A stretch of 64,000 bases of DNA from an uncultured Chlamydiae bacterium (GCA_963696295.1 CAVOJR010000001.1:1184001-1248000), one strand, 5' to 3'; positions 1-64,000 are shown, counted from the stretch's first letter. Program-made: numbers and translations. Notes: a model not told the origin generated them from the sequence alone.

Positions 1-3000
1 TCAATTCCCCTTTAACCTTTGCCAACTCAGCTTCTAGCTTTTCCTTGTTCACAAACAATTCTTCTGACTTTGGAATTAATGTTGTTAATCTATGTATGCG
101 ATCGATATAAGCGGATATATTGTCATCTTTAAGATTGTTAATTTCCTCTTCATATTTGTCGCCGAGTGTGGTTTGCAGTATTTCGACTCTTCTTTCTGCG
201 GTTAATGGTGGAGGGGAAAAGAGGACTAGCTTTTCATTCAGTTCATATTTGGTATCTAAAACAGTAATAACGGGTTTATTATTTACCATCTCAATTTTGT
301 AAGTTAAAGAACACTCCATGGACTCGTTCATGAAATCTCGGTATACAGCCGCACCACTGCTATCTCTCTTTGCCAAATCTAAACTACCCTTTACAGTAAC
401 GATGGCATCCTTAATAGTGTCATCTGCATTGTAAGATATGATTATTTGAGGCGGCGGTTGTGAATCTGAAAATCTAGCCGCAAGACATTCGTTATTACCT
501 AGATCCACATCTACGCCTTCTTGATTTAACAAAGTCAATTGCAGTCCGAATACTGGTCCTAGACTAAACTGAGTCCCAGCCATTTGGATGGCAGGCACCC
601 AAGAGGCATTTAGTGGGTTTCTTTTGGTAGTAGCGTTTTCAATTGCCTCTTTTCCTTGCTCAATTTTTCCGCTAGCCGTATCAGCATTTGGAATAGGTTC
701 ATTTTTATTAATTTGTAGTTTGAAGTTTCGTTTGAGGTCGATTTCTAATTGGTGTATTACCCCGTTTTCTTGGATTTGAGTTATGTTATCAAAGTATCCT
801 TGAAGACCGCTTCCATCTTCACTTTTACCCTGAACATCCTTCTTCCAATCATTGGAATTTAATTTAGGAACTAAGTTGTCATTAATTCCTTTTTTCATAT
901 CGGTGAATCTGGTAGCATTCGGGAGATCAGGATTATATTTACCCTGATTTTCTTGAATATCTGCGACATAAGCCCTCAATTCCTCTTGAACTTTTTGCAA
1001 TTCAGTAGCTGCTGTTGGATCCCCCTTTAATTTATTTATTTTATCAATATATTGTTTGATAACAGGGTTTGAGACAAGTTGTTTTGCTAAAGTCGCAGTA
1101 CAACCAGTTGCGGACTTCAATAGTTGTTCGTTGGGCGATATTCCAGCTTTTGCAGTCACTGGTTTGATTGGAACAGGTGCTCTATGGCGAAACGTAGTAG
1201 CTCTAATTCTTTTGGCAAACTCAGACTCGCTTACACGAAGCATCCTCCTTTCAATTTCGCAAAAAAACTTATAAAGATTCTTTTCGTTTTTCTTTTTAGG
1301 TTTATCTGAATATGCGATTTTTGCGTTAAAAGCAACGGCTTTATCTTTATCTAATTGCTGACTCACATCGGTTAATTTCTTGTATTTACTTTCGTTGCTT
1401 CCCGGAGCATGCAAAATTTTATTGATTATTCTAGTCTGAATTTGGTCAACTTTTTCACCTGTTGCTGCCTTTAACTGACTGATGTAATAATCAGTATTTA
1501 AGAGTTCTGATTCATCCAAATGAGTGTAAAGATCTGGGGATAGATCTTTGATCAAAGGCATAGAGCTCGCAAATTTCTTTACATCACCTTCTTTCAACTC
1601 TTGAAGCAAATATGTAAGAAAACTTTCGACCTCTTTTAGTCTAGCATCCTTTGTTTCAGGTCGACCATTTTCAACATAAAAGGCACAAAATAGCGCTGTT
1701 CTTCTAAAATACTCTTCATTTTTAACTAGGGGAATCTTTGAAGCCCATTTGTTGTTATCGGTTATAGCTTGAAATTTATCAGCTTCATTCGACATCTCAT
1801 ATAATTCACTAATCCTTATCGAATCAGGGCAGCTACTTTTGATTGATTCATTGGCCATGAATAGAACATTTCGATATTCCAATTCTGTAATTGGCTTCTT
1901 GCCTTCCTTGGTTCTTTTTTCATTAAATTCTTTAAAAGCAGCATTTTTGCGGGCAACGATGGTCTCATCTTGCTTTGGTTTTTTGAAAATATCTTCCAGT
2001 TGATCTTTAACCGAAATGAATACTTCGATCTTGTCCTGAATTAACAAAAACTGTGCATTAGCAACTTCCTTTTCAATAAGGTGTTGAGAATCATTATCAG
2101 AATGGTGATGGATCTGCGTTATTAATTTTAAGGCGTTTTCAGGAGAAGCACATAAAGCTCCTTGAACTAAAGACTTTATAATGGCCTTTTTCTCTTCAGT
2201 GTCAGCTTTTTTCAAAGCTTTCACAGTTTCCTCAACTACTGTATCTGGATTGTTGTTAATTTTTTCGCCTAATTCCAAAGCAGCAGAGGCTGGTTTTAAT
2301 ACTTTTTCCCCAAATGTTTTTTCTGATTCCCGGTTTTCTAAGGCATATTGTTTAATTCTTTCTGAGACATGTCTAGAAAGATCATTTTTATCTGCCTCTG
2401 AAAGATTTTCTTGCGGGAACATTTTTTCTAAGTGAGACATCACGGCTTTATGGGTATTTTCAAATGTGGGATTTCCCATAGATTTTTGAATTGCGGAATA
2501 GATCATATCGTTTAAGATATTACTATTTAGAACATATTGTAGAGAGTAGGAAATCATTTCTGGAGGGAGATTTTCGTCATAATTTGATTTTAGCCTATCA
2601 ACGACTGATTTATCCCAATCACTTGAACCCTTAATTATCGTAGGTAAAAATGCATCTACTTTATCAACACAATCAATTTTTAAGTCTAACTGTTTATAGA
2701 GAGTTGTACCTTTACTATAACTCACCTCATTCTGCAGCTGGGTGCGCAGTTCCTTTTGTGTTTTTGTATCTGCTTTTCGATAAACATCAGTGAAATTATT
2801 TATAGCAACAGACTCATCAGGAAAATTCTTTAAAGATTGCACGAGAGCTTGGCAAGCAAAAGCATCTCGACCCTTCCTTAAATGATTTTTAGGACTCAAA
2901 AGATTTGTTTCCGAAGGAACTTTATCCAGATATTTAGAAACTTCATCGTTGATCAATTCATCGAGGTCTTCAATCAATTTATCTAATTCTGGACAATTGT

Positions 3001-3101
3001 CCATGTCCACTTTAAATTTATCAATTAAGTCTTTTTTAATATCATTTATCAACTCTTTATAATCATCAAGAAGAGTGGTAGTCAATCTTATGTTTTTATT
3101 G

Positions 3102-4134
3102 GACTGTGTTGCAAAACTAAAAAATTAATTCTCATTTAACCACATGTTACTTAAAAGAGCTTTTAGCCATAACTCAACTTTTTGTGCCCTCAACACTCTA
3201 GAAAACACGCTTGAGCCAAAAAGACGCTTCATCCGAGAGAAAGCGCTTTCAACTTTGACTCTGTGACAGTATCCAGTCAGCTTACCCCATAAACTTCTAG
3301 CGACTTTATCATTGCCGAATAGCTCGATCATTCGTAAGGCATCATTGCGTTCATTAAAACAATCCTGTCTTCTTATTTGTGCATTAATAGGAGGGGGGAC
3401 AATTGCTATAATTCCCTTACTGTAAGCTTTTTGTCTAAAGCGTTGACCATCATAAGCACCATCAGCCAGCACTTGCCCTGAGGAAGGAATTTGCTCTAAG
3501 AATTTCAGCCCTATATTAACGTCTGGCTCCGTTGGTGGTGTCAATACGAGATCTACAATTTCATTTGTTTTAGAGTCGATCAACAGATGAACCTTCACCC
3601 AACTTCGGTGATAAGATTGTCCATGAATCTTTGTTTTCCATTCACCTTCTCCAGCAACTTTGAACCCTGATGAATCGACTATAAATTTTTTAGGGCGTCT
3701 TCGTGAGAGTCTAGGAAGTATATTATTTAAGCGTTGAATACCCCTACAAATGGTTGAGTATGAAGGGACAGGAATGCCATGATGAGAAAACAATCCTAAG
3801 GCCATTCCTTGACAGCGCCTATAAGTTAGTCCATAAGAAATTTTGAGCAAAATCAATAGGATTATCATCTGATTTGAATATGGAGGTCTTCCAGTCTGAC
3901 AGTGACTTTTACGGGATTTTTTGATTAATTTTATGATGCTAGGATGACAAAAAAATGATAGACTTCCCCTTTGAACTAGATTTGCGTTATACTTAGGCCA
4001 ATTTCTTTGACACATCGTGTCACTCCTTTCTTGTGATTTGGTAGTTATGGGAAAGGAGTTTTTTATTTTCAGAGATTTACATGCAAGTTAAAAATTGACT
4101 TAGAAAAGAGAATTTTGAGTTTTGCAACACAGTC
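3102..4134 (-). mobile_element. Complete IS5-family insertion sequence (IS903-like), 1033 bp
   Basis: Perfect 17-bp terminal inverted repeats GACTGTGTTGCAAAACT (3102-3118) and AGTTTTGCAACACAGTC (4118-4134); 9-bp direct repeat TTTTTATTG at 3093-3101 and 4135-4143; single transposase ORF inside. Confidence 0.95.
3125..4015 (-). CDS. IS5-family DDE transposase (IS903 group)
   Basis: NWPKYNANLVQRGSL N-terminus, VDSSGFKVAGEGEWK, ADGAYD, GYCHRVKVESAFSRMKRLFG motifs. Confidence 0.93.
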   Translation of the reverse strand: MCQRNWPKYNANLVQRGSLSFFCHPSIIKLIKKSRKSHCQTGRPPYSNQMIILLILLKISYGLTYRRCQGMALGLFSHHGIPVPSYSTICRGIQRLNNILPRLSRRRPKKFIVDSSGFKVAGEGEWKTKIHGQSYHRSWVKVHLLIDSKTNEIVDLVLTPPTEPDVNIGLKFLEQIPSSGQVLADGAYDGQRFRQKAYSKGIIAIVPPPINAQIRRQDCFNERNDALRMIELFGNDKVARSLWGKLTGYCHRVKVESAFSRMKRLFGSSVFSRVLRAQKVELWLKALLSNMWLNEN

Positions 4135-4995
4135 TTTTTATTGCTCTCTTGTTGACATTTAATATAAGTTTCAACATATTGCGGTATTCTTTCTTTAATC
4201 TGTATTTTAATCCAAGGTTTCATCATTTGTGTTTGACCTAACACTTTTCCAGTTTCAAATTTTTCCAAGGCCTTGTTACGGGAAAGGACAGAACCGATAT
4301 AGGAAAATAACGAAAATAAAGACCCGATATATTGCACAACCTTGTTAAGAGTGGAAAAAAAGGTGGGTTCTGCTTTTTTTTGAGGTATTTTTGCGGCACA
4401 TCTGGAAAACTCAAGCTGAGCTTTTGAGGAATCTGTATTTTGAGATGTGACATTTGCTGAAACGCTTGTAGAAGTTGTTGTTGTACTCGAACTCAAACTG
4501 CTCGGAACGCTTACTGAGCTTACTAAAGGGCTAGGTGGTGAGGTCACAATATAATCACCGCCCCCGCCCTCGCTTTTCATTATCCCATTCAAACTTGAAG
4601 TGTTTGTTGTGGTTAAGTTAGTTGTCGTAGAAACTCTTAAATTTGCTCCATTTGCTCCTTCCATAATAATCACCTTTACTAATTGTCTTATTAACTATTA
4701 TTATACAATTTTATAAAAAAATTGTATGTAGTTTGTTTTCTTCAAACTTTAACAAATATTAATTTAAGTTTATTGCTGGTTTGTTTGGCAAGAAAGGTGT
4801 TGCGATTGCTATTTTGATGCTATTTATGGCAGCCCGAGTTTTTTTTGGATGGGATCGAATTTAAAGGATCTTAACAATAAAAGGTACATTTTGGATGACC
4901 GATTTGCCAGCTTCGCAAAGTTACATTGGGGCTAGTATTGACTCCCATTTGCGATCTTCGACGGGGCTTTCACACCAAAAAAAGTATTAATGTGA

Positions 4996-5595
4996 TCAAA
5001 GATTCCTGAGAGCCTCTGTAATCAGAGCGCCGACATCGCTGTTTTCCGGAAGTGATTCCATGGACTTTTTCAAGGCCTTTTGGGCGTTATTTTGATGATA
5101 GCCCAAATTGATCAAAGCCTGCATAGCGTCTTTGACATTTTGCGCGGGAGTATCCAAAATGACCGCGTAGTCCGCAAAGCCGCTTGGAAAGAAGTTCGCG
5201 AGCTTATCGCGCATCTCCACAATCAGACGCTCGGCCGTTTTTTTTCCGATGCCGGGCACTTTGCAGATGGCGGCAATGTCGCCATTCGCCACCGCCCGCT
5301 GCATCTGCTCTAAAGACAAATGCCCGATCAAATTCAGGGATACTTTCGGTCCGACCCCGGTGATGCCGAGAAGGGCTTCAAAGAGCTCTTTCTCCTGCGA
5401 GGTGAGAAAGCCGTATAATGATTGAGACAGCTCCCTGACAATAAAGGAGGTGTGGAGCAAAATCTCTTTGCCTGTCTGAGGAAGCTTTGCAAAGACATGG
5501 GCGGGAATATGAATATGAAAGCCGATATGACCCGCTTCAATGACGACGCTGCCGGGAGATGCCGTGATCAGTTTTCCTTTGATAAACGCATACAT
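4996..5595 (-). CDS. ruvA: Holliday junction branch migration protein RuvA
   Basis: MYAFIKGKL start, LYGF, GVGPK and VPGIGKKTAERL HhH motifs, ALINLGY C-terminal domain; directly downstream of ruvC. Confidence 0.96.
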   Translation of the reverse strand: MYAFIKGKLITASPGSVVIEAGHIGFHIHIPAHVFAKLPQTGKEILLHTSFIVRELSQSLYGFLTSQEKELFEALLGITGVGPKVSLNLIGHLSLEQMQRAVANGDIAAICKVPGIGKKTAERLIVEMRDKLANFFPSGFADYAVILDTPAQNVKDAMQALINLGYHQNNAQKALKKSMESLPENSDVGALITEALRNL

Positions 5596-5596
5596 A

Positions 5597-6094
5597 TTAG
5601 ATTTCCTCTCCATAATTATACTGGTATTTGCTGGATTGCGCGTGGCAAACGGCCAGCGCCAGGGCGTCCGCGGCGTCTTCCGGAGGCGGGCTCATCAAAT
5701 TGAGCAATCGCTGCATCATCCCCTGCACCTGATGTTTGCTGGCCCGCCCGTTTCCGACCACGGCGAGCTTGGCTCGTGTCGGCGCATATTCGAAGACTTG
5801 CAGGCTCTTCTGCTTGGCGGCAATGATCGCAATGCCCCGCGCCATGCCGAGTTTGATGGCGGACGAGGGATTTTTATGCACAAATTGGGTTTCCACCACA
5901 AATATTTGGGGTTGATGCTGTTCGATCAGACTGGCCACCCCTTCATAAATGATCAGGTAGCGGTCGGTTAATTTCAGCTTTGCCGGCGGCCGTATCACGC
6001 CGTAATCGAGCGTTTGCAACCTGCCGTCAGAGATGCGGATTAACCCATAGCCCGTTTTGACGGTGCCGGGATCGATGCCTAAAATGACGCTCAT
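5597..6094 (-). CDS. ruvC: Crossover junction endodeoxyribonuclease RuvC
   Basis: ILGIDPG..TGYG, GNGRASKHQV, DAADALALAVCH. Confidence 0.97.
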   Translation of the reverse strand: MSVILGIDPGTVKTGYGLIRISDGRLQTLDYGVIRPPAKLKLTDRYLIIYEGVASLIEQHQPQIFVVETQFVHKNPSSAIKLGMARGIAIIAAKQKSLQVFEYAPTRAKLAVVGNGRASKHQVQGMMQRLLNLMSPPPEDAADALALAVCHAQSSKYQYNYGEEI

Positions 6095-6885
6095 TCGAAA
6101 AGGCTCTCTTTAAAAAGAGGGGCGGGTTTGTTCAGGGCAAAGAGATCTTCCTGGAAAGAACTTTTGGGAGTTTCCTGATCCCGGTCTAAATTGTGGATCA
6201 ATCCTTGCAGCTTGTGATATTTCGCCTCAATCGCTTTAAAGTAGGTGATTTTGCTTTCCGCTTCCTCGCTTAGTTTTTGCCATTTTGCGGCCCGCTCTTT
6301 TAACTCATTTTTTTCTTTCTGATTGCGCCGGTCGCTTTCTTCCAGCTCGGAGATCTTTTGCAGATATTTCTCATTGAGCTCTGCCAGATCATTCGCTTCT
6401 TTCATTTTTTTGGCTAAATGTTTCTGCGCCGCTTTCAACTCGAACTCATTTTCCGGATTTCCCCTGTTTTGCAGCCGCAAAAGCTCCTTCGTTTTTTGCA
6501 GTTCAACCTCTTTAGCCTGGGCGATTTCCAAAAACTTCGCCAACTCATTTTGCTTTTCTTTCAGTTGCGTTTGCAAGAGAAGGGCTTTCCTTTTTTCCTC
6601 TTCGGGGCGGGAGCCTTCCTGCTGAAGATTCTTGATCTCGCGGGCAGACTCTTCCGCTCTTTCGCGCAAGTGCTTCACCACCCGTTCATTGGTTTTGTTT
6701 AGGTGGGTCAATTCCTGAATTTGCTTCTCTTTCTCAAGATTTTGGCGGCTGAGATCTTCCGCTTGCTTCTGGGCGCCTTTTACGATTTTTTTTAATTCAA
6801 TAATTTGATTTTGAAGCGCCGCATTTTCTATTTTCGCTTCATTTAGCAAGGATTTATCTTGGGTAAAAAAATTAGCCATGTCCAT
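6091..6885 (-). CDS. Coiled-coil hypothetical protein
   Basis: 264-aa E/K/Q/L-rich ORF whose stop overlaps the ruvC start (ATGA). Confidence 0.75.
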   Translation of the reverse strand: MDMANFFTQDKSLLNEAKIENAALQNQIIELKKIVKGAQKQAEDLSRQNLEKEKQIQELTHLNKTNERVVKHLRERAEESAREIKNLQQEGSRPEEEKRKALLLQTQLKEKQNELAKFLEIAQAKEVELQKTKELLRLQNRGNPENEFELKAAQKHLAKKMKEANDLAELNEKYLQKISELEESDRRNQKEKNELKERAAKWQKLSEEAESKITYFKAIEAKYHKLQGLIHNLDRDQETPKSSFQEDLFALNKPAPLFKESLFE

Positions 6886-6961
6886 TTGACCGCATCATAG
6901 CGCAATCGGGAATTTTCCAGTATAGAAGAAATCCATCCGTTCTGCTATACTGAAAAGCATT

Positions 6962-7999
6962 ATGAATTGGCCAAAATCGACTCCTAAAAAAATTGTTGTC
7001 CGCATGCCGAACTGGCTGGGCGATCTGGTCATGGGAACCCCTGTGCTGAAAGATCTGCGGGTCCGCTTTCCCGACGCCGAGATCACCGCCATGTGCCAGG
7101 GGGGCGCCGGAGCCTTGCTGGAGCATGACCCCCATATCAACGAAGTCTTGAGCTTCCGCCGGCCCAATGGATGGATCCACCATACCCACCCCTATGCGAT
7201 CATTCAGTCTTTGAAACAAAGAGAATTCGACTTGGGCATTTTGCTGACAAACTCTTTCTCCTCAGCCTGGTGGTTTTTCTTAGGTGGCGTCGGCAACCGC
7301 CTCGGCTACCGGACGAATATGCGCGGCTTTCTCCTCAATAAGGCCGTTCCGTTCCCGGAAACCAAAGAGACCCAGCACTTAGTCCTCACCTATAAAATGC
7401 TTTTAGCCCCTCTCGGGATACCTCTTTCAGACACACCGCCTAAGCTTTACGTCTCCTCTGAAGAGCTGGCCCATGCCAAGAATATGCTCAGCCGGCTGCA
7501 TGTCGATCTCGAGAAAGATATTTTGATCGGCATCAATCCTGGCGCGGCCTACGGCTCGGCAAAATGCTGGCTGCCGGAGCGGTTCGAGGAATTGACTGTG
7601 AAACTGCTCGAAAACCCCAAAATCAGAATCGTTTATTTCGGCGACCCGGCCGGCGCGCCCCTGGTGGATCAGATCTGCCTCAATAAACCGGACCGGGTGA
7701 TCAATTTAGCCGGAAAAACCAGTTTAAGGGAATTGGTCGCTTTAATCAAATGCTGCTCCATCTTTTTGACCAACGACAGCGGCCCCATGCATATCGCTGA
7801 CGCTCTCGGCATCCCCTTAGTGGCCCTTTTTGGTTCGACGAGCGATGTCAAAACCGGCCCCTATTCTAAAGGCACTGTGATCCATAAGCATGTGGAATGC
7901 TCCCCCTGCTATCAACGGGTTTGCCCGATCGACTTTAAGTGCATGAAGCGGATCGAAGTTCAGGAAGTGTACCAGGAATTGCAAAAATTGATGAAATGA
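6962..7999 (+). CDS. waaF: Lipopolysaccharide heptosyltransferase II (GT9)
   Basis: PNWLGDLVM, INPGAAYGSAKCW, NLAGKTSL, TNDSGPMHIA, ALFGST. Confidence 0.9.
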   Translation: MNWPKSTPKKIVVRMPNWLGDLVMGTPVLKDLRVRFPDAEITAMCQGGAGALLEHDPHINEVLSFRRPNGWIHHTHPYAIIQSLKQREFDLGILLTNSFSSAWWFFLGGVGNRLGYRTNMRGFLLNKAVPFPETKETQHLVLTYKMLLAPLGIPLSDTPPKLYVSSEELAHAKNMLSRLHVDLEKDILIGINPGAAYGSAKCWLPERFEELTVKLLENPKIRIVYFGDPAGAPLVDQICLNKPDRVINLAGKTSLRELVALIKCCSIFLTNDSGPMHIADALGIPLVALFGSTSDVKTGPYSKGTVIHKHVECSPCYQRVCPIDFKCMKRIEVQEVYQELQKLMK

Positions 8000-9300
8000 A
8001 CTACCAAAGCGCCCTCGCAAAACTCCAACCGGTCCACCAGGAACACCTTCTCAAATTTTGGGATTCTCTCTCTCCCGCAGAGCAAAAGCTTCTCCTAGCA
8101 GACATCGATCAGCTCAACATCGAAACCTTTCTGGCCCAGCAAGCCGTCATAAGCCGCCCGGTCCCGATCGATACCGATAAAATAGAACCCTGCCGAGAAT
8201 ATGCCCACAGCGGAAATAAAGAGGATTATCTCTTAGGCAAACAGCTGATCGCAAAGGGAAAAGCCGGCTGCCTGATCGTCGCCGGCGGACAAGGCACCCG
8301 TTTGCGCTTCGACGGACCGAAGGGGATGTTTCCCATCACGCCCGTCATGCGGAAAAGCCTGTTCCAGCTGTTCGCCGAGAAAACCCTCTCCGCGAGCAAA
8401 CAGTCAAATCATCCTCTGCCGCTCGCTATCATGACCTCTCCGCTCAATGACGCAGTGATAAAAGAGTTTTTCACCAAAAACAACTATTTCGGCCTACTTG
8501 CAAGCCAGCTTTTTTTCTTCACTCAAAAGCTGCTCCCCTTTTTAGATTCCGAAGGGAATATGTTCCTCGACTCTCCCTGCTCCATCTCAAAAGGGCCTGA
8601 TGGAAACGGCTATTCTTTGCGCTACTTCCATGAAAGCGGCATTTGGCAGCAGTGGCAAAATCTCGGCATCGAACAAGTCAATTATCTCCAAATCGATAAT
8701 CCCTTGGCAGACCCCTTTGACGCAGAGCTGCTCGGCTTTCACCATCGCACCAAAGCCGACGCCACGATCAAATGCGTCCAACGCCTTGATGCTAATGAGA
8801 AGGTGGGCGTGCTGGTTAAAAAGGGAGATAGAATTGCCGTGGTGGAATACTCTGAGCTTCCGTTCAAAGAAGTTTCACAATATCCCTTAGCCAACATCAG
8901 CCTCTTTTGCTTCTCCATGGATTTTATCAAAACCGCCGGCCCGCTCCCTTTCCACGCCAGTTTCAAGGCGGCTAAAACCCTTGATGGGACTCCTGCGGAA
9001 CCCAACGCCTGGAAAATGGAGACGTTTATTTTCGACAACTTATCCAACAAGGTAAATGCTCTTCTTTACCCGCGGGAAGAGTGTTTTTCCCCCTTGAAGG
9101 ATGCTGAAGGGGTTAAAAGGGTGCAACAAGCCCTGCAGGCCTCCGATATCGAGGTGGTAAAAAAAGTTTCCGGTTTCCCCCCTCCCAAACAGCCCTTCGA
9201 ACTGTCGCAAGATTTTTACTACCCGACGCCCTTCCTTCTCAGCGTTTGGCAGGACCGGCCCTTTCCGGATAAAAGCTACATAACTGAAGGTTCTACATGA
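7996..9300 (+). CDS. UDP-N-acetylhexosamine/UTP-sugar-1-phosphate pyrophosphorylase (UDPGP/UAP family)
   Basis: AGGQGTRL..GPKG, PDGNG, QIDNPL, EKVGV, VEYSE, KMETFIFD, FSPLK; ATG at 7996 overlaps waaF stop. Confidence 0.9.
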   Translation: MNYQSALAKLQPVHQEHLLKFWDSLSPAEQKLLLADIDQLNIETFLAQQAVISRPVPIDTDKIEPCREYAHSGNKEDYLLGKQLIAKGKAGCLIVAGGQGTRLRFDGPKGMFPITPVMRKSLFQLFAEKTLSASKQSNHPLPLAIMTSPLNDAVIKEFFTKNNYFGLLASQLFFFTQKLLPFLDSEGNMFLDSPCSISKGPDGNGYSLRYFHESGIWQQWQNLGIEQVNYLQIDNPLADPFDAELLGFHHRTKADATIKCVQRLDANEKVGVLVKKGDRIAVVEYSELPFKEVSQYPLANISLFCFSMDFIKTAGPLPFHASFKAAKTLDGTPAEPNAWKMETFIFDNLSNKVNALLYPREECFSPLKDAEGVKRVQQALQASDIEVVKKVSGFPPPKQPFELSQDFYYPTPFLLSVWQDRPFPDKSYITEGST

Positions 9301-10292
9301 AAATCGGATTTCTCGGCACAGGCTCCTGGGGATTTTGTTTAGCTTCTCTATTGGCCTCTAAAGGGTATCAGGTCGTCTCCTGGACCACGAATCCCGCCCT
9401 TGCCAACCAATTGAATGAACATCGCGAACATCCTCAATTTCCGGGCCACAGACCCGAAGGGGAGATGCTGTTTACGACCAACATGCAGGAGGCGCTGAAC
9501 CGGGCGGATCTGATTGTGGAATCGGTGACCTCAGCCGGGATGCGGCCGGTATTCAGTCAGGTGAAAGCTTTTTATAAGAAATGCCCCATTGTGATCACCT
9601 CCAAAGGGATCGAGCAGAACTCCGGTCTGATACTGCCTGAAGTGGTGATCGAAGCGCTCGGCGAAAACACCCGCCGGTGGATCGGCGTGCTCAGCGGCCC
9701 AAGCTATGCCCAAGAGGTCATCCACCATCTTCCCACTTCGGTCGTCGGCTCCGCCTACGACTACGACATCATGATGACGATCTGCCAAACCTTCACCACC
9801 CAAAGCTTCCGCGTCTATCCCAATCAGGATATTCAAGGGGTGGCCTATGGAGGCGCTCTCAAGAACATCATCGCCATCGCCTGCGGCATCTCGGATGGTT
9901 TGAATTTGGGCAACAGCTCGAAAGCCGCCCTCATCACAAGAGGCCTGCACGAGATCAGGAAATTAGCTGTCGCGAGGGGCTGCCGCGCCGACACGCTCAA
10001 CGGCCTCTCAGGCATGGGAGACCTCTGCCTGACCTGCAGTTCGACGATGAGCCGCAACTTCCGCTTCGGCTACCTCATCGCGCAAGGATTAAACAGCGAA
10101 CAGGCGAAGGAGAGGATCGGCATGGTGGTCGAAGGGGCCTACACCTGCATCTCGGCCCTGCAATTGAGCGAGCAGCTCAACATTCCAATGCCGATCACCG
10201 AAGCGGTGCATCAAATTGTGTATCAAAATATGAAGCCGCTCGAAGCGGTGCGCATTCTGATGAAACGGGATATCAAGGAAGAGCATCTATGA
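9297..10292 (+). CDS. gpsA: NAD(P)H-dependent glycerol-3-phosphate dehydrogenase
   Basis: GTGSWG, SKGIE, LSGPSYA, GGALKNIIAIACG, GLSGMGDLCLTCSS.MSRN. Confidence 0.96.
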   Translation: MKIGFLGTGSWGFCLASLLASKGYQVVSWTTNPALANQLNEHREHPQFPGHRPEGEMLFTTNMQEALNRADLIVESVTSAGMRPVFSQVKAFYKKCPIVITSKGIEQNSGLILPEVVIEALGENTRRWIGVLSGPSYAQEVIHHLPTSVVGSAYDYDIMMTICQTFTTQSFRVYPNQDIQGVAYGGALKNIIAIACGISDGLNLGNSSKAALITRGLHEIRKLAVARGCRADTLNGLSGMGDLCLTCSSTMSRNFRFGYLIAQGLNSEQAKERIGMVVEGAYTCISALQLSEQLNIPMPITEAVHQIVYQNMKPLEAVRILMKRDIKEEHL

Positions 10293-11776
10293 TAAAAGTG
10301 GTCACCCCCAAAGAAATGGCCTCGTGCGAAGCGAGGGCCTATGCCGACAACTTTTCGGAAGAGGCCTTTATGGAGCAGGCGGGCAGGGGCATTGCCATTT
10401 GCGTCCAGGAATTCATCCAAAAATGCGCCCTCGAGAAAAGGGTCACCCTCCTTTGCGGAAAAGGGAACAATTCCGGCGACGCGTATGTGGCCGGCAGATA
10501 CCTCCTGCAGCAGAATTACCAGGTCTTTGCCCTCCAAGTCACTCCCATTGAAAAAAGCAGCCCTCTTTGCCAAAAAAACCACGCGCGCTTTTTAGAGTCC
10601 AAAGGGCAAATGACAACTAGCTTGCAGGGTCTTCTCCTCGACGGGCTATTCGGCACCGGCTTTCACGGCGCGCTGGAAGAACCGTTTGCCTCCCTGGTTA
10701 TCCGGGCGAATCAATCCCAATTGCCCCTCATCGCGATCGACATTCCCTCCGGTCTGAACGGGGAAACGGGCGAGGCGGCCGGGCCGGCCATCCAAGCGCA
10801 TCTGACAATTTACTTAGGCCTCCCCAAAACCGGCTTTTTTTTAAACGACGGCTGGAACCATGTCGGCGAGCTGCAAGGCGTGGATTTCGGATTAGAACCC
10901 GCCTACATCGATCAAGCCAAGGCGCCCTTTCTTTTAATCACCGGCTGCCTTCTGCCCCCCGTCAAGCGCAACCGGCACAAATATGAAACCGGCCACGTCG
11001 TCGGCCTGGCGGGCTCTCCCGGCATGCCCGGCGCCGCCCTCCTCGCCTCCTCAGCGGCCCTAAAAGGGGGAGCCGGCATTCTGCACCTTCTCCATCCCGA
11101 CGGGATGCAGGCCGAGCTCGCAAACAGCCTCTACGAAGTGATCAAGATCCCCTACACCAGCCCTGAGCTCGTAATGGAAAAAATCAACCAGGCCAAAGCC
11201 GCCTTCATCGGACCCGGCCTTGGACGCACGGCTGAAACGCGCGCCCTGTTGAAAACCGTGCTGGCCAACCTGACGGTCCCCTCCGTCATCGACGCCGACG
11301 CGCTGACGCTCATTGCCGAAGATCAACTCCCGTTGCCTCCCCGAGCCATTTTAACCCCGCATCATGGGGAGATGGCCCGCCTGCTCAATCCGGCCCACCC
11401 GCAAAAAAACCCCTTAAACGCCGATCTGCTCAACCGCTGCCAGGCCTATGCAAAAGAAAAACGGATCACCCTCGTTCTCAAAGGGGGGCCCACGTTTATT
11501 TTCCATCCTGAAAAACCCGCACTCGTCAACCCCACCGGCTGCCCCGGCATGGCCAAGGCCGGCAGCGGCGACGTGCTCACGGGCCTGATCGCCGCGCTCC
11601 TCGCTCAAGGCGCTGACCCATACGAAGCTGCCGCCACAGGGGTGTATCTGCACGGTTTAGCCGGCGAGGACGCCGAGAGGGAGAAGACGGCCTATGGCAT
11701 GATCGCCTCCGACATCATCGCCCATTTCCCCGCGGCTTTCTATGCCGTTCTGGCGAGTGTAAAAGGCTTAGATTAG
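10289..11776 (+). CDS. nnr: Bifunctional NAD(P)H-hydrate epimerase/dehydratase
   Basis: True start MIKVVTPKEM at 10289 overlapping gpsA stop; CGKGNNSGD, DGLFGTG, IDIPSG, GPGLG, DADAL, LTPHHGE, AGSGDVL. Confidence 0.93.
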   Translation: MIKVVTPKEMASCEARAYADNFSEEAFMEQAGRGIAICVQEFIQKCALEKRVTLLCGKGNNSGDAYVAGRYLLQQNYQVFALQVTPIEKSSPLCQKNHARFLESKGQMTTSLQGLLLDGLFGTGFHGALEEPFASLVIRANQSQLPLIAIDIPSGLNGETGEAAGPAIQAHLTIYLGLPKTGFFLNDGWNHVGELQGVDFGLEPAYIDQAKAPFLLITGCLLPPVKRNRHKYETGHVVGLAGSPGMPGAALLASSAALKGGAGILHLLHPDGMQAELANSLYEVIKIPYTSPELVMEKINQAKAAFIGPGLGRTAETRALLKTVLANLTVPSVIDADALTLIAEDQLPLPPRAILTPHHGEMARLLNPAHPQKNPLNADLLNRCQAYAKEKRITLVLKGGPTFIFHPEKPALVNPTGCPGMAKAGSGDVLTGLIAALLAQGADPYEAAATGVYLHGLAGEDAEREKTAYGMIASDIIAHFPAAFYAVLASVKGLD

Positions 11777-12987
11777 GAGCGGGCCGCCATAGTTCCTGAT
11801 TCAATGGAGCAGACTTTCTTCAACGCTTGATCCAAATCGTCAATAATATCTTCCCTCTTTTCAATCCCAATAGATAATCGGATCAAATCTTCTGGAGAGT
11901 TATCCATCTGTGAGGCTTTTTTATGCTCATGATCTACCATAGAATGAGACATGGATTGGGCATGCTCAATACAACTATGAATCCCCCCTAAACTCACAAA
12001 AAGACCTATTAACCTGGTGTTTTCAATCAATTGTATCGCTGAAGATTTTGACCCTTTTAAAGCGAACGAAATCACTCCTCCCCCATTTTTTAATAGCTGA
12101 TTCGCAAGGGAATACTGAGGATAGGATTTTAAAAGAGGATATCGGACAAACTGCACTTTGGGATGGGATTCAAGATATTCAGCAACAGATAAAGCTGAGG
12201 CGTTTTGTTGCTGCAATCTCAAGTGCAACGTTTTTAGCCCTTGGGAAATCAGCCAAGAGGCGTGAGGATCCATACAAGCTCCATAGAGCGCTTGTGTATG
12301 CCAAATCTTCTCAGCAGTTGCTTCATCACATAAAACCGCTCCTCCAAAAGAAGAAAAGTGTCCGCTGATATATTTCGTAAGGCTGTGAATTGTGATATCA
12401 ATAAAATCCGGGGAATGTATCTCAAGATTGCCAGGAGGGGTAAAAGTGGCATCGCAAATTGTCGTCGCATGGATAGATTTTGAAATTTCTTTGATTTTTC
12501 CAAGATCGGCAAGCACAAGATCAGGATTGCTGAGGGTCTCGAAATAGATGAATTTTCCCTTTTGCGCAGGTGGATGATCCATTAGAGCATCCGCATCAAG
12601 AATGTCAAAGAAGATCACATTAACTCCAAACCTGGGCAGCTCTTCGACAATAAATTTCAAGGTATCCCCATATAGGCGGTTCGAGGCAAAAAGCGTATCC
12701 CCTGATTTTAGCAGAGAGATAAGCGTTGTTGTAATAGCAGACATTCCTGAAGGAAAAATAAGAGATTTTTCATAGCCGCAAATCGCCAAAAGTTGCTGTT
12801 CCAAAAAGCTCACCGTTGGATTACCCCAACGTGTGTAGTAGGCAGAGGGATGCACAGCTTTCTCACAACGAATCGCCTCGGTATAAGAGGGCATTTGAAA
12901 AAGGCTTGTCTGATAAATAGGCTGACACAGCGGCTCATTTTCCGCGCCGATATTAGGGGTCTTTAGCATTCGAGAAAAGCTATCCAT
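11773..12987 (-). CDS. PLP-dependent Cys/Met metabolism enzyme (cystathionine gamma-synthase/lyase family)
   Basis: PIYQTS, YTRWGNPT, SGMSAI, ETLSNP, SLTKYISGH (PLP lysine), SLGG, IRLSIGIE. Confidence 0.9.
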   Translation of the reverse strand: MDSFSRMLKTPNIGAENEPLCQPIYQTSLFQMPSYTEAIRCEKAVHPSAYYTRWGNPTVSFLEQQLLAICGYEKSLIFPSGMSAITTTLISLLKSGDTLFASNRLYGDTLKFIVEELPRFGVNVIFFDILDADALMDHPPAQKGKFIYFETLSNPDLVLADLGKIKEISKSIHATTICDATFTPPGNLEIHSPDFIDITIHSLTKYISGHFSSFGGAVLCDEATAEKIWHTQALYGACMDPHASWLISQGLKTLHLRLQQQNASALSVAEYLESHPKVQFVRYPLLKSYPQYSLANQLLKNGGGVISFALKGSKSSAIQLIENTRLIGLFVSLGGIHSCIEHAQSMSHSMVDHEHKKASQMDNSPEDLIRLSIGIEKREDIIDDLDQALKKVCSIESGTMAARS

Positions 12988-12995
12988 TTTTCCTC

Positions 12996-13997
12996 CTACA
13001 ACAGTGAATTTGGCAAAGCAATCTTACCGGAAATTAATCCAGGTATCAAGGCAATTTGATCTCTTCTGGATGAAAGGAAAATCCCTCCGGAATGGCGATT
13101 AGCTTTGTTATATAAAGGATCCTGCATCATGATCTCATGCGCTTTTCTTATATTCCAAAAGGGGATTTTGGGTCTTAGATGATGAGTCAAATGGTAATTT
13201 TCATTATGGATGCTTAAGAAAAAAGCTTCAATCCAATGACTAAAGCGATTTCGACTCATCTCGACAGGATGATCCGAACTCCCGACTAGAGGAAAATGCT
13301 CAGCAATCTCAATAAAATGACCTATGATTACAAAAACTGTCAGATAGGGAATGATCCAATATAATAAAAATAAATGAAAGAAATGAAAGGCAAACATCAA
13401 AGAAAATATAACACCCCAAAATAACAAAAATTGCACGGCTTCTTTTTGGAACTTACAAAAAGAAGTTAAGCGTTGCTTAATGAGATAATGAACATAGGGC
13501 ACTGTTTTTAGACAAAGCAAAGGAGATAACACAAAAGATCGAAAAAATTTCTTTTGGCTGACTCCTCTGTACAATCCTTGTGACAGATAATATTGGAAGT
13601 CAGGATCTTTGTTTTTATCTCCTAATGCGCCATGATGCGCCCCTACATGCGATTGCTTGTAAGCATTGAAACTTTGAAAAATCCAATACCCTGAAAAAAA
13701 CGTGCCTATTACATAGTTTAAATCCCGATTTTTCGCGATGCTGTTATGGGCTGCTTCATGGAGAAGTGTAGCCAAAGCCCGTTGTCTTGAACCGATGAGT
13801 AATAGAGTGAGAGGGTAAAAATAAAAGCTTATATTATTAGAAAGTAAAACAGCTAAAATGACAAAGCCCCAATCCATTAATAGCGCTAATATTCCATGAT
13901 AGTTATCACATTTTGATAACTGATTTAATTGGACATTCAATTCATCAGAAAATCTCAATTTTTGCTGGCGGAACTGTAACTCGTGGCCTTTGTTCAT
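12996..13997 (-). CDS. Membrane di-iron fatty-acid-desaturase-family enzyme (desaturase/hydroxylase)
   Basis: His boxes HEAAH, HVGAHH, HNENYHLTHH; hydrophobic TM segments; GSRQRALATLLHEAAH. Confidence 0.88.
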   Translation of the reverse strand: MNKGHELQFRQQKLRFSDELNVQLNQLSKCDNYHGILALLMDWGFVILAVLLSNNISFYFYPLTLLLIGSRQRALATLLHEAAHNSIAKNRDLNYVIGTFFSGYWIFQSFNAYKQSHVGAHHGALGDKNKDPDFQYYLSQGLYRGVSQKKFFRSFVLSPLLCLKTVPYVHYLIKQRLTSFCKFQKEAVQFLLFWGVIFSLMFAFHFFHLFLLYWIIPYLTVFVIIGHFIEIAEHFPLVGSSDHPVEMSRNRFSHWIEAFFLSIHNENYHLTHHLRPKIPFWNIRKAHEIMMQDPLYNKANRHSGGIFLSSRRDQIALIPGLISGKIALPNSLL

Positions 13998-14796
13998 GAT
14001 AACGATTTGTTAATTCTATAAATTTCTCTCGAACTTGCACAGGCAAACTATCCACTATATTATAATAGTTTTCCCATCGCTGATCCAATTCGCCTTGTAG
14101 ACGCTGTTGACCTTCCATCCCATAAAACCTGACAAACATGCGATAAATATTGAAATCATCGCTTGCGATATCTTTCTCATAACATCTCACATCATCTTCA
14201 ATGTCCCGAATTACTTCGATGACTTGAATAGCTTCCCATTCTCTTTCCCCTAAAGATATCCCTTTAATATTTTGAAAAATATGATGTATCATCATCACAT
14301 CGCTCGCACGCAATTCAATGGCCTTTGAGAGCTTTTCGGGTGTGATGGCGTTTCCATACATGAGATCATTTTCAAGAATCCAATATTCTGTTAAATGATT
14401 CGCTTCCACTTCAACTGGAAAAGAGTATAAGCGAATCTCCTTAAGCAGTTCCATCAGATTTTCTTTTTGGACAATCCAAGGTTGAACCCCTTCATATGAA
14501 GCAAGATCTTTTTGTCCTTGTTCAATTTCGGCATCTGCTTGATAAACAAGAGCCTGAGTAAAAAGAACTATCGGATAAACATCTTTCTGAAATTCCAGCG
14601 CGGTAAATTCATATAGAGGGGCTACATAATGAAACAGAAACGACAAAAATTTCATACTATGCTTCACAGTCCCATATGACAATAGGGGCTGTTCTGTGAT
14701 GGAGAGGTGCTGTTGCGAAAAGCTTGTAGAAGTACAAAACAATGCAGCAGTCAAAGTTGAACATACAATACGCTTAAAAGAAATGCAGTAAACCAT
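13945..14796 (-). CDS. Hypothetical protein, possible isoprenoid/terpene-synthase-like alpha-helical fold, with signal-peptide-like N-terminus
   Basis: ATG 14796 with GGAG RBS; acidic motif DIEDDVRCYEKDIASDDFN resembles the second Mg2+-binding motif of class I isoprenoid synthases; first gene of a 3-gene co-oriented block. Confidence 0.55.
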   Translation of the reverse strand: MVYCISFKRIVCSTLTAALFCTSTSFSQQHLSITEQPLLSYGTVKHSMKFLSFLFHYVAPLYEFTALEFQKDVYPIVLFTQALVYQADAEIEQGQKDLASYEGVQPWIVQKENLMELLKEIRLYSFPVEVEANHLTEYWILENDLMYGNAITPEKLSKAIELRASDVMMIHHIFQNIKGISLGEREWEAIQVIEVIRDIEDDVRCYEKDIASDDFNIYRMFVRFYGMEGQQRLQGELDQRWENYYNIVDSLPVQVREKFIELTNRYHEQRPRVTVPPAKIEIF

Positions 14797-14891
14797 TATA
14801 AACTCCAATAACCCCAAACCGGTCAGTTCTTGAATTACAAAAGACTGAAGCCTACCACAAAGCGATAAAATTCCCAAACAAAATTCTCAAC

Positions 14892-15809
14892 CTACCTGAA
14901 AAGGAGGCCGATATTCCTTAAGAAGCCGTTTCTGAAGAATCCATATTTGATGACCCGGTAGCGGCCGGTGAAGAAAGGAGTGGCGGGCAAGTGCAAATAG
15001 GCGGTAAGCATCTCTCTTTGCCTCGCGGTTAAGCGCTCCTTGTAGCGAAGAAGGAAGGCTTCGGCCTGCCTATAGTTTGAGTTTTCCGCCTTTTTGGAAA
15101 ACAAGCGGGCCAATCCTTTTTTGATTAGGGTGAGAGGGGAATACTTGATCGCCCCGAGCTGATTCTTCCCATGCTGGCGGTAGTATAGGGTCGATTCGGG
15201 CAAAAACCCGATTTTGCCAAAGGCGGAGGCGACTAATGCCACCCACCAGTCGTGCATCAGGGCCTCTTTGGGGATCGGCTGCGACAGATCGAGAAGGGAA
15301 CGGTTCATGAGCATGGTGCAGCCGGTGACGACGTTTTGCACGAGGAGCCGGTTCAAGCTCTCTCTTTTAGGATTTAAGTTGGCATAGGCCAAAAAGGAGG
15401 GGGAGAGCTCTTTTAGATTTTTATCCGCGACGCACAAATCGGTGTGCACGAGCAAAGGGGTGGTTTTGCCAAATTGGCTTTCCAGGCGGTGCATGAGGGC
15501 GAGGCTCTTGGCCACTTTATCTCTTTTCCAGACATCGTCCTGATCGCAAAACAGCGCATAATCGCTTTGCGATAAGGCCATCAATTTTGAAAAGTTCCCT
15601 TGCGGCCCCGCGTTTTCTCCCTCTACAAATTCAATCTGGGGATAGCGCTGCTGATATTCTTTGATGATGGCTCTGGTCCCATCGGTGGAGCCGTCGTCGC
15701 GGATGATAATGTGGATATCCCGCTGGGTTTGGCTGAGCAGGGAGTCCAGCTGCTCCGAAAGAAAAGCTTCCCCATTGTAAGTCGCCAAAAGAATATCAAC
15801 TTTGCTCAT
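14892..15809 (-). CDS. Glycosyltransferase family 2 (rhamnosyltransferase-like)
   Basis: ILLATYNGE, RDDGSTDGT, FCDQDDVW, VTGCT, MHDWW, YRQH. Confidence 0.9.
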   Translation of the reverse strand: MSKVDILLATYNGEAFLSEQLDSLLSQTQRDIHIIIRDDGSTDGTRAIIKEYQQRYPQIEFVEGENAGPQGNFSKLMALSQSDYALFCDQDDVWKRDKVAKSLALMHRLESQFGKTTPLLVHTDLCVADKNLKELSPSFLAYANLNPKRESLNRLLVQNVVTGCTMLMNRSLLDLSQPIPKEALMHDWWVALVASAFGKIGFLPESTLYYRQHGKNQLGAIKYSPLTLIKKGLARLFSKKAENSNYRQAEAFLLRYKERLTARQREMLTAYLHLPATPFFTGRYRVIKYGFFRNGFLRNIGLLFR

Positions 15810-16956
15810 GAAACTCCCACTGATCGCCTAAAAAAACACCCGCCTGGGTTTTGAAAAAGGCGCCATAGACCGGCACAGCCAAAGCGATCTCATCGGTTGT
15901 GATCCTCTTCACCTTGTGGATGCCGCTTTCGATTTTCAAGTAATATTCCCCTTCGTGCAAGAGGGCGGGGGGAAGGACGAAGGAAACGGTAAACCGCCCT
16001 TTCTTGAGCTCTTTATCATAATAGGAACCGGCCAGAAATTGATGCTCTTTATTCCAAAGAGTCAATCCAAAAAATAAGCCGCTCCGCGCCTTTTTTATTT
16101 CCAGCTGGATGGTGACAGTGATGGGTTCCTTTTGATAAAAGAAATCCCTCTCCCCGGAGAGCGAGACCCTATGGAAGCGGATATGTTCATCGCCGCAGTC
16201 GCCGCTCCAGGTGCGCCCCATCTGAGTGTAGCTGCTGTGGTAGTGCTGGATGCACTCCCCGATGGGCCCAAACATCTTAAGACGCCCCTGTTCCAGATAG
16301 ATCCCTTTTTGACAAAGGGAGAGGATCGCGCCGGCGTTGTGGCTGACAAACAAAACGGTGCGCCCGTTTTTCCCCTGCTCGTTCAATTTCTTCAAACACT
16401 TTTCCTGAAAAGGCTTATCGCCCACCGCTAAAACTTCATCGACAATCAAAATATCGGGATCGAGATGGGCGGCGACGGCAAATCCGAGGCGCGCGAGCAT
16501 CCCGCTGGAGTAGCGCTTCACAGGAGTATCCAAAAAGGGGGCCACTTCGGCAAAATCGACGATCTCATCAAATTTTTGCTGAATTTCTCTTCGCTTTAAA
16601 CCGAGAATCGCCCCATTGAGGAAAATATTTTCCCGCCCGGTCAGCTCGAGATGAAATCCGGTCCCCACTTCCAGTAAACTGGCTACCCTGCCGCGGATTT
16701 TCACTTCGCCGGCGGTGGGGGGAGTGATTTTGGAAATGATCTTTAAAAGAGTCGATTTGCCGGCCCCGTTTCGTCCGATAATCCCTACCTGATCCCCCGG
16801 ATTGATATCGATATCGATATCGCGAAGGGCCCAGAACTCCTCGTAAACGCGCCGTTTAAAGAAGGATCTCAGGTTGCCGAGCGTTTCGGCCAGCGTCCGG
16901 TTATCATCGTGATAAATTTTGTACTTTTTGGAAAGCTGCCGAATTTGCAAACTCAT
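15796..16956 (-). CDS. wzt: Polysaccharide ABC exporter ATP-binding subunit with C-terminal carbohydrate-binding domain
   Basis: FWALRDI, GRNGAGKST, LLEVGTGFH.ELTGRENI, PVKRYSSGM, VDEVLAVGD. Confidence 0.92.
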   Translation of the reverse strand: MSLQIRQLSKKYKIYHDDNRTLAETLGNLRSFFKRRVYEEFWALRDIDIDINPGDQVGIIGRNGAGKSTLLKIISKITPPTAGEVKIRGRVASLLEVGTGFHLELTGRENIFLNGAILGLKRREIQQKFDEIVDFAEVAPFLDTPVKRYSSGMLARLGFAVAAHLDPDILIVDEVLAVGDKPFQEKCLKKLNEQGKNGRTVLFVSHNAGAILSLCQKGIYLEQGRLKMFGPIGECIQHYHSSYTQMGRTWSGDCGDEHIRFHRVSLSGERDFFYQKEPITVTIQLEIKKARSGLFFGLTLWNKEHQFLAGSYYDKELKKGRFTVSFVLPPALLHEGEYYLKIESGIHKVKRITTDEIALAVPVYGAFFKTQAGVFLGDQWEFHEQS

Positions 16957-17759
16957 ATTCTGTCCGCGAAAGAGGTTTCAAAAGCGCGAAAATAGGCGAG
17001 GCCGCTCGCAAAGAGGAAAAGGGTGACCGCTGCAGAAAGAGACAGGGAGAGGCAAAAGTTTTCATGCGCCACGCCAAAAAAAGCAAAGCGGAAACCATCG
17101 ATGATCCCCACCATCGGATTGCAATAGTAGAGGGGATGGTTGATGATAAAGCTCCCATACCCGACCGGCGAGGCGAACATGCCGAACTGGAGCAGAAAAG
17201 GGACGATAAAGCGAATATCGCGAAAGCGCACCGTGAGAGCGGACAGCCAGAAACTCACGCCGAGGCAAAGGAGGAGGAGCAAAAGGAAAAAGAGGGGCAA
17301 AGTCACCAGGCTGAAAAAATTTAAGGAGGTGCAGGCGAGGAGGAAAAAGAGGAGCAGGTTGATGCCGAAATCGACCATTTGCACCAGGATCTGACTGATG
17401 GGCAGTATCATCCGGAAAAAAAACACTTTAGTGATGAGCGTGGGATTATTGATAAAACAGGTCGATGTTTCCTGAATCGAATTGGCAAACAATTGCCAGG
17501 GGAGCATGCCCGCCAGCACAAAGAGGGAATAGTTGATGCCATCGGAGGGCAGATGGGCGATTTTTCCAAAGAGATAGGCGAACAAAGCCATGTTGAGCAA
17601 AGGCCTGATCACCGCCCACGCCACACCTAGAAAAGTTTGTTTATACCGGACGAGAATATCGCGCCAGCAAAAGAAAAACAAAAGTTCCCACTGATTGAAT
17701 AATTCTTTTAAATAGGATTTCACAGCTATACTTTTAACAAAATCCCCTTTATTCGGCAA
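16953..17759 (-). CDS. wzm: Polysaccharide ABC exporter permease
   Basis: RDILVRYKQTFLGVAWAVIRP, FRDI, NPMVGIIDGFR, FADRI; adjacent to wzt; exact start uncertain. Confidence 0.9.
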   Translation of the reverse strand: MPNKGDFVKSIAVKSYLKELFNQWELLFFFCWRDILVRYKQTFLGVAWAVIRPLLNMALFAYLFGKIAHLPSDGINYSLFVLAGMLPWQLFANSIQETSTCFINNPTLITKVFFFRMILPISQILVQMVDFGINLLLFFLLACTSLNFFSLVTLPLFFLLLLLLCLGVSFWLSALTVRFRDIRFIVPFLLQFGMFASPVGYGSFIINHPLYYCNPMVGIIDGFRFAFFGVAHENFCLSLSLSAAVTLFLFASGLAYFRAFETSFADRI

Positions 17760-17927
17760 GATAGGAGTAAATGTTCACAAGGGAGGTATTTATCAGTCCT
17801 AAGTGGATATTTAAACTACCACAGGCCCGAGAGCACGGGGAGGAAATGTAATTTTTTAAGTGTGAACATAATAGTACGCCAATGTTTAAATTACTACATT
17901 GAGGTAAATTTTACTCGTTGCAAAATT

Positions 17928-18106
17928 CTTAAGCATCCTCCTGACCCCGCAGGATCTGCCCCTTTTTCAAAGGCTCCTCGGAGACGGCTCCCCAATCGGC
18001 GTCAAGTTCAGCTATGCCGGGCAAGCTGAGGCGAATGGGATCTCAGAGGCATTGTCAAAATTTATCGGATCTTCCCGTCTGCCTGATTTTGGGCGACAAT
18101 ATTTTC
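17928..18106 (+). pseudogene. Degenerate partial duplicate of rmlA (rfbA)
   Basis: 17944-18106 aligns at nucleotide level to 19935-20108 with scattered substitutions and short deletions; 17928-17943 matches two further upstream rmlA pieces. Confidence 0.9.
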
Positions 18107-18153
18107 ACCTAGTTTCGAAAGGCCCGGATGCGCACTAAGATGGGACTTCAAGT

Positions 18154-18702
18154 TTACAATGTTTTATCAGGGCCTTTACAGATCTTTAAAGCCTCTTCGT
18201 ATGATTCTTCAAATTCACTTTTAATTGAGGGAATATCGGTGGTTATCAAATTCTGATAAACTATCTTTTCTCGAAAAATTTCAGCAATTCCAATATAAGG
18301 ATCATCCAGACCAATTCCTTTTGAATTAGTAATAATTATGATAATCTCGATATTCTTGATTTCAAAGGGATAATTTTTCAGATATGGCTTGATTGAATCA
18401 TTTGAATTAACAAAATCAAGAAAATCTTGGGCAGAGTTGATTAGGATTTTTCGAATATGCTCTCTCGAAAGTGGACCTTTGATGTGAGAATGAAATCCTA
18501 ATAATCTCACTTCGCCTCCTGGCATTGAAACGATAGTTGCACAAGTTTGTAACTTGTATTTTTTATCAAATAAAACTGAAATTTGATGTAAAAGTCTATT
18601 AACTGATTGTTCGCTCTTGGGTATTTCTAAATTATTTTGATTTTTTTCATTATTGCATCCCATAAACATAAACAGGCTTAGACAAATTATATATATTTTC
18701 AA
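18154..18702 (-). CDS. Lipoprotein, putative polymorphic-toxin immunity-like protein (paralog 1)
   Basis: Lipobox-like LFMFMGC; paralog of 18910-19446; SIKPYLKNYPFEIKNIEI motif. Confidence 0.65.
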   Translation of the reverse strand: MKIYIICLSLFMFMGCNNEKNQNNLEIPKSEQSVNRLLHQISVLFDKKYKLQTCATIVSMPGGEVRLLGFHSHIKGPLSREHIRKILINSAQDFLDFVNSNDSIKPYLKNYPFEIKNIEIIIIITNSKGIGLDDPYIGIAEIFREKIVYQNLITTDIPSIKSEFEESYEEALKICKGPDKTL

Positions 18703-18902
18703 GTCAACCTTCCCTGTGATTCAAAATAATTGTAAATTCTTTCGATAAGTACCTTTTGATATGTTGGACTATTGAAGGGATGATCGTGATATTTAGCATT
18801 AAGATGAGACTGTAGTTGAATGATCGTTTCCATATTCCTTTCAGCACCATTTTTATCAAAATAGGGTACCTGACGCGATCAAGGCATTTCGAAGTACTCA
18901 TC
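18699..18902 (-). pseudogene. Start-less gene 3' fragment, probable toxin C-terminal tip
   Basis: Frame not in the ORF track reads DEYFEMP*SRQVPYFDKNGAERNMETIIQLQSHLNAKYHDHPFNSPTYQKVLIERIYNYFESQGRLT*; its TGA overlaps the TTG start of the downstream lipoprotein. Confidence 0.55.
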
Positions 18903-18909
18903 AAATGAA

Positions 18910-19446
18910 TTATGAACTCATGCTCGCTTTTAATGCCTCTTCGTATGTTTCTTCAAATTCACTCTCTATATGAGGTGTATCCCCTGAGATTACTGTTTTA
19001 TATACCAGCTTCCCTCTGGCAATTGCTGCAATGCCGATATTAGGATCCTCAATTACGATGCCCCTTGAGTCGACAACAAACAATGTAATATCTATATTCT
19101 CGGTTTTGAATGGATAAATTTGTAAATAAGGTCTTATCGTTTCATCAGAATTAACTATCTCCAAAAATTCTTGCTCTAGTTGTAAAAGAATTTTGCGAAG
19201 GTCCCCTCTTGAAAGAGGGCCTCTGATTTGAAAATCCAATCCTAATAACTTTACTTCACCATCGGGCATTGAAACGTTAGTAGCTCTTGTTTTTAACTTG
19301 TATTTTTTATCAAATAAAACTGAAATTTGATGTAAAAGTCTATTAACTGATTGTTCGCTCTTGGGTATTTCTAAATTAATTTGATTTTTTTCATTATTGC
19401 ATCCCATAAATATAAACAGGCTTAGACAAATTAAATATATTTTCAA
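18910..19446 (-). CDS. Lipoprotein, putative immunity-like protein (paralog 2)
   Basis: LFIFMGC lipobox-like; first ~50 aa nearly identical to paralog 1; TIRPYLQIYPFKTENIDI. Confidence 0.65.
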   Translation of the reverse strand: MKIYLICLSLFIFMGCNNEKNQINLEIPKSEQSVNRLLHQISVLFDKKYKLKTRATNVSMPDGEVKLLGLDFQIRGPLSRGDLRKILLQLEQEFLEIVNSDETIRPYLQIYPFKTENIDITLFVVDSRGIVIEDPNIGIAAIARGKLVYKTVISGDTPHIESEFEETYEEALKASMSS

Positions 19447-19775
19447 ATCAACCTTCCCTGTATGCTGGGATATTAATAATAAATATTACAATGCAAAACC
19501 AATAAAATATTTTCATATACACTAGCCAAGTTATGGTTTTAAGCGGACAGACAATAGCTGAAATACCTATTTAATGGCAATTTCAGAACAGCATTGATCA
19601 ATTAATTTCCAACCACCCCAACCCATACACGAGGCTAAAACGCATGGGACGATTTTTGGTAATTTCTTTCGTCCGATCTAGCTGGAGGAAGCCTCTCTTT
19701 GAAGATGAGTTCGGGCAAAGTCGCGTTTCGGCAAGATTGACAAAAAGATCTGACTGAGCTTAAGATATTAAGGAT

Positions 19776-20639
19776 ATGAAAGGCATTATCCTGGCGGGCG
19801 GCAGCGGAACGAGGCTGCATCCCCTCACCTTAAGCATGTCCAAGCAGCTGCTCCCGGTTTATAACAAACCGATGATCTACTACCCCCTCTCCATCCTCCT
19901 GCTCGCCAAAATTAAAGAGATATTGATCATTTCCACCCCGCAGGATCTGCCTCTTTTTCAAAGGCTCCTCGGAGACGGCTCCCAAATCGGCGTCAAGTTC
20001 AGCTATGCCGAGCAAGCTGAGCCGAATGGGATCGCCGAGGCCTTTCTGATCGGCAAAAAATTTATCGGATCTTCCTCCGTCTGCCTGATTTTAGGCGACA
20101 ATATTTTCTACGGCAACCACCTGATCCCTCTCCTGGAGAGCGCAAGGAAGCGGGAAAAAGGGGCGACCCTGTTCGGCTATCACGTCAAGGACCCGCAGCG
20201 CTATGGCGTCGCGAAAGTGGACGGGGCGGGTAAAATTATATCTATCGAGGAAAAGCCGAAAAACCCCGAATCCTCAATCGCCGTCACCGGCCTCTACTTC
20301 TACGATAACGATGTGGTGAATATCGCGCAAAACCTCAAGCCCTCCGCTCGCGGAGAGCTCGAAATCACCGATGTCAATAATGCCTATTTGGCAAGGAAAG
20401 AAGCGTATATCCAGGTGATGGGGCGCGGCTTTACGTGGCTGGACGCCGGCACCTACGCCAGTTTGATGCAGGCCAATCACTTCGTGCAGGTGATTGAGGA
20501 GCGGCAAGGGCAATATATCGCCGCTATTGAAGAGATCGCCTACAACGTGGGTTTTATTTCCAAGGAAGAATTATTGAAATGCAGCCGCGCCATGGGCAAC
20601 AGCCCCTACGGCCAATATCTGGGAGATCTATGCAAATAA
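19776..20639 (+). CDS. rfbA: Glucose-1-phosphate thymidylyltransferase
   Basis: MKGIILAGGSGTRLHP, SKQLLPVYNKPMIYYPL, LGDNIFYG, SARGELEITD. Confidence 0.97.
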   Translation: MKGIILAGGSGTRLHPLTLSMSKQLLPVYNKPMIYYPLSILLLAKIKEILIISTPQDLPLFQRLLGDGSQIGVKFSYAEQAEPNGIAEAFLIGKKFIGSSSVCLILGDNIFYGNHLIPLLESARKREKGATLFGYHVKDPQRYGVAKVDGAGKIISIEEKPKNPESSIAVTGLYFYDNDVVNIAQNLKPSARGELEITDVNNAYLARKEAYIQVMGRGFTWLDAGTYASLMQANHFVQVIEERQGQYIAAIEEIAYNVGFISKEELLKCSRAMGNSPYGQYLGDLCK

Positions 20640-21169
20640 CGGGTTTGAAGCTGGAAGGCTTAAAATTAATTCAGCCGAAAGTATTTAAAGATATCAGAGG
20701 CTATTGCCTCGAATCTTACCGGGCCAGCCTCTACTTTTTAGAGGGGATCTCAGAATCTTTTGTGCAGGATAACCACTCCTTTTCGGTGAAAAACACCCTC
20801 CGGGGCATGCACTTCCAGTCCACCCCAGGCCAAGCCAAGCTGGTCCGCTGCGCCCAGGGAGCGATCTTTGATGTCGCTGTCGATATGCGCCCCGATTCCC
20901 CGACCTTTGGGGAGTGGGAAGGAGTTATTTTAGATAGCGAACAGCACTGCCAGTTATTGATACCGGTCGGCTTTGCCCACGGCTTCTGCGTACTGACGGA
21001 AGGGGCGCATGTGATGTACAAAGTGAGCGCAAATTACGACCCCGCCACGGAAAAGGGATTTCGCTTCGACGATCCCGATATCGGCATCGCGTGGCCGATA
21101 GAAAACCCCCTTTTATCCGAGCGAGATAAAAACAGCCCCTTATTTAAAGAAGTTTTGGAATACGTATGA
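20630..21169 (+). CDS. rfbC: dTDP-4-dehydrorhamnose 3,5-epimerase
   Basis: FVQDNHSFS, LRGMHFQ, QAKLVRC, GFAHGF; start MQITGL at 20630. Confidence 0.96.
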   Translation: MQITGLKLEGLKLIQPKVFKDIRGYCLESYRASLYFLEGISESFVQDNHSFSVKNTLRGMHFQSTPGQAKLVRCAQGAIFDVAVDMRPDSPTFGEWEGVILDSEQHCQLLIPVGFAHGFCVLTEGAHVMYKVSANYDPATEKGFRFDDPDIGIAWPIENPLLSERDKNSPLFKEVLEYV

Positions 21170-22014
21170 GAGTGTGGGTGCCGGGGGCCTCAGGGATGCT
21201 TGGAAAAGAGGTGGCCGGCCAGCTCTCCCTCCAAAATATCGACTATTTAGGCACTGACAAAGCCACGGCGGATATCACAGGCGAAGTGGAAATATTTCTG
21301 CTAAGGGAAAAAATCACCCACATAATCAATTGCGCTGCCTACACAAAAGTCGATCAGGCCGAAACCGACCGGGATGCCGCCTATCGGATCAATGCCGCCG
21401 GCGTACAGAATCTGGGGCGCCTCTCAAAAAAATATCATCTGCCGATCATCCATTTTTCCACCGATTACGTCTTCGACGGCCAGGCCGCAGCTCCTTATGA
21501 GGAGGGGGAAAAGACCAACCCGTTGAACGTTTACGGCCTCACAAAAAGGGCTGGGGAAATCTGCCTTTTGGAAGAAACGCCCCATGCCTGCCTCATCCGC
21601 ACCTCCTGGCTTTTTGGCTTGCAGGGTAAAAACTTTGTGCAAACCATGCTGCGGCTGATGTGCGTCAAAGAGACACTATCCATTGTCTCCGATCAGGTTG
21701 GCCGCCCCACCTTCGCGAAAGACTTAGCCTTTTTTGCCATCAAAATGTTAAATCAAACAGGAATTTACCATTTTGCGAACAGCAATGAAACGAGCTGGTG
21801 GGCCTTTGCCAAAGAGATTCACCGCGCCGGCCTCGCTTTAGGATTTCCCTTTACCGTCAAACAAATAATGCCAATACCCGCCTCAGAATACCCGGCTCCG
21901 GCTAAAAGACCCGCCTACTCGGTTTTGAGCACCGGAAAAATCGAAAAGGAATTCCAATTTAACCCGCGAACATGGCAAAATGCCTTAAATGAGTACCTGC
22001 ATGCGTCACGTTAA
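21166..22014 (+). CDS. rfbD: dTDP-4-dehydrorhamnose reductase
   Basis: GASGMLG, NCAAYTKVD, STDYVFDG, YGLTKRAGE, DQVGRPT. Confidence 0.95.
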   Translation: MRVWVPGASGMLGKEVAGQLSLQNIDYLGTDKATADITGEVEIFLLREKITHIINCAAYTKVDQAETDRDAAYRINAAGVQNLGRLSKKYHLPIIHFSTDYVFDGQAAAPYEEGEKTNPLNVYGLTKRAGEICLLEETPHACLIRTSWLFGLQGKNFVQTMLRLMCVKETLSIVSDQVGRPTFAKDLAFFAIKMLNQTGIYHFANSNETSWWAFAKEIHRAGLALGFPFTVKQIMPIPASEYPAPAKRPAYSVLSTGKIEKEFQFNPRTWQNALNEYLHASR

Positions 22015-22984
22015 AAACATTTTAGTCACCGGAGGAGCCGGCTTCATCGGCTCGGCCTTCATCCGCTACCTCATTAAAAATAATTTTGAGGGGGTCATCG
22101 TTAATTTAGACGCCCTCACCTATGCCGGCAATCTGGAGAATCTGAGAGAGATTGAAGAAGATCCCCGCTACTTTTTTGAAAAGGGGGATATCAGAAATGA
22201 AGCTCTGACAGAACACCTTTGCAAAGAGCATGAAATCGACACGATCATCCACTTCGCCGCCGAAAGCCATGTCGACCGCAGCATTGAGGGCCCTTACGCC
22301 TTCATCGAAACCAATGTCAAAGGCACATATCACCTGTTGGAGGTAGTCAGAAGAAATCCCCATATCCACTTTCACCACGTCTCAACCGATGAAGTGTACG
22401 GCTCTTTAGGACCCTTTGGCAAATTCAATGAAGACTCCCCCTACCGCCCCAACTCCCCCTACTCCGCCTCCAAAGCGGCTTCAGACCATCTGGTAAGAGC
22501 CTACAGCACTACCTACGCCATCTCCACCTGTATTTCCCACTGCAGCAATAATTACGGCCCCTGCCAAAACGCCGAAAAGCTGATCCCTTTGACGATTGGG
22601 CGCTGCCTGGAGAACAAACCGGTCCCCGTCTATGGAAACGGCCTGAATATTCGCGACTGGCTCTTTGTCGATGATCATGTGAAAGCTTTGCATCAGCTGC
22701 TGCTTTATGGAAGAAGCGGAGAAACCTACGCTATCGGCGGGGATCAAGAGTGGAAAAACATCGACCTGGTCAAAGAGATCTTAAAAATGACTGCGAATGT
22801 TTTATCCCTGCCCTCGCTGGAGCATCTGATCACCTTTGTCGCAGACCGGCCCGGCCACGATGCGAGATACGCCATTGACCATCAAAAAATCACTAACGAG
22901 ATCGGCTGGCAACCCGAACACTCCTTTTCCGAAGGGTTGGAGAAAACTATTCTGTGGTACAACCATAAATTGATAAGAACATGA
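22001..22984 (+). CDS. rfbB: dTDP-glucose 4,6-dehydratase
   Basis: TGGAGFIGS, LTYAGN, HFAAESHVDRSI, STDEVYG, PYSASKA, DRPGHD.RY. Confidence 0.96.
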   Translation: MRHVKNILVTGGAGFIGSAFIRYLIKNNFEGVIVNLDALTYAGNLENLREIEEDPRYFFEKGDIRNEALTEHLCKEHEIDTIIHFAAESHVDRSIEGPYAFIETNVKGTYHLLEVVRRNPHIHFHHVSTDEVYGSLGPFGKFNEDSPYRPNSPYSASKAASDHLVRAYSTTYAISTCISHCSNNYGPCQNAEKLIPLTIGRCLENKPVPVYGNGLNIRDWLFVDDHVKALHQLLLYGRSGETYAIGGDQEWKNIDLVKEILKMTANVLSLPSLEHLITFVADRPGHDARYAIDHQKITNEIGWQPEHSFSEGLEKTILWYNHKLIRT

Positions 22985-23751
22985 AAATAATATTAATTGT
23001 CCTTCTTTTGATCTTAACTAAATTAGACGCGGAAAGCAAATTCGTCGTTCTATCCCCGCCAAAATGCGGCACCCATCTGCTTGTCAAAGCCCTTTCCAAC
23101 TTGTTGGATAAGCAGGAAACGACCTGGCTGGGGGATTTGCCGATTAATGCGGTCGAACTCACTGAGCAAATCACCCGGGATGGGGGGTATGCCGTATCGC
23201 ATAACTGGGATCAGAAATCTCTTAAAGATCTGATTCAGAAGGGATATAAAGTCATCTTTATGTTACGGGATCCCAGAGATCACGCCATTTCCGTCCTTAA
23301 CTGGAGCTATTGCCCCAATTGGGGAGGGCCGTTGCATATCTTAAATATCGCCGATCGCGATGAGCGTTTGACGGAACTTATTTGCGGATCCAGGGGAGGA
23401 TGGTGCTGTTTTAATTTCATCAAACTCAGATTGAACCTGCTGAAGAACCTCCCGAAGCAAAGCTTTTATACAGCAAAATTTGAAAACCTGGTTGGTCCAA
23501 AGGGAGGAGGATCCAGAGAAAAACAGATCAAAGAATTGCGCTCATTAAGTAAATTTTTAAACCGTGCGATCAGCGAGGCAAAAATCGAAGAAGTAGCCGA
23601 CTCTCTCTGGGGAAGCTCTCCCACATTTCACATCGGAAAAATTGGCCAATGGAAAAAAGTAATGACACCTTTTCATATTGAAATGTATAAATTTCTATAT
23701 CAGAATCAATTAGAAAAGTTAATGTATGAAACTGATGAAAATTGGGGCTAA
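22981..23751 (+). CDS. Sulfotransferase-domain protein with N-terminal signal sequence
   Basis: PPKCGTHLL (5' PAPS-binding loop), RDPRD..IS (3' PB), GKIGQWK. Confidence 0.8.
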   Translation: MKIILIVLLLILTKLDAESKFVVLSPPKCGTHLLVKALSNLLDKQETTWLGDLPINAVELTEQITRDGGYAVSHNWDQKSLKDLIQKGYKVIFMLRDPRDHAISVLNWSYCPNWGGPLHILNIADRDERLTELICGSRGGWCCFNFIKLRLNLLKNLPKQSFYTAKFENLVGPKGGGSREKQIKELRSLSKFLNRAISEAKIEEVADSLWGSSPTFHIGKIGQWKKVMTPFHIEMYKFLYQNQLEKLMYETDENWG

Positions 23752-24954
23752 TTGCGCTATTTGCATTCCACTTCCATAAAGCAGTTCTTTTGGCCGGCCA
23801 GCCCCGCATTTGCTTTCGTAGCGCCTTGGATGGCGGTTTTAATCGGCCAATACTTTGCCCTATGCGGAATTATCGTCTCTAAAGTCTCCCCGTTTTACGC
23901 CATCATTCTCGGAAATATGGCTACGTCGATCCTCATTTTCAGCGCCATGCATTTGTTTCAAAAAAAGGCGCCTGAGTATTCCCTAAATGAAATCACTTAT
24001 TCGAAGAGATTCAAATTAGCGACATTTGCCGCTCTTCTTGGCCTCTTCGCTTTCGAGATGCTCCAAGTCGCTGTTTCCCGCGGCTTTCCCCTTCTTTGGC
24101 TGATCACGGGAAATGGAAAAACATATATCGACTTCGGCATCACCTCTTTAAACGGATTATTGAACGCGATCTATTTGGCCTCGGCCACCGCGTTTTTTCT
24201 GATCTGCCTGAAAGAGAGAAAAAAGGGGTATTGGGGCCTATTTTTCATCCTTTTGCTCCTGCCGGTCATTCTGGTCTCAAGGCAGTTGATTATTTGTTTG
24301 TTTTTGCAAATTACCTGTTGCTTATTGATCTATAAACCAAAATCTCTTAAGAAGGTAGTCTGCAGTTTATTTCTTGTTCTGACATCCTTTGTGATATTGG
24401 GAAATTTTCGCACCGGACTTGATTCCTTAGTGAATATTTTGCAGCCCGCCCCCTTTATCCCTGAGTTTATGTATTCCTTATTGTGGATCTACGCTTATGT
24501 CGTGACCCCGTTTAACAATGTGAATGCCGCGATAGACTATATCCAGCCCCTGGGAATTCCCTATAACGAGGCGACTATGCTTATGCCTACATTTCTTCAA
24601 ACATTGCTGGGATTCGAGGTCAACAGCGCCGGATTTGAACTGGTGCATGAGCAAATGAATGTTTCCACCTTCTATTTGCCTCTCATCCAGGACCTTGGAA
24701 AACTTTACGCTTTTCTTTTTATGATTCTTATGCAGGGGGTATTGTCGGCCTCGTACCGCAAAGTTTTTGTGAGCAGACTCCCCATCGACGTGATGCAATA
24801 CTCAATTCTGTATATGATCACCGCGCTCTCACTTTTTTCCAATCTTTTGCTCTATCTGCCCGTTGTGTTTCAGCTGGTGATGATTTCTGCAATCCAATTC
24901 AGCCTATCTCGAAAAGAGGGCCTCGTTGTTTTGAAGCAAAGCAAACTCGTGTAG
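23752..24954 (+). CDS. Polytopic membrane protein, O-antigen polymerase (Wzy)-like
   Basis: About 10 hydrophobic segments, SR and GNFR motifs, periplasmic loop with NVSTFY..DLG; located in a polysaccharide locus. Confidence 0.6.
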   Translation: MRYLHSTSIKQFFWPASPAFAFVAPWMAVLIGQYFALCGIIVSKVSPFYAIILGNMATSILIFSAMHLFQKKAPEYSLNEITYSKRFKLATFAALLGLFAFEMLQVAVSRGFPLLWLITGNGKTYIDFGITSLNGLLNAIYLASATAFFLICLKERKKGYWGLFFILLLLPVILVSRQLIICLFLQITCCLLIYKPKSLKKVVCSLFLVLTSFVILGNFRTGLDSLVNILQPAPFIPEFMYSLLWIYAYVVTPFNNVNAAIDYIQPLGIPYNEATMLMPTFLQTLLGFEVNSAGFELVHEQMNVSTFYLPLIQDLGKLYAFLFMILMQGVLSASYRKVFVSRLPIDVMQYSILYMITALSLFSNLLLYLPVVFQLVMISAIQFSLSRKEGLVVLKQSKLV

Positions 24955-25848
24955 CTCGCTTAATAAGGCAAGGCACTTTAAGGCTTCCACCCCATCTGTC
25001 AAGGGGGCGGTCCGCCTCTCGCAGCACTCGAGGAAATGGAGGCATTCGCTTTTTAAAGGCTCCTGCTTTTCTATGGGGCAGGGGACGTTTTCATACTCGA
25101 TTTTGGGAAACAGGGGTTTTAGGAGCTGCACGCGCAGTTTTTCCTCCCACTCTTTAGTATCGTCAAAGACTAAAGACCCTTTTGTGCCTATCACCACCAG
25201 CTTATGCTCTTTGTAGGGATAGACCCAGCTCGCTTTAATATCGGCTTGCATAGCGGCGAATTTCAAAGTCACCGAAACAGTATCCATCGTTTGATCAAGA
25301 CTTGTACCGCTGACATAAACCGATGAGGGATAGCTTTGACAAAGCGCTAAGATGACCGAGATATCGTGCGGCAATAAATCCCAAAGCACATTCTCATCCC
25401 GGATGAGGCCGGGAAACAGGCGGTGGGAAGAGATATAGCGAATCTCGCCTAAAACGCCCCCGCTAAGCAACTCTTTAATCTTCACCACGCAAGGGTGATA
25501 GTGCAACAGATGGCCCACCATGAGAATCCGGCCCAGCTGATCGGCTGTTTTAACGAGTTCCTCCCCTTCCCGGATATCCAGGCAGAGCGGTTTTTCGACA
25601 AACACGTCTTTGCCGGCCAGGAGAGCCTGCTTCGCTAAGGCGTAATGGGTGTGGGGCGGAGTGGCGATAAATATTTTGCTTATAGCAGGGTTGGTAAGAA
25701 CGGAGTTAAAATCGGTAGTTCCATTAACACCGCTATACGGGAGCTGCGGCAGCTCGGCATCGCAAATCGTGCGCAGTACGCCAAGTTCATTCAAATTCCT
25801 GGCGATGTTTTTCCCCCACCTGCCAAAACCAACCAGAGCCGCCGTCAT
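24904..25848 (-). CDS. Gfo/Idh/MocA oxidoreductase (WbpB/WlbA/GnnA-like nucleotide-sugar 3-dehydrogenase)
   Basis: VGFGRWGKN, ATP..TH, DVFVEKP, MVGH, HDIS; coupled to a DegT aminotransferase. Confidence 0.85.
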   Translation of the reverse strand: MTAALVGFGRWGKNIARNLNELGVLRTICDAELPQLPYSGVNGTTDFNSVLTNPAISKIFIATPPHTHYALAKQALLAGKDVFVEKPLCLDIREGEELVKTADQLGRILMVGHLLHYHPCVVKIKELLSGGVLGEIRYISSHRLFPGLIRDENVLWDLLPHDISVILALCQSYPSSVYVSGTSLDQTMDTVSVTLKFAAMQADIKASWVYPYKEHKLVVIGTKGSLVFDDTKEWEEKLRVQLLKPLFPKIEYENVPCPIEKQEPLKSECLHFLECCERRTAPLTDGVEALKCLALLSELHEFALLQNNEALFSR

Positions 25849-26960
25849 GACAAAGCCGCAAACATTGCGCTTTCCATGGCCGCCTGGATCTCTTCGACGA
25901 TATAATCCTGCTCTTCCACAGTCAGCCAGGGGTGCATCGGCAAGCTGAGCACTTCGCGGGATACTTTTTCCACGACCGGCAGCGATCCAATGGGGAATTT
26001 TTCGTCGGCGAAGACGGAATATTCATGAATTCCTTTGGGATAATAGACGCCGTTTGGGATCCCTTTGCTTTTCAAAATTTCAGACAGCTGATCCCGGTTC
26101 GGCACGGAGATCGTATACTGGGCATACACATGGGTATTACCCGGCATAATTTTGGGGGTGATGCAGGTCTCCTGCAAAAGGGAAGTGTACCTTGCGCCGA
26201 TCCGCTCCCGCGCTTCCACCTCAGAGGGGAAATGAGGGAATTTGGCGAGGAGAACCGCCGCCTGGATCGTATCGAAGCGCCCGTTGATGCCTAAAAGAAA
26301 ATGGTCATAGCGATTGATCGCCCCATGCGTTCTGATCGCCTGCATTTTTCTCGCGAGATCGGAATCGTTCGTGAAGAGGGCCCCGCCGTCGCCATAGCAA
26401 CCTAAAGGTTTCGCAGGGAAAAAGCTGGTCGAACCGATTGTTGTGACGCCGCAGCTCTTGCGGCCGTTTTGCGTCGCCCCAAAACTTTGGGCCCCATCTT
26501 CAATCACCGGAATGCCATATTTGGCGGCGATTTTGTTGATGGCCGTGTAATCGGGCATTTGGCCAAACAGGCTCACAGGCATAATAGCGCGCGTTTTCGG
26601 CGTGATAGCCGCTTCGATTTGTAAAACATCGATATTGTAGTTTTCAGGATCGATATCGATAAAGACAGGCGTCGCGCCCACTAATTTTATCACTTCCGTT
26701 GAAGAGATCCAGGTAAAAGGGGTAGTGATCACTTCGTCGCCGGGCCCTATTTCCAGAGCCATCAGCGCAATCATCAGGCTGTCTGTTCCGCTGGATACCG
26801 TCAGGCAATGCTTGACGCCGACATACTCGGCAAGGATTTGTTCGATCTGCTGCACTTCGCGTCCGAGAATGAAATGCCCCTGATCCAAAACCTTGTGAAT
26901 CGCTTCATCAATTTCTTTTTTGTACAGTTGGTATTGTTTTTTTACGTCGATGAATTCCAT
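25845..26960 (-). CDS. DegT/DnrJ/EryC1/StrS aminotransferase (WbpE/WlbC-like)
   Basis: SSGTDSL, GPGDEVIT, EDGAQSFGA, SFFPAKPLGCYGDGGA, LSLPMHP. Confidence 0.92.
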   Translation of the reverse strand: MEFIDVKKQYQLYKKEIDEAIHKVLDQGHFILGREVQQIEQILAEYVGVKHCLTVSSGTDSLMIALMALEIGPGDEVITTPFTWISSTEVIKLVGATPVFIDIDPENYNIDVLQIEAAITPKTRAIMPVSLFGQMPDYTAINKIAAKYGIPVIEDGAQSFGATQNGRKSCGVTTIGSTSFFPAKPLGCYGDGGALFTNDSDLARKMQAIRTHGAINRYDHFLLGINGRFDTIQAAVLLAKFPHFPSEVEARERIGARYTSLLQETCITPKIMPGNTHVYAQYTISVPNRDQLSEILKSKGIPNGVYYPKGIHEYSVFADEKFPIGSLPVVEKVSREVLSLPMHPWLTVEEQDYIVEEIQAAMESAMFAALS

Positions 26961-27025
26961 GACACCTCAAGACCCGACTTTGTTGTAAAGATCTTAGCAG
27001 AACTTATCCCTAAGGACAAGTAGAA

Positions 27026-27622
27026 TCATTTGAAGCATTTAAAGAAAGGGCGGTCAGCCATCTCGAGCAATTCTTTATCGCCCCGGCTGTTTCCGTAGGC
27101 GTACAATTCATACGGGGCCTGACCGAGCAGTTCTTTCAAACGGCGCGTTTTTTCCGGACCCCAGCAATTCAACCCCTTTAACCGGCCCGTGACGACCCCT
27201 TTCTCGACGGCCGCTTCGGAGGCGATCACGTCGCTGAAGCCGTGCCTTTTAGCCCACGGCGTCAAATAAGTATCAAGCGAGGCGCTGATCAGGATGCAGC
27301 GGTGGCCCTGGTCCTGATGCCATTTCAACCGCTCCATCGCTTCCGGCTTTAAGTGGCGGTCGAGAGGGCCTGAAGCGAAAGCCTCGCCCAGCCGGTTAAA
27401 TTCCCCGGCCGGCATGTTATTAAAAAACGCATTTAAAATATTCTCTTTAGTCGACTGCCGGGAGGAGCTGCCGAAAATGTAGCCGATCAGGATGGGGAGT
27501 TTCAAAAAGAGATAAAACATAGTTTTAAAAGGGCCTTTCACAAAAATCAGGAAAGAAAATAGCGTGTCCCGATAGGTTAGTGTACCATCAAAATCAAAAG
27601 CGGCTATAATAGGTTTCTGCAT
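27026..27622 (-). CDS. HAD-IB family hydrolase
   Basis: AFDFDGTLT, ISAS, NCWGPEK, AYGNSRGD; probable start MQKP. Confidence 0.88.
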   Translation of the reverse strand: MQKPIIAAFDFDGTLTYRDTLFSFLIFVKGPFKTMFYLFLKLPILIGYIFGSSSRQSTKENILNAFFNNMPAGEFNRLGEAFASGPLDRHLKPEAMERLKWHQDQGHRCILISASLDTYLTPWAKRHGFSDVIASEAAVEKGVVTGRLKGLNCWGPEKTRRLKELLGQAPYELYAYGNSRGDKELLEMADRPFFKCFK

Positions 27623-27653
27623 GCGGCGAAGCATAGCAAAAACAGGGATAAAG

Positions 27654-28616
27654 ATGAAAAAAAATATCTTCATTACCGGATGCGCAGGATTTATCGGCTA
27701 CCATCTGGCAAAAAGCCTGCAAATGAGAGGGGATAATGTCATTGGCTTTGACAATTTTAACGAGTATTACGATCCCCGGCTAAAAAGAGCCCGGGAAGCC
27801 GAACTCAAAAAAATCGGCGTGCCCATTCTGTTTGGCGACGTGAATAACAGACAACAATTGCTGGAGTCGGTGGAAAAGCACAAAACCACCCATGTGGTTC
27901 ACCTGGCCGCCCAAGCCGGAGTGCGCTACTCCGTCACCCACCCGGACGCCTATTTAGAGACCAATCTGGGGGGATTCCTCAACATCCTGGAAACTTGCCG
28001 CGCCCTTTCCCTGCCGCTTATTTATGCCTCCTCCTCATCCGTTTATGGTTTGAACGAGGCCACCCCTTTCCGCACCTCCGATCTGACCGACCGGCCGGCC
28101 AGCCTCTATGGAGCCACCAAAAAAGCCAATGAACTGATGGCGCACGCCTATCACCACCTCTATGGCTTCCCCGTAACGGGCCTTCGCTTTTTCACCGTCT
28201 ACGGCCCTTGGGGAAGACCCGATATGGCCTACTACTCTTTTACAAATGCGATTTTGAGCGGAAAGCCGATAGAGATTTTCAATCAGGGGGAGATGAAGCG
28301 CGACTTCACCTATATAGATGATATTATCGCCGGCACAAAACGCGCCATTGACTTTCCGGGAAAATGTGAAATATTTAACTTAGGAAACAACCAGCCGGTA
28401 GCTTTATTACACTTTATTGAACATATTGAAGAAGCCTTAAATAAAAAAGCCTTAAAGAATTATTTACCCATGCAAAAAGGGGATGTGACAATGACTTATG
28501 CCGATATTGATGAGGCGAGGGAAAAACTCGGCTACGAGCCCAAGACATCCATCAAAGAAGGGGTGGCGAAATTTATTGACTGGTACCGCGCTTATCACTT
28601 CCAAAATATCTCGTAA
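27654..28616 (+). CDS. NAD-dependent epimerase (UDP-glucuronate 4-epimerase-like)
   Basis: TGCAGFIG, HLAAQAGVRYS, ASSSSVYG, YGATKKANE, FFTVYGPWGRPDMA. Confidence 0.92.
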   Translation: MKKNIFITGCAGFIGYHLAKSLQMRGDNVIGFDNFNEYYDPRLKRAREAELKKIGVPILFGDVNNRQQLLESVEKHKTTHVVHLAAQAGVRYSVTHPDAYLETNLGGFLNILETCRALSLPLIYASSSSVYGLNEATPFRTSDLTDRPASLYGATKKANELMAHAYHHLYGFPVTGLRFFTVYGPWGRPDMAYYSFTNAILSGKPIEIFNQGEMKRDFTYIDDIIAGTKRAIDFPGKCEIFNLGNNQPVALLHFIEHIEEALNKKALKNYLPMQKGDVTMTYADIDEAREKLGYEPKTSIKEGVAKFIDWYRAYHFQNIS

Positions 28617-28653
28617 ATAAATAACATAAGAATCGAATACCGGTTTATATTGC

Positions 28654-29307
28654 ATGTATAAATTTTTTGCTTATCTATTCTCTCTTTTTTGTCTTGCTGG
28701 CTGCATCCGCTTTTTTCCGACCAGCACTCAGGAAACTCCACGCATCCCCCGTGTTTCCATCGAACCTGTCTCCGAGGTGGTTTTGCGCTATGCCACTGAG
28801 CTGAAGCATGAAAAAGAACTGGAATTAACTGATTCCCGCATCATCTATGACGACACCTTAAGACGTATCCGTTTGGATTTTGTCTCCCAAAAAATAATGG
28901 AGCTTTGCGAAGCGAGGATGACTCTGGTAGATATCGTGGAAAATTTATTAGAGAGATTAAACTCTAACGGCAATGCAACCGAACAGACCCTCAAACGCCA
29001 TTTTGACTATTACGATCTGGAAATTTATATTCACTACGAAAGCTACTTCATCTCTTTTATCGATCCTATGTACATCTCCTGGATTACCCTCTGCAACGGC
29101 ATTTCATCATTTTATTCCGGCGAAGTCTTTTTAGAACGCCTGGACAGCTGGCGCGCACGCTCGGAGGAATATTATAAGAGTCGATTATTCGTCTCCGTCA
29201 TGCGCGATTCTGAGAAGGAATACGAAAAGACTCATCCAAAACCCCTTGATGAAAAACCCTACTTTGGCCGCGGAATCGAGGCTCCCACCGATTGGATGTC
29301 TCAATAG
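28654..29307 (+). CDS. Lipoprotein, hypothetical
   Basis: Lipobox LAGC; ELCEARMTLVDIVENLLERLNS segment resembles the 18.1-19.4 kb paralogs. Confidence 0.7.
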   Translation: MYKFFAYLFSLFCLAGCIRFFPTSTQETPRIPRVSIEPVSEVVLRYATELKHEKELELTDSRIIYDDTLRRIRLDFVSQKIMELCEARMTLVDIVENLLERLNSNGNATEQTLKRHFDYYDLEIYIHYESYFISFIDPMYISWITLCNGISSFYSGEVFLERLDSWRARSEEYYKSRLFVSVMRDSEKEYEKTHPKPLDEKPYFGRGIEAPTDWMSQ

Positions 29308-30394
29308 CCAATCGGAACTTGTATCAAATTACACCGGCACCTGCCTTTATCCCAAAAAGAGCTGGATAGGGCGCCTTTGGACCTGGTTTTACCGGATACA
29401 TGACTATTTTTTTGAGAAATTGGAGGAGAAAAACTTAAAAAAAGCTCTTCTTCACGCCGATCAGCTCTTTCAGACCCGCCTGCAGGAAGCGACCCCGCAT
29501 TTATTGCTCTACCGGCGATTTATCAAAAAAAAGTCCGTTAACCCCTTGGAGCTCGCAAAAGCAAGAGTAGCCCTTTACGAATTTTATCAGGCGACCGAAG
29601 GAAAGTATCCTCAGACCTATTTGCCCATGATAAAAGTCGAGTCTCTCACCAGAATGCCATTCCCTGTCAAATCTAACGAGATGGAACTCTTTGTCAAGCA
29701 GCTCAAAATCTCAAAAGTTCCCGTAAGATTGCTGCATGAGGCTTTCAGCCTGATTCAGGATCATGCCAGAATCGAAAAGATTCTGGCCCTCCAGCATCCC
29801 GCCCTCTTCACGGAAACAGACCCCTCCCATCTCGCCTTTAGAGACGCCCTTAAAGAGGGAGACACCATCCTTTGCAACCAAAGGGCCATCCAACTGGGCA
29901 AAAAATTAGGAAAGAAAAAAAGTCCGGACCGCCAGGTTTATTTCGAGATCCAAGGGGAAGCGGACAAACTCGTCTACCTCGGCGTCAACCGGGCGCTTCC
30001 CGGGATCCGGAAAGAAGCGACACACCATGATGCCTGGGGCATTCAACCCGCCTCAGTCCTCGAAGTGGACAGCGAAGGCGCCTGCGCCCTCGTCGAGCGG
30101 CTCACCACCCCCCTCACTTCTCTCACCTGGACCAGCAATTCCCCGCACATCACCCAACGCGACCTCAAACAGGCCCAGCCGCTCCTCAACTGGCTCCGCT
30201 GGCTAAAACAGGAGCAGTTCATGCCGCACGATCTGGACATCACCTTCTACATGCTCGACAAAGACAAAGTCCTCCGCAGCACAAGGCCGATGGCAAAAAT
30301 CCACTACCACCTCCCCGCCCTGGAAAACTTCCTCAAGCAGCTCAACAACCCCTTCATCCTCGATTACCTAAAGTCTAATCTGCTTTCAGGATAG
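29246..30394 (+). CDS. Hypothetical protein (start uncertain)
   Basis: 382-aa ORF filling the gap, with composition similar to neighbouring core genes; no motif recognised. Confidence 0.6.
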   Translation: MMKNPTLAAESRLPPIGCLNSQSELVSNYTGTCLYPKKSWIGRLWTWFYRIHDYFFEKLEEKNLKKALLHADQLFQTRLQEATPHLLLYRRFIKKKSVNPLELAKARVALYEFYQATEGKYPQTYLPMIKVESLTRMPFPVKSNEMELFVKQLKISKVPVRLLHEAFSLIQDHARIEKILALQHPALFTETDPSHLAFRDALKEGDTILCNQRAIQLGKKLGKKKSPDRQVYFEIQGEADKLVYLGVNRALPGIRKEATHHDAWGIQPASVLEVDSEGACALVERLTTPLTSLTWTSNSPHITQRDLKQAQPLLNWLRWLKQEQFMPHDLDITFYMLDKDKVLRSTRPMAKIHYHLPALENFLKQLNNPFILDYLKSNLLSG

Positions 30395-31108
30395 GCAAAC
30401 CGCTGTGCCATTCCGCCCAGTCACCCGGCTTCTTCTATAGGAAAAAAAGTCATCGGACGAATAGGTATCTATCCCGGCCATTTCAATATGGTGGGGCAAA
30501 ACCCCGCACCGCTCCAATTGAAAGCGGCTGATCTGCCAAAAATCGAAGTAATTTGGGCTGACCTGAAAATCCCAAAATTCCTCGGGCAGCTCGTTGCGAT
30601 AATGGATGAATTCAGCGCTTTGGGGACCCAAACTCGGGGAGATGCCGACGAGCAGATTTTCCGCTCTTGAGCCAAAATGCCCCTGCATATAACTGATTGC
30701 TTCGGCATACACATTCAAAACGCTGCCCCTCCAGCCGCAATGGACGCCCGCCGCCGCATGCTCTTTCGGATCGTAGATAATCGCCGCCTGGCAATCGGCA
30801 TGCTTGATCAAAATAGGGCACCCCGGCTTATTTGTAACGAGAATGTCCGCTTCTCTCAGTGGCGCTCCCACCTCCCAAATCCCCTTCCCATGGCACTGCT
30901 TGGCGGAGTAGAAACGGTCCACCCCAAGAGCCTCTTGCGCCCGCTTGAGATTGACCAGCACCACTTCTTTCCCGTCTCCGATCTCAAAACCCAGATTCAG
31001 GCTGGCAAACACCCCCTCGCTGCAGCCTCCATGGCGCGTAAAGACCGCCTGTTTCACCGGCAGATCGCAGAAGAGTTCGAATTGATAGTAATTTTCTTTT
31101 CGGAGCAT
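30386..31108 (-). CDS. pgeF: YfiH/PgeF family protein (peptidoglycan editing factor / purine nucleoside phosphorylase)
   Basis: FTRHGG.S, SLNLG, QCHG, HADCQ, HCGWRG, FFSYRR. Confidence 0.9.
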   Translation of the reverse strand: MLRKENYYQFELFCDLPVKQAVFTRHGGCSEGVFASLNLGFEIGDGKEVVLVNLKRAQEALGVDRFYSAKQCHGKGIWEVGAPLREADILVTNKPGCPILIKHADCQAAIIYDPKEHAAAGVHCGWRGSVLNVYAEAISYMQGHFGSRAENLLVGISPSLGPQSAEFIHYRNELPEEFWDFQVSPNYFDFWQISRFQLERCGVLPHHIEMAGIDTYSSDDFFSYRRSRVTGRNGTAVCLS

Positions 31109-31114
31109 CCTAGA

Positions 31115-32038
31115 TTACTTTTTCAAATTATAGAGTTCATCATTGATTTCTACTTGGATCTGATCAATTGTGACTCTCCCATCGTGTTTTGAAAAGTTTT
31201 TAGGATAACAGAAAACTGCATAATCGTGGAGTAAAGAAGGAACGATACTGTAATTCGATTCTCCACGGATAAGAATGTCAAAATTAAAGAGAGAATGAAA
31301 ATCCTCTAAAACATTAGCCCAATGTCTATTGTCTTTTTCCCGATAATTAAAAATAATGGGCGCATAAGGGAGAGCTTGCTGAATTTGATTGACCAGCTCC
31401 CCGGGTTGCAATGCATCCGTGAAGACATGACAATAGATAGATTTATCTTTGAAAAGATCTAAGATAATTTTCAGGCTCTCGATATAAAAAGTAATAGGAG
31501 GGAATTTTAGGGGGTCGCGAAATCCGGCGTCATGAGAATCATATCCTCCACCTTGGCGAATATGGAGGGCCACGCCAAGCATATCTTGAGGAGGATAAGT
31601 TAGAGCCAATTCCTTTTTAGTTGAAATCATTTCCTTGGCAATTTTCCGAAAATTTTGATTTTTCCAGTCAACAGGAAATACATAATAGTAAGGATATTTC
31701 TTTTCACTTTCAACTTCAGGAAAATACTTAGCGATGAAAACGCAATCATGATGTAATTCATGGAAAAGATTTTGTCCAGAATATTGCATATGTCGCAGGT
31801 AAGGATGCCGAGCGGCATCATAATGAATTTCTTTTTCATCCATGACTAGTTCTGTAGAGTAGGGAAATGGCTTATAAAGTAATGGAATCTGATAATGATA
31901 AGAAAGCCATTTAGCATGAAGATAGGCAATCAGATTATCTCCAAAGCGCCCGCCGGTAAAATCGTAAGTGACAGCAGCCGGGTTCGCGTTAAGATTTCCC
32001 CAAAAAAGTAAACATATAAAAAAATATCGTAAAAGCAT
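31115..32038 (-). CDS. Divergent fucosyltransferase-like protein (GT11/GT23 clan) with signal peptide
   Basis: GGRFGDNL, VALHIRQGG, FTD, SNYS; N-terminus MLLRYFFICLLFWGNLNA. Confidence 0.6.
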   Translation of the reverse strand: MLLRYFFICLLFWGNLNANPAAVTYDFTGGRFGDNLIAYLHAKWLSYHYQIPLLYKPFPYSTELVMDEKEIHYDAARHPYLRHMQYSGQNLFHELHHDCVFIAKYFPEVESEKKYPYYYVFPVDWKNQNFRKIAKEMISTKKELALTYPPQDMLGVALHIRQGGGYDSHDAGFRDPLKFPPITFYIESLKIILDLFKDKSIYCHVFTDALQPGELVNQIQQALPYAPIIFNYREKDNRHWANVLEDFHSLFNFDILIRGESNYSIVPSLLHDYAVFCYPKNFSKHDGRVTIDQIQVEINDELYNLKK

Positions 32039-32054
32039 ATCTCATTCCCATTTG

Positions 32055-32711
32055 TTAATTCATAAGAATCTGTCGAAGCTTTTGATGAATAAATTCATTG
32101 CATTCAGGATTGATGTGGACATTATGATCACTCAAATCAACGATTAAGCTGCCATCCTCATTGGCATAATCATCATATACATCAAGAAAAGCAATCCCCT
32201 TTTGGCTGCAAACATCTGCTAATTTGGCATTCAACTGCTTAGCAATAGATATCCGCTCCTCTAACGGCCCATAACGAGGAACATTTGGGTTATAAACATA
32301 ATCAGTTGGCGGGGTAACTGAATATACAATGCAAGACAAATTGTGGTATAGCTCGCGATTTAATAAAATGGTCTTGATATAATGGTGGACCAAAGTATCG
32401 ATAATTTCATAGACGGTACGATTGAAGCGATCTCTCTGCTTTCCAATATGACACCGCACATCAATTTCTCCAAATGCAAAAACCACCGCCTGCCCTTCCT
32501 TGACACCTAAGTTTTGCAAATTAAGAAATGATAACCCATCACGTCCAATGCGATGCATGGTACAAGAGCCTATTTGATGCACCCTGCAATTTGGAATCCG
32601 AGCAAACTCTCCCGCATGACTGTCACCAACAACAAAGATGGGGGGTAGAGAGTCCTCCGCAGCGTTAACTGTGATAAATAAGGAGCAGAGAATGAATAAA
32701 AAGATTTGCAT
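32055..32711 (-). CDS. SGNH/GDSL hydrolase-family protein with signal peptide
   Basis: GDSH, FGEIDVRCH, D..H (DHNVH); MQIFLFILCSLFITVNA. Confidence 0.75.
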   Translation of the reverse strand: MQIFLFILCSLFITVNAAEDSLPPIFVVGDSHAGEFARIPNCRVHQIGSCTMHRIGRDGLSFLNLQNLGVKEGQAVVFAFGEIDVRCHIGKQRDRFNRTVYEIIDTLVHHYIKTILLNRELYHNLSCIVYSVTPPTDYVYNPNVPRYGPLEERISIAKQLNAKLADVCSQKGIAFLDVYDDYANEDGSLIVDLSDHNVHINPECNEFIHQKLRQILMN

Positions 32712-32810
32712 ATGACCAACCTGTATTTAAAGACAATTATTCAAATTCTTCTTTTAAAATCAAGTCTGTTGATGTATATTGATCAGAATATGAAAAAATA
32801 AGGAATTTCT

Positions 32811-33746
32811 ATGAGAAAATCTCTGTTACTCTTAACTTTTTATTGCGCCTCTTTGTATGGAGAGGTCATTGATATCATATCGACATTTACCTTTGACCTG
32901 CCTGTCAATTATTCCGCAATCAACGCTGCCGGTTTTGATATACAAGGACATGCTGACATCAAAAAATATGAAAATTTATTAGTGTCGCCTTACCCTCCGA
33001 CTCCGTACAAAGTCATTGTCTGGAATCATGTCTTAGGAGGTGGTTCCCCCATTTTCAAGTTGCCTAAAGAAAAACTGATATTTTTTCTATGGGAGCCCTG
33101 GGGTTTATCATCCGGTTATTATGCGTTATATTCCAAAATTTTTACATGGGACGATAGCTTAGTGGATAATAAAAAATATTTCAAATTTTATTACCCATTC
33201 TTAATGCCTATGATCTCAGATCTTCCCTTATTTGAAGACAAAGAATTTTGCACAATGGTTGCATCCAATATGACCAAAGAGCGTATTCAGATCATTAACT
33301 TTTTTGAAACCAAACCGGCGGGAGAATTTGTGTTCTATGGAGTTAAGCCCTATCACAGCAAAATGTACCGTGGCTCCATTCCAGGAGATCCTGCAAGCAT
33401 TGAAAAAATTTCCACCCTTAAAAAATATCGCTTTTGTATTTGCTTTGAAAATACTACATACTTGCAGGGTTATATCACAGAAAAGATTTTTGCCTGTTTT
33501 GCAGCAGGCTGTGTTCCAATCTATTGGGGAGCTACAAATGTCGAAAAATACATTCCAAAATCCTGCTACATCGATTATCGCGACTTTTCAACTCTGGAAG
33601 ACCTCTATCAGTATCTTAAAGGGATGGACAAAGAGACGCATGCGCAATATATTCAGAACATACTTGCTTTTCTTGAAAGCGAAAATGCAAAATTGTTCTC
33701 TCCAGCCTACTTTGAACAAGTGATTTATGAGGCAATTACCGAGTAG
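32811..33746 (+). CDS. Glycosyltransferase family 10 (alpha-1,3/4-fucosyltransferase-like) with signal peptide
   Basis: KYRFCICFENT..GYITEKIF..F.AGCVPIYWGA motif. Confidence 0.9.
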   Translation: MRKSLLLLTFYCASLYGEVIDIISTFTFDLPVNYSAINAAGFDIQGHADIKKYENLLVSPYPPTPYKVIVWNHVLGGGSPIFKLPKEKLIFFLWEPWGLSSGYYALYSKIFTWDDSLVDNKKYFKFYYPFLMPMISDLPLFEDKEFCTMVASNMTKERIQIINFFETKPAGEFVFYGVKPYHSKMYRGSIPGDPASIEKISTLKKYRFCICFENTTYLQGYITEKIFACFAAGCVPIYWGATNVEKYIPKSCYIDYRDFSTLEDLYQYLKGMDKETHAQYIQNILAFLESENAKLFSPAYFEQVIYEAITE

Positions 33747-34584
33747 ACCAAAATGATTTATTCAACTTAATAATTGGGATATCTGGATTAAAAAAAGAAG
33801 CACACAAACTAAGATTGGAATCTGTCCTTATTAATAAATCGGTTTTTGAAAGTAAAATACAATCAATAAGCGCTTCCTCACCGCATTGATAATGATTACG
33901 TTGAGGATTATGATGCACGGATAAATGGTTAGTGGAACGAGCGGCATCATGATAACATACCAGCCCTGGAAACTGAAATGATAACCAATCTACAAAAGAA
34001 ACTTCATCTGTAGCCAGAAATATTCTGTATTCTTTATCTTGTAACTTGCTGATTTGAAAATTGATAGCAGTTAAAATCTCTTCATATGCAACTCGAGGGG
34101 CTTCTATCATTTTATCGGTTCCTCGATAATGTACACCAATAATGAAATTGTCTTGAAAATTATCTCTAACAAACGATGCTACTTTATCATTGATATGAGA
34201 TTTCACATGTATATATTTATTTATTAGATTGTAATTGTAACTTCGAGAATTACAATATTCTATTTTCCAACTATCATGATAGTAAGTAGTAATAATATTG
34301 GCTGAATCATGGGTTCCTAAAAAAATAGGCTCAAAATAATATTCCCACCAGTTTTTTCCATGTAATGGATCAAAATAGGCTCCCTCACAATCAAAATCAA
34401 CTGCCATTCCCTGAATTAAATGGTTATCATAAGATTGAAGAACCGCAAGCACATCTTGAAAAATACTAAACATCCCATCGGGTCTGCTTTTCACAATGAT
34501 AAATTCAGCACAATCTGCCTTGTAAAGAGAAAAGCATAAACATATCAATAAAATTTTTCTTGAAATTTTTATAAAAAAAGACAT
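33736..34584 (-). CDS. NodZ-like (GT23) fucosyltransferase with signal peptide
   Basis: GMFS, NWWEYYFEP, GVHYRGTDK, FLATDE, ALIDCILLSK, SNLS. Confidence 0.8.
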   Translation of the reverse strand: MSFFIKISRKILLICLCFSLYKADCAEFIIVKSRPDGMFSIFQDVLAVLQSYDNHLIQGMAVDFDCEGAYFDPLHGKNWWEYYFEPIFLGTHDSANIITTYYHDSWKIEYCNSRSYNYNLINKYIHVKSHINDKVASFVRDNFQDNFIIGVHYRGTDKMIEAPRVAYEEILTAINFQISKLQDKEYRIFLATDEVSFVDWLSFQFPGLVCYHDAARSTNHLSVHHNPQRNHYQCGEEALIDCILLSKTDLLIRTDSNLSLCASFFNPDIPIIKLNKSFWSTR

Positions 34585-34597
34585 TCGTTTACCTGAC

Positions 34598-35443
34598 TTA
34601 TTTTACTAAAATGACAGGCAGTGCTGGATTGAAATAGGTAGCACACAAGCCCATGTTAGAACTGGTCCGAACAAGGTAATCGCATTTGGTCAACAATAAG
34701 CAGTCGACAAGGGCATCTTCACCTTTTTTGTATGGATTCAATTTTTTATTCAAATGCACCGCTTGGCTATCCATAGAGCGGTATGCTCCTTGATAGAATG
34801 TTGTGCAGTTGGGAAATTGTGCTTCCATGTATGCTAGAAAAGGCTGTTCATCAGTTGCTATGAATAGCATATATCCGCCTTCCCATAATTCTAATTCTGC
34901 AATAACTGAGCGGACAACCGAGGCAATTTTATCATAACTCACTCGTGGTACTTCAGAATTTTTATCTGTGCCTCTATAATGGATGCCAATCATAAAATTG
35001 CTAAATTGCTCATCGGTAATAGCTTGAACCTTTTCCAAAATGTGATGCTTAACCTTCACATATTTACAAATTAGTTCATGACATCTTTCCTTAGATGTAT
35101 GATGCTCGATAAACCATGGGAGAACATTTGGGATTTGATAGATTTCTTCAATGCGGGCATTTTCAGGTGAACCAACATCAAGAGGTTCAAAATAATAATT
35201 CCACCAATTCGGTCCATAAGCTTCGTCGTAATAAACACCATGCTCTCCAAATTCAAACCTTAATCCGGCTATCGAATCTTGGTGTTCATCATATGTCCTA
35301 ATATTTCCCAGCATGGTTTTTAAAATATTAAACATCCCCTCCCCTTCAGATCCCAGAACAATATAATAGGGTTTTAATGGTTCTGCATTAAGCCTAAAGA
35401 AGAGCTGAATCACCAAAATAAAAATGAAAGATAAGGTGCGCAA
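34598..35443 (-). CDS. NodZ-like (GT23) fucosyltransferase paralog with signal peptide
   Basis: GMFN, NWWNYYFEP, GIHYRGTDK, FIATDE, ALVDCLLLTKC, SSNMG. Confidence 0.8.
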   Translation of the reverse strand: MRTLSFIFILVIQLFFRLNAEPLKPYYIVLGSEGEGMFNILKTMLGNIRTYDEHQDSIAGLRFEFGEHGVYYDEAYGPNWWNYYFEPLDVGSPENARIEEIYQIPNVLPWFIEHHTSKERCHELICKYVKVKHHILEKVQAITDEQFSNFMIGIHYRGTDKNSEVPRVSYDKIASVVRSVIAELELWEGGYMLFIATDEQPFLAYMEAQFPNCTTFYQGAYRSMDSQAVHLNKKLNPYKKGEDALVDCLLLTKCDYLVRTSSNMGLCATYFNPALPVILVK

Positions 35444-35771
35444 AACAACTCCTTCTCAGTTTCTAATCTTCTTACTTATCAAAATGTCTTATTTTTCTGC
35501 AACAGCATTGTTAAATGGTTCATCTCTTTGCAATGAAAGTACTGGACAAAAAGTACTCTATTGCTATTAATTAGTGTTAAAAAAAAAGTAAAGGAGCCAC
35601 TTCATTTTGATTTCAATGACAAAATATTCCTTTTCCGGGTGGACAAAATCAGACAAGAAAGAGATTGCTCCACAATATTGGATGCAAACAGACTCCTATG
35701 CGTATCCCACTTCACATCCAAATGCCTTTTATTTAAATAACCATTGAAGATAACTTACTTGGAGATAAACC

Positions 35772-36488
35772 ATGATCAAAAAATGCTTTTTATATTTTGC
35801 GATGCTTTTGACACCGTTAACAATTTCCTCAGATGAACCCCCAGAAATCATTGATTTCAATTCGACATGGACGCATGGCTATCAATCCATGTATGACGAT
35901 CCCACATGGTACCTAGGACATTATGGTTTCAACTACGCCCCTGAATTTACTGCTTATTTTTCCATGCTCAAGAATAAGTATCACATCGATACTGTGATTG
36001 AAACAGGCACATTTATGGGCTCGACAGCAGTCTGCTTTTCTCTTTTATTCGACCATGTCTATACCATTGAAATCGTCGACTCGACTTACCGCAAAACAAA
36101 AGAATATCTGGATCAATTTTCAAATATCCAATTCTATCTAGGAAGCTCAGACAAAGTTTTAAAGGACATATTGCCCTTAGTGCAACACAAACCAGTCCTG
36201 TTTTATTTAGATGCACACTGGTTTGATCATTGGCCTTTATTAGCTGAACTCGAAGAGATTTGCAAAACACATCAAGATAACTGTGTCATTGTGATTGATG
36301 ACTTTAAAGTCCCTGGACGGCCAGAAATTCCTTATGATAGATATGGATCTCAAGAATGTTCCTATGAGTATATCAAACCTAGACTTGATGAAATTTTTTC
36401 GGGATATACGATCCATTATCTTATTCCCAAAAGGATCGATTCCCGGGCAAAATTTGTGGCAATCCCAACAAATTGGGAAAAAAAATAA
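35772..36488 (+). CDS. Class I SAM-dependent methyltransferase-like protein with signal peptide
   Basis: IETGTFMG, YTIEI, GSS, FYLDAH, IVIDD; GGAG RBS. Confidence 0.75.
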   Translation: MIKKCFLYFAMLLTPLTISSDEPPEIIDFNSTWTHGYQSMYDDPTWYLGHYGFNYAPEFTAYFSMLKNKYHIDTVIETGTFMGSTAVCFSLLFDHVYTIEIVDSTYRKTKEYLDQFSNIQFYLGSSDKVLKDILPLVQHKPVLFYLDAHWFDHWPLLAELEEICKTHQDNCVIVIDDFKVPGRPEIPYDRYGSQECSYEYIKPRLDEIFSGYTIHYLIPKRIDSRAKFVAIPTNWEKK

Positions 36489-36563
36489 AGCTAATTGGAA
36501 TTCTTTGACAGAGGATCAAAGAGGTGGCTCAGCTTTTTCGCATTTAAAAATGAAGCCTATTCT

Positions 36564-37496
36564 TTAGTATTTTAAAATTATCCAGTCCGCGGGGACAACA
36601 TCTTTTGAATTTAACCCTGCACTATCGTTAAACCAAACAGGAGGTGTTATAATGATTTTATGGGGATTGGGATTCAGGTATGCCGCCCACCATGAAAAAC
36701 TCGAATGACAAATGATATTATGTTTGCACATGCTCATTAAGTACAGGTCATGATAGTGTTCCTCGCCTTCGACAAAGTACATATTGCGAGGAATATCAGC
36801 AAGTTCCTTTTTACATAAATTCATATCATTAGAAAAAACTATAAATAGAGTGTCTGCAGGAAATAATGACATTGCCTTTTCAAAATAGCATTTCCCATAA
36901 AAAGGATATATGCGCTGCGCTGGATCAAAGTCAAGGTAAGATCTCATATGGACTGATACTGTGTTGGGACAATTCAACAAGTCACCATATTTTTTTTGAA
37001 GGTACTCAGTAATTTCGGGATGTGGCTTAAAAAGTTCTATTATTTCCTTTTTGTGATGTTGAAAGTATTTTTCAGACTGAAAATAACCAGCTATGCACAT
37101 ATTTGGACTATAAGGTATCGGCGCATAGTGGTAATGAGGTTCTTTGTAACGAACGGATATATGCTTATTCTGCGGCATAAAAGGGTTTAAATGATAAAAT
37201 ACTTTCTGATAATTTAAAGGTATATTATCCACAGTTTTATTAACTAGATCTGGAAAAATAGGATCAGAGTCGTGATCAAGAGCTAAACTTACGGTTGCCG
37301 CAATGACGAACATTTGATTTCCTAGTTGTCCAGTTAACTCCCCTACCACGAAAGAATTCAGTGCAAAGGCGGTGTTAAAAACGCTAAAGCAGTAAATCAA
37401 AATTATTGTAATTTTACCAATATAGTAATTTTGAAAAATAACCCGCGAAAAATGGAATAAAAATAGGTAATTCATATCACTGTCAAATTTCATCAT
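36564..37496 (-). CDS. Alpha-1,2-fucosyltransferase (GT11); true start probably later
   Basis: GQLGNQMF, GYFQSEKYF, SVHMR, FSND, DLYLMSMCKHNIICHSSFSWWAAYLN. Confidence 0.9.
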   Translation of the reverse strand: MMKFDSDMNYLFLFHFSRVIFQNYYIGKITIILIYCFSVFNTAFALNSFVVGELTGQLGNQMFVIAATVSLALDHDSDPIFPDLVNKTVDNIPLNYQKVFYHLNPFMPQNKHISVRYKEPHYHYAPIPYSPNMCIAGYFQSEKYFQHHKKEIIELFKPHPEITEYLQKKYGDLLNCPNTVSVHMRSYLDFDPAQRIYPFYGKCYFEKAMSLFPADTLFIVFSNDMNLCKKELADIPRNMYFVEGEEHYHDLYLMSMCKHNIICHSSFSWWAAYLNPNPHKIIITPPVWFNDSAGLNSKDVVPADWIILKY

Positions 37497-37777
37497 AACA
37501 TCTTAAATTTTTAAAAAATTGCCAGTACCTGTCGAGAATAGCATCGCAGACTCTTCAAATGTTTGTCAGATATTGCTCATTAAAAGTTGTTCCAATAACC
37601 AATAAAATATATTCATAAAAATAACGCAACTGATTTTGATCTTGCTCGCCCTCAAAAATAAAATCTAAAATTTAGGTTTTCTTAAATTTCTTGGTTTGAT
37701 AGAGTCTGTTTTGTTAACTCTTCCAAAAAATAAATAGGCAATATTGTTGCTTCTAAAAAATAGCCTAGGAGAAAGTT

Positions 37778-38644
37778 ATGCGAGAAAAAAAATTTCAATC
37801 CCTTTTTTTCTACCTTTTCCTATTATTTTTTTGTTCGTTACCAGGCTTTCTAAAAGGTTATGACAATCAATTAGCTGTGTGCACAATCTTTAAAGATAAT
37901 GCCGAGTATTTTAAAGAATGGATTGAATTTCACATGTTGGTTGGTGTAGAGCACTTTTATCTTTATGACAATTCCAGCACAGATAATTCACTTGAAATAC
38001 TCGACCCTTATATTCAACAAGGTATTGTCACAGTAATCGATTGGCCGAATAAAGGGGGTTACTGGGTGCACTCAACTCAAGAGGCAGCTTATAATCATTG
38101 TGGAAGGTTAGCATCAGGAAAGACAAAATGGGTGGCGGCCATTGATACCGATGAGTTTCTATTTTGCGAAGACATTGAAAATATTCCCGATTTTTTACAA
38201 CAGCATGATGATGAAGCTGCCATTTTCGTTTGGTGGAGAGTTTATGGAACATCCGGCGTACTTGATATTCCTCCGGGTTACTTGATGATTGAGCTTCTCT
38301 ATAAAAGATTTCCTGATAATCACGATCGAAATAAACAAGGAAAATTAATTTTTAAACCTGAAGAATTATTAGAATTTGATTGGGCGGGCCATCGATGCAA
38401 GTTAAAGAATAATGCGATTACTTATGTATCAAAAGTGACAGATATTCGAATTAATCATTATGTTAATCGAACGATTAACTTCTTTCTTAAGCAAAAGAAG
38501 CAACAAAAGGAAGCAATGGATAACCGCAATTATAGTGATGAACAATGGCTAAGTCATTTAAATGATGGCAACGACATAGAGGATCGAATAATGGATCGAT
38601 TCATTCCAGTTTTGCGAAAGAGAATGGGTTTTTCCAACGACTAA
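37778..38644 (+). CDS. Glycosyltransferase family 92-like protein with signal/anchor
   Basis: LAVCTIFKD.AEYFKEWIEFH..VGVEHFYLYDN.STD, IDTDEF (DxD), RINHY. Confidence 0.85.
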   Translation: MREKKFQSLFFYLFLLFFCSLPGFLKGYDNQLAVCTIFKDNAEYFKEWIEFHMLVGVEHFYLYDNSSTDNSLEILDPYIQQGIVTVIDWPNKGGYWVHSTQEAAYNHCGRLASGKTKWVAAIDTDEFLFCEDIENIPDFLQQHDDEAAIFVWWRVYGTSGVLDIPPGYLMIELLYKRFPDNHDRNKQGKLIFKPEELLEFDWAGHRCKLKNNAITYVSKVTDIRINHYVNRTINFFLKQKKQQKEAMDNRNYSDEQWLSHLNDGNDIEDRIMDRFIPVLRKRMGFSND

Positions 38645-38759
38645 ACAACAAAATTTTTATTCTTAATAAAAATAAGATTATTACACTATATCCTCATTTT
38701 ATGATAAACTTATGAGTATAAATATTTAGACCACAAAAAAAACTTCGTTTGGAGACATT

Positions 38760-39593
38760 ATGCACAATCGTTTTTGGCTTTTTATATTAGTTGGATTACT
38801 TATAATGAATAATGCAACATGCTCACATCAAAGCATAACAGGGAATCACTCAAGTTACATTGAAGCATGTCGTAAAGCTGTAAATGATCCTCTCTATTTT
38901 CAAAATTTTCGTTCTACCCATGAATATGCGTCAAATGTAGAGTGTTATGGGTTTGGAAACGAGTTTGCTCAATATCTTCTTACAAATGCTTCTCCACAAA
39001 CCTTAGAAAAGTTGGAGCAATTTAGAAGGCTTGATCAGTATGGCAATCCTTTAACAAAGGACATTGAGGGGGTAGGGAGATTTTCAGAAACAACTTTGAG
39101 GTATATTATAGTCGCAGATCAAATAAAAGAGTTGTTTAACTTGCCCAGTAATCCCAAAATAGTAGAGATAGGGGCCGGATTTGGGGGACAATGCTATATT
39201 TTATCACAAATCCAAATTTTTTCAGATTATTTTATTTACGATCTTCCAGATGTTGAGAATTTAATAGAAAAAATGTTAAAAACTCTTTCAATTGAAAGAG
39301 TGTCTCTTATACCTCAATATGTACCACTTCCTGAGAGTAATGTTGATTTGTTAATTAGCAACTATGCATTTTCTGAATGTGACAGACAAACTCAACTAGA
39401 CTACTTTGAAAGAGTTTTGAAGAAAGCTGATAGAGGTTATATGCTTTTTAATCAGCTTCACGTTTTTGACTCATTATCACTAGCCGAGTTTGTAAAATTA
39501 TTAGAAGATAATAATATGAAACCTCAACTATATGAAGAACCAGTTTTAACTTATAAGGATAATGTATTGGTCACCTGGGATAAAACTAATTGA
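38760..39593 (+). CDS. Putative sugar O-methyltransferase with signal peptide
   Basis: TTLRY, IVEIGAGFGGQ, YDLP, ISNYAFSEC. Confidence 0.8.
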   Translation: MHNRFWLFILVGLLIMNNATCSHQSITGNHSSYIEACRKAVNDPLYFQNFRSTHEYASNVECYGFGNEFAQYLLTNASPQTLEKLEQFRRLDQYGNPLTKDIEGVGRFSETTLRYIIVADQIKELFNLPSNPKIVEIGAGFGGQCYILSQIQIFSDYFIYDLPDVENLIEKMLKTLSIERVSLIPQYVPLPESNVDLLISNYAFSECDRQTQLDYFERVLKKADRGYMLFNQLHVFDSLSLAEFVKLLEDNNMKPQLYEEPVLTYKDNVLVTWDKTN

Positions 39594-39709
39594 TGAGAAG
39601 AATCTCACTGGAGTTACAATCTAGCAATCGTTATGGCAGCAAAAACTCTGTTCATACATTTGGGCCCCATTTCCAATTATGATTTTAACTGTTTATAAGG
39701 AGCAATTTT

Positions 39710-40477
39710 ATGAAACTGGTGGTTTTTAGTTTTCTATTTTTCACGACAACTCTATTTTCAATCCCTCCTCGGGATATACCTCCTGAGCATAGAGACGCTT
39801 TTACGATGAATGGTCAAATTCCTGTTGATTATTGGTATATTGATGGGACTTATTCCAGCGATCAACCTGTTGTTTTTTCAAAGGATATGGTGGATAACCT
39901 TGTTAAAAAGGCTAAAGCAAAGAAAGTATGGTACTACGGTCATACTGATACATGGCTTTATAAAGCTATCGAAACCTATGTCGGTGATTTTCAAGGAAAA
40001 ACCGTAGGTATTATAGGAAGCGTAACAGCCTGGTATGAAGCAATTATATTAGCCTATAATGGCAAGCCAGTGACAATAGAGTATAACAAGATCATCACTG
40101 ACCATCCTGGGATTCAAGTAATGACCGTTGAAGAATACAAGAAAAACCCAATTACTTTTGATTACCTCCTTTCTGTCTCATCAATTGAGCATGATGGTCT
40201 TGGACGTTATGGTGACCCAATTAATCCATTTGGTGATATTGAAACCATGCAAGAATTAACAGGTTGGTTAAAAGAAGAGGGACTGTTTTTTCTCTCTATG
40301 CCTGTAGGAAAGGATTTACTTGTTTGGAACGCACATCGCATTTATGGACTGATTCGTTTACCAATGCTTCTTCAGTCTTGGGAGGTAGTAGGGAGTGTTG
40401 GTCATTCAGAGAAACATTTTTTAGTGAGCGATGCCTCGCATCAACCTGTCTTTGTTCTGAAACTTCCTAAAAAATAG
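39710..40477 (+). CDS. DUF268-like methyltransferase-fold protein with signal peptide
   Basis: GS..AWYE, TIEYN, SSIEHDGLGRYGDPINPFGD, PVGKD..WNAHRIYG.IRLP. Confidence 0.8.
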   Translation: MKLVVFSFLFFTTTLFSIPPRDIPPEHRDAFTMNGQIPVDYWYIDGTYSSDQPVVFSKDMVDNLVKKAKAKKVWYYGHTDTWLYKAIETYVGDFQGKTVGIIGSVTAWYEAIILAYNGKPVTIEYNKIITDHPGIQVMTVEEYKKNPITFDYLLSVSSIEHDGLGRYGDPINPFGDIETMQELTGWLKEEGLFFLSMPVGKDLLVWNAHRIYGLIRLPMLLQSWEVVGSVGHSEKHFLVSDASHQPVFVLKLPKK

Positions 40478-40487
40478 GTTTTATTGT

Positions 40488-40518
40488 ATGCCTTGGATAT
40501 TTAACAATTTCAAGGCAT
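40488..40518 (+). terminator. Possible hairpin terminator after the glycan island
   Basis: ATGCCTTG (40488-40495) and CAAGGCAT (40511-40518) form an inverted repeat 10 bp after the stop codon; long loop and no clear U-tract. Confidence 0.3.
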
Positions 40519-40576
40519 TGCTCTGACATTTCAGAACGTTTCAAATCATTGATTATAAAAAACTAATATTTAAAAC

Positions 40577-40621
40577 CACCATTACCCTTGACAAATATTG
40601 GTGTAATGGTGTAACATTACA
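40577..40621 (+). promoter_or_regulatory. Sigma70/sigma66-type promoter with overlapping TrpR operator
   Basis: -35 TTGACA 40588-40593; -10 TAACAT 40612-40617; palindrome TGTAATG-N6-CATTACA 40602-40621, similar to the chlamydial TrpR operator (TGTAAT-N8-ATTACA); immediately upstream of trpR. Confidence 0.85.
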
Positions 40622-40635
40622 ACATGAGGTAAAAC

Positions 40636-40914
40636 ATGAAAGACCGTACCTGGGTGGATTTCCTGGAAATGTGTTCCAAAATCCAAGACGCTAAGAAGCT
40701 GGATCGATTTTTTGATCTGTTTTTGACCATAGAGGAGCGGGAAACCGTGGCCTCCCGGAGCGTCATTATTAAGGCGCTGCTTGAGGGAAAACTGACGCAG
40801 CGGGAGATGGCTGAAAAATATAAGGTCAGCATCGCTCAAATTACAAGGGGATCGAATGCCCTGAAAATCATCGATCCGGAATTTAAACTGTTCCTGGAAC
40901 AACTATTTAAGTGA
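40636..40914 (+). CDS. trpR: Tryptophan operon repressor
   Basis: [36 protein letters not shown]. Confidence 0.95.
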
Positions 40915-42059
40915 AGGCTATGGAAAAAGGAAGCGCCCTGGGGGCCACATTATTAATCACGGGGTGCTGCATCGGAGCGGGCATGATCGGCTTGCCGGTG
41001 GTGAGCGCCATGGCGGGTTTCATCCCCTCCACTTTAGCCATGCTCCTTTGCTATGGCTTTGCGACCGGAACCGGCTTGCTGATTCTGGAAGCGACCTTAT
41101 GGTTCGATCAGCGAGTCAATCTCATCTCAATGGCCGACTTTGCCCTGGGAAGAGCCGGCAAAGCGCTCACCTGGTTCCTCTTTCTCTTTCTTTTCTACTG
41201 CCTGTTCGTCGCCTACATAGACGGGGGCGGACAATTGTTTGCCAAGTTCTTCTCCGTCCCAAGGGAGATCGGGGTGCTGATGTGCGTTAGTTTCGTCGGC
41301 GCGGTGGTTTATGGTGGAACGAGAGCGGTCAGCGGCGTCTGCCGGCTGCTGCTCTTCGGCTCGGCCCTCTCCTACCTCGCCATGCTCTCTTTGGGCCTGC
41401 CGCATGTCCAGGGGCAGCGGCTGCTCTATGCCGATTGGAGCGCAACCCTGGCCACTTTGCCTATCTTGCTGGTCTGTTTCGGATACCAAAATCTGATCCC
41501 GACTCTGACCTACTACACGCAGAAAAACATCAAGGCGCTCCGCACGGCGATTTTTGTCGGGAACCTGATCCCTTTTCTCATTTATTTCCTCTGGAATTTC
41601 GTCATTCTGGGTCTGCTCCCTCAGGGAATTGCCTGCGAGAGCCATATGGTGACAGGGCTGCTCGAAAAGGCCTCCGAATCGGAGTCAGTCCTTTTCTTCG
41701 CGATAGCCTTTTCCTTCTGCGCTATTTTGACTCCCTTCATCGCCAACACGCTCACTTTTGTCGATTTTCTCAAAGACGGCCTAAAAACCTCCAAGGAGCT
41801 GGCCATTTATGGCCTAGTCCTGATCCCGCCGACGCTGCTAACCCTCTTCTACCCCAATCTCTTTTTGAAAGCTCTTGGCATCGCGGGGGGATTTGCCGAT
41901 GTGATTTTATTCGGCCTCCTGCCGGTATCGATCGTGTGGATCGGCCGCTATCATAAAAACGCGAAAGGGCCTTTCACGGCACCGGGGGGAAAACTCTTTT
42001 TGATCATCGTCCTCCTCTTTTCCCTGGGCTTTCTTTTTATAAGGAGTCCGCTATGTTAA
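40911..42059 (+). CDS. Aromatic amino acid permease (TyrP/Mtr/TnaB, HAAAP family)
   Basis: [36 protein letters not shown]; ~11 TM segments. Confidence 0.9.
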
Positions 42060-43036
42060 AACTGCTGATGGAAAAGCCCTCCTTGACGCGGGATGAAGCG
42101 GAATCGGCTATGACGACAATTTTGGAAGAGGCCGACCCGCATCAGACGGCTGCTTTTCTCGCCATTTTAAAGTACCGGGGCGAAACGCCGGCAGAGATCG
42201 CGGGGATGGCAGCGGCTTTGCAAAAAAAAGCGGTGCCCGTGAATCTCCCTCAGCCCACTTTAGACATTGTCGGCACGGGGGGCGATATGGCCAATACGGT
42301 CAATATTTCCACCGGCTCCGCCCTCCTGGCTGCCGCCTGCGGCATCCCGGTGGCAAAGCATGGCAACCGCTCCGCTTCGAGCCGAAGCGGCTCCGCCGAT
42401 GTCCTGGAAGCCTTAGGGGTTAAAATTGAGATCCCGCCGGAACAATTGGGGCGCTGTCTTGAGGAAATGAGCCTCGCTTTTATGTTTGCTCCCGCTTATC
42501 ACCCTGCCTTAAAAAAAATGGCGCCGATCAGAAAAGGGCTTAAATACCCAACCGTTTTTAATATTTTGGGCCCGCTGCTTAATCCGGCGAGGTCGGAGTA
42601 TGCATTAATTGGCGTGGCGAGCGAGCCTGTCCTGGAGCGGATGAGCGAGGTCATTTTACAGATGGGGGATAAAAAAAGGGTCCTCCTTTTTCACGGGTGC
42701 GGCCTGGATGAATTGACGCCTCTTGGAAAAATGATAGCCTACGACATCAAAGGAGGGCAAAGGAGACGCTTCGAGATTGACCCGGAGTCCTTGGGTTTTT
42801 CCCTCTGCACCCTGAAGGAGCTGCAAGGGGGAGACGCAAAAGCAAACGCGGCTATTTTGAGCGAGGTTTTTGCCGGCGGCCAGGGGGCCGTGGCCGACGC
42901 TCTGATTTTTAACGCCGGAGCCGCCGTCTGGATTTTCGGCGCGGCCCCCACTTTAAATGAGGGCATTCAAAAGGCGCGCCAAGTCCAGCAGGAGGGAGGA
43001 GCGCTCAAAATTCTGGAAAAATGGAGGGCCCTATGA
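42053..43036 (+). CDS. trpD: Anthranilate phosphoribosyltransferase
   Basis: DIVGTGGD..NTVNIST, AKHGNRSASSRSGSADVLEALG, FNILGPLLNP, GLDE. Confidence 0.96.
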   Translation: MLKLLMEKPSLTRDEAESAMTTILEEADPHQTAAFLAILKYRGETPAEIAGMAAALQKKAVPVNLPQPTLDIVGTGGDMANTVNISTGSALLAAACGIPVAKHGNRSASSRSGSADVLEALGVKIEIPPEQLGRCLEEMSLAFMFAPAYHPALKKMAPIRKGLKYPTVFNILGPLLNPARSEYALIGVASEPVLERMSEVILQMGDKKRVLLFHGCGLDELTPLGKMIAYDIKGGQRRRFEIDPESLGFSLCTLKELQGGDAKANAAILSEVFAGGQGAVADALIFNAGAAVWIFGAAPTLNEGIQKARQVQQEGGALKILEKWRAL

Positions 43037-43812
43037 CTTATCTGGATAAAATTTTGCACGAGAAAAAGCAGGAAGTGGCGCGGTTGATAAAAACTCAAAT
43101 TCCGGCAGAGTCCCGCGCACCGCGCTGCCGCTTTTCTGACGCGCTGAAAGGCCCAGGTTTAGCGGTCATCGGCGAGGTGAAACGGCGCTCGCCCACTTTA
43201 GGGGAGATCCGGGCCATAGAGGATCCGCTGGAGCTCGCCTTAACCTATTGCCAAGGGGGTGCCTCAGCCATTTCCGTTTTGACCGACTCGCAAGGCTTTG
43301 GAGGCTCTTTGGAGGATTTGAGCCGGGTGGCCGGCATTAGAGCGAAATACCCGAAAGCGGCGCTATTAAGGAAAGATTTTATCATTCATCCTGTGCAGCT
43401 CTCTGAAGCGGTCCTGGCCGGCGCAGATGCGGTGCTTCTAATTGCCCATGCGATAGGTAAGGACTTAAAAAATCTGCTGCAGGAGGCCAGACGCCTTGGC
43501 CTCGAAGTGTTGACTGAAGTGCACGATTTCACCGATCTGGAATTAGCCCTGGAGGCCGAAGCGCCTATCATCGGCATCAATCACCGCAATCTCGCCACTT
43601 TCGAAATCGATCTTGCCATTTCGGAAAAGCTGATCCCATTGATTCCCAAAGGGGTTATCACGGTAGCCGAATCGGGCATCCATGAGCCTCAGCAGGCCAG
43701 GCATATGCGCGCTCTTGGGTTTGACGCCATCTTAGTCGGCGAAGCGCTTGTACGCTCCTCCGATCCCGCCAAACTCATCAAACAGATGAAAGGGGAAAAC
43801 GATGATCGTTAA
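43033..43812 (+). CDS. trpC: Indole-3-glycerol phosphate synthase
   Basis: EVKRRSPT.G, ISVLTD, LRKDFI, GADAVLLI, GINHRNL, ESGI; start MTYLDKI overlaps trpD stop. Confidence 0.96.
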   Translation: MTYLDKILHEKKQEVARLIKTQIPAESRAPRCRFSDALKGPGLAVIGEVKRRSPTLGEIRAIEDPLELALTYCQGGASAISVLTDSQGFGGSLEDLSRVAGIRAKYPKAALLRKDFIIHPVQLSEAVLAGADAVLLIAHAIGKDLKNLLQEARRLGLEVLTEVHDFTDLELALEAEAPIIGINHRNLATFEIDLAISEKLIPLIPKGVITVAESGIHEPQQARHMRALGFDAILVGEALVRSSDPAKLIKQMKGENDDR

Positions 43813-44377
43813 AATTTGCGGAGTGACCCATCCGGAGGATGCCAAAGCCGCCGCGCAGTTTGGAGCCGATTTTATCGGCATGATTTTCTTCGCCGGCTCA
43901 AAACGGAATGTCTCTATCCCTGAAGCCGCACAGATTGCCAAAGCCGCGAAAGAGGCCGGCGCGGAGCCGGTAGGGGTTTTTGTGGATCAATCAGCCGGGC
44001 AGATCGCCGCTGTTTGCGAACAGACGGGCATAGAAAGAATTCAGCTGCATGGAACATCCCGTCAAGCGCTGACAGATCTTCAGGAGCGCTTTGCGGTCAT
44101 TTACGCAGTTTCAGAAGAAGTTCCCCCGACAGTGACCCTCCTGTACGATCCATCGCAAGGGACGGGCCGCACTTTCGACTGGAAGGCCTTTACTCCCCCA
44201 AAAGGGAGAATCTGGATGCTGGCCGGCGGCCTGACTCCTGACAATGTGGGAGAGGCCATTCGTCTATTGAAACCAAACGGCGTGGATGTCGCCACCGGGG
44301 TGGAGTTTCCCCATACCTTAAGGAAAGACCCGAATTTAGTCCAAGCCTTCATCCGGGCGATAAAGGAGAATCTATGA
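43802..44377 (+). CDS. trpF: Phosphoribosylanthranilate isomerase
   Basis: [38 protein letters not shown]. Confidence 0.95.
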
Positions 44378-45522
44378 ACCACCCTTACCCCTTCGGCGGG
44401 CAATTTATGCCGGAAATTTTAATGACTCCGATTCAGAATTTGAGCGAAAATTGGGAGGCGCTGCGAAGTCAAAGGGACTTTCAGGAGGAGCTCGATTTCC
44501 TTTTAAAACACTATGCCGGCAGGCCAACGCCCTTGACCGAAGTGAAAAATTTCGCGCGAGCCATTGACGGCCCCCGCGTGTTTCTCAAGCGGGAAGATCT
44601 GCTGCACACCGGCGCGCATAAAATCAATAACGCGCTCGGCCAATGCCTGCTCGCGAAAAGGCTTGGCAAGGAGCGCATCATCGCCGAAACGGGCGCGGGC
44701 CAGCACGGCGTGGCCACCGCGACCGCCTGCGCCTATTTGGGCCTCAAGTGCGTCGTGTACATGGGGCAAACAGATATCGTGCGGCAAAAGCCGAATGTGG
44801 ACAAAATGCACCTCCTGGGCGCGCAAATCGTCCCCGTCACCCAAGGATCGGCGACTTTAAAAGACGCGATCAACGAAGCGCTGCGCGACTGGTCCGCCCA
44901 TTACGAATCTTCCCATTACTGCCTCGGATCGGCCCTGGGGCCTGCTCCCTATCCGGAAATGGTGCGCGCTTTTCAGTCGGTGATCAGCCTGGAAATAAAA
45001 AATCAGATGGAGAGCGCTCCCGATCTGCTCATCGCCTGTGTGGGAGGAGGATCCAACGCGATCGGTTTCTTCCACCACTTTATTGCCGATAAAGAGGTGA
45101 AGCTCGTCGGCGTTGAGGCGGGCGGCCTTGGCATCGCCTCCAAAAAGCATGCGGCCCGCTTTTCCGGCGGCAGCCCCGGCGTGCTCCACGGCTGCTACAC
45201 CTACCTCTTACAAGATGAGGAGGGGCAGATTCTGCCCACCCATTCGGTATCGGCCGGCCTCGATTATCCGGCGGTGGGTCCCGACCACGCCGCCTTATAT
45301 GAATCGGGGCGCGCCTCTTATGCCACCGTCACGGACAGCGAAGCCCTGGAGGCCTTTCACCTCCTGGCGCGCGTGGAAGGGATCATCCCGGCGCTGGAAT
45401 CGAGCCACGCTTTAGCCTATCTCATGAAGATAGCGCCGGAACTCCCCAAGAAGAGCCTGGTGATCGTTAATCTGTCGGGCAGGGGAGATAAAGATTTAGC
45501 CCAAGTTTTGGAGGAAAAATGA
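44374..45522 (+). CDS. trpB: Tryptophan synthase beta chain
   Basis: [50 protein letters not shown]. Confidence 0.98.
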
Positions 45523-46259
45523 GTTTTGTCGGATTTGTCGTTGGAGGGGATGGCGGCGAGGATTATTGCGTCGAGTGCTGCCTGCAGCTCATTGAGGGGG
45601 GCATTGATATTCTGGAGATCGGCTTCCCCTTTTCCGATCCGGTGGCCGACGGCCCGGTGATCCAGCGCGCCTCGGAAAGGGCCTTAAAGGGAGGCGCGAA
45701 TGGAGCGACCCTCTTAAGAATTGCCGCCCGCATCAGGGAAAAGAGCGCTATCCCCCTGATTTTGTTCACCTACTATAACCCCTTGTTAAAAAAAGGGGAC
45801 GGCTACTTAAAAGAACTTAAAGCCGCCGGCTACGATGCCATCCTCGTCGTCGACCTGCCGCCGCCCAAGGAGAAGCACCACCCCTATTTTGACGCCTTAG
45901 AAGCCGCCGGCCTCTACCCCATCTTTTTAGTCACCCCGTCGACGGACGACCAGCGCCTCACTCAGATCGGGGAAATCGCGCAAGGCTTCCTCTATTACGC
46001 CTGCCAGAAAGGGACCACCGGCGTCAGAGACAAGCTGCCGGAGGATTTTTCCCTGCAAATCTCCCGCATCAGGCAAAAAACCAACCTGCCGATTGCCGCC
46101 GGCTTCGGCATAGCCAATCGGGCCAATGCCAAAGAGGCCTTGCAGGCGGCTGACGCCTTTGTGGTGGGTTCAGCCTTTGTGAAATTGATGGAGCAGCGGG
46201 TAAAGCCGCAAGAATTAAAACGGCTGGCTCAAGATATCGATCCCAGGGGGAAAGCATGA
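45519..46259 (+). CDS. trpA: Tryptophan synthase alpha chain
   Basis: [39 protein letters not shown]. Confidence 0.96.
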
Positions 46260-47473
46260 AAAGAGCCCTTGAAATGGACGCTGAAGACCCCTTAAAAGAG
46301 TTCAGAGACCGCTTTGCCCTGCCCGGCGGCATCTACCTCTGCAACAATTCTTTGGGCCTTCCGCCAAAATCTGCCTTCACGAAGATGCAGGCACAGATGG
46401 AGCGGTGGCAGACGCATGGCGTGGAAGGGTGGTTTCAAGGGGATTCGAACTGGTATAACTTCGATCAGTCGATCAAAAAGCCGCTGTCCCGCCTGCTAGG
46501 AGCGAAATTTGACGAAGTCGCCGCCATGCATAGCCTTACGGCCAATTTGCATTTGCTCCTGGTTTCCTTTTATCAGCCAACGAAAGAGCGATTTAAGATA
46601 TTGATCGAAGGGCCCATTTTTCCATCAGACTTGTACGCCCTCAAAAGCCGCATCGCACAGCTGGGCCTCGATCCGCAAAAATGTTTGCGCATCGTAGAAC
46701 CTCTCCAGGGGGAGCACTGTTTGAGGCAAGAGGAAATAGAGCGGGTGATCGAAGAAGAGGGCGCATCCATTGCCCTGCTTTTTTTCAGCGGCGTTAATTT
46801 TCTGACCGGCCAGGTGCTTGATATGGAGAGAATCGCCCTGCTCGCTCAAAATCAGGGGTGCACCGTCGGCTACGACCTCGCCCACGCCGCCGGAAATATC
46901 CCTTTACGCCTGCACGACTGGGGCGTCGATTTTGCCGTGGGATGCTCCTACAAGTATCTTTGCAGCGGACCGGGCGGTCCGGGCATCGCCTTCGTCCATG
47001 AAAAGCACCATCAAAAAGCCCTGCCGCGCCTCAGCGGCTGGTGGGGAAACGACCCAAAAACCCGCTTTCAAATGCAGCTGCAGCCCGAATTTATCCCCTA
47101 TGGCGGCGCCGCCGGCTGGCAATTGAGCACCCCTTCGATTTTGGCCCTGACGCCCCTTTTAGCCTCTTTAGAAATATATGAAGAGGCCGGGATCGATCGT
47201 CTGCGCGAGAAGTCGGAGCGGCAAACCGCCTATTTATTGGAATTGCTCGACCCCTCAAAAACGGTAGTGATTACTCCCAGGGATCCCCGTCAGCGCGGCA
47301 GCCAGCTCTCTTTGCTTTTCCCCGATGCGGAAAAACATTTGCGCCGGCTGGAAAAAAAGGGGATAATTTGCGATTTCCGGCCCCCCAATATCATCCGGGT
47401 GACCCCTTCGCCTCTCTACAATACCTACCATGAGATCTACAGGTTTGCAGAGGTGTTATGTTCTGAATTTTGA
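46256..47473 (+). CDS. kynU: Kynureninase
   Basis: IYLCNNSLGL, LTANLHLL, FPSD.YA, DLAHAAGN, GCSYKYL.SGPG, GWWG, RGSQLS, CDFRPP, PLYN. Confidence 0.95.
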   Translation: MKRALEMDAEDPLKEFRDRFALPGGIYLCNNSLGLPPKSAFTKMQAQMERWQTHGVEGWFQGDSNWYNFDQSIKKPLSRLLGAKFDEVAAMHSLTANLHLLLVSFYQPTKERFKILIEGPIFPSDLYALKSRIAQLGLDPQKCLRIVEPLQGEHCLRQEEIERVIEEEGASIALLFFSGVNFLTGQVLDMERIALLAQNQGCTVGYDLAHAAGNIPLRLHDWGVDFAVGCSYKYLCSGPGGPGIAFVHEKHHQKALPRLSGWWGNDPKTRFQMQLQPEFIPYGGAAGWQLSTPSILALTPLLASLEIYEEAGIDRLREKSERQTAYLLELLDPSKTVVITPRDPRQRGSQLSLLFPDAEKHLRRLEKKGIICDFRPPNIIRVTPSPLYNTYHEIYRFAEVLCSEF

Positions 47474-49141
47474 ACGGATGAGGACCTCTTTGCCTTCAAA
47501 GGCAAAGCCGAGATACAAAATTTGGGTTATACCCCGGTCAAGCAGTTCTTGAGCATACTCTCTATCTTCAATTTGTTTCAGAGCGGAAAGAACGGCTGTT
47601 TCCAGATCGATCTTCTCAAATCGGCCGATTTTCTTAAATTCCATGATGATGCCCAGATCCTTTGAATTTTTAGGGATGAGCATCACATCATATCTACCAT
47701 ACCCGCTTTCCCGGTTAGACTTCACTTCATATCGATCTTTGAGCCCTACCAGCATTCCCAAAACAAACGCGTGATAAATCTTCTCCGATTCTTCCAAAGG
47801 CACATCAAAAACACTCACAGACGATATCATGAATTCCTGAAAAAGTTGAGAAAAAGTATCGATATCCCCCTTTGTCAGGCTGCTTAGAAGCAAGTGATAA
47901 TTATTTTCATGAATTCCTGTCTTAAACCAGTCTAAAATTATCTTTTGATATAATTCACTCACTTCCCTGTTGGGAATGCGCAAACGGCAAGGAATGCCGT
48001 AGACAGGAGTGTTGTCAATCGTCACATATCCGCTATAAAGAAGTAAGGACCATATGGCATCAGGACTTTTGTCAAGGTCTGGAAATACAATACCCTCCTC
48101 AATCGTTTTTTCCACAAAACCGCCTCTAAGAAGTTCTTCGATATCGGCTTTCAAGTCATTTGTTCCTTTAGAGATGAGATGTTTCATGAGAGCATTATCG
48201 CTAGTATTGACCCAATAAGGAGATAAAGTGCCGTTATTATGAATGCAAAATAAAACGGACCAGGGATTATGTATTCCCGGGCAAGATCCAAAACGGTAGC
48301 CATCGTACCACTCACTTATTTCAGAAAATTTATGGGAGAGACCCCTATGTTCAAGAAGCGCCTTTACTTCCGGTTCCACCCATCCGAATTGATCTTGAAA
48401 ATTCTCATTCAGGATTGTAAAGGTGCTGATATTATTCAAACCTGAAAAGACGCTTTCCTTGGCAATACGGAGTATTCCAGTGAGAACACCCCTTTCTAAA
48501 TAGATATTATCTTTCAAACCGGCTGAGAGCCAATTCCGGATAAAATTAATAAATGTATTGTAATATTTTCCAATATAAGCGGAATGAGCCGGTGTATCAT
48601 ACTCATCAATCAGGAGAATGACCTTCTTTTTGTGGTAGCGATGCAGCCATTCTGTAAGAAGATGAAGACTTTGTTCGACAAAAATAACCCCATCTTCTTC
48701 AAAACAAATTTTATTATAAAGCCTTTGTTCACTTTCATCCAGAATATCCAAAATATAGCGATTCCGTTTAAATTCATTGGAGATGACATTGCGCAAAGCT
48801 TCAAAAGTTTCCTCCCAAGAGACGTGTTTCACATCTTTAAGCGTGATAAAAACAACGGGAAACTGCCCCTGCATGGCTCTGTATTTTTCATTTTTCCAAA
48901 TATTCAATTCCTTGAACAAATAGCTCGTATCTTCGGCGCTTTTTTCAAAAAAATAACGCAGCATAGAAAGGTTCAAGGTCTTGCCAAAACGGCGCGGACG
49001 AGGGATGAGGGCAACATGTGTCCCTTTTTCAACAACCTCTTGAATAAAAAGAGTTTTATCGATATAGGCATAGCCTCCATCAATCAAAGTTTTGAAATCG
49101 CTGATTCCTATAGGGAGTGGTTTTTTTGCCGTATTTTCCAC
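47456..49141 (-). CDS. AAA-ATPase-like protein with C-terminal PD-(D/E)XK nuclease domain
   Basis: LPIGISDF, YIDKT, RPRRFGKTLNLSML, LIDEYD, WYDGY, SNRESGYGRYD..IMEFK; GGAGG RBS. Confidence 0.9.
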   Translation of the reverse strand: MENTAKKPLPIGISDFKTLIDGGYAYIDKTLFIQEVVEKGTHVALIPRPRRFGKTLNLSMLRYFFEKSAEDTSYLFKELNIWKNEKYRAMQGQFPVVFITLKDVKHVSWEETFEALRNVISNEFKRNRYILDILDESEQRLYNKICFEEDGVIFVEQSLHLLTEWLHRYHKKKVILLIDEYDTPAHSAYIGKYYNTFINFIRNWLSAGLKDNIYLERGVLTGILRIAKESVFSGLNNISTFTILNENFQDQFGWVEPEVKALLEHRGLSHKFSEISEWYDGYRFGSCPGIHNPWSVLFCIHNNGTLSPYWVNTSDNALMKHLISKGTNDLKADIEELLRGGFVEKTIEEGIVFPDLDKSPDAIWSLLLYSGYVTIDNTPVYGIPCRLRIPNREVSELYQKIILDWFKTGIHENNYHLLLSSLTKGDIDTFSQLFQEFMISSVSVFDVPLEESEKIYHAFVLGMLVGLKDRYEVKSNRESGYGRYDVMLIPKNSKDLGIIMEFKKIGRFEKIDLETAVLSALKQIEDREYAQELLDRGITQILYLGFAFEGKEVLIRSKFRT

Positions 49142-49184
49142 AAAACCTCCAAAGGATAAACATACCCATTTTGAAGTAAAATTT

Positions 49185-50333
49185 CTATGAAATTATGGCA
49201 CAGCCAAAGCCGCCGTCCAGGCCATCCCGCGTGGGCAAAAGGGTCTGCATGGCGCGGACAGTCAGGGAATGCCTGGCGGCCATTTCCTCGATGAAGGCCT
49301 CGTTTTCCTCCCTCAATATGCTGCAGGTCATGTACCAGATCTCGCCCGAGGAGAGCTGCAGGGCGTGCTCGAAAAGTTTTGTTTGCTGCCTGCGCAGAGC
49401 CGAAAGCTCCTGCTCGCTTAAGCGCCACCTGGCCTCGGGGCGCTTGCGCAGCACCCCGCTATTGCTGCAGGGCACGTCCAGGAGGATTAAATCGAACTTC
49501 CCATCCGTGGGGTACTCCTCGCCAAGCCCGGTGGTCAGGGAGGCTTTTATGCCATACTTGAGGAGGTTTTCCTTCAGGCGGCTGATTTTTTGCTCGGAAA
49601 CGTCATTGGCAAAAAGCCTGGTTTCGGGGTAGAGGTCGTGCGCGGCTATCAGTTTTCCGCCGGGTGAGGCGCAGAGGTCGAGAATCCGCTTGGGCTTATT
49701 GGCCGTTTTCAAAAATTCCATCAGCCGAAAGGGCGTCTCATTTTGAATGTAGTAATCGGGAGAATTGGCCACCTTCTGAATCTCATCAACCCTGATGATG
49801 GTTTGATCCGAACGCCTGCGCGCCATCCAGACAGGGGTCTGATTGCCGATATCGAGGATCTCAAGGGCCGTTTCCCTCCCCCGCTCCTCGATCAGCCGCT
49901 CCACAAAATAGGGAGGATAGGAATAAAAGACGCTCTCATCATCCTCCGGCAAAGCCACCGCTTTCATTTTCCGGAGCAGCGCGTTCAAAAACCTGGCAAA
50001 ATAGGAGCCGCAGTATTTTTTGGCAAGCTCCATGCTCTCATTGACGATGGCGTAATCAGGCACGCGGTCCATGAAGTAGTGTTGATAAAGGGCCGTGCGA
50101 AGCAGGGCGCGCTCCTTTCTTTTTAAATTGAGCTTCCCTTCGTTCAAACTATCGGCAATATAATCCAAACTCAACGCCCTTTTGGCGGATCCATAGGCGA
50201 TCTCACGGGCGAGGCCCGCATCTTTTTGGTCCGGGTTCTGCTCCGCGATCCAGCGGTTAAGGCTATCCTGCAGATAACACTCTTCTCTTAGAGAAGCTAA
50301 AAGGGCTGTGTAGGCAATTTCTCTCGGATTCAA
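49185..50333 (-). CDS. rsmB: 16S rRNA m5C967 methyltransferase RsmB-like (NusB-like domain plus MTase)
   Basis: AIVNES, FLNALLR, LDLCASPGGK, LDVPCSNSG, YMTCSI..EENE. Confidence 0.8.
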   Translation of the reverse strand: MNPREIAYTALLASLREECYLQDSLNRWIAEQNPDQKDAGLAREIAYGSAKRALSLDYIADSLNEGKLNLKRKERALLRTALYQHYFMDRVPDYAIVNESMELAKKYCGSYFARFLNALLRKMKAVALPEDDESVFYSYPPYFVERLIEERGRETALEILDIGNQTPVWMARRRSDQTIIRVDEIQKVANSPDYYIQNETPFRLMEFLKTANKPKRILDLCASPGGKLIAAHDLYPETRLFANDVSEQKISRLKENLLKYGIKASLTTGLGEEYPTDGKFDLILLDVPCSNSGVLRKRPEARWRLSEQELSALRRQQTKLFEHALQLSSGEIWYMTCSILREENEAFIEEMAARHSLTVRAMQTLLPTRDGLDGGFGCAIIS

Positions 50334-50365
50334 GGCTAGTCACTTTTTAGCCTAAATTTACCATA

Positions 50366-51328
50366 TTATTCGAGCAAACACAAGCCGCACATAACATGGC
50401 CAGCCACATCAATGCGCGCTTCATCGCTGAAACGGCTGTGAATAAATCCCCCATGAAAATCTTTCAGGGTCTCTGTTTGCAAGGGCTCAAGAAAGGCGAG
50501 GCAGCGTTCAATCTCGCTCTCAACCCAAGGATCGCTCTTTAAATTAAGCATTTTAAGCGCGCTTCGACCATGGGCCAGCCCTTCCATATAACAGGCCACT
50601 TCCACGGTAGCCACATGATTGCCGAAGGGAGTTTGGGCGATTCTTGCATGCCTTAAGGCCGAAAAAAGTTCCTGCAGTTGATCTCCTTGCCTGTCAATCC
50701 AATGATAGAGCAGCTGAAATTGCCAGTTAAAATAAAAGGTTGCGTAATCTGACGCTATGTGCCGCTGGCGGGTGGAGAACTGATAGTCAATGCTCCGTTT
50801 GACAGCCTCTTTCCCGCGCCCGGCGGCGATGAGGCCGATCAAGGCTTCGGGCAGATAAAAGGCTTCCCCGCCCAAATCGCTCTCGCTATCGTCAAAAAAT
50901 AGGGAAAAGGAGCCGTCTGCCCGCTGCCGCTCGAGGATCCTTTCCGCTAACGGGAGGTCCCAATGATCCGGAAGAAGGGCGGGAAAAACCGATTCGCATC
51001 TCTTTAAAGCCAGCAGGAATAAACCGATGTCTCCGATATTCAGCGATCGAAACTCCCCCTTTTGATAAAGCGCGTGGTAAGCCTTGAGCGTTTTTTGAAC
51101 GACCTTCTCGAACAGGGTGGAATCAAAGGAAATTTTTCTATTTCTAAAGAATTGGACCAACTCGAGAATATCGCAGATGGTCCCCACATCCCGAATGGAA
51201 CTATGCTGGTAGGCGTAAGGATGCCGCTGATCCGGCGGATCGACATAATAAAGGCGCATCTCTTTATTGTCCGACATATACCGAAAAAAATCGGCTATGC
51301 GGAAAAGCATGGGGAGTACGACCTCCAT
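50366..51328 (-). CDS. Hypothetical protein, possible (alpha/alpha) toroid fold
   Basis: 320-aa ORF; QRADGSF, GGF....RIDVAGH; follows the upstream gene by 1 bp. Confidence 0.6.
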   Translation of the reverse strand: MEVVLPMLFRIADFFRYMSDNKEMRLYYVDPPDQRHPYAYQHSSIRDVGTICDILELVQFFRNRKISFDSTLFEKVVQKTLKAYHALYQKGEFRSLNIGDIGLFLLALKRCESVFPALLPDHWDLPLAERILERQRADGSFSLFFDDSESDLGGEAFYLPEALIGLIAAGRGKEAVKRSIDYQFSTRQRHIASDYATFYFNWQFQLLYHWIDRQGDQLQELFSALRHARIAQTPFGNHVATVEVACYMEGLAHGRSALKMLNLKSDPWVESEIERCLAFLEPLQTETLKDFHGGFIHSRFSDEARIDVAGHVMCGLCLLE

Positions 51329-51329
51329 A

Positions 51330-51698
51330 TCAATTCGCGAGGCGTCTGCGCTTGTCGGTAAGCCTATCCACCGCAGCTCTCACAGCCTGGTTTTTGTCAT
51401 TACTGCCGTTCGGCTGGTTGGCGAGCTCGAGCACCAGGGCTTTTCCCTCCGGGGTTAAACTCTCGTAGATTTTTTGCATCTGGGGATTAAGCTGCTTCAG
51501 CAAGGCCTCTTCGTTGAGATAATTCTCTTTGGCCATAGTCACCGTGCTGGCATTCACTTTGGGTTTTGAAGTCATATCGTTGTTATTGTTCGCAGCTATC
51601 GCATCATCGAACTGGCATAAAAAATAGGGTTCCTGCAATTCGGCATTTATCCCCTGTGTGCCTAAGAGAATCGCGATGAGGAATGGAATTTTTTTCAT
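51330..51698 (-). CDS. Small exported hypothetical protein
   Basis: Signal peptide MKKIPFLIAILLGTQGINA; AGGAGG RBS. Confidence 0.7.
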   Translation of the reverse strand: MKKIPFLIAILLGTQGINAELQEPYFLCQFDDAIAANNNNDMTSKPKVNASTVTMAKENYLNEEALLKQLNPQMQKIYESLTPEGKALVLELANQPNGSNDKNQAVRAAVDRLTDKRRRLAN

Positions 51699-51798
51699 AA
51701 GCCTCCTGAAGTTAAGGTTATTTTTTAATTTGCAACAATTGAGCCCTCAACGCAAGCCTTTTTTTGCGAAAAATGATCAATCCATTATACTGAAAAAC

Positions 51799-52638
51799 AT
51801 GAAGCTGTTTCTTTTTCTCCTACTCTTAGCTCCCTTAAGCGCTGACGTTCATCGCCAATACTTTGAAGACTCCACGCAACTTGAAATGCTCTCGCAATAT
51901 GATTTGGGGGAAAAACATGGGGAGCAAATACGTTATTACCTCAATGCCCAAAGACAATCCGTTGCCACCTACGACCACGGCGTGCTGCATGGTCTGAAAG
52001 CCGCCTGGGACATCAACGGAGAATTGATTGAGGAGGCCTTTTACGAGGCGGGAAATTTGACCGGGCGCTGCTACCGCCTTCATCCCGACGGACAAAAAAT
52101 CATCTCCCACTACAAAAACAACCTTTTGGATGGCTGGCACCAAATCTTCTATCCTTCTCAAGATGTTATAGGAGAGGTAAAAGCCCTCGAAGCCTATTAC
52201 CAGCAAGGTTTGCTCGAAGGAGAGCTCTCGGAATATAGTGAGAAAGGGATCAAAATTGCCTCAACGCCCTACAAACGAGGTAAAAAAGAAGGGACGGCGA
52301 TGATTTTTGAGCCGGAAGGGCGGATTCTCTGCTCGGCGGAGTTTAAGGATGATAAACGGAACGGCATGACTTATGAATATTACCCCAACGGCGATATCGC
52401 CTCGGCCTGCTGCATGATCGACGATAAAAGAGAGGGGGAGGAAAAGAGATTTTTCGAAAACGGCAAATTAAAAGTCTTAAATTTTTATAAAAATGACCTC
52501 CTGGAAGGACTCTGCCGGGAGTGGGACGCGGAAGGCAAAGTGATTTTTGAAGGGCGCTATTCCAATGGCCTGAGAGAAGGCGCTTTTCAAAAATTCGATC
52601 TGTGTTCCCATTTTGAAAAGGATCAAAGAGTGAAATGA
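51799..52638 (+). CDS. MORN-variant repeat (YwqK-like) exported protein
   Basis: Repeated Y..G...G....Y..NG units; signal peptide MKLFLFLLLLAPLSA. Confidence 0.8.
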   Translation: MKLFLFLLLLAPLSADVHRQYFEDSTQLEMLSQYDLGEKHGEQIRYYLNAQRQSVATYDHGVLHGLKAAWDINGELIEEAFYEAGNLTGRCYRLHPDGQKIISHYKNNLLDGWHQIFYPSQDVIGEVKALEAYYQQGLLEGELSEYSEKGIKIASTPYKRGKKEGTAMIFEPEGRILCSAEFKDDKRNGMTYEYYPNGDIASACCMIDDKREGEEKRFFENGKLKVLNFYKNDLLEGLCREWDAEGKVIFEGRYSNGLREGAFQKFDLCSHFEKDQRVK

Positions 52639-52970
52639 TGTTTTGCTGGAAATGCGGCGGGGAACTGAAAGAGCTCTACTTAAAAACCACCCTCAGCAAG
52701 GTGGCCTTCCGGGCCGCCTGCGAGCACTGCCAGGCCCCTTTGCATTGCTGCCGAAACTGCGTCCATTACAAGCCGGGACTTCCAAACGATTGCGACGTGC
52801 CTGGGACCGAATTCGTGTCAGACCGGGAAGCCATGAACTATTGCGAGGAGTTTTCGATTTTGGGCAAAAAGGTCGGCCCCGCTTCCACCCCCAAAGACGT
52901 TTCAAAGCGCTTATTCGGCGAAGAGCCTGAAGAGAAGAAGAAAAACCCGTTCGACGATTTGTTCAGTTAG
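52635..52970 (+). CDS. Small Cys-rich (zinc-binding) hypothetical protein
   Basis: CWKC, CEHC, HCCRNC, C...NYCEEF; coupled to the upstream gene. Confidence 0.75.
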   Translation: MMFCWKCGGELKELYLKTTLSKVAFRAACEHCQAPLHCCRNCVHYKPGLPNDCDVPGTEFVSDREAMNYCEEFSILGKKVGPASTPKDVSKRLFGEEPEEKKKNPFDDLFS

Positions 52971-53192
52971 CTTTCATTATATTTCCGGCCGTGATCAACA
53001 CTTCACCATGGCAGGTAAAAACACCCGCTGCTTTCTCTTTTTTGCTCAAGACTCCATCAATGGGAAGGGAAAGGCAGAGATCTTCCAGCGTTTTCCTGGT
53101 CTCCTCATGGATAAACCGGTGCGATTGTTTTATCTTTTTCAAGAAGATCGGGAAATTCTATTTTTCCCGCGCTTCAACATAATATCTTATTT

Positions 53193-53762
53193 TTAAGAAT
53201 AAATAAACTGAAACAGCTCGGCGATACCGAAACGGCGCTTATCACGAAATGTCAGGTTCTGGTAGCCCTCTAGAGGCAAATTGATCTTGGCTTTATACAT
53301 CGCTTCAACGAAAACTCGTCCCTCCGGTTTGATCAAACGGCTTTCATCCAGCAAATTCAAAAGCTTTAAATAACAGTCGGGATCGTCCAGGTCGTAGGGA
53401 GGATCGATGTAGACAATGTCAAAAGGTTCCCCTCTTTTATCCAATTGGGGTAAGAGCTTATAAGCATCGCCGTAAAGGACGGAAACATTGTTCTGGAGCG
53501 CGAGCTCTTTCGCATTATCCGTAATGCAGCGGATGCTGTTTTTGCTATTGTCGATAAAAACCGCAAATTCAGCGCCCCGGCTTAAGGCTTCAAAACCCAT
53601 AGCGCCCGAGCCCGCGAAAATATCGAGAAATCTGGCTCCCGCTATCGTGTGCTGGCAAATATTGAAAACGGCTTCGCGCACCTGGCTCGTGGTAGGCCTG
53701 ACATCAAGCCCTTCGGGCACTTTTATCTTTCTATTTCTGAACTCGCCGGCAACAATTCTCAT
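53193..53762 (-). CDS. rsmD: 16S rRNA m2G966 methyltransferase
   Basis: MRIVAG, RPT...REAVFN, LDIFAGSGAMGFEALSRGA, DPPY. Confidence 0.94.
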   Translation of the reverse strand: MRIVAGEFRNRKIKVPEGLDVRPTTSQVREAVFNICQHTIAGARFLDIFAGSGAMGFEALSRGAEFAVFIDNSKNSIRCITDNAKELALQNNVSVLYGDAYKLLPQLDKRGEPFDIVYIDPPYDLDDPDCYLKLLNLLDESRLIKPEGRVFVEAMYKAKINLPLEGYQNLTFRDKRRFGIAELFQFIYS

Positions 53763-53765
53763 ATA

Positions 53766-54866
53766 TTAATTCATCAAGATGTGATTGATCTTCCAGACAT
53801 TATCCTCGAGGATTAATTCAAACTCCACAGGCAAATGGCGATCATCCTCTAGAGAACTGAGCGTAGCTAAAACTACAGCCTCATTTTTAGACTGTTTGAC
53901 GGAATGAATTTTAGAAGCGCGATGATGAAAGAAAGTCTCCTGTTTTTTCACAAATGATTTAAAATCCTGCAAGGTGAGCGACTGCTGAAATTCCTTTGAG
54001 GAATAGTCAAAATAGGCTTTGGCTATTTCATGAGCGCGAATGGCTGCCAACTGCGACAGGATGATTCCTTCTGGATCGACAGGAAGATCGCCCTGGCGGC
54101 AGAATTCCATGGCAGAAATTTTCCATGTCCCCTTCTCTTTGCTCAGATGAAACACCATCTCTGAAACCGACCCATCGGCATGCAAACCCACCTTCCACTT
54201 GTCTCTGCCGGTATCGAGAAATTCCGCTTTCTCGAAACTCCTCAAAGGAGCGAAAAACTCGACCATTTCCTGAAAAGAACCCAAGGAGGTTTTACTTTGA
54301 AAATCGCGGCCGGTATAAGTGTAATAGGCGTCGACCACATCGCCGTTTTTAATCGCCGTTAACTGCCCCTGAATAGTCTGCTCAATTTCCTGCCTCACTT
54401 CATCATCATAAGGAAAATAATCGCCATCAAGCCCGATTTTGGTGATTTTCCAATTTAAATTTTCCCTTTGAAAGCGAAATAGAGCGGAGTACTCTCCCCC
54501 TTTTGCCGAAACCAGCTTCACTTCGAGCTTTCCCTTTTTTGCATCCAGGGAATCATAATCGATTTCGCACGATTCGTACTGCATCAATATGGGGTTTTTG
54601 GCGAGAAACTCCCTAAAATCGATCAGATCAGATTTTCCCTGGAATTTGCTCGCGGTATAGGCATAAAAGGCTTTGGAATATTCCCTATTATGCAAAGCCT
54701 CAAGCTCGGCTTTGGCGATAGCCGGCATGGCTTGAAAGAAGTTATAATAAAGGACGCCTCCAAGCGGAAGGGATAAGCAGAATGCAAAGAGCATCTGCAG
54801 CCAAAGGGGATACTTGCTCCTCCATGACTTAACCAGTTCCACATGTCCGCACTTATTGCAATACAT
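53766..54866 (-). CDS. Membrane-anchored protein with three NTF2-like (DUF4864-like) repeats
   Basis: One TM segment followed by three copies of (Q/E)L.A....(AY/AF)..Y....FQ.....F..F/M...WKI. Confidence 0.75.
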   Translation of the reverse strand: MYCNKCGHVELVKSWRSKYPLWLQMLFAFCLSLPLGGVLYYNFFQAMPAIAKAELEALHNREYSKAFYAYTASKFQGKSDLIDFREFLAKNPILMQYESCEIDYDSLDAKKGKLEVKLVSAKGGEYSALFRFQRENLNWKITKIGLDGDYFPYDDEVRQEIEQTIQGQLTAIKNGDVVDAYYTYTGRDFQSKTSLGSFQEMVEFFAPLRSFEKAEFLDTGRDKWKVGLHADGSVSEMVFHLSKEKGTWKISAMEFCRQGDLPVDPEGIILSQLAAIRAHEIAKAYFDYSSKEFQQSLTLQDFKSFVKKQETFFHHRASKIHSVKQSKNEAVVLATLSSLEDDRHLPVEFELILEDNVWKINHILMN

Positions 54867-55894
54867 TATTTATATATCCCATAATATTCGATCAAATTCT
54901 CAGCCTGCAAATAATGGGTCAATTTCAGTTTTTCATAGATGCGAAGACCTTTGGCATTATAACCTTGCTGAAAATACAAAATGCCCAATTTGAAGAGGGT
55001 TTCATGATCATTCGGCCTTAAAGTGAGAATGGTCTCATACTCACGCATCTCCTCTTCCGGCATCTGCAGGTCGTGATAGCTATAGGCTAATTGAAGATGG
55101 ACCCAGGCGTCGTCTGGAGCATAGTCGCTTAAAATTTTAAATTCCTCAATCGCCCTCTCAGCCGTCTCGCGGAATTTGTTGTCCATCTCCCGCCTTATCC
55201 CCTGATTGGAAAACCATCTGTCCTCTTCATCGCTTCCGCTTTTGCGGTATATGCCCGAAAGCAAAATGTAGGTATTGGCTAAAGCGGCATGCACATCGAG
55301 ACTGGTAGGTTCGCATTTCACCAGTTTGATGTGTTCCTCAATAGAGGCGTGCAGCAAAAGCTCCCGCATGGCCAGCACATCTTCCCAAAAACAATAGCAG
55401 CTCCATTTTTCCATGGTGGAAGACAAAAAATCCAACCATTTTGGAGGATTATAGTAATTGCACTCCCAGTTTTGCAAAGTAGTAGCCCATTTGTTAAAGG
55501 CATTGGAAAGCACGATATGATGTTCAGCCACCCCTTCTTGGAAATGGATCAGCTGCTTGCATATGGAACTAAAACCGGACTTTATTTTTTTAAACTGGTT
55601 CCTTTTTTGCGACTGCAAATAGAGACGCAGGATAAAATAGGAAAAAAATGTTAAAAAAACAAAGCTCAAGCTCAGGGCGAGGAAGGAAGTTTGAGCGAGG
55701 TAGGCAAAAAAAACCGTCAGGAGAACCGCCTCAACTACCCCTAATAGGGTGAAAAAGAGGTGGAATGCCAGATGCCATTTGAGGAGGCGGTCAAATTTCG
55801 GCTGGGTCTGTTGAATAATTTTATTAATTTGAGAATGGTAATAAAGGCTGTCGCTTTGCAGCAACTCTTCAGTTTCATTTTGAGTGGCAAACAT
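54866..55894 (-). CDS. Membrane protein with C-terminal TPR repeats
   Basis: Two TM helices, then HAALANTY, WVHLQLAYSYHDL, ETLFKLGILYFQQG; probable start MFATQN. Confidence 0.75.
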   Translation of the reverse strand: MFATQNETEELLQSDSLYYHSQINKIIQQTQPKFDRLLKWHLAFHLFFTLLGVVEAVLLTVFFAYLAQTSFLALSLSFVFLTFFSYFILRLYLQSQKRNQFKKIKSGFSSICKQLIHFQEGVAEHHIVLSNAFNKWATTLQNWECNYYNPPKWLDFLSSTMEKWSCYCFWEDVLAMRELLLHASIEEHIKLVKCEPTSLDVHAALANTYILLSGIYRKSGSDEEDRWFSNQGIRREMDNKFRETAERAIEEFKILSDYAPDDAWVHLQLAYSYHDLQMPEEEMREYETILTLRPNDHETLFKLGILYFQQGYNAKGLRIYEKLKLTHYLQAENLIEYYGIYK

Positions 55895-55895
55895 T

Positions 55896-56831
55896 TCACA
55901 TATCCGTCGATTGAGGAAGCTCAACAGCTTCTTCCCTATAACTCTCTTTCAATTCTTCAAAATAAAAGATAAAAAGGCCACAAAAAACAACGACGAACGA
56001 CAAATAGAATGAAATTCCGATCGACTCTCCGAGAAAGGACCAGCCGAATATCGCAGCGAAAATCGGAGTGGTCAAACCGGCAAAGGACATAAAAGTCGCG
56101 GAGAATCTCTTCAAAAGATAGCCATACAGGTTATAGCAGATCAAATTGGAAACCACTATCAGCAAAAGAGCGCACTCAAAAAAGGGGAGAAAGCCGACAA
56201 CGGGAATCGGATCCCAATTTTCGACCAGGCCCGAATGGATCAAAGCGATGACCCCGCCTACCGCCATGCTCATCCCGTTTGCCATAATGGGGGAATTTCC
56301 CTGCTCATTCACACATTGCCTGAGGAGAATCCAGCCATACACACTGCAGAGGACGGCGCAGATCATCGACAGCTCCGGCCAGGAAAACATAAAGAGATGG
56401 CCTACAGAACTTTCCGTTTCGGTCTGGCTGAGCAATATAGGGAACATGCCAATAAATCCGATAAGCAAACCGGCCCATTTTTTTAACGTGAGGATTTCGG
56501 AGAAAATAAAATAAGAAAACAGGGCTGATAAAAATGGGGACAAACTGTAGATAAAACAGGTTTTAAAAGAAGTTAAGTACTTTAAAGCCCAGAATTCGAA
56601 CATATTAGTCAAATAAATATTAAAAATAGCCAGAAGAAAGAGGCGCCACGCCATTTTCCCGTTAAAAACCACCTTCTCTTTTCGGATAAAAAACTGGAAA
56701 GCCAGCATCAAAATACCGGCGAGGAGCATGCGCGATCCGACAAAGAAGAAGGGCTCGGTATGGCCAAGGCCGATTTTGGCTATGGTGAATACGCTGGCAA
56801 AAAGGGCATAGAGTAATACGACTAAAAACAT
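55896..56831 (-). CDS. DMT/EamA family transporter
   Basis: 10 TM segments; RMLLAG, SLSPF, GLLIGFIG, P.FAAIFGWSFLGE. Confidence 0.88.
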   Translation of the reverse strand: MFLVVLLYALFASVFTIAKIGLGHTEPFFFVGSRMLLAGILMLAFQFFIRKEKVVFNGKMAWRLFLLAIFNIYLTNMFEFWALKYLTSFKTCFIYSLSPFLSALFSYFIFSEILTLKKWAGLLIGFIGMFPILLSQTETESSVGHLFMFSWPELSMICAVLCSVYGWILLRQCVNEQGNSPIMANGMSMAVGGVIALIHSGLVENWDPIPVVGFLPFFECALLLIVVSNLICYNLYGYLLKRFSATFMSFAGLTTPIFAAIFGWSFLGESIGISFYLSFVVVFCGLFIFYFEELKESYREEAVELPQSTDM

Positions 56832-57026
56832 AAGCCTCTTAAATATATCTAAAAAATTGAAATTTTACCTCAAAACACCTTTAAATGGAATAAAATAATC
56901 AATCCAGCTTAAATGCTAAACTTCAATAGTTTGCATTAAAAATAAAAATTTATATACATCAAAATATCCCAGACGTGATATATATAGAAATAGGGCGCAT
57001 TTTTGATTATATGGGGTTAGATTACT

Positions 57027-57725
57027 ATGCAAAAACCACGGCTGCTACTGATTGAAGATGAAGAAGATATCGCAGCACTTATCAAATTACAGGCCGAAAT
57101 TTCGGGGTATAAGCTGCATGTCGAGGTCGACGGTTTAAACGGCCTGAGGGCGATTGAACGGGAAAAGCCCGACCTGATCATTTTGGACATCATGCTGCCC
57201 GGCCAAAGCGGCCTGGATGTATGCCGTAAAGTTAAGAGCAATCCGGAACTCAAAAATATCCCGGTTATCATGATCTCTGCAAAAAGCGAGGAGCTGGATG
57301 TCGTGCTGGGCCTTGAGCTCGGCGCTGACGACTATGTCACTAAACCCTTCTCGGCCAAGATCTTATTCTCACGTATCAGAGCCGTATTGAGACGCGGAAC
57401 GGAACCTGAAAAAGAGCCCAAGATTATCCAATTCGGCCCCCTTACCATGGAAGTCGACCACTACCGGGTTAAAAGGGATGGGGAAATAGTCAATTTGACT
57501 TTATCGGAATTCGGCATTCTGAAGCGTTTGCTTGTCAACCGGGGCAAGGTTCTTTCCAGGAACCAGCTGCTGGATGATGTGCAAAACGACGACGCCTTTA
57601 TTGTCGACCGCAATATCGACGTGCATATCGCCGCCCTGCGCAAAAAGCTGGGTCCCAATTTCAACTACATCGAAACGGTGAGAGGTGTAGGCTACCGCTT
57701 CAAGGAAGACGAGGAGTTAGAGTAG
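57027..57725 (+). CDS. OmpR/PhoB-family response regulator
   Basis: IEDE, LDIMLP (phospho-Asp), GADDYVTKPF, LTLSEF, DVHI..LRKKL, IETVRGVGY. Confidence 0.94.
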   Translation: MQKPRLLLIEDEEDIAALIKLQAEISGYKLHVEVDGLNGLRAIEREKPDLIILDIMLPGQSGLDVCRKVKSNPELKNIPVIMISAKSEELDVVLGLELGADDYVTKPFSAKILFSRIRAVLRRGTEPEKEPKIIQFGPLTMEVDHYRVKRDGEIVNLTLSEFGILKRLLVNRGKVLSRNQLLDDVQNDDAFIVDRNIDVHIAALRKKLGPNFNYIETVRGVGYRFKEDEELE

Positions 57726-57931
57726 CCGTCCCTTAAAAACCCTTGCGATGAAAAAATGATTTTTTTATGAAAAATGCACCTTGTTCGTCGTCCAACCCTA
57801 CCGGGTCCCCAGCGAATTTGCCATTTCTTCTCTCGGAGCCCTTGTTTTTCAGGCCCGACTAGAGAGAGTAATAGCTATCGCTTAAGATGAGTAAAAGCCT
57901 GCTGTATTTGTTTATTCATTCAGGCCGAATG

Positions 57932-59104
57932 CTATTTCTTAAGATTAGCCTGCCTGACTGCCTCTGAAAGTTTGCCTGCTCTATCTGTCTTTTCCCAGTT
58001 AAATTCATTCCGGCCGAAATGACCACCAAAAGCCGTCTTCCGGTAGATCGGACGGAGCAAATCCAGCATTTCAATAATCCCTTTAGGAGTCAGATCGAAA
58101 ACCTGTGGAATAGCCCTGGCTAAAATATCTTCTGAAACAGTGGAAGTTCCAAAAGTTTCCACTTTAATCGAGATGGGATAGGCGACGCCGATCGCATAGG
58201 AGAGCTGAATTTCACATCGCTTAGCCAATTTTGCCGCGACGACATTTTTTGCCACATACCGGGCGGCATAACTGGCGGAGCGATCCACTTTAGAGGGATC
58301 CTTGCCGGAAAAACATCCTCCCCCATGACGCCCCATCCCTCCGTAAGTGTCGACAATCACTTTGCGCCCTGTGAGTCCGCAATCAGCCGCAGGGCCGCCA
58401 AGGACAAAACGCCCGGTGGGATTGATATAATAAAGGGTGTCTTTATCGATCAGGCCGGCGGGAACGATTTGATGAATGAGCTCCTTCATATCCCGCTCCA
58501 AGATAACGCGGCTCACCTCTTCATTGTGCTGCACCGAGAGGACAACCGTGTGCAAACGCCTGGGAACATCCTCTTGATCGTATTCGATGGTTATTTGGGT
58601 TTTGCCATCCGGCCGCAAATAGGGAATTTTACCGGAAACCCTGACTTCGTGCAGCTTCCGCACAATCCGGTTGCAAAGCGCAATCGGCATCGGCATCAGC
58701 TCCTCCGTTTCGTCAGAAGCGTAACCAAACATAATCCCCTGATCCCCGGCGCCCTGTTCTTTGAATAACCCTTGCCCTTCCAAAACCCCTTGGGCGATAT
58801 CGGGAGATTGTTTGTTGATGGTAAGTATGATGCCGCAGGATCTGGAGTCAAACCCTAAAGCGCAATCATTATATCCGATCTCTTTGATCATCTCTCTTGC
58901 TATTTGTTGGTAGTCGGGTTGAAAATTCGACGTGATCTCCCCGGCAATGACAACCAGACCGGTGGAAACCAGGCACTCGCAGGCCACTTTCGCCAAAGGA
59001 TCCTTTTGCAGGCAGACGTCCAGGATGGCATCGGAGATTTGATCGGCTACCTTGTCGGGGTGGCCGATGGCAACGGATTCAGAGGTAAAAAGGTAGTTTT
59101 TCAT
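57932..59104 (-). CDS. metK: S-adenosylmethionine synthetase
   Basis: [38 protein letters not shown]. Confidence 0.98.
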
Positions 59105-59823
59105 CAGGTATATTTCCTATCTAGAAAAATCAAATTGAATTCCGTTTTTGCCGCCAAAATGTAGTTATTTTCAACCATCAGTCTATATATTTTAAACATA
59201 CTGTCTTTCTTATATTGCGGAGAGGGTTCGCAAGAAATAATCCAGGGGCGGTGTTTATTAAAGTTTATCCCATTTAAAATTTCATAATCAAGCCCTTCCA
59301 CATCTATCGAAAGATACATGATCGACTCATAGGGGGCCAATAAATCCCGGATATGGATATTCCTGACTTCGATTTGTTTGACAATGCCGCTCTCCTTAGG
59401 ATACATAGCGTTAAAGGTACGGATATGTTCCGCATCTAATGATGAAAGCTCCTTAGCTTGTGCGACATTAAGCCAGACGGTATCAACCTCCCTTGCAGAA
59501 ACGGCGCATTCTTTGATCTCATCCCGGGGGCGGGCTTTTTGTAAGGCGGGAATCAGTTCAGGATCGGCTTCAACCAATACCCCGTGGGCGTTGTATTTGA
59601 GATAAAAGAGATAAGTATTGCTCGTCTGGACCGGGTGGTTCGCCCCGATTTCCATGTAAAAAATATTCTCCACGGGCTTTGACCTGCTGAAAATTGACAA
59701 AAGCAGCGACTCGACAATGATATCTTCGGCATCCTGAGAATAGGTTTCGGGAAGAGGGGTATTTATCCAATTTAGAGGTAAATCCAGGCGCTGGCATTCA
59801 GCCAGGATAAAGGGATTGAACAT
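59104..59823 (-). CDS. FkbM-family methyltransferase
   Basis: EIGANHP...[18 protein letters not shown]. Confidence 0.85.
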
Positions 59824-59904
59824 GGAAAACCCGTTTTTGTTTTATACAATTTTGAAGTTGTTTATGTATACTTTGCCGAAAATCCGGTTTTAAGTAAAAT
59901 CAGA

Positions 59905-60198
59905 ATGATGATCTGTTTCCTCCTTAGCTTATCTCTAACCTTCCTTGAACTGGATAAAGGTCCGCCGGAAAAATATGCCGGAGAGGAAGTCTCTATCCTC
60001 GGCTTTTTAGTCTGCAATGAACAGCAAGAGTGGTTTTTGGCCAGGCAGCCGAATATCAAAAGCTGCTGTATCAGCAAGAGCGGTATTCGCCTGCCCGCAG
60101 AATTTTCCCCGAAGCTGAAGAATCAAATCGTTCGGGTCGCCGGGGTATTGAAGACCGACCCCGGGCTTGTTCTGGAAAATCCCGTTATCGATGAATAA
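59905..60198 (+). CDS. Small exported hypothetical protein (OB-fold-like)
   Basis: Hydrophobic N-terminus; V.ILGFL, PNIKSCC, VRVAGVL. Confidence 0.55.
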   Translation: MMICFLLSLSLTFLELDKGPPEKYAGEEVSILGFLVCNEQQEWFLARQPNIKSCCISKSGIRLPAEFSPKLKNQIVRVAGVLKTDPGLVLENPVIDE

Positions 60199-60928
60199 GT
60201 TCCGCCTGATAGCCCAATTGCGTCTGAAAAAGAGCGGGATCGCCTGTCGTAAATAATCTGTGGGGGCTTTTTACACCGGATAAACCAACGCTCGAGGCAA
60301 TTTTTGCGGCTGCGGAGGCAGAAGCTTCTATAATATCAATATCTTTCCCGAAACTCTCTTTCATCAATGGCAAAATATGGGCAAAATGGGTGCAGGCAAG
60401 CAGCACCGTATCAACTTTATGCCGCGCAAAATACTCATTATATTCTTCTAAATAGGCTTTCGATGCCGCTTCATCCCTTCTTTCAATCGATTGGATCAGC
60501 TCAGGGCAAGCCATGGGAAAAAGGGTCAAATCTGGGGATAATCTATTTTGAATGACAGCAGAGTTAATCGTACCTTTTGTCCCTAATATAGCCACATGGG
60601 AGCTGCTTTCACGCCTTTCAAGCTCCTCTATCAAACTATCGACAACGCTAATGACAGGAAGGCTCGTATAGGACAAAAGCGCCTCATAGGCTAGAGCAGA
60701 GGCCGTAAAGCAGGCGATCACAAGCGCTTTGATGTTTTGCTCCAGCAAAAAGGCCGCATTTTGCAGGCTGTATTGTATGATCTCGCTTTGGCTTTTATCC
60801 CCATAGGGAAAGTGGGCAGTATCAGCTAAATAGTAGATCGTTTCATTAGGGAGAAGGCATTCAATTTGGGAAAATAGCATTAACCCCCCAATCCCAGAAT
60901 CGAACATGCCAATCGGGAGGTTATTCAT
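60185..60928 (-). CDS. murI: Glutamate racemase
   Basis: IGMFDSGIGGL, FPYGDK, IACFTAS and LACTHF (two catalytic Cys). Confidence 0.85.
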   Translation of the reverse strand: MNNLPIGMFDSGIGGLMLFSQIECLLPNETIYYLADTAHFPYGDKSQSEIIQYSLQNAAFLLEQNIKALVIACFTASALAYEALLSYTSLPVISVVDSLIEELERRESSSHVAILGTKGTINSAVIQNRLSPDLTLFPMACPELIQSIERRDEAASKAYLEEYNEYFARHKVDTVLLACTHFAHILPLMKESFGKDIDIIEASASAAAKIASSVGLSGVKSPHRLFTTGDPALFQTQLGYQAELIHR

Positions 60929-60931
60929 CGC

Positions 60932-61615
60932 TTATTCGGGCAGCTTAAGTTTTTGGCCGACAATTATCAAGTCGTTGCTTCCCGTCAAATGATTGATCTC
61001 TTTCAGCTTGGATACCGTCGTATTGTTCTTACGGGCAATTTTTTCAAGGCTGTCTCCCGCTTTTACTTGATAGACTGGCGCGGAGGAGAGAGGATGATAA
61101 TGATCATCCGTCAAAACCGAGACATCTTTGATTTGCAGAGCATCCATCAAGGCCTGCAAGGCCGCCTGCAGGTGTTCGATATTTTGATTTTGAACTTCGA
61201 CCACTTTTTCCAAATGAGTGATCTTCTGCTTTTGCTGCGATACCTCATTGAGATGACTTTTCAAATAATCGATATCTTTCAACGAGGAGCTGGAAGACCC
61301 TTCGAGATTGGCTAATTTCATCTCTACCTGTTCGAGGGCGTCGCGGATTTTCTCCCGATTCACTACGCTGGCATCATTTAGCTGCTTCCACAGGGAATCC
61401 ACGGCAATTTCCTGATTGCCCAGCTTTTCCTGCAACATCCGCATTTCAGTTTCATGATTTGCGGCTTCATACTTGATATCATCGATCAGATTATGAAGTT
61501 CCTCGAAAGCCTGAGGCGAGACATTTTTGTCTTGCCTAATATAGTATTTTTTAGGAGCAGCACCGATGTGGAAAGAAACTCCAAAAATGATGAGAAATGC
61601 AATAAAACGTTTCAT
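60932..61615 (-). CDS. Exported coiled-coil protein with C-terminal LysM domain
   Basis: Signal peptide; YQVKAGDSLEKIARKNNTTV..LKEIN...IIVGQKLKLP. Confidence 0.9.
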   Translation of the reverse strand: MKRFIAFLIIFGVSFHIGAAPKKYYIRQDKNVSPQAFEELHNLIDDIKYEAANHETEMRMLQEKLGNQEIAVDSLWKQLNDASVVNREKIRDALEQVEMKLANLEGSSSSSLKDIDYLKSHLNEVSQQKQKITHLEKVVEVQNQNIEHLQAALQALMDALQIKDVSVLTDDHYHPLSSAPVYQVKAGDSLEKIARKNNTTVSKLKEINHLTGSNDLIIVGQKLKLPE

Positions 61616-61630
61616 CTAAGACTCTCTCAT

Positions 61631-62317
61631 TTATCGTTGATATATTTTAAACTCGGCGCGGCGGTTCAATTTCCAGGCTTCCTCGTTATGGCCGAAAACT
61701 AGAGGTTTTTCCTTGCCATAGGAGATTGTGAATACTTTATTCGGATCAACGCCTTCGTTGACAAGAAGACTGCGGACGGTGTTGCTGCGGCGGGATCCCA
61801 AAGCCAAATTATAAGCTTCTGCCCCACGCTCATCGCAATGCCCTTCAACAAAAATATAGGTACCATTATGTTTCTTCATATAACTGGCGATGCCTCTGAC
61901 GATCTGCAGATTCTCCTGCCCTTTGATCAGATCGCTGTTGTAGGGAAAGTGAATTTGTTTGAAGATTTCCGCTAAATCCGCAATCGTCATCGGGTCCCTG
62001 AACGCTTCGATGCCGGGTACGGAACTGCCTGGATCGCCGGGCGATTCTTTGGCCTGCTGAATGACGGCGCTTGTCATGCTTATTTCGCGCCCAAAATTTT
62101 CATCTTCAAGAGGAATGTAATCATTGGCGTGACACATGAATTCCTCGCGGCTGACAACTTCTTTAGCATCGCCATGTTTACCGCCCAGGCATTGAGCTCC
62201 TCGAGTCACATATCTTCCGGCTGAATTCGCATCATCGCAGATTTCAGAGCGCGTGCGCACACATCCGGTTACCATTATGCAAAGAAAAACCAACTTGCAT
62301 AAGATCACAACTTTCAT
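61631..62317 (-). CDS. pal: Peptidoglycan-associated lipoprotein (OmpA-like domain)
   Basis: Lipobox VTGC; EGHCDERG..AYNLALG.RR, ISYGKE, NRRAEF; downstream of tolB. Confidence 0.93.
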   Translation of the reverse strand: MKVVILCKLVFLCIMVTGCVRTRSEICDDANSAGRYVTRGAQCLGGKHGDAKEVVSREEFMCHANDYIPLEDENFGREISMTSAVIQQAKESPGDPGSSVPGIEAFRDPMTIADLAEIFKQIHFPYNSDLIKGQENLQIVRGIASYMKKHNGTYIFVEGHCDERGAEAYNLALGSRRSNTVRSLLVNEGVDPNKVFTISYGKEKPLVFGHNEEAWKLNRRAEFKIYQR

Positions 62318-62382
62318 AATTACCACCTTTAGTTTATCCCTTGAGTTATATTAACATACCGCACTAAATTTCTGAAATGTTT

Positions 62383-63729
62383 TTATGAATATCTCGGCTC
62401 CCAACTCGGAAACCTTTTTTCCCCATTCCCTGAACTGATTTTCACCGCTTCAGTCTGATTCAAATTGATCATGTAAAGCTCGCCGGCGTCGGCATCGGTA
62501 GAATTATAAACGAGATGGAGGCTATTGGATGCCCAGGAGGGGTTTTCTTTATTGCCAGGCCCTTTCGTCAATTGCACCTCCTCTTTTTTACGGAAGTCGT
62601 AGATCCAAATTTGCCTGACCCCGTCAGTCAAGGCGCAATAGGCGATCTTGGTGCCGTCAGGAGACCAGGCAGGCGCTGTACTTTCGGGATTGTATTTTGT
62701 AAGGAGCTGCGGCTCAACTTTTTTCACACGGTCTGCCGTTTGCGGCATCTCCATGACATAGATGCGGGGCGTCCCATCTTTATTAGATACAAAAGCGATG
62801 CGCTGACCGTCAGGACTAAATGTCGGAGTCCCTTGCGTGGCCAGCGTGCTGGAAAAAATTTGGCAGGCCTTGCCCGTTACCCCCTCCTCAGGCCTGAAGG
62901 GTTGTAAAAACAGGTCGGGATTGCCGGTGGCATCGCTGATGAAAGCCACCCTGTCCCGCAATGGAGAGATGGCAGGCATGAGCTGATTGCCCTTCAAATA
63001 GCATAATCTTTGGGAAATGCCGTCATTCAGGGAGCTGACGTAAATTTTTGGCTGTCCTGTTTTATAAGAGACATAAAAAAAGCTCCCGGCCGCTTTCCCT
63101 TTAAGCGGGGGGACATAGGTCGGCGTCACACAGTAATCGCCCGCTTTTGTGATCTGGCGGGGATTTTCTCCGTCATAATCGGATTCCCATACCTCGGACA
63201 GCCACTCATTTTTACCGGGCCCCTTTGTTCTGACTGTATACAGAATATGCGTGTCCGCTACGCCCGGCTTACCAAACAGCTCTTTGTGTATCACATCGGC
63301 AACGCGATGGATCTGCTGCCTGTCCTGGCTCAACTGCCCTTTTAATACGATTCCATCGATCCCTTTGACCTGCTGGTTATTCGCGGAAAATAAACGGACG
63401 GCTAACGTTTTATCTTTCACTTGAGTTTTGATCAGGTAATAAGCCCCGAGTTCTTTACATAATTTTGGGTACTTTGTCGCGTCGTTCGGCAATTTTGACT
63501 TGGCTATTTGTTTTTTTAGTGTAAAAGTCATGCCGTTATGATTCATATCAAAGGAAAGCACGCTTTCGAGCTTTTTTATATAAGCGGCGTCAAAGCCAGA
63601 CCCGGCATCTTCAAACTCTTCCAGATAAACAGGCAGCAAACGGCTTTCAGTGGCAAGCTGGACGACTATTTGATCTTCGCCTGCAAAGAGCAAGCCGAAA
63701 AACTGACAAAAGATAAATAACTTTTTCAT
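62383..63729 (-). CDS. tolB: Tol-Pal system beta-propeller protein TolB
   Basis: DYDG.N, repeated P.(W/F)SPDG..IAF PD40 units; upstream of pal. Confidence 0.93.
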   Translation of the reverse strand: MKKLFIFCQFFGLLFAGEDQIVVQLATESRLLPVYLEEFEDAGSGFDAAYIKKLESVLSFDMNHNGMTFTLKKQIAKSKLPNDATKYPKLCKELGAYYLIKTQVKDKTLAVRLFSANNQQVKGIDGIVLKGQLSQDRQQIHRVADVIHKELFGKPGVADTHILYTVRTKGPGKNEWLSEVWESDYDGENPRQITKAGDYCVTPTYVPPLKGKAAGSFFYVSYKTGQPKIYVSSLNDGISQRLCYLKGNQLMPAISPLRDRVAFISDATGNPDLFLQPFRPEEGVTGKACQIFSSTLATQGTPTFSPDGQRIAFVSNKDGTPRIYVMEMPQTADRVKKVEPQLLTKYNPESTAPAWSPDGTKIAYCALTDGVRQIWIYDFRKKEEVQLTKGPGNKENPSWASNSLHLVYNSTDADAGELYMINLNQTEAVKISSGNGEKRFPSWEPRYS

Positions 63730-63731
63730 AG

Positions 63732-64000
63732 TTAAAGCTCATTATTTAATGAAATTAAAAAGGTATGCTCCGATTCCCCGCTAAAATTGCTCCCAAAGGC
63801 CGGAAAAGCAAGTCCGGGCACGGCGCTTTCGATATACCTTCTGTTAACTTCGCTTTCTGCTGTAACAATATCAAACTTCTGCACCAGCCCTTTGCGATCC
63901 ACAGTCAGCCTGATCTTGACCATGCCGTATTCCGGCAGGCGCAATAACAATTTCAGTCGGTTGGCAAGCTCATCGCGATAACCCGCTTCATGGCTGTTGA
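63732..64000 (-). CDS. TolA/TonB-like protein, C-terminal part (5' end outside the window)
   Basis: Frame open to the window edge (..YRDELANRLKLLLRLPEYGMVKIRLTVDRKG..); directly upstream of tolB. Confidence 0.65.
   Translation of the reverse strand, partial: NSHEAGYRDELANRLKLLLRLPEYGMVKIRLTVDRKGLVQKFDIVTAESEVNRRYIESAVPGLAFPAFGSNFSGESEHTFLISLNNEL

Follow-up and report, generated by a model that had tools for sequence, protein, structure and literature searches.

What are ten glycan-building or glycan-decorating enzymes with predicted export leaders doing in the genome of an uncultured Chlamydiae bacterium? By the textbook, bacteria that glycosylate outside the cytoplasm rely on lipid-linked donors, since nucleotide sugars, SAM and NADPH are generally taken to be lacking in the periplasm. 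An earlier note on the window (the whole 64-kb stretch of DNA that was analysed) had suggested an extracytoplasmic, Golgi-like toolkit. On the sequence evidence we consider it fairly probable that the ten genes belong to a line of Sec-exported enzymes that builds glycans in the periplasm or inclusion lumen and draws on host nucleotides.

The ten ORFs, which run in both directions, lie between pgeF (PF02578) and trpR (PF01371), and the coordinates given in the earlier note proved right (Table 1). The block, rightly described there as AT-rich, spans 9.4 kb with a GC content of 35.5%, against 47.1% for the chromosome, and a chromosome-wide scan identified it as the lowest-GC 9.4-kb stretch anywhere on the chromosome. 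None of the ten frames is interrupted or truncated, and a purine-rich ribosome-binding site, judged by eye, precedes eight of the ten starts. Low GC is the only mobile-island trait of the block. A mobile genomic island was rejected, as none of the ten ORFs encodes a mobility function; furthermore, no tRNA was found near the island and no terminal repeats were found at it. The idea of a self-contained toolkit had to be given up, since about 65 leader-bearing glycan enzymes are dispersed over the chromosome, with the island as their densest patch, and relatives put such genes together in differing combinations.

Table 1. Genes of the island and related genes elsewhere in the window
Feature	Position	Strand	Evidence
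Fucosyltransferase-clan protein, FUT8/POFUT/NodZ fold	31115..32038	-	predicted Sec leader residues 1-18
SGNH-like esterase or O-acetyltransferase	32055..32711	-	predicted leader 1-17
GT10 alpha-1,3/4-fucosyltransferase-like protein	32811..33746	+	PF00852; predicted leader 1-17
GT23/NodZ alpha-1,6-fucosyltransferase-like protein	33736..34584	-	PF05830; predicted leader ~26 residues
Second GT23/NodZ-like paralogue, TTG start	34598..35443	-	PF05830 weak; predicted leader 1-20
Class I SAM-dependent methyltransferase-like protein	35772..36488	+	PF13578 weak; predicted leader ~20 residues
GT11 alpha-1,2-fucosyltransferase-like protein	36564..37496	-	PF01531; leader end residue 45, start uncertain
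GT92 (GT-A) glycosyltransferase, likely galactosyltransferase	37778..38644	+	PF01697; predicted leader ~27 residues
NanM-type putative sugar O-methyltransferase	38760..39593	+	TIGR04371; predicted leader ~21 residues
DUF268 protein	39710..40477	+	PF03269; predicted leader 1-17
rmlA-C-D-B dTDP-rhamnose genes, leaderless	19776..22984	+	cytoplasmic counterpart, internal control
Sulfotransferase, same leader type, outside island	22981..23751	+	PF00685; flagged
EamA/DMT carrier, likely chlamydial SAM/SAH antiporter orthologue	55896..56831	-	two EamA domains

Profile searches, and a fold match for the first protein, agree with the enzyme families that had been proposed. Matches exceeded the curated cut-offs for GT10, the first NodZ, GT11, GT92, DUF268 and TIGR04371, and fell below them for the second NodZ, SGNH and Methyltransf_24. 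The protein at 31115-32038 matched nothing in Pfam, NCBIfam or PDB sequences, and was assigned to neither GT11 nor GT23 because a family-profile match is absent. The top Foldseek matches of its structure model (pLDDT 95) were FUT8 and POFUT1 (best E 8e-7, TM ~0.5), and H159, R161, T207, D208, D246 and S261 are invariant in 106 aligned homologues. Judged from the model, it is a member of the FUT8/POFUT/NodZ fold clan, with a GT-B variant fold and HxR and TD motifs. Its family counts 301 relatives, and 97 of 120 homologues carry a leader. The GT10 protein (66 bits, cut-off 23.9) has a FENT..GYITEK motif that lines up with H. pylori FucT (2nzw), and is likely alpha-1,3/4-fucosyltransferase-like with GDP-fucose as putative donor. 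In the first NodZ-like protein, HYRGTDK, FLATDE and ALIDCILL line up with NodZ (2hhc) and FUT8 (2de0); its neighbour (PF05830 E 7e-4; E 1e-64 between the two) has the same HxR, xTD and DxxLL motifs.

The GT11 protein (89 bits) has a GxLGNQ motif at residue 55. The usual donor motif of GT11 is HxRRxD, usually with RGDY; here the sequence reads HMRSYLD, with SYLD in place of RGDY, the His and first Arg kept and the rest changed. The GT92 protein scored 103 bits and has a DTDE motif; the DxDE motif occurs in 114 of 120 homologues and a leader in 101 of 120. The NanM-type protein (56.6 bits, cut-off 44) has a glycine-rich SAM motif, GAGFGG, at residue 138, and its homologues from cellular loci carry leaders in three of three cases. 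The methyltransferase-like protein matched Methyltransf_24 weakly (E 0.012) and has an ETGTFMG motif; its Atlas matches include clusters of putative methyltransferases and rhamnosyl O-methyltransferases, and five of seven homologues from cellular loci have a leader. DUF268 (106 bits), a family to which we presume a methyltransferase role, is present in 7 of the 150 phylum genomes, where five of the six others were flagged for a leader. The SGNH-like protein (PF13472 E 5e-7, 30.8 bits, cut-off 32.9) has a GDSH motif at residue 29, and its closest Atlas clusters are mainly viral hypothetical proteins. Because it requires no nucleotide donor, its leader is ordinary, and it drops out as an unusual case of export. 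Across the island, the donor-binding motifs vary little or not at all over 48 to 120 homologues.

Leaders were called by a signal rule of our own, which requires a hydrophobic 9-mer in the first 14 residues and a non-negative n-region; the genome-wide count took signals without a later membrane helix. Nine of the ten island genes were flagged, compared with 404 of 2457 ORFs (16%) genome-wide (p 7e-7 at the genome rate; p 3e-4 when the lowest-GC genes, with 38 of 116 flagged, set the rate). Among window proteins listed beforehand, the rule flagged 3 of 33 in the cytoplasmic group and 4 of 6 in the exported group. Applied to the island proteins as background, it passed at 36 of 1917 positions inside the chains and for 426 of 10000 shuffled versions (4%). 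Hydrophobic first strands give the rule false positives, namely 5 of the 15 calls for Adk and, for GT11, 13 outside the leader clade and at least one inside.

The predicted leaders stand upstream of each domain's first strand. They combine a positive n-region, an uncharged hydrophobic run with a median of 12-13 residues and small residues at -3/-1, the same anatomy as in the porins, TolB, ZnuA and Skp-like protein of this genome. In nine of the ten genes they look like cleavable Sec peptides (signal peptidase I). Hence the signal-type leaders of the earlier note stand, and its anchor-like N-termini do not. A Golgi type II anchor (at least 19 residues plus stem) was rejected because the leaders are too short; runs of at least 19 residues occur in 1 of 194 flagged homologues. 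The GT11 leader is start-dependent, as had been noticed. Its K-hydrophobic-AFA leader is intact, no ATG, GTG or TTG stands immediately upstream of it, and the candidate starts are ATG at codon 8 and ATT at codon 26; in its paralogue at C1:1037497 the leader is normal.

As far as the sequences compared indicate, the leaders are a lineage-specific trait. GT10 leaders occur in 70 of 84 cellular relatives (Chlamydiota, Dependentiae) versus 3 of 84 viral ones, and in 97 of 120 homologues of the island protein. The island GT11 belongs to a clade (support 99) with 64 of its 75 rows flagged; the 13 flagged rows outside it all lacked a leader on inspection. Three GT11 proteins from other bacteria start 5-11 residues ahead of the first motif and have no leader. 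The closest homologues were checked and are not ordinary cytoplasmic LPS enzymes, a possibility that had been raised; this genome has a separate LPS/O-antigen set without leaders.

Donor supply points in the same direction as the leaders. We found no gmd, fcl, manC or fkp in the 97.4%-complete genome, which extends the reported absence of gmd and fcl from the window, and synthesis of GDP-fucose, GDP-mannose and PAPS was undetected there; APS kinase was not found in the genome either. The genome search yielded no route to GDP-fucose, and therefore decorated sugar chains are likely built outside the cytoplasm from host-made building blocks. Four NTT nucleotide carriers mark the organism as an intracellular energy parasite, in line with the intracellular life supposed before. 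Of the Golgi-like toolkit, the leaders, their lineage specificity and the missing gmd/fcl stand, and the anchored topology and self-contained island fall.

Leaders also occur on donor-making and nucleotide-salvage enzymes, a point absent from the earlier note: GalE, a UDP-glucose 4,6-dehydratase, a plant-type epimerase/reductase, Ndk, Adk, uridine kinase and APRT. GalE occurs as twins, with a leader at C1:1604287 and without one at C1:1840073. The leader-bearing dehydratase and epimerase/reductase for UDP-rhamnose synthesis (C1:1280016-1282010, E 7e-112 to 4qqr) have the leaderless rml genes as counterpart, and one member of a tandem ndk pair has a leader. Both adenylate kinases bear leaders, though a cytoplasmic Adk should be essential. 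An internal start accounts for the Adk leader in 7 of 10 relatives; in this genome, a pattern search detected no ribosome-binding site ahead of the internal Met. The sulfotransferase outside the island has four paralogues, all flagged. Among relatives, the best-scoring Gmd has a leader in 21 of 32 cases, and the adjoining Fcl-like gene shares its leader state at 14 of 14 loci. Of 104 genomes with the island-type GT10 clade, 48 have their own gmd, and host GDP-fucose is therefore no general need.

The preferred reading can be set out as follows. The ten enzymes are predicted to exit the cytoplasm via Sec, with their leaders cleaved, and the soluble enzymes would likely act in the periplasm or inclusion lumen. 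Host nucleotides may enter this space en route to the NTT and SAM carriers, and exported interconversion enzymes could convert host UDP-glucose to UDP-galactose and UDP-rhamnose there. Host-made GDP-fucose and other activated donors would feed the transferases, so that fucose, galactose and methyl groups would be added to proteins that the bacterium exports or to its own surface. Candidate acceptors are leader-bearing collagen-like proteins with Thr-rich triplets, and two of these lie next to or close to glycosyltransferases of this kind; collagen-like genes were present at just 6 of the 80 cellular GT10 loci. To our knowledge, NADPH, GDP-fucose and PAPS have not been demonstrated in any chlamydial periplasm or inclusion. 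Precedents exist for some steps: in the inclusion lumen, GlgA draws on UDP-glucose from the host (PMC4829429); C. trachomatis imports SAM from its host (PMC3104491); and PomS is a wide anion-selective porin (PMC3561449).

Alternatively, Sec followed by type II secretion or vesicles could deliver the enzymes to the host cytosol or secretory pathway as effectors that remodel host glycans, which we regard as unlikely. CPAF takes the Sec-then-type-II route (PMC6717882), and this genome has a type II secretion-like cluster at C1:1336252-1344635, in which a pseudopilin motif was tested and the remaining genes were assigned from size and order. PMC7143554 reports signal peptides on 13 of 19 Waddlia proteins detected in host cytosol; the list includes periplasmic Skp, HtrA and Mip and leaderless Ndk1, and therefore leakage is possible. 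Waddlia Ndk2 has a signal peptide, exits the bacterium and, in heterologous systems, reached host nucleus and Golgi (PMC13318545, PMC7143554); by analogy, this localisation would fit an effector role better. Host cytosol contains all donors, including NADPH, and nematodes and amoebozoans reportedly have fucosylated, galactosylated and methylated N-glycans. However, exported GalE, Adk, Ndk, Gmd and Fcl bring little gain where the cytosol has them, host glycans are made in Golgi lumina that a cytosolic protein can hardly enter, and about 65 enzymes for many linkage types suggest a line building new glycans rather than editing a single target. A separate compartment would require exported donor-making enzymes; host cytosol would need no such supply.

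Could the bacterium itself feed periplasmic enzymes, with inner-membrane carriers exporting donors made in the cytoplasm? The window has metK, a UDP-sugar pyrophosphorylase and, two genes away from metK, the EamA carrier, with weak matches to nucleotide-sugar transporter families. This carrier has single matches, at 38-40% identity, in three 1.1-Mb same-order genomes, which falls in the identity range given for SAM/SAH antiporter homologues (PMC3104491). Self-supply may well hold for SAM, but as a general explanation it is very unlikely, given the missing syntheses of GDP-fucose, GDP-mannose and PAPS. The genome has three EamA genes only, whose transport of nucleotide sugars is hypothetical; among the transporters previously suggested, the genome search thus yielded a likely SAM/SAH antiporter and no dedicated nucleotide-sugar carrier.

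That the leaders merely tether ordinary LPS or capsule enzymes to the cytoplasmic membrane face, or are bypassed by internal starts, is very doubtful. In many relatives, adk offers a further start, with another ribosome-binding site, where the leader would be cleaved, and hydrophobic sequence arises from AT-rich genes. Yet just 4% of shuffles pass the signal rule, the leaders equal those of exported proteins in anatomy, in the genes at 31115, 32055 and 32811 no usable start separates the leader from the first strand, and the cytoplasm, with its separate leaderless LPS/O-antigen set, is unable to supply GDP-fucose. Least credible are exported proteins that bind glycans or nucleotides but have lost transfer activity, or cargo decaying after a recent gain of the island: the patchy distribution, low GC, mixed gene orientation, odd GT11 start and missing donor pathway are offset by ten open frames and near-invariant donor-binding motifs.

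Beyond this genome, there is perhaps an even chance that environmental Chlamydiota and some Dependentiae maintain a second, host-fuelled extracytoplasmic metabolic compartment with dozens of soluble Leloir transferases and exported donor synthesis and salvage. In such a counterpart of the Golgi, exported nucleotide salvage together with Gmd, Fcl, GalE and UDP-rhamnose enzymes would make donors, and glycosyl-, sulfo-, methyl- and pyruvyltransferases would assemble a variable glycan coat. Our literature search found no paper on the exported glycan-enzyme trait. If true, a phylum that exports nucleotide-dependent transferases and their donor-making enzymes would break the lipid-linked-donor rule, and the chlamydial periplasm or inclusion would be a nucleotide-rich compartment comparable to the mitochondrial intermembrane space and the Golgi. 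The surface chemistry of environmental chlamydiae becomes directly testable, glycoengineering is offered soluble single-domain versions of Golgi-type enzyme families, and the protein at 31115-32038 adds an unclassified fucosyltransferase-fold family.

The nearest chlamydial parallel is GlgA of C. trachomatis, likewise a nucleotide-sugar-dependent transferase outside the cytoplasm with a host donor (here predicted). According to PMC4829429, SLC35D2 imports the host UDP-glucose into the inclusion lumen, and GlgA represents one pathway, with type III secretion, no signal peptide and a storage glucan, whereas here tens of families of decorating enzymes have Sec-type leaders. Waddlia Ndk2 similarly is a duplicated cytoplasmic-type nucleotide enzyme with a signal peptide, and the same ndk pair occurs here; however, it is a non-glycan enzyme, localised to host compartments by heterologous expression. 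Giant-virus kits (PMC10117803) are also clustered and variable, share the UDP-rhamnose route (two enzymes, R141/L780, in Mimivirus), pyruvyltransferase and methyltransferases, and build the parasite's own coat from host precursors, as proposed here. Unlike the island proteins, which must cross a bacterial membrane, the viral homologues lack leaders. The catalytic motifs of cytoplasmic fucosyltransferases (H. pylori FucT, NodZ, polysaccharide-locus GT11) are kept, but those enzymes begin at the catalytic domain (three GT11 examined). They depend on their own GDP-fucose supply. With the ER and Golgi (FUT8, POFUT, FUT9, GT92), the island shares folds, donor types and catalytic domains predicted beyond a membrane, in a space shared with sulfo- and methyltransferases as well as certain interconversion enzymes. 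In contrast to the ER and Golgi, the island has no type II anchor or stem, no dedicated nucleotide-sugar carriers were found in the genome, and its sequences are closest to bacterial and viral homologues. Eukaryotic Gmd and Fcl are cytosolic, whereas in relatives they carry leaders. By analogy, the island enzymes may work like Golgi type II glycosyltransferases without being members of them.

The earlier note had described ten ORFs for glycan-building and glycan-decorating enzymes in an AT-rich block of mixed orientation between pgeF and trpR, and this description was confirmed in setting, composition and family assignment. The GC content of the island was 35.5% compared to 47.1% for the chromosome, the lowest value among its 9.4-kb stretches; the second-lowest stretch, near position 1826000 of contig 1 (C1), was a further cluster of the same kind. 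The source genome (3.43 Mb in two contigs, 97.4% complete) encodes four NTT nucleotide carriers, and the named relatives of the island proteins belong to the Chlamydiota. Hence, we read the source organism as an intracellular environmental chlamydia. Marks of mobility (integrase, tRNA, terminal repeats) were not found at the island. The site upstream of pgeF, inspected by eye in three relatives (G030, G028 and G019), was without such genes, and the contig of a fourth (G001) stops there. A conserved island was rejected, as the 80 cellular GT10 loci contained GT11 in 8 cases, GT92 in 9, the NanM-type gene in 3, NodZ-type genes in 2, DUF268 in 1 and the SGNH homologue in none. Leader-bearing glycan genes were clustered in the relatives, in combinations that shift between genomes.

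The GT10, GT11, GT92 and DUF268 proteins and one NodZ/GT23 protein scored above the Pfam cut-offs, and the NanM-type protein above the TIGR04371 cut-off. Scores below cut-off were obtained for the other NodZ protein, for the SGNH protein and for the methyltransferase at 35772. The protein at 31115 had no profile match; its model, built from an alignment of 106 of the 120 listed homologues, had a pLDDT of 95, with FUT8 and POFUT1 as top structural matches. PDB sequence searches with GT11 and with the 31115 alignment gave no matches, and none of the viral relatives sought for DUF268 was confirmed.

Positions of the island genes and of other features (w, the window; C1, contig 1 of the source genome, G000; L, individual loci; leaders as predicted, those of the other nine island proteins being treated in the text)
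Position	Feature	Leader
w 1-5000	Further AT-rich block; DDE transposase at 3125-4015	
w 18154-18702, 18910-19446	Two low-GC, near-identical lipoprotein-like ORFs; no Pfam match	
w 19776-22984	rml (dTDP-rhamnose) operon	no
w 31115-32038	FUT8/POFUT-fold protein	
w 32055 (start)	SGNH protein	
w 32811 (start)	GT10	
w 33736, 34598 (starts)	NodZ/GT23	
w 35772-36488	Methyltransferase	
w 36564-37496	GT11	yes
w 37778 (start)	GT92	
w 38760-39593	NanM-type protein	
w 39710 (start)	DUF268	
w 40636-47473	trpR, tryptophan permease, trpD, trpC, trpF, trpB, trpA and kynureninase in one run; apparent kynurenine/anthranilate salvage to tryptophan	
C1:187004-187738 (-)	Housekeeping-type adenylate kinase	yes
C1:481263-482222	Tandem ndk	second copy only
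C1:1019338-1024017, C1:2564994-2570372	Very long collagen-like proteins, ~300 triplets, mainly Gly-Ala-Thr	yes
L018:3093-4483	Adjoining uridine kinase and nucleoside monophosphate kinase	both
L018:14642-15562	Phytochelatin synthase-like protein	yes
L025:5017-7011	Two-gene UDP-rhamnose route, plant/giant-virus type; second gene NADPH-dependent	both
L044:12904-13542	Adenine phosphoribosyltransferase	yes

Leaders were called with a simple rule of our own, not with SignalP, requiring a hydrophobic 9-mer in the first 14 residues and a non-negative n-region. The rule flagged nine of the ten island proteins, compared to 404 of the 2457 ORFs of the genome, 4 of the 6 window proteins listed as exported and 3 of the 33 listed as cytoplasmic, one of these three being a sulfotransferase of the same leader-bearing class. 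Only one run of ten consecutive genes in the genome contained nine flagged ones. Because the rule miscalls hydrophobic first strands, the counts are subject to an error of a few per cent. In GT11 a leader was present, while a standard start directly before it was absent. The leaders opened with basic residues, followed by a stretch of ~12-13 residues free of charge and by small residues at -3/-1, a pattern shared with the porins, TolB and ZnuA of the same genome; an uncharged run of anchor length was found in only 1 of 194 flagged homologues. Because of this anatomy and length, the leaders are predicted to be of the Sec type rather than Golgi-type anchors. Thus, of the signal-peptide or anchor-like N-termini proposed earlier the signal peptide stood, whereas membrane anchors were rejected on length, and the Golgi-type anchored topology was not supported.

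The idea that AT-richness gave rise to the leaders was rejected by internal starts (pass rate 1.9%), by shuffles (4.3%) and by the contrast with viruses: of the 84 GT10 ORFs at the top 80 genome loci, which belong to Chlamydiota except for two of Dependentiae and several with loose labels, 70 were flagged, compared to 3 of 84 at the top 80 viral loci. Flagged homologues were frequent in the GT10 family (97/120), the 31115 family (97/120) and the GT92 family (101/120). In a tree of 135 GT11 domains (131 of 150 matches plus four rows; FastTree only), the island GT11 fell inside a clade of support 99 with 64 of 75 rows flagged; the 13 flagged rows outside this clade were leaderless when read. Three GT11 proteins of other bacteria start at the domain, and a fourth did not fit the search pattern. 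The GT10 clade occurred in 104 of 300 genomes of the phylum and in none of the 29 of a family with 1.0-1.3-Mb genomes, taken to be Chlamydiaceae. One Dependentiae contig (L116) carried two GT10 genes and an FkbM methyltransferase gene, all with leaders; therefore, the trait is shared by two phyla whose members live inside cells.

The island is part of a larger set. A census of 32 regions chosen by eye, in which 92 of their 137 flagged proteins were scanned (469 are flagged genome-wide), together with paralogue searches, yielded at least 66 leader-bearing glycan proteins in the source genome. This number is a floor, with some assignments below cut-off or by paralogy and leaderless glycosyltransferases counted in part. 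The set comprised 40 glycosyltransferase-like proteins (GT2, 4, 10, 11, 23, 25, 32, 34, 47/RXYLT1, 71, 90 and 92), 11 sulfotransferase-like and 11 methyltransferase-like proteins, one pyruvyltransferase and three nucleotide-sugar enzymes.

The reported lack of GDP-fucose synthesis genes in the window extended to the whole genome: no match above cut-off was obtained for gmd, fcl, manC or fkp, and neither an APS kinase nor a strong NTP-transferase other than RmlA was found. Consequently, three donor types for the leader-bearing enzymes have no visible genomic source. Donor-side enzymes were twinned, with GalE both with and without a leader, and a leader-bearing UDP-glucose dehydratase and plant-type epimerase/reductase coexisting with the leaderless rml operon. 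With such a UDP-rhamnose route in the genome, UDP-rhamnose was considered as donor of the fucosyltransferase-clan proteins. It was not favoured, because the NodZ/FUT8 and FucT motifs, which we take to bind GDP, are retained; the donor-binding motifs of GT10 and GT23 are intact.

Elsewhere in the phylum, gmd occurred in 118 of 300 genomes, and 21 of 32 Gmd proteins at the 30 best loci had leaders. The adjoining Fcl-like gene, recognised via motif and position, matched the leader state of Gmd in 14 of 14 loci. At the first strand, most leader-bearing Gmd proteins (L205-L234) had ALIFG, compared to ALITG or ALISG in the leaderless proteins; Gmd copies in tandem were present at two loci. Leader state was clustered in a quick Gmd tree (3 changes vs 9 in shuffles), which had no outgroup and does not show a single origin. 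Of the genomes with the GT10 clade, 56 had no gmd match, and co-occurrence was weak (48/56/70/126 with both, GT10 clade only, gmd only and neither; p 0.08, for related and not independent genomes).

Nucleotide enzymes were affected as well. The tandem ndk resembles that of Waddlia in having one leaderless and one leader-bearing copy, and a uridine kinase, a nucleoside monophosphate kinase and an APRT could possibly form an exported salvage route. Both Adk homologues of the source genome have leaders, which counts against the export reading. Ten of 27 Adk proteins of relatives had genuine leaders by eye (L235-L242, L246, L249), and in seven of these ten the cleavage site coincided with a further ribosome-binding site and start, which suggests that one adk gene may yield exported and cytoplasmic forms. 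Our pattern found no second site in the source genome.

Sec would carry the enzymes over the inner membrane. Chlamydiae import host nucleotides and SAM via inner-membrane carriers (PMC3104491), so that these compounds would pass through the inclusion lumen and periplasm, by way of wide porins (PMC3561449); the window encodes a likely orthologue of the chlamydial SAM carrier. In the lumen or periplasm, the transferases could draw on GDP-fucose, UDP-glucose, PAPS and SAM of the host, and the donor set could be broadened by the exported GalE and UDP-rhamnose enzymes. The island itself might contribute fucose in several linkages, hexose via GT92, O-methyl groups and, less certainly, acetyl groups. 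As acceptors, the leader-bearing collagen-like proteins with threonine-rich triplets are candidates. The one at C1:2564994 adjoins a leader-bearing GT2, and that at C1:1019338 lies ~10 kb from a GT25/GT10/GT11 cluster, but collagen-like genes occurred at only 6 of 80 GT10 loci, which counts against this idea.

Alternatively, the enzymes could be secreted effectors that act in the host. The source genome has a type II secretion-like cluster, CPAF takes the type II route (PMC6717882), and signal peptides were present in 13 of the 19 Waddlia proteins detected in the host cytosol (PMC7143554). Waddlia Ndk2, which also speaks against action in the lumen or periplasm, was directed, in heterologous systems, to the nucleus and the Golgi of the host, its leader maybe retained according to the authors (PMC13318545). 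We consider the effector reading rather unlikely. Judged from their sequences, the island proteins would work like a Golgi glycosylation line, yet one not built of Golgi-type membrane proteins. The Golgi-like toolkit of the earlier note is therefore partly supported, and widened from the island to a genome-wide set.

No paper on leader-bearing glycan enzymes as a trait was found in a search judged by title and start of abstract, with most subscription papers and all supplements outside its scope. Glycosyltransferase activity is known for PaGT6 of Parachlamydia, with no signal peptide mentioned in the text consulted (PMC3516806). Signal-peptide proteins are numerous in Babela, for which type II is the only secretion system; the text consulted says nothing of glycosyltransferases (PMC4378268). 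Giant-virus kits resemble the present set in gene content (PMC10117803), but lack leaders. The closest tested case is GlgA, which makes glycogen from host UDP-glucose in the inclusion lumen; it differs in being a single pathway and type III-secreted (PMC4829429).
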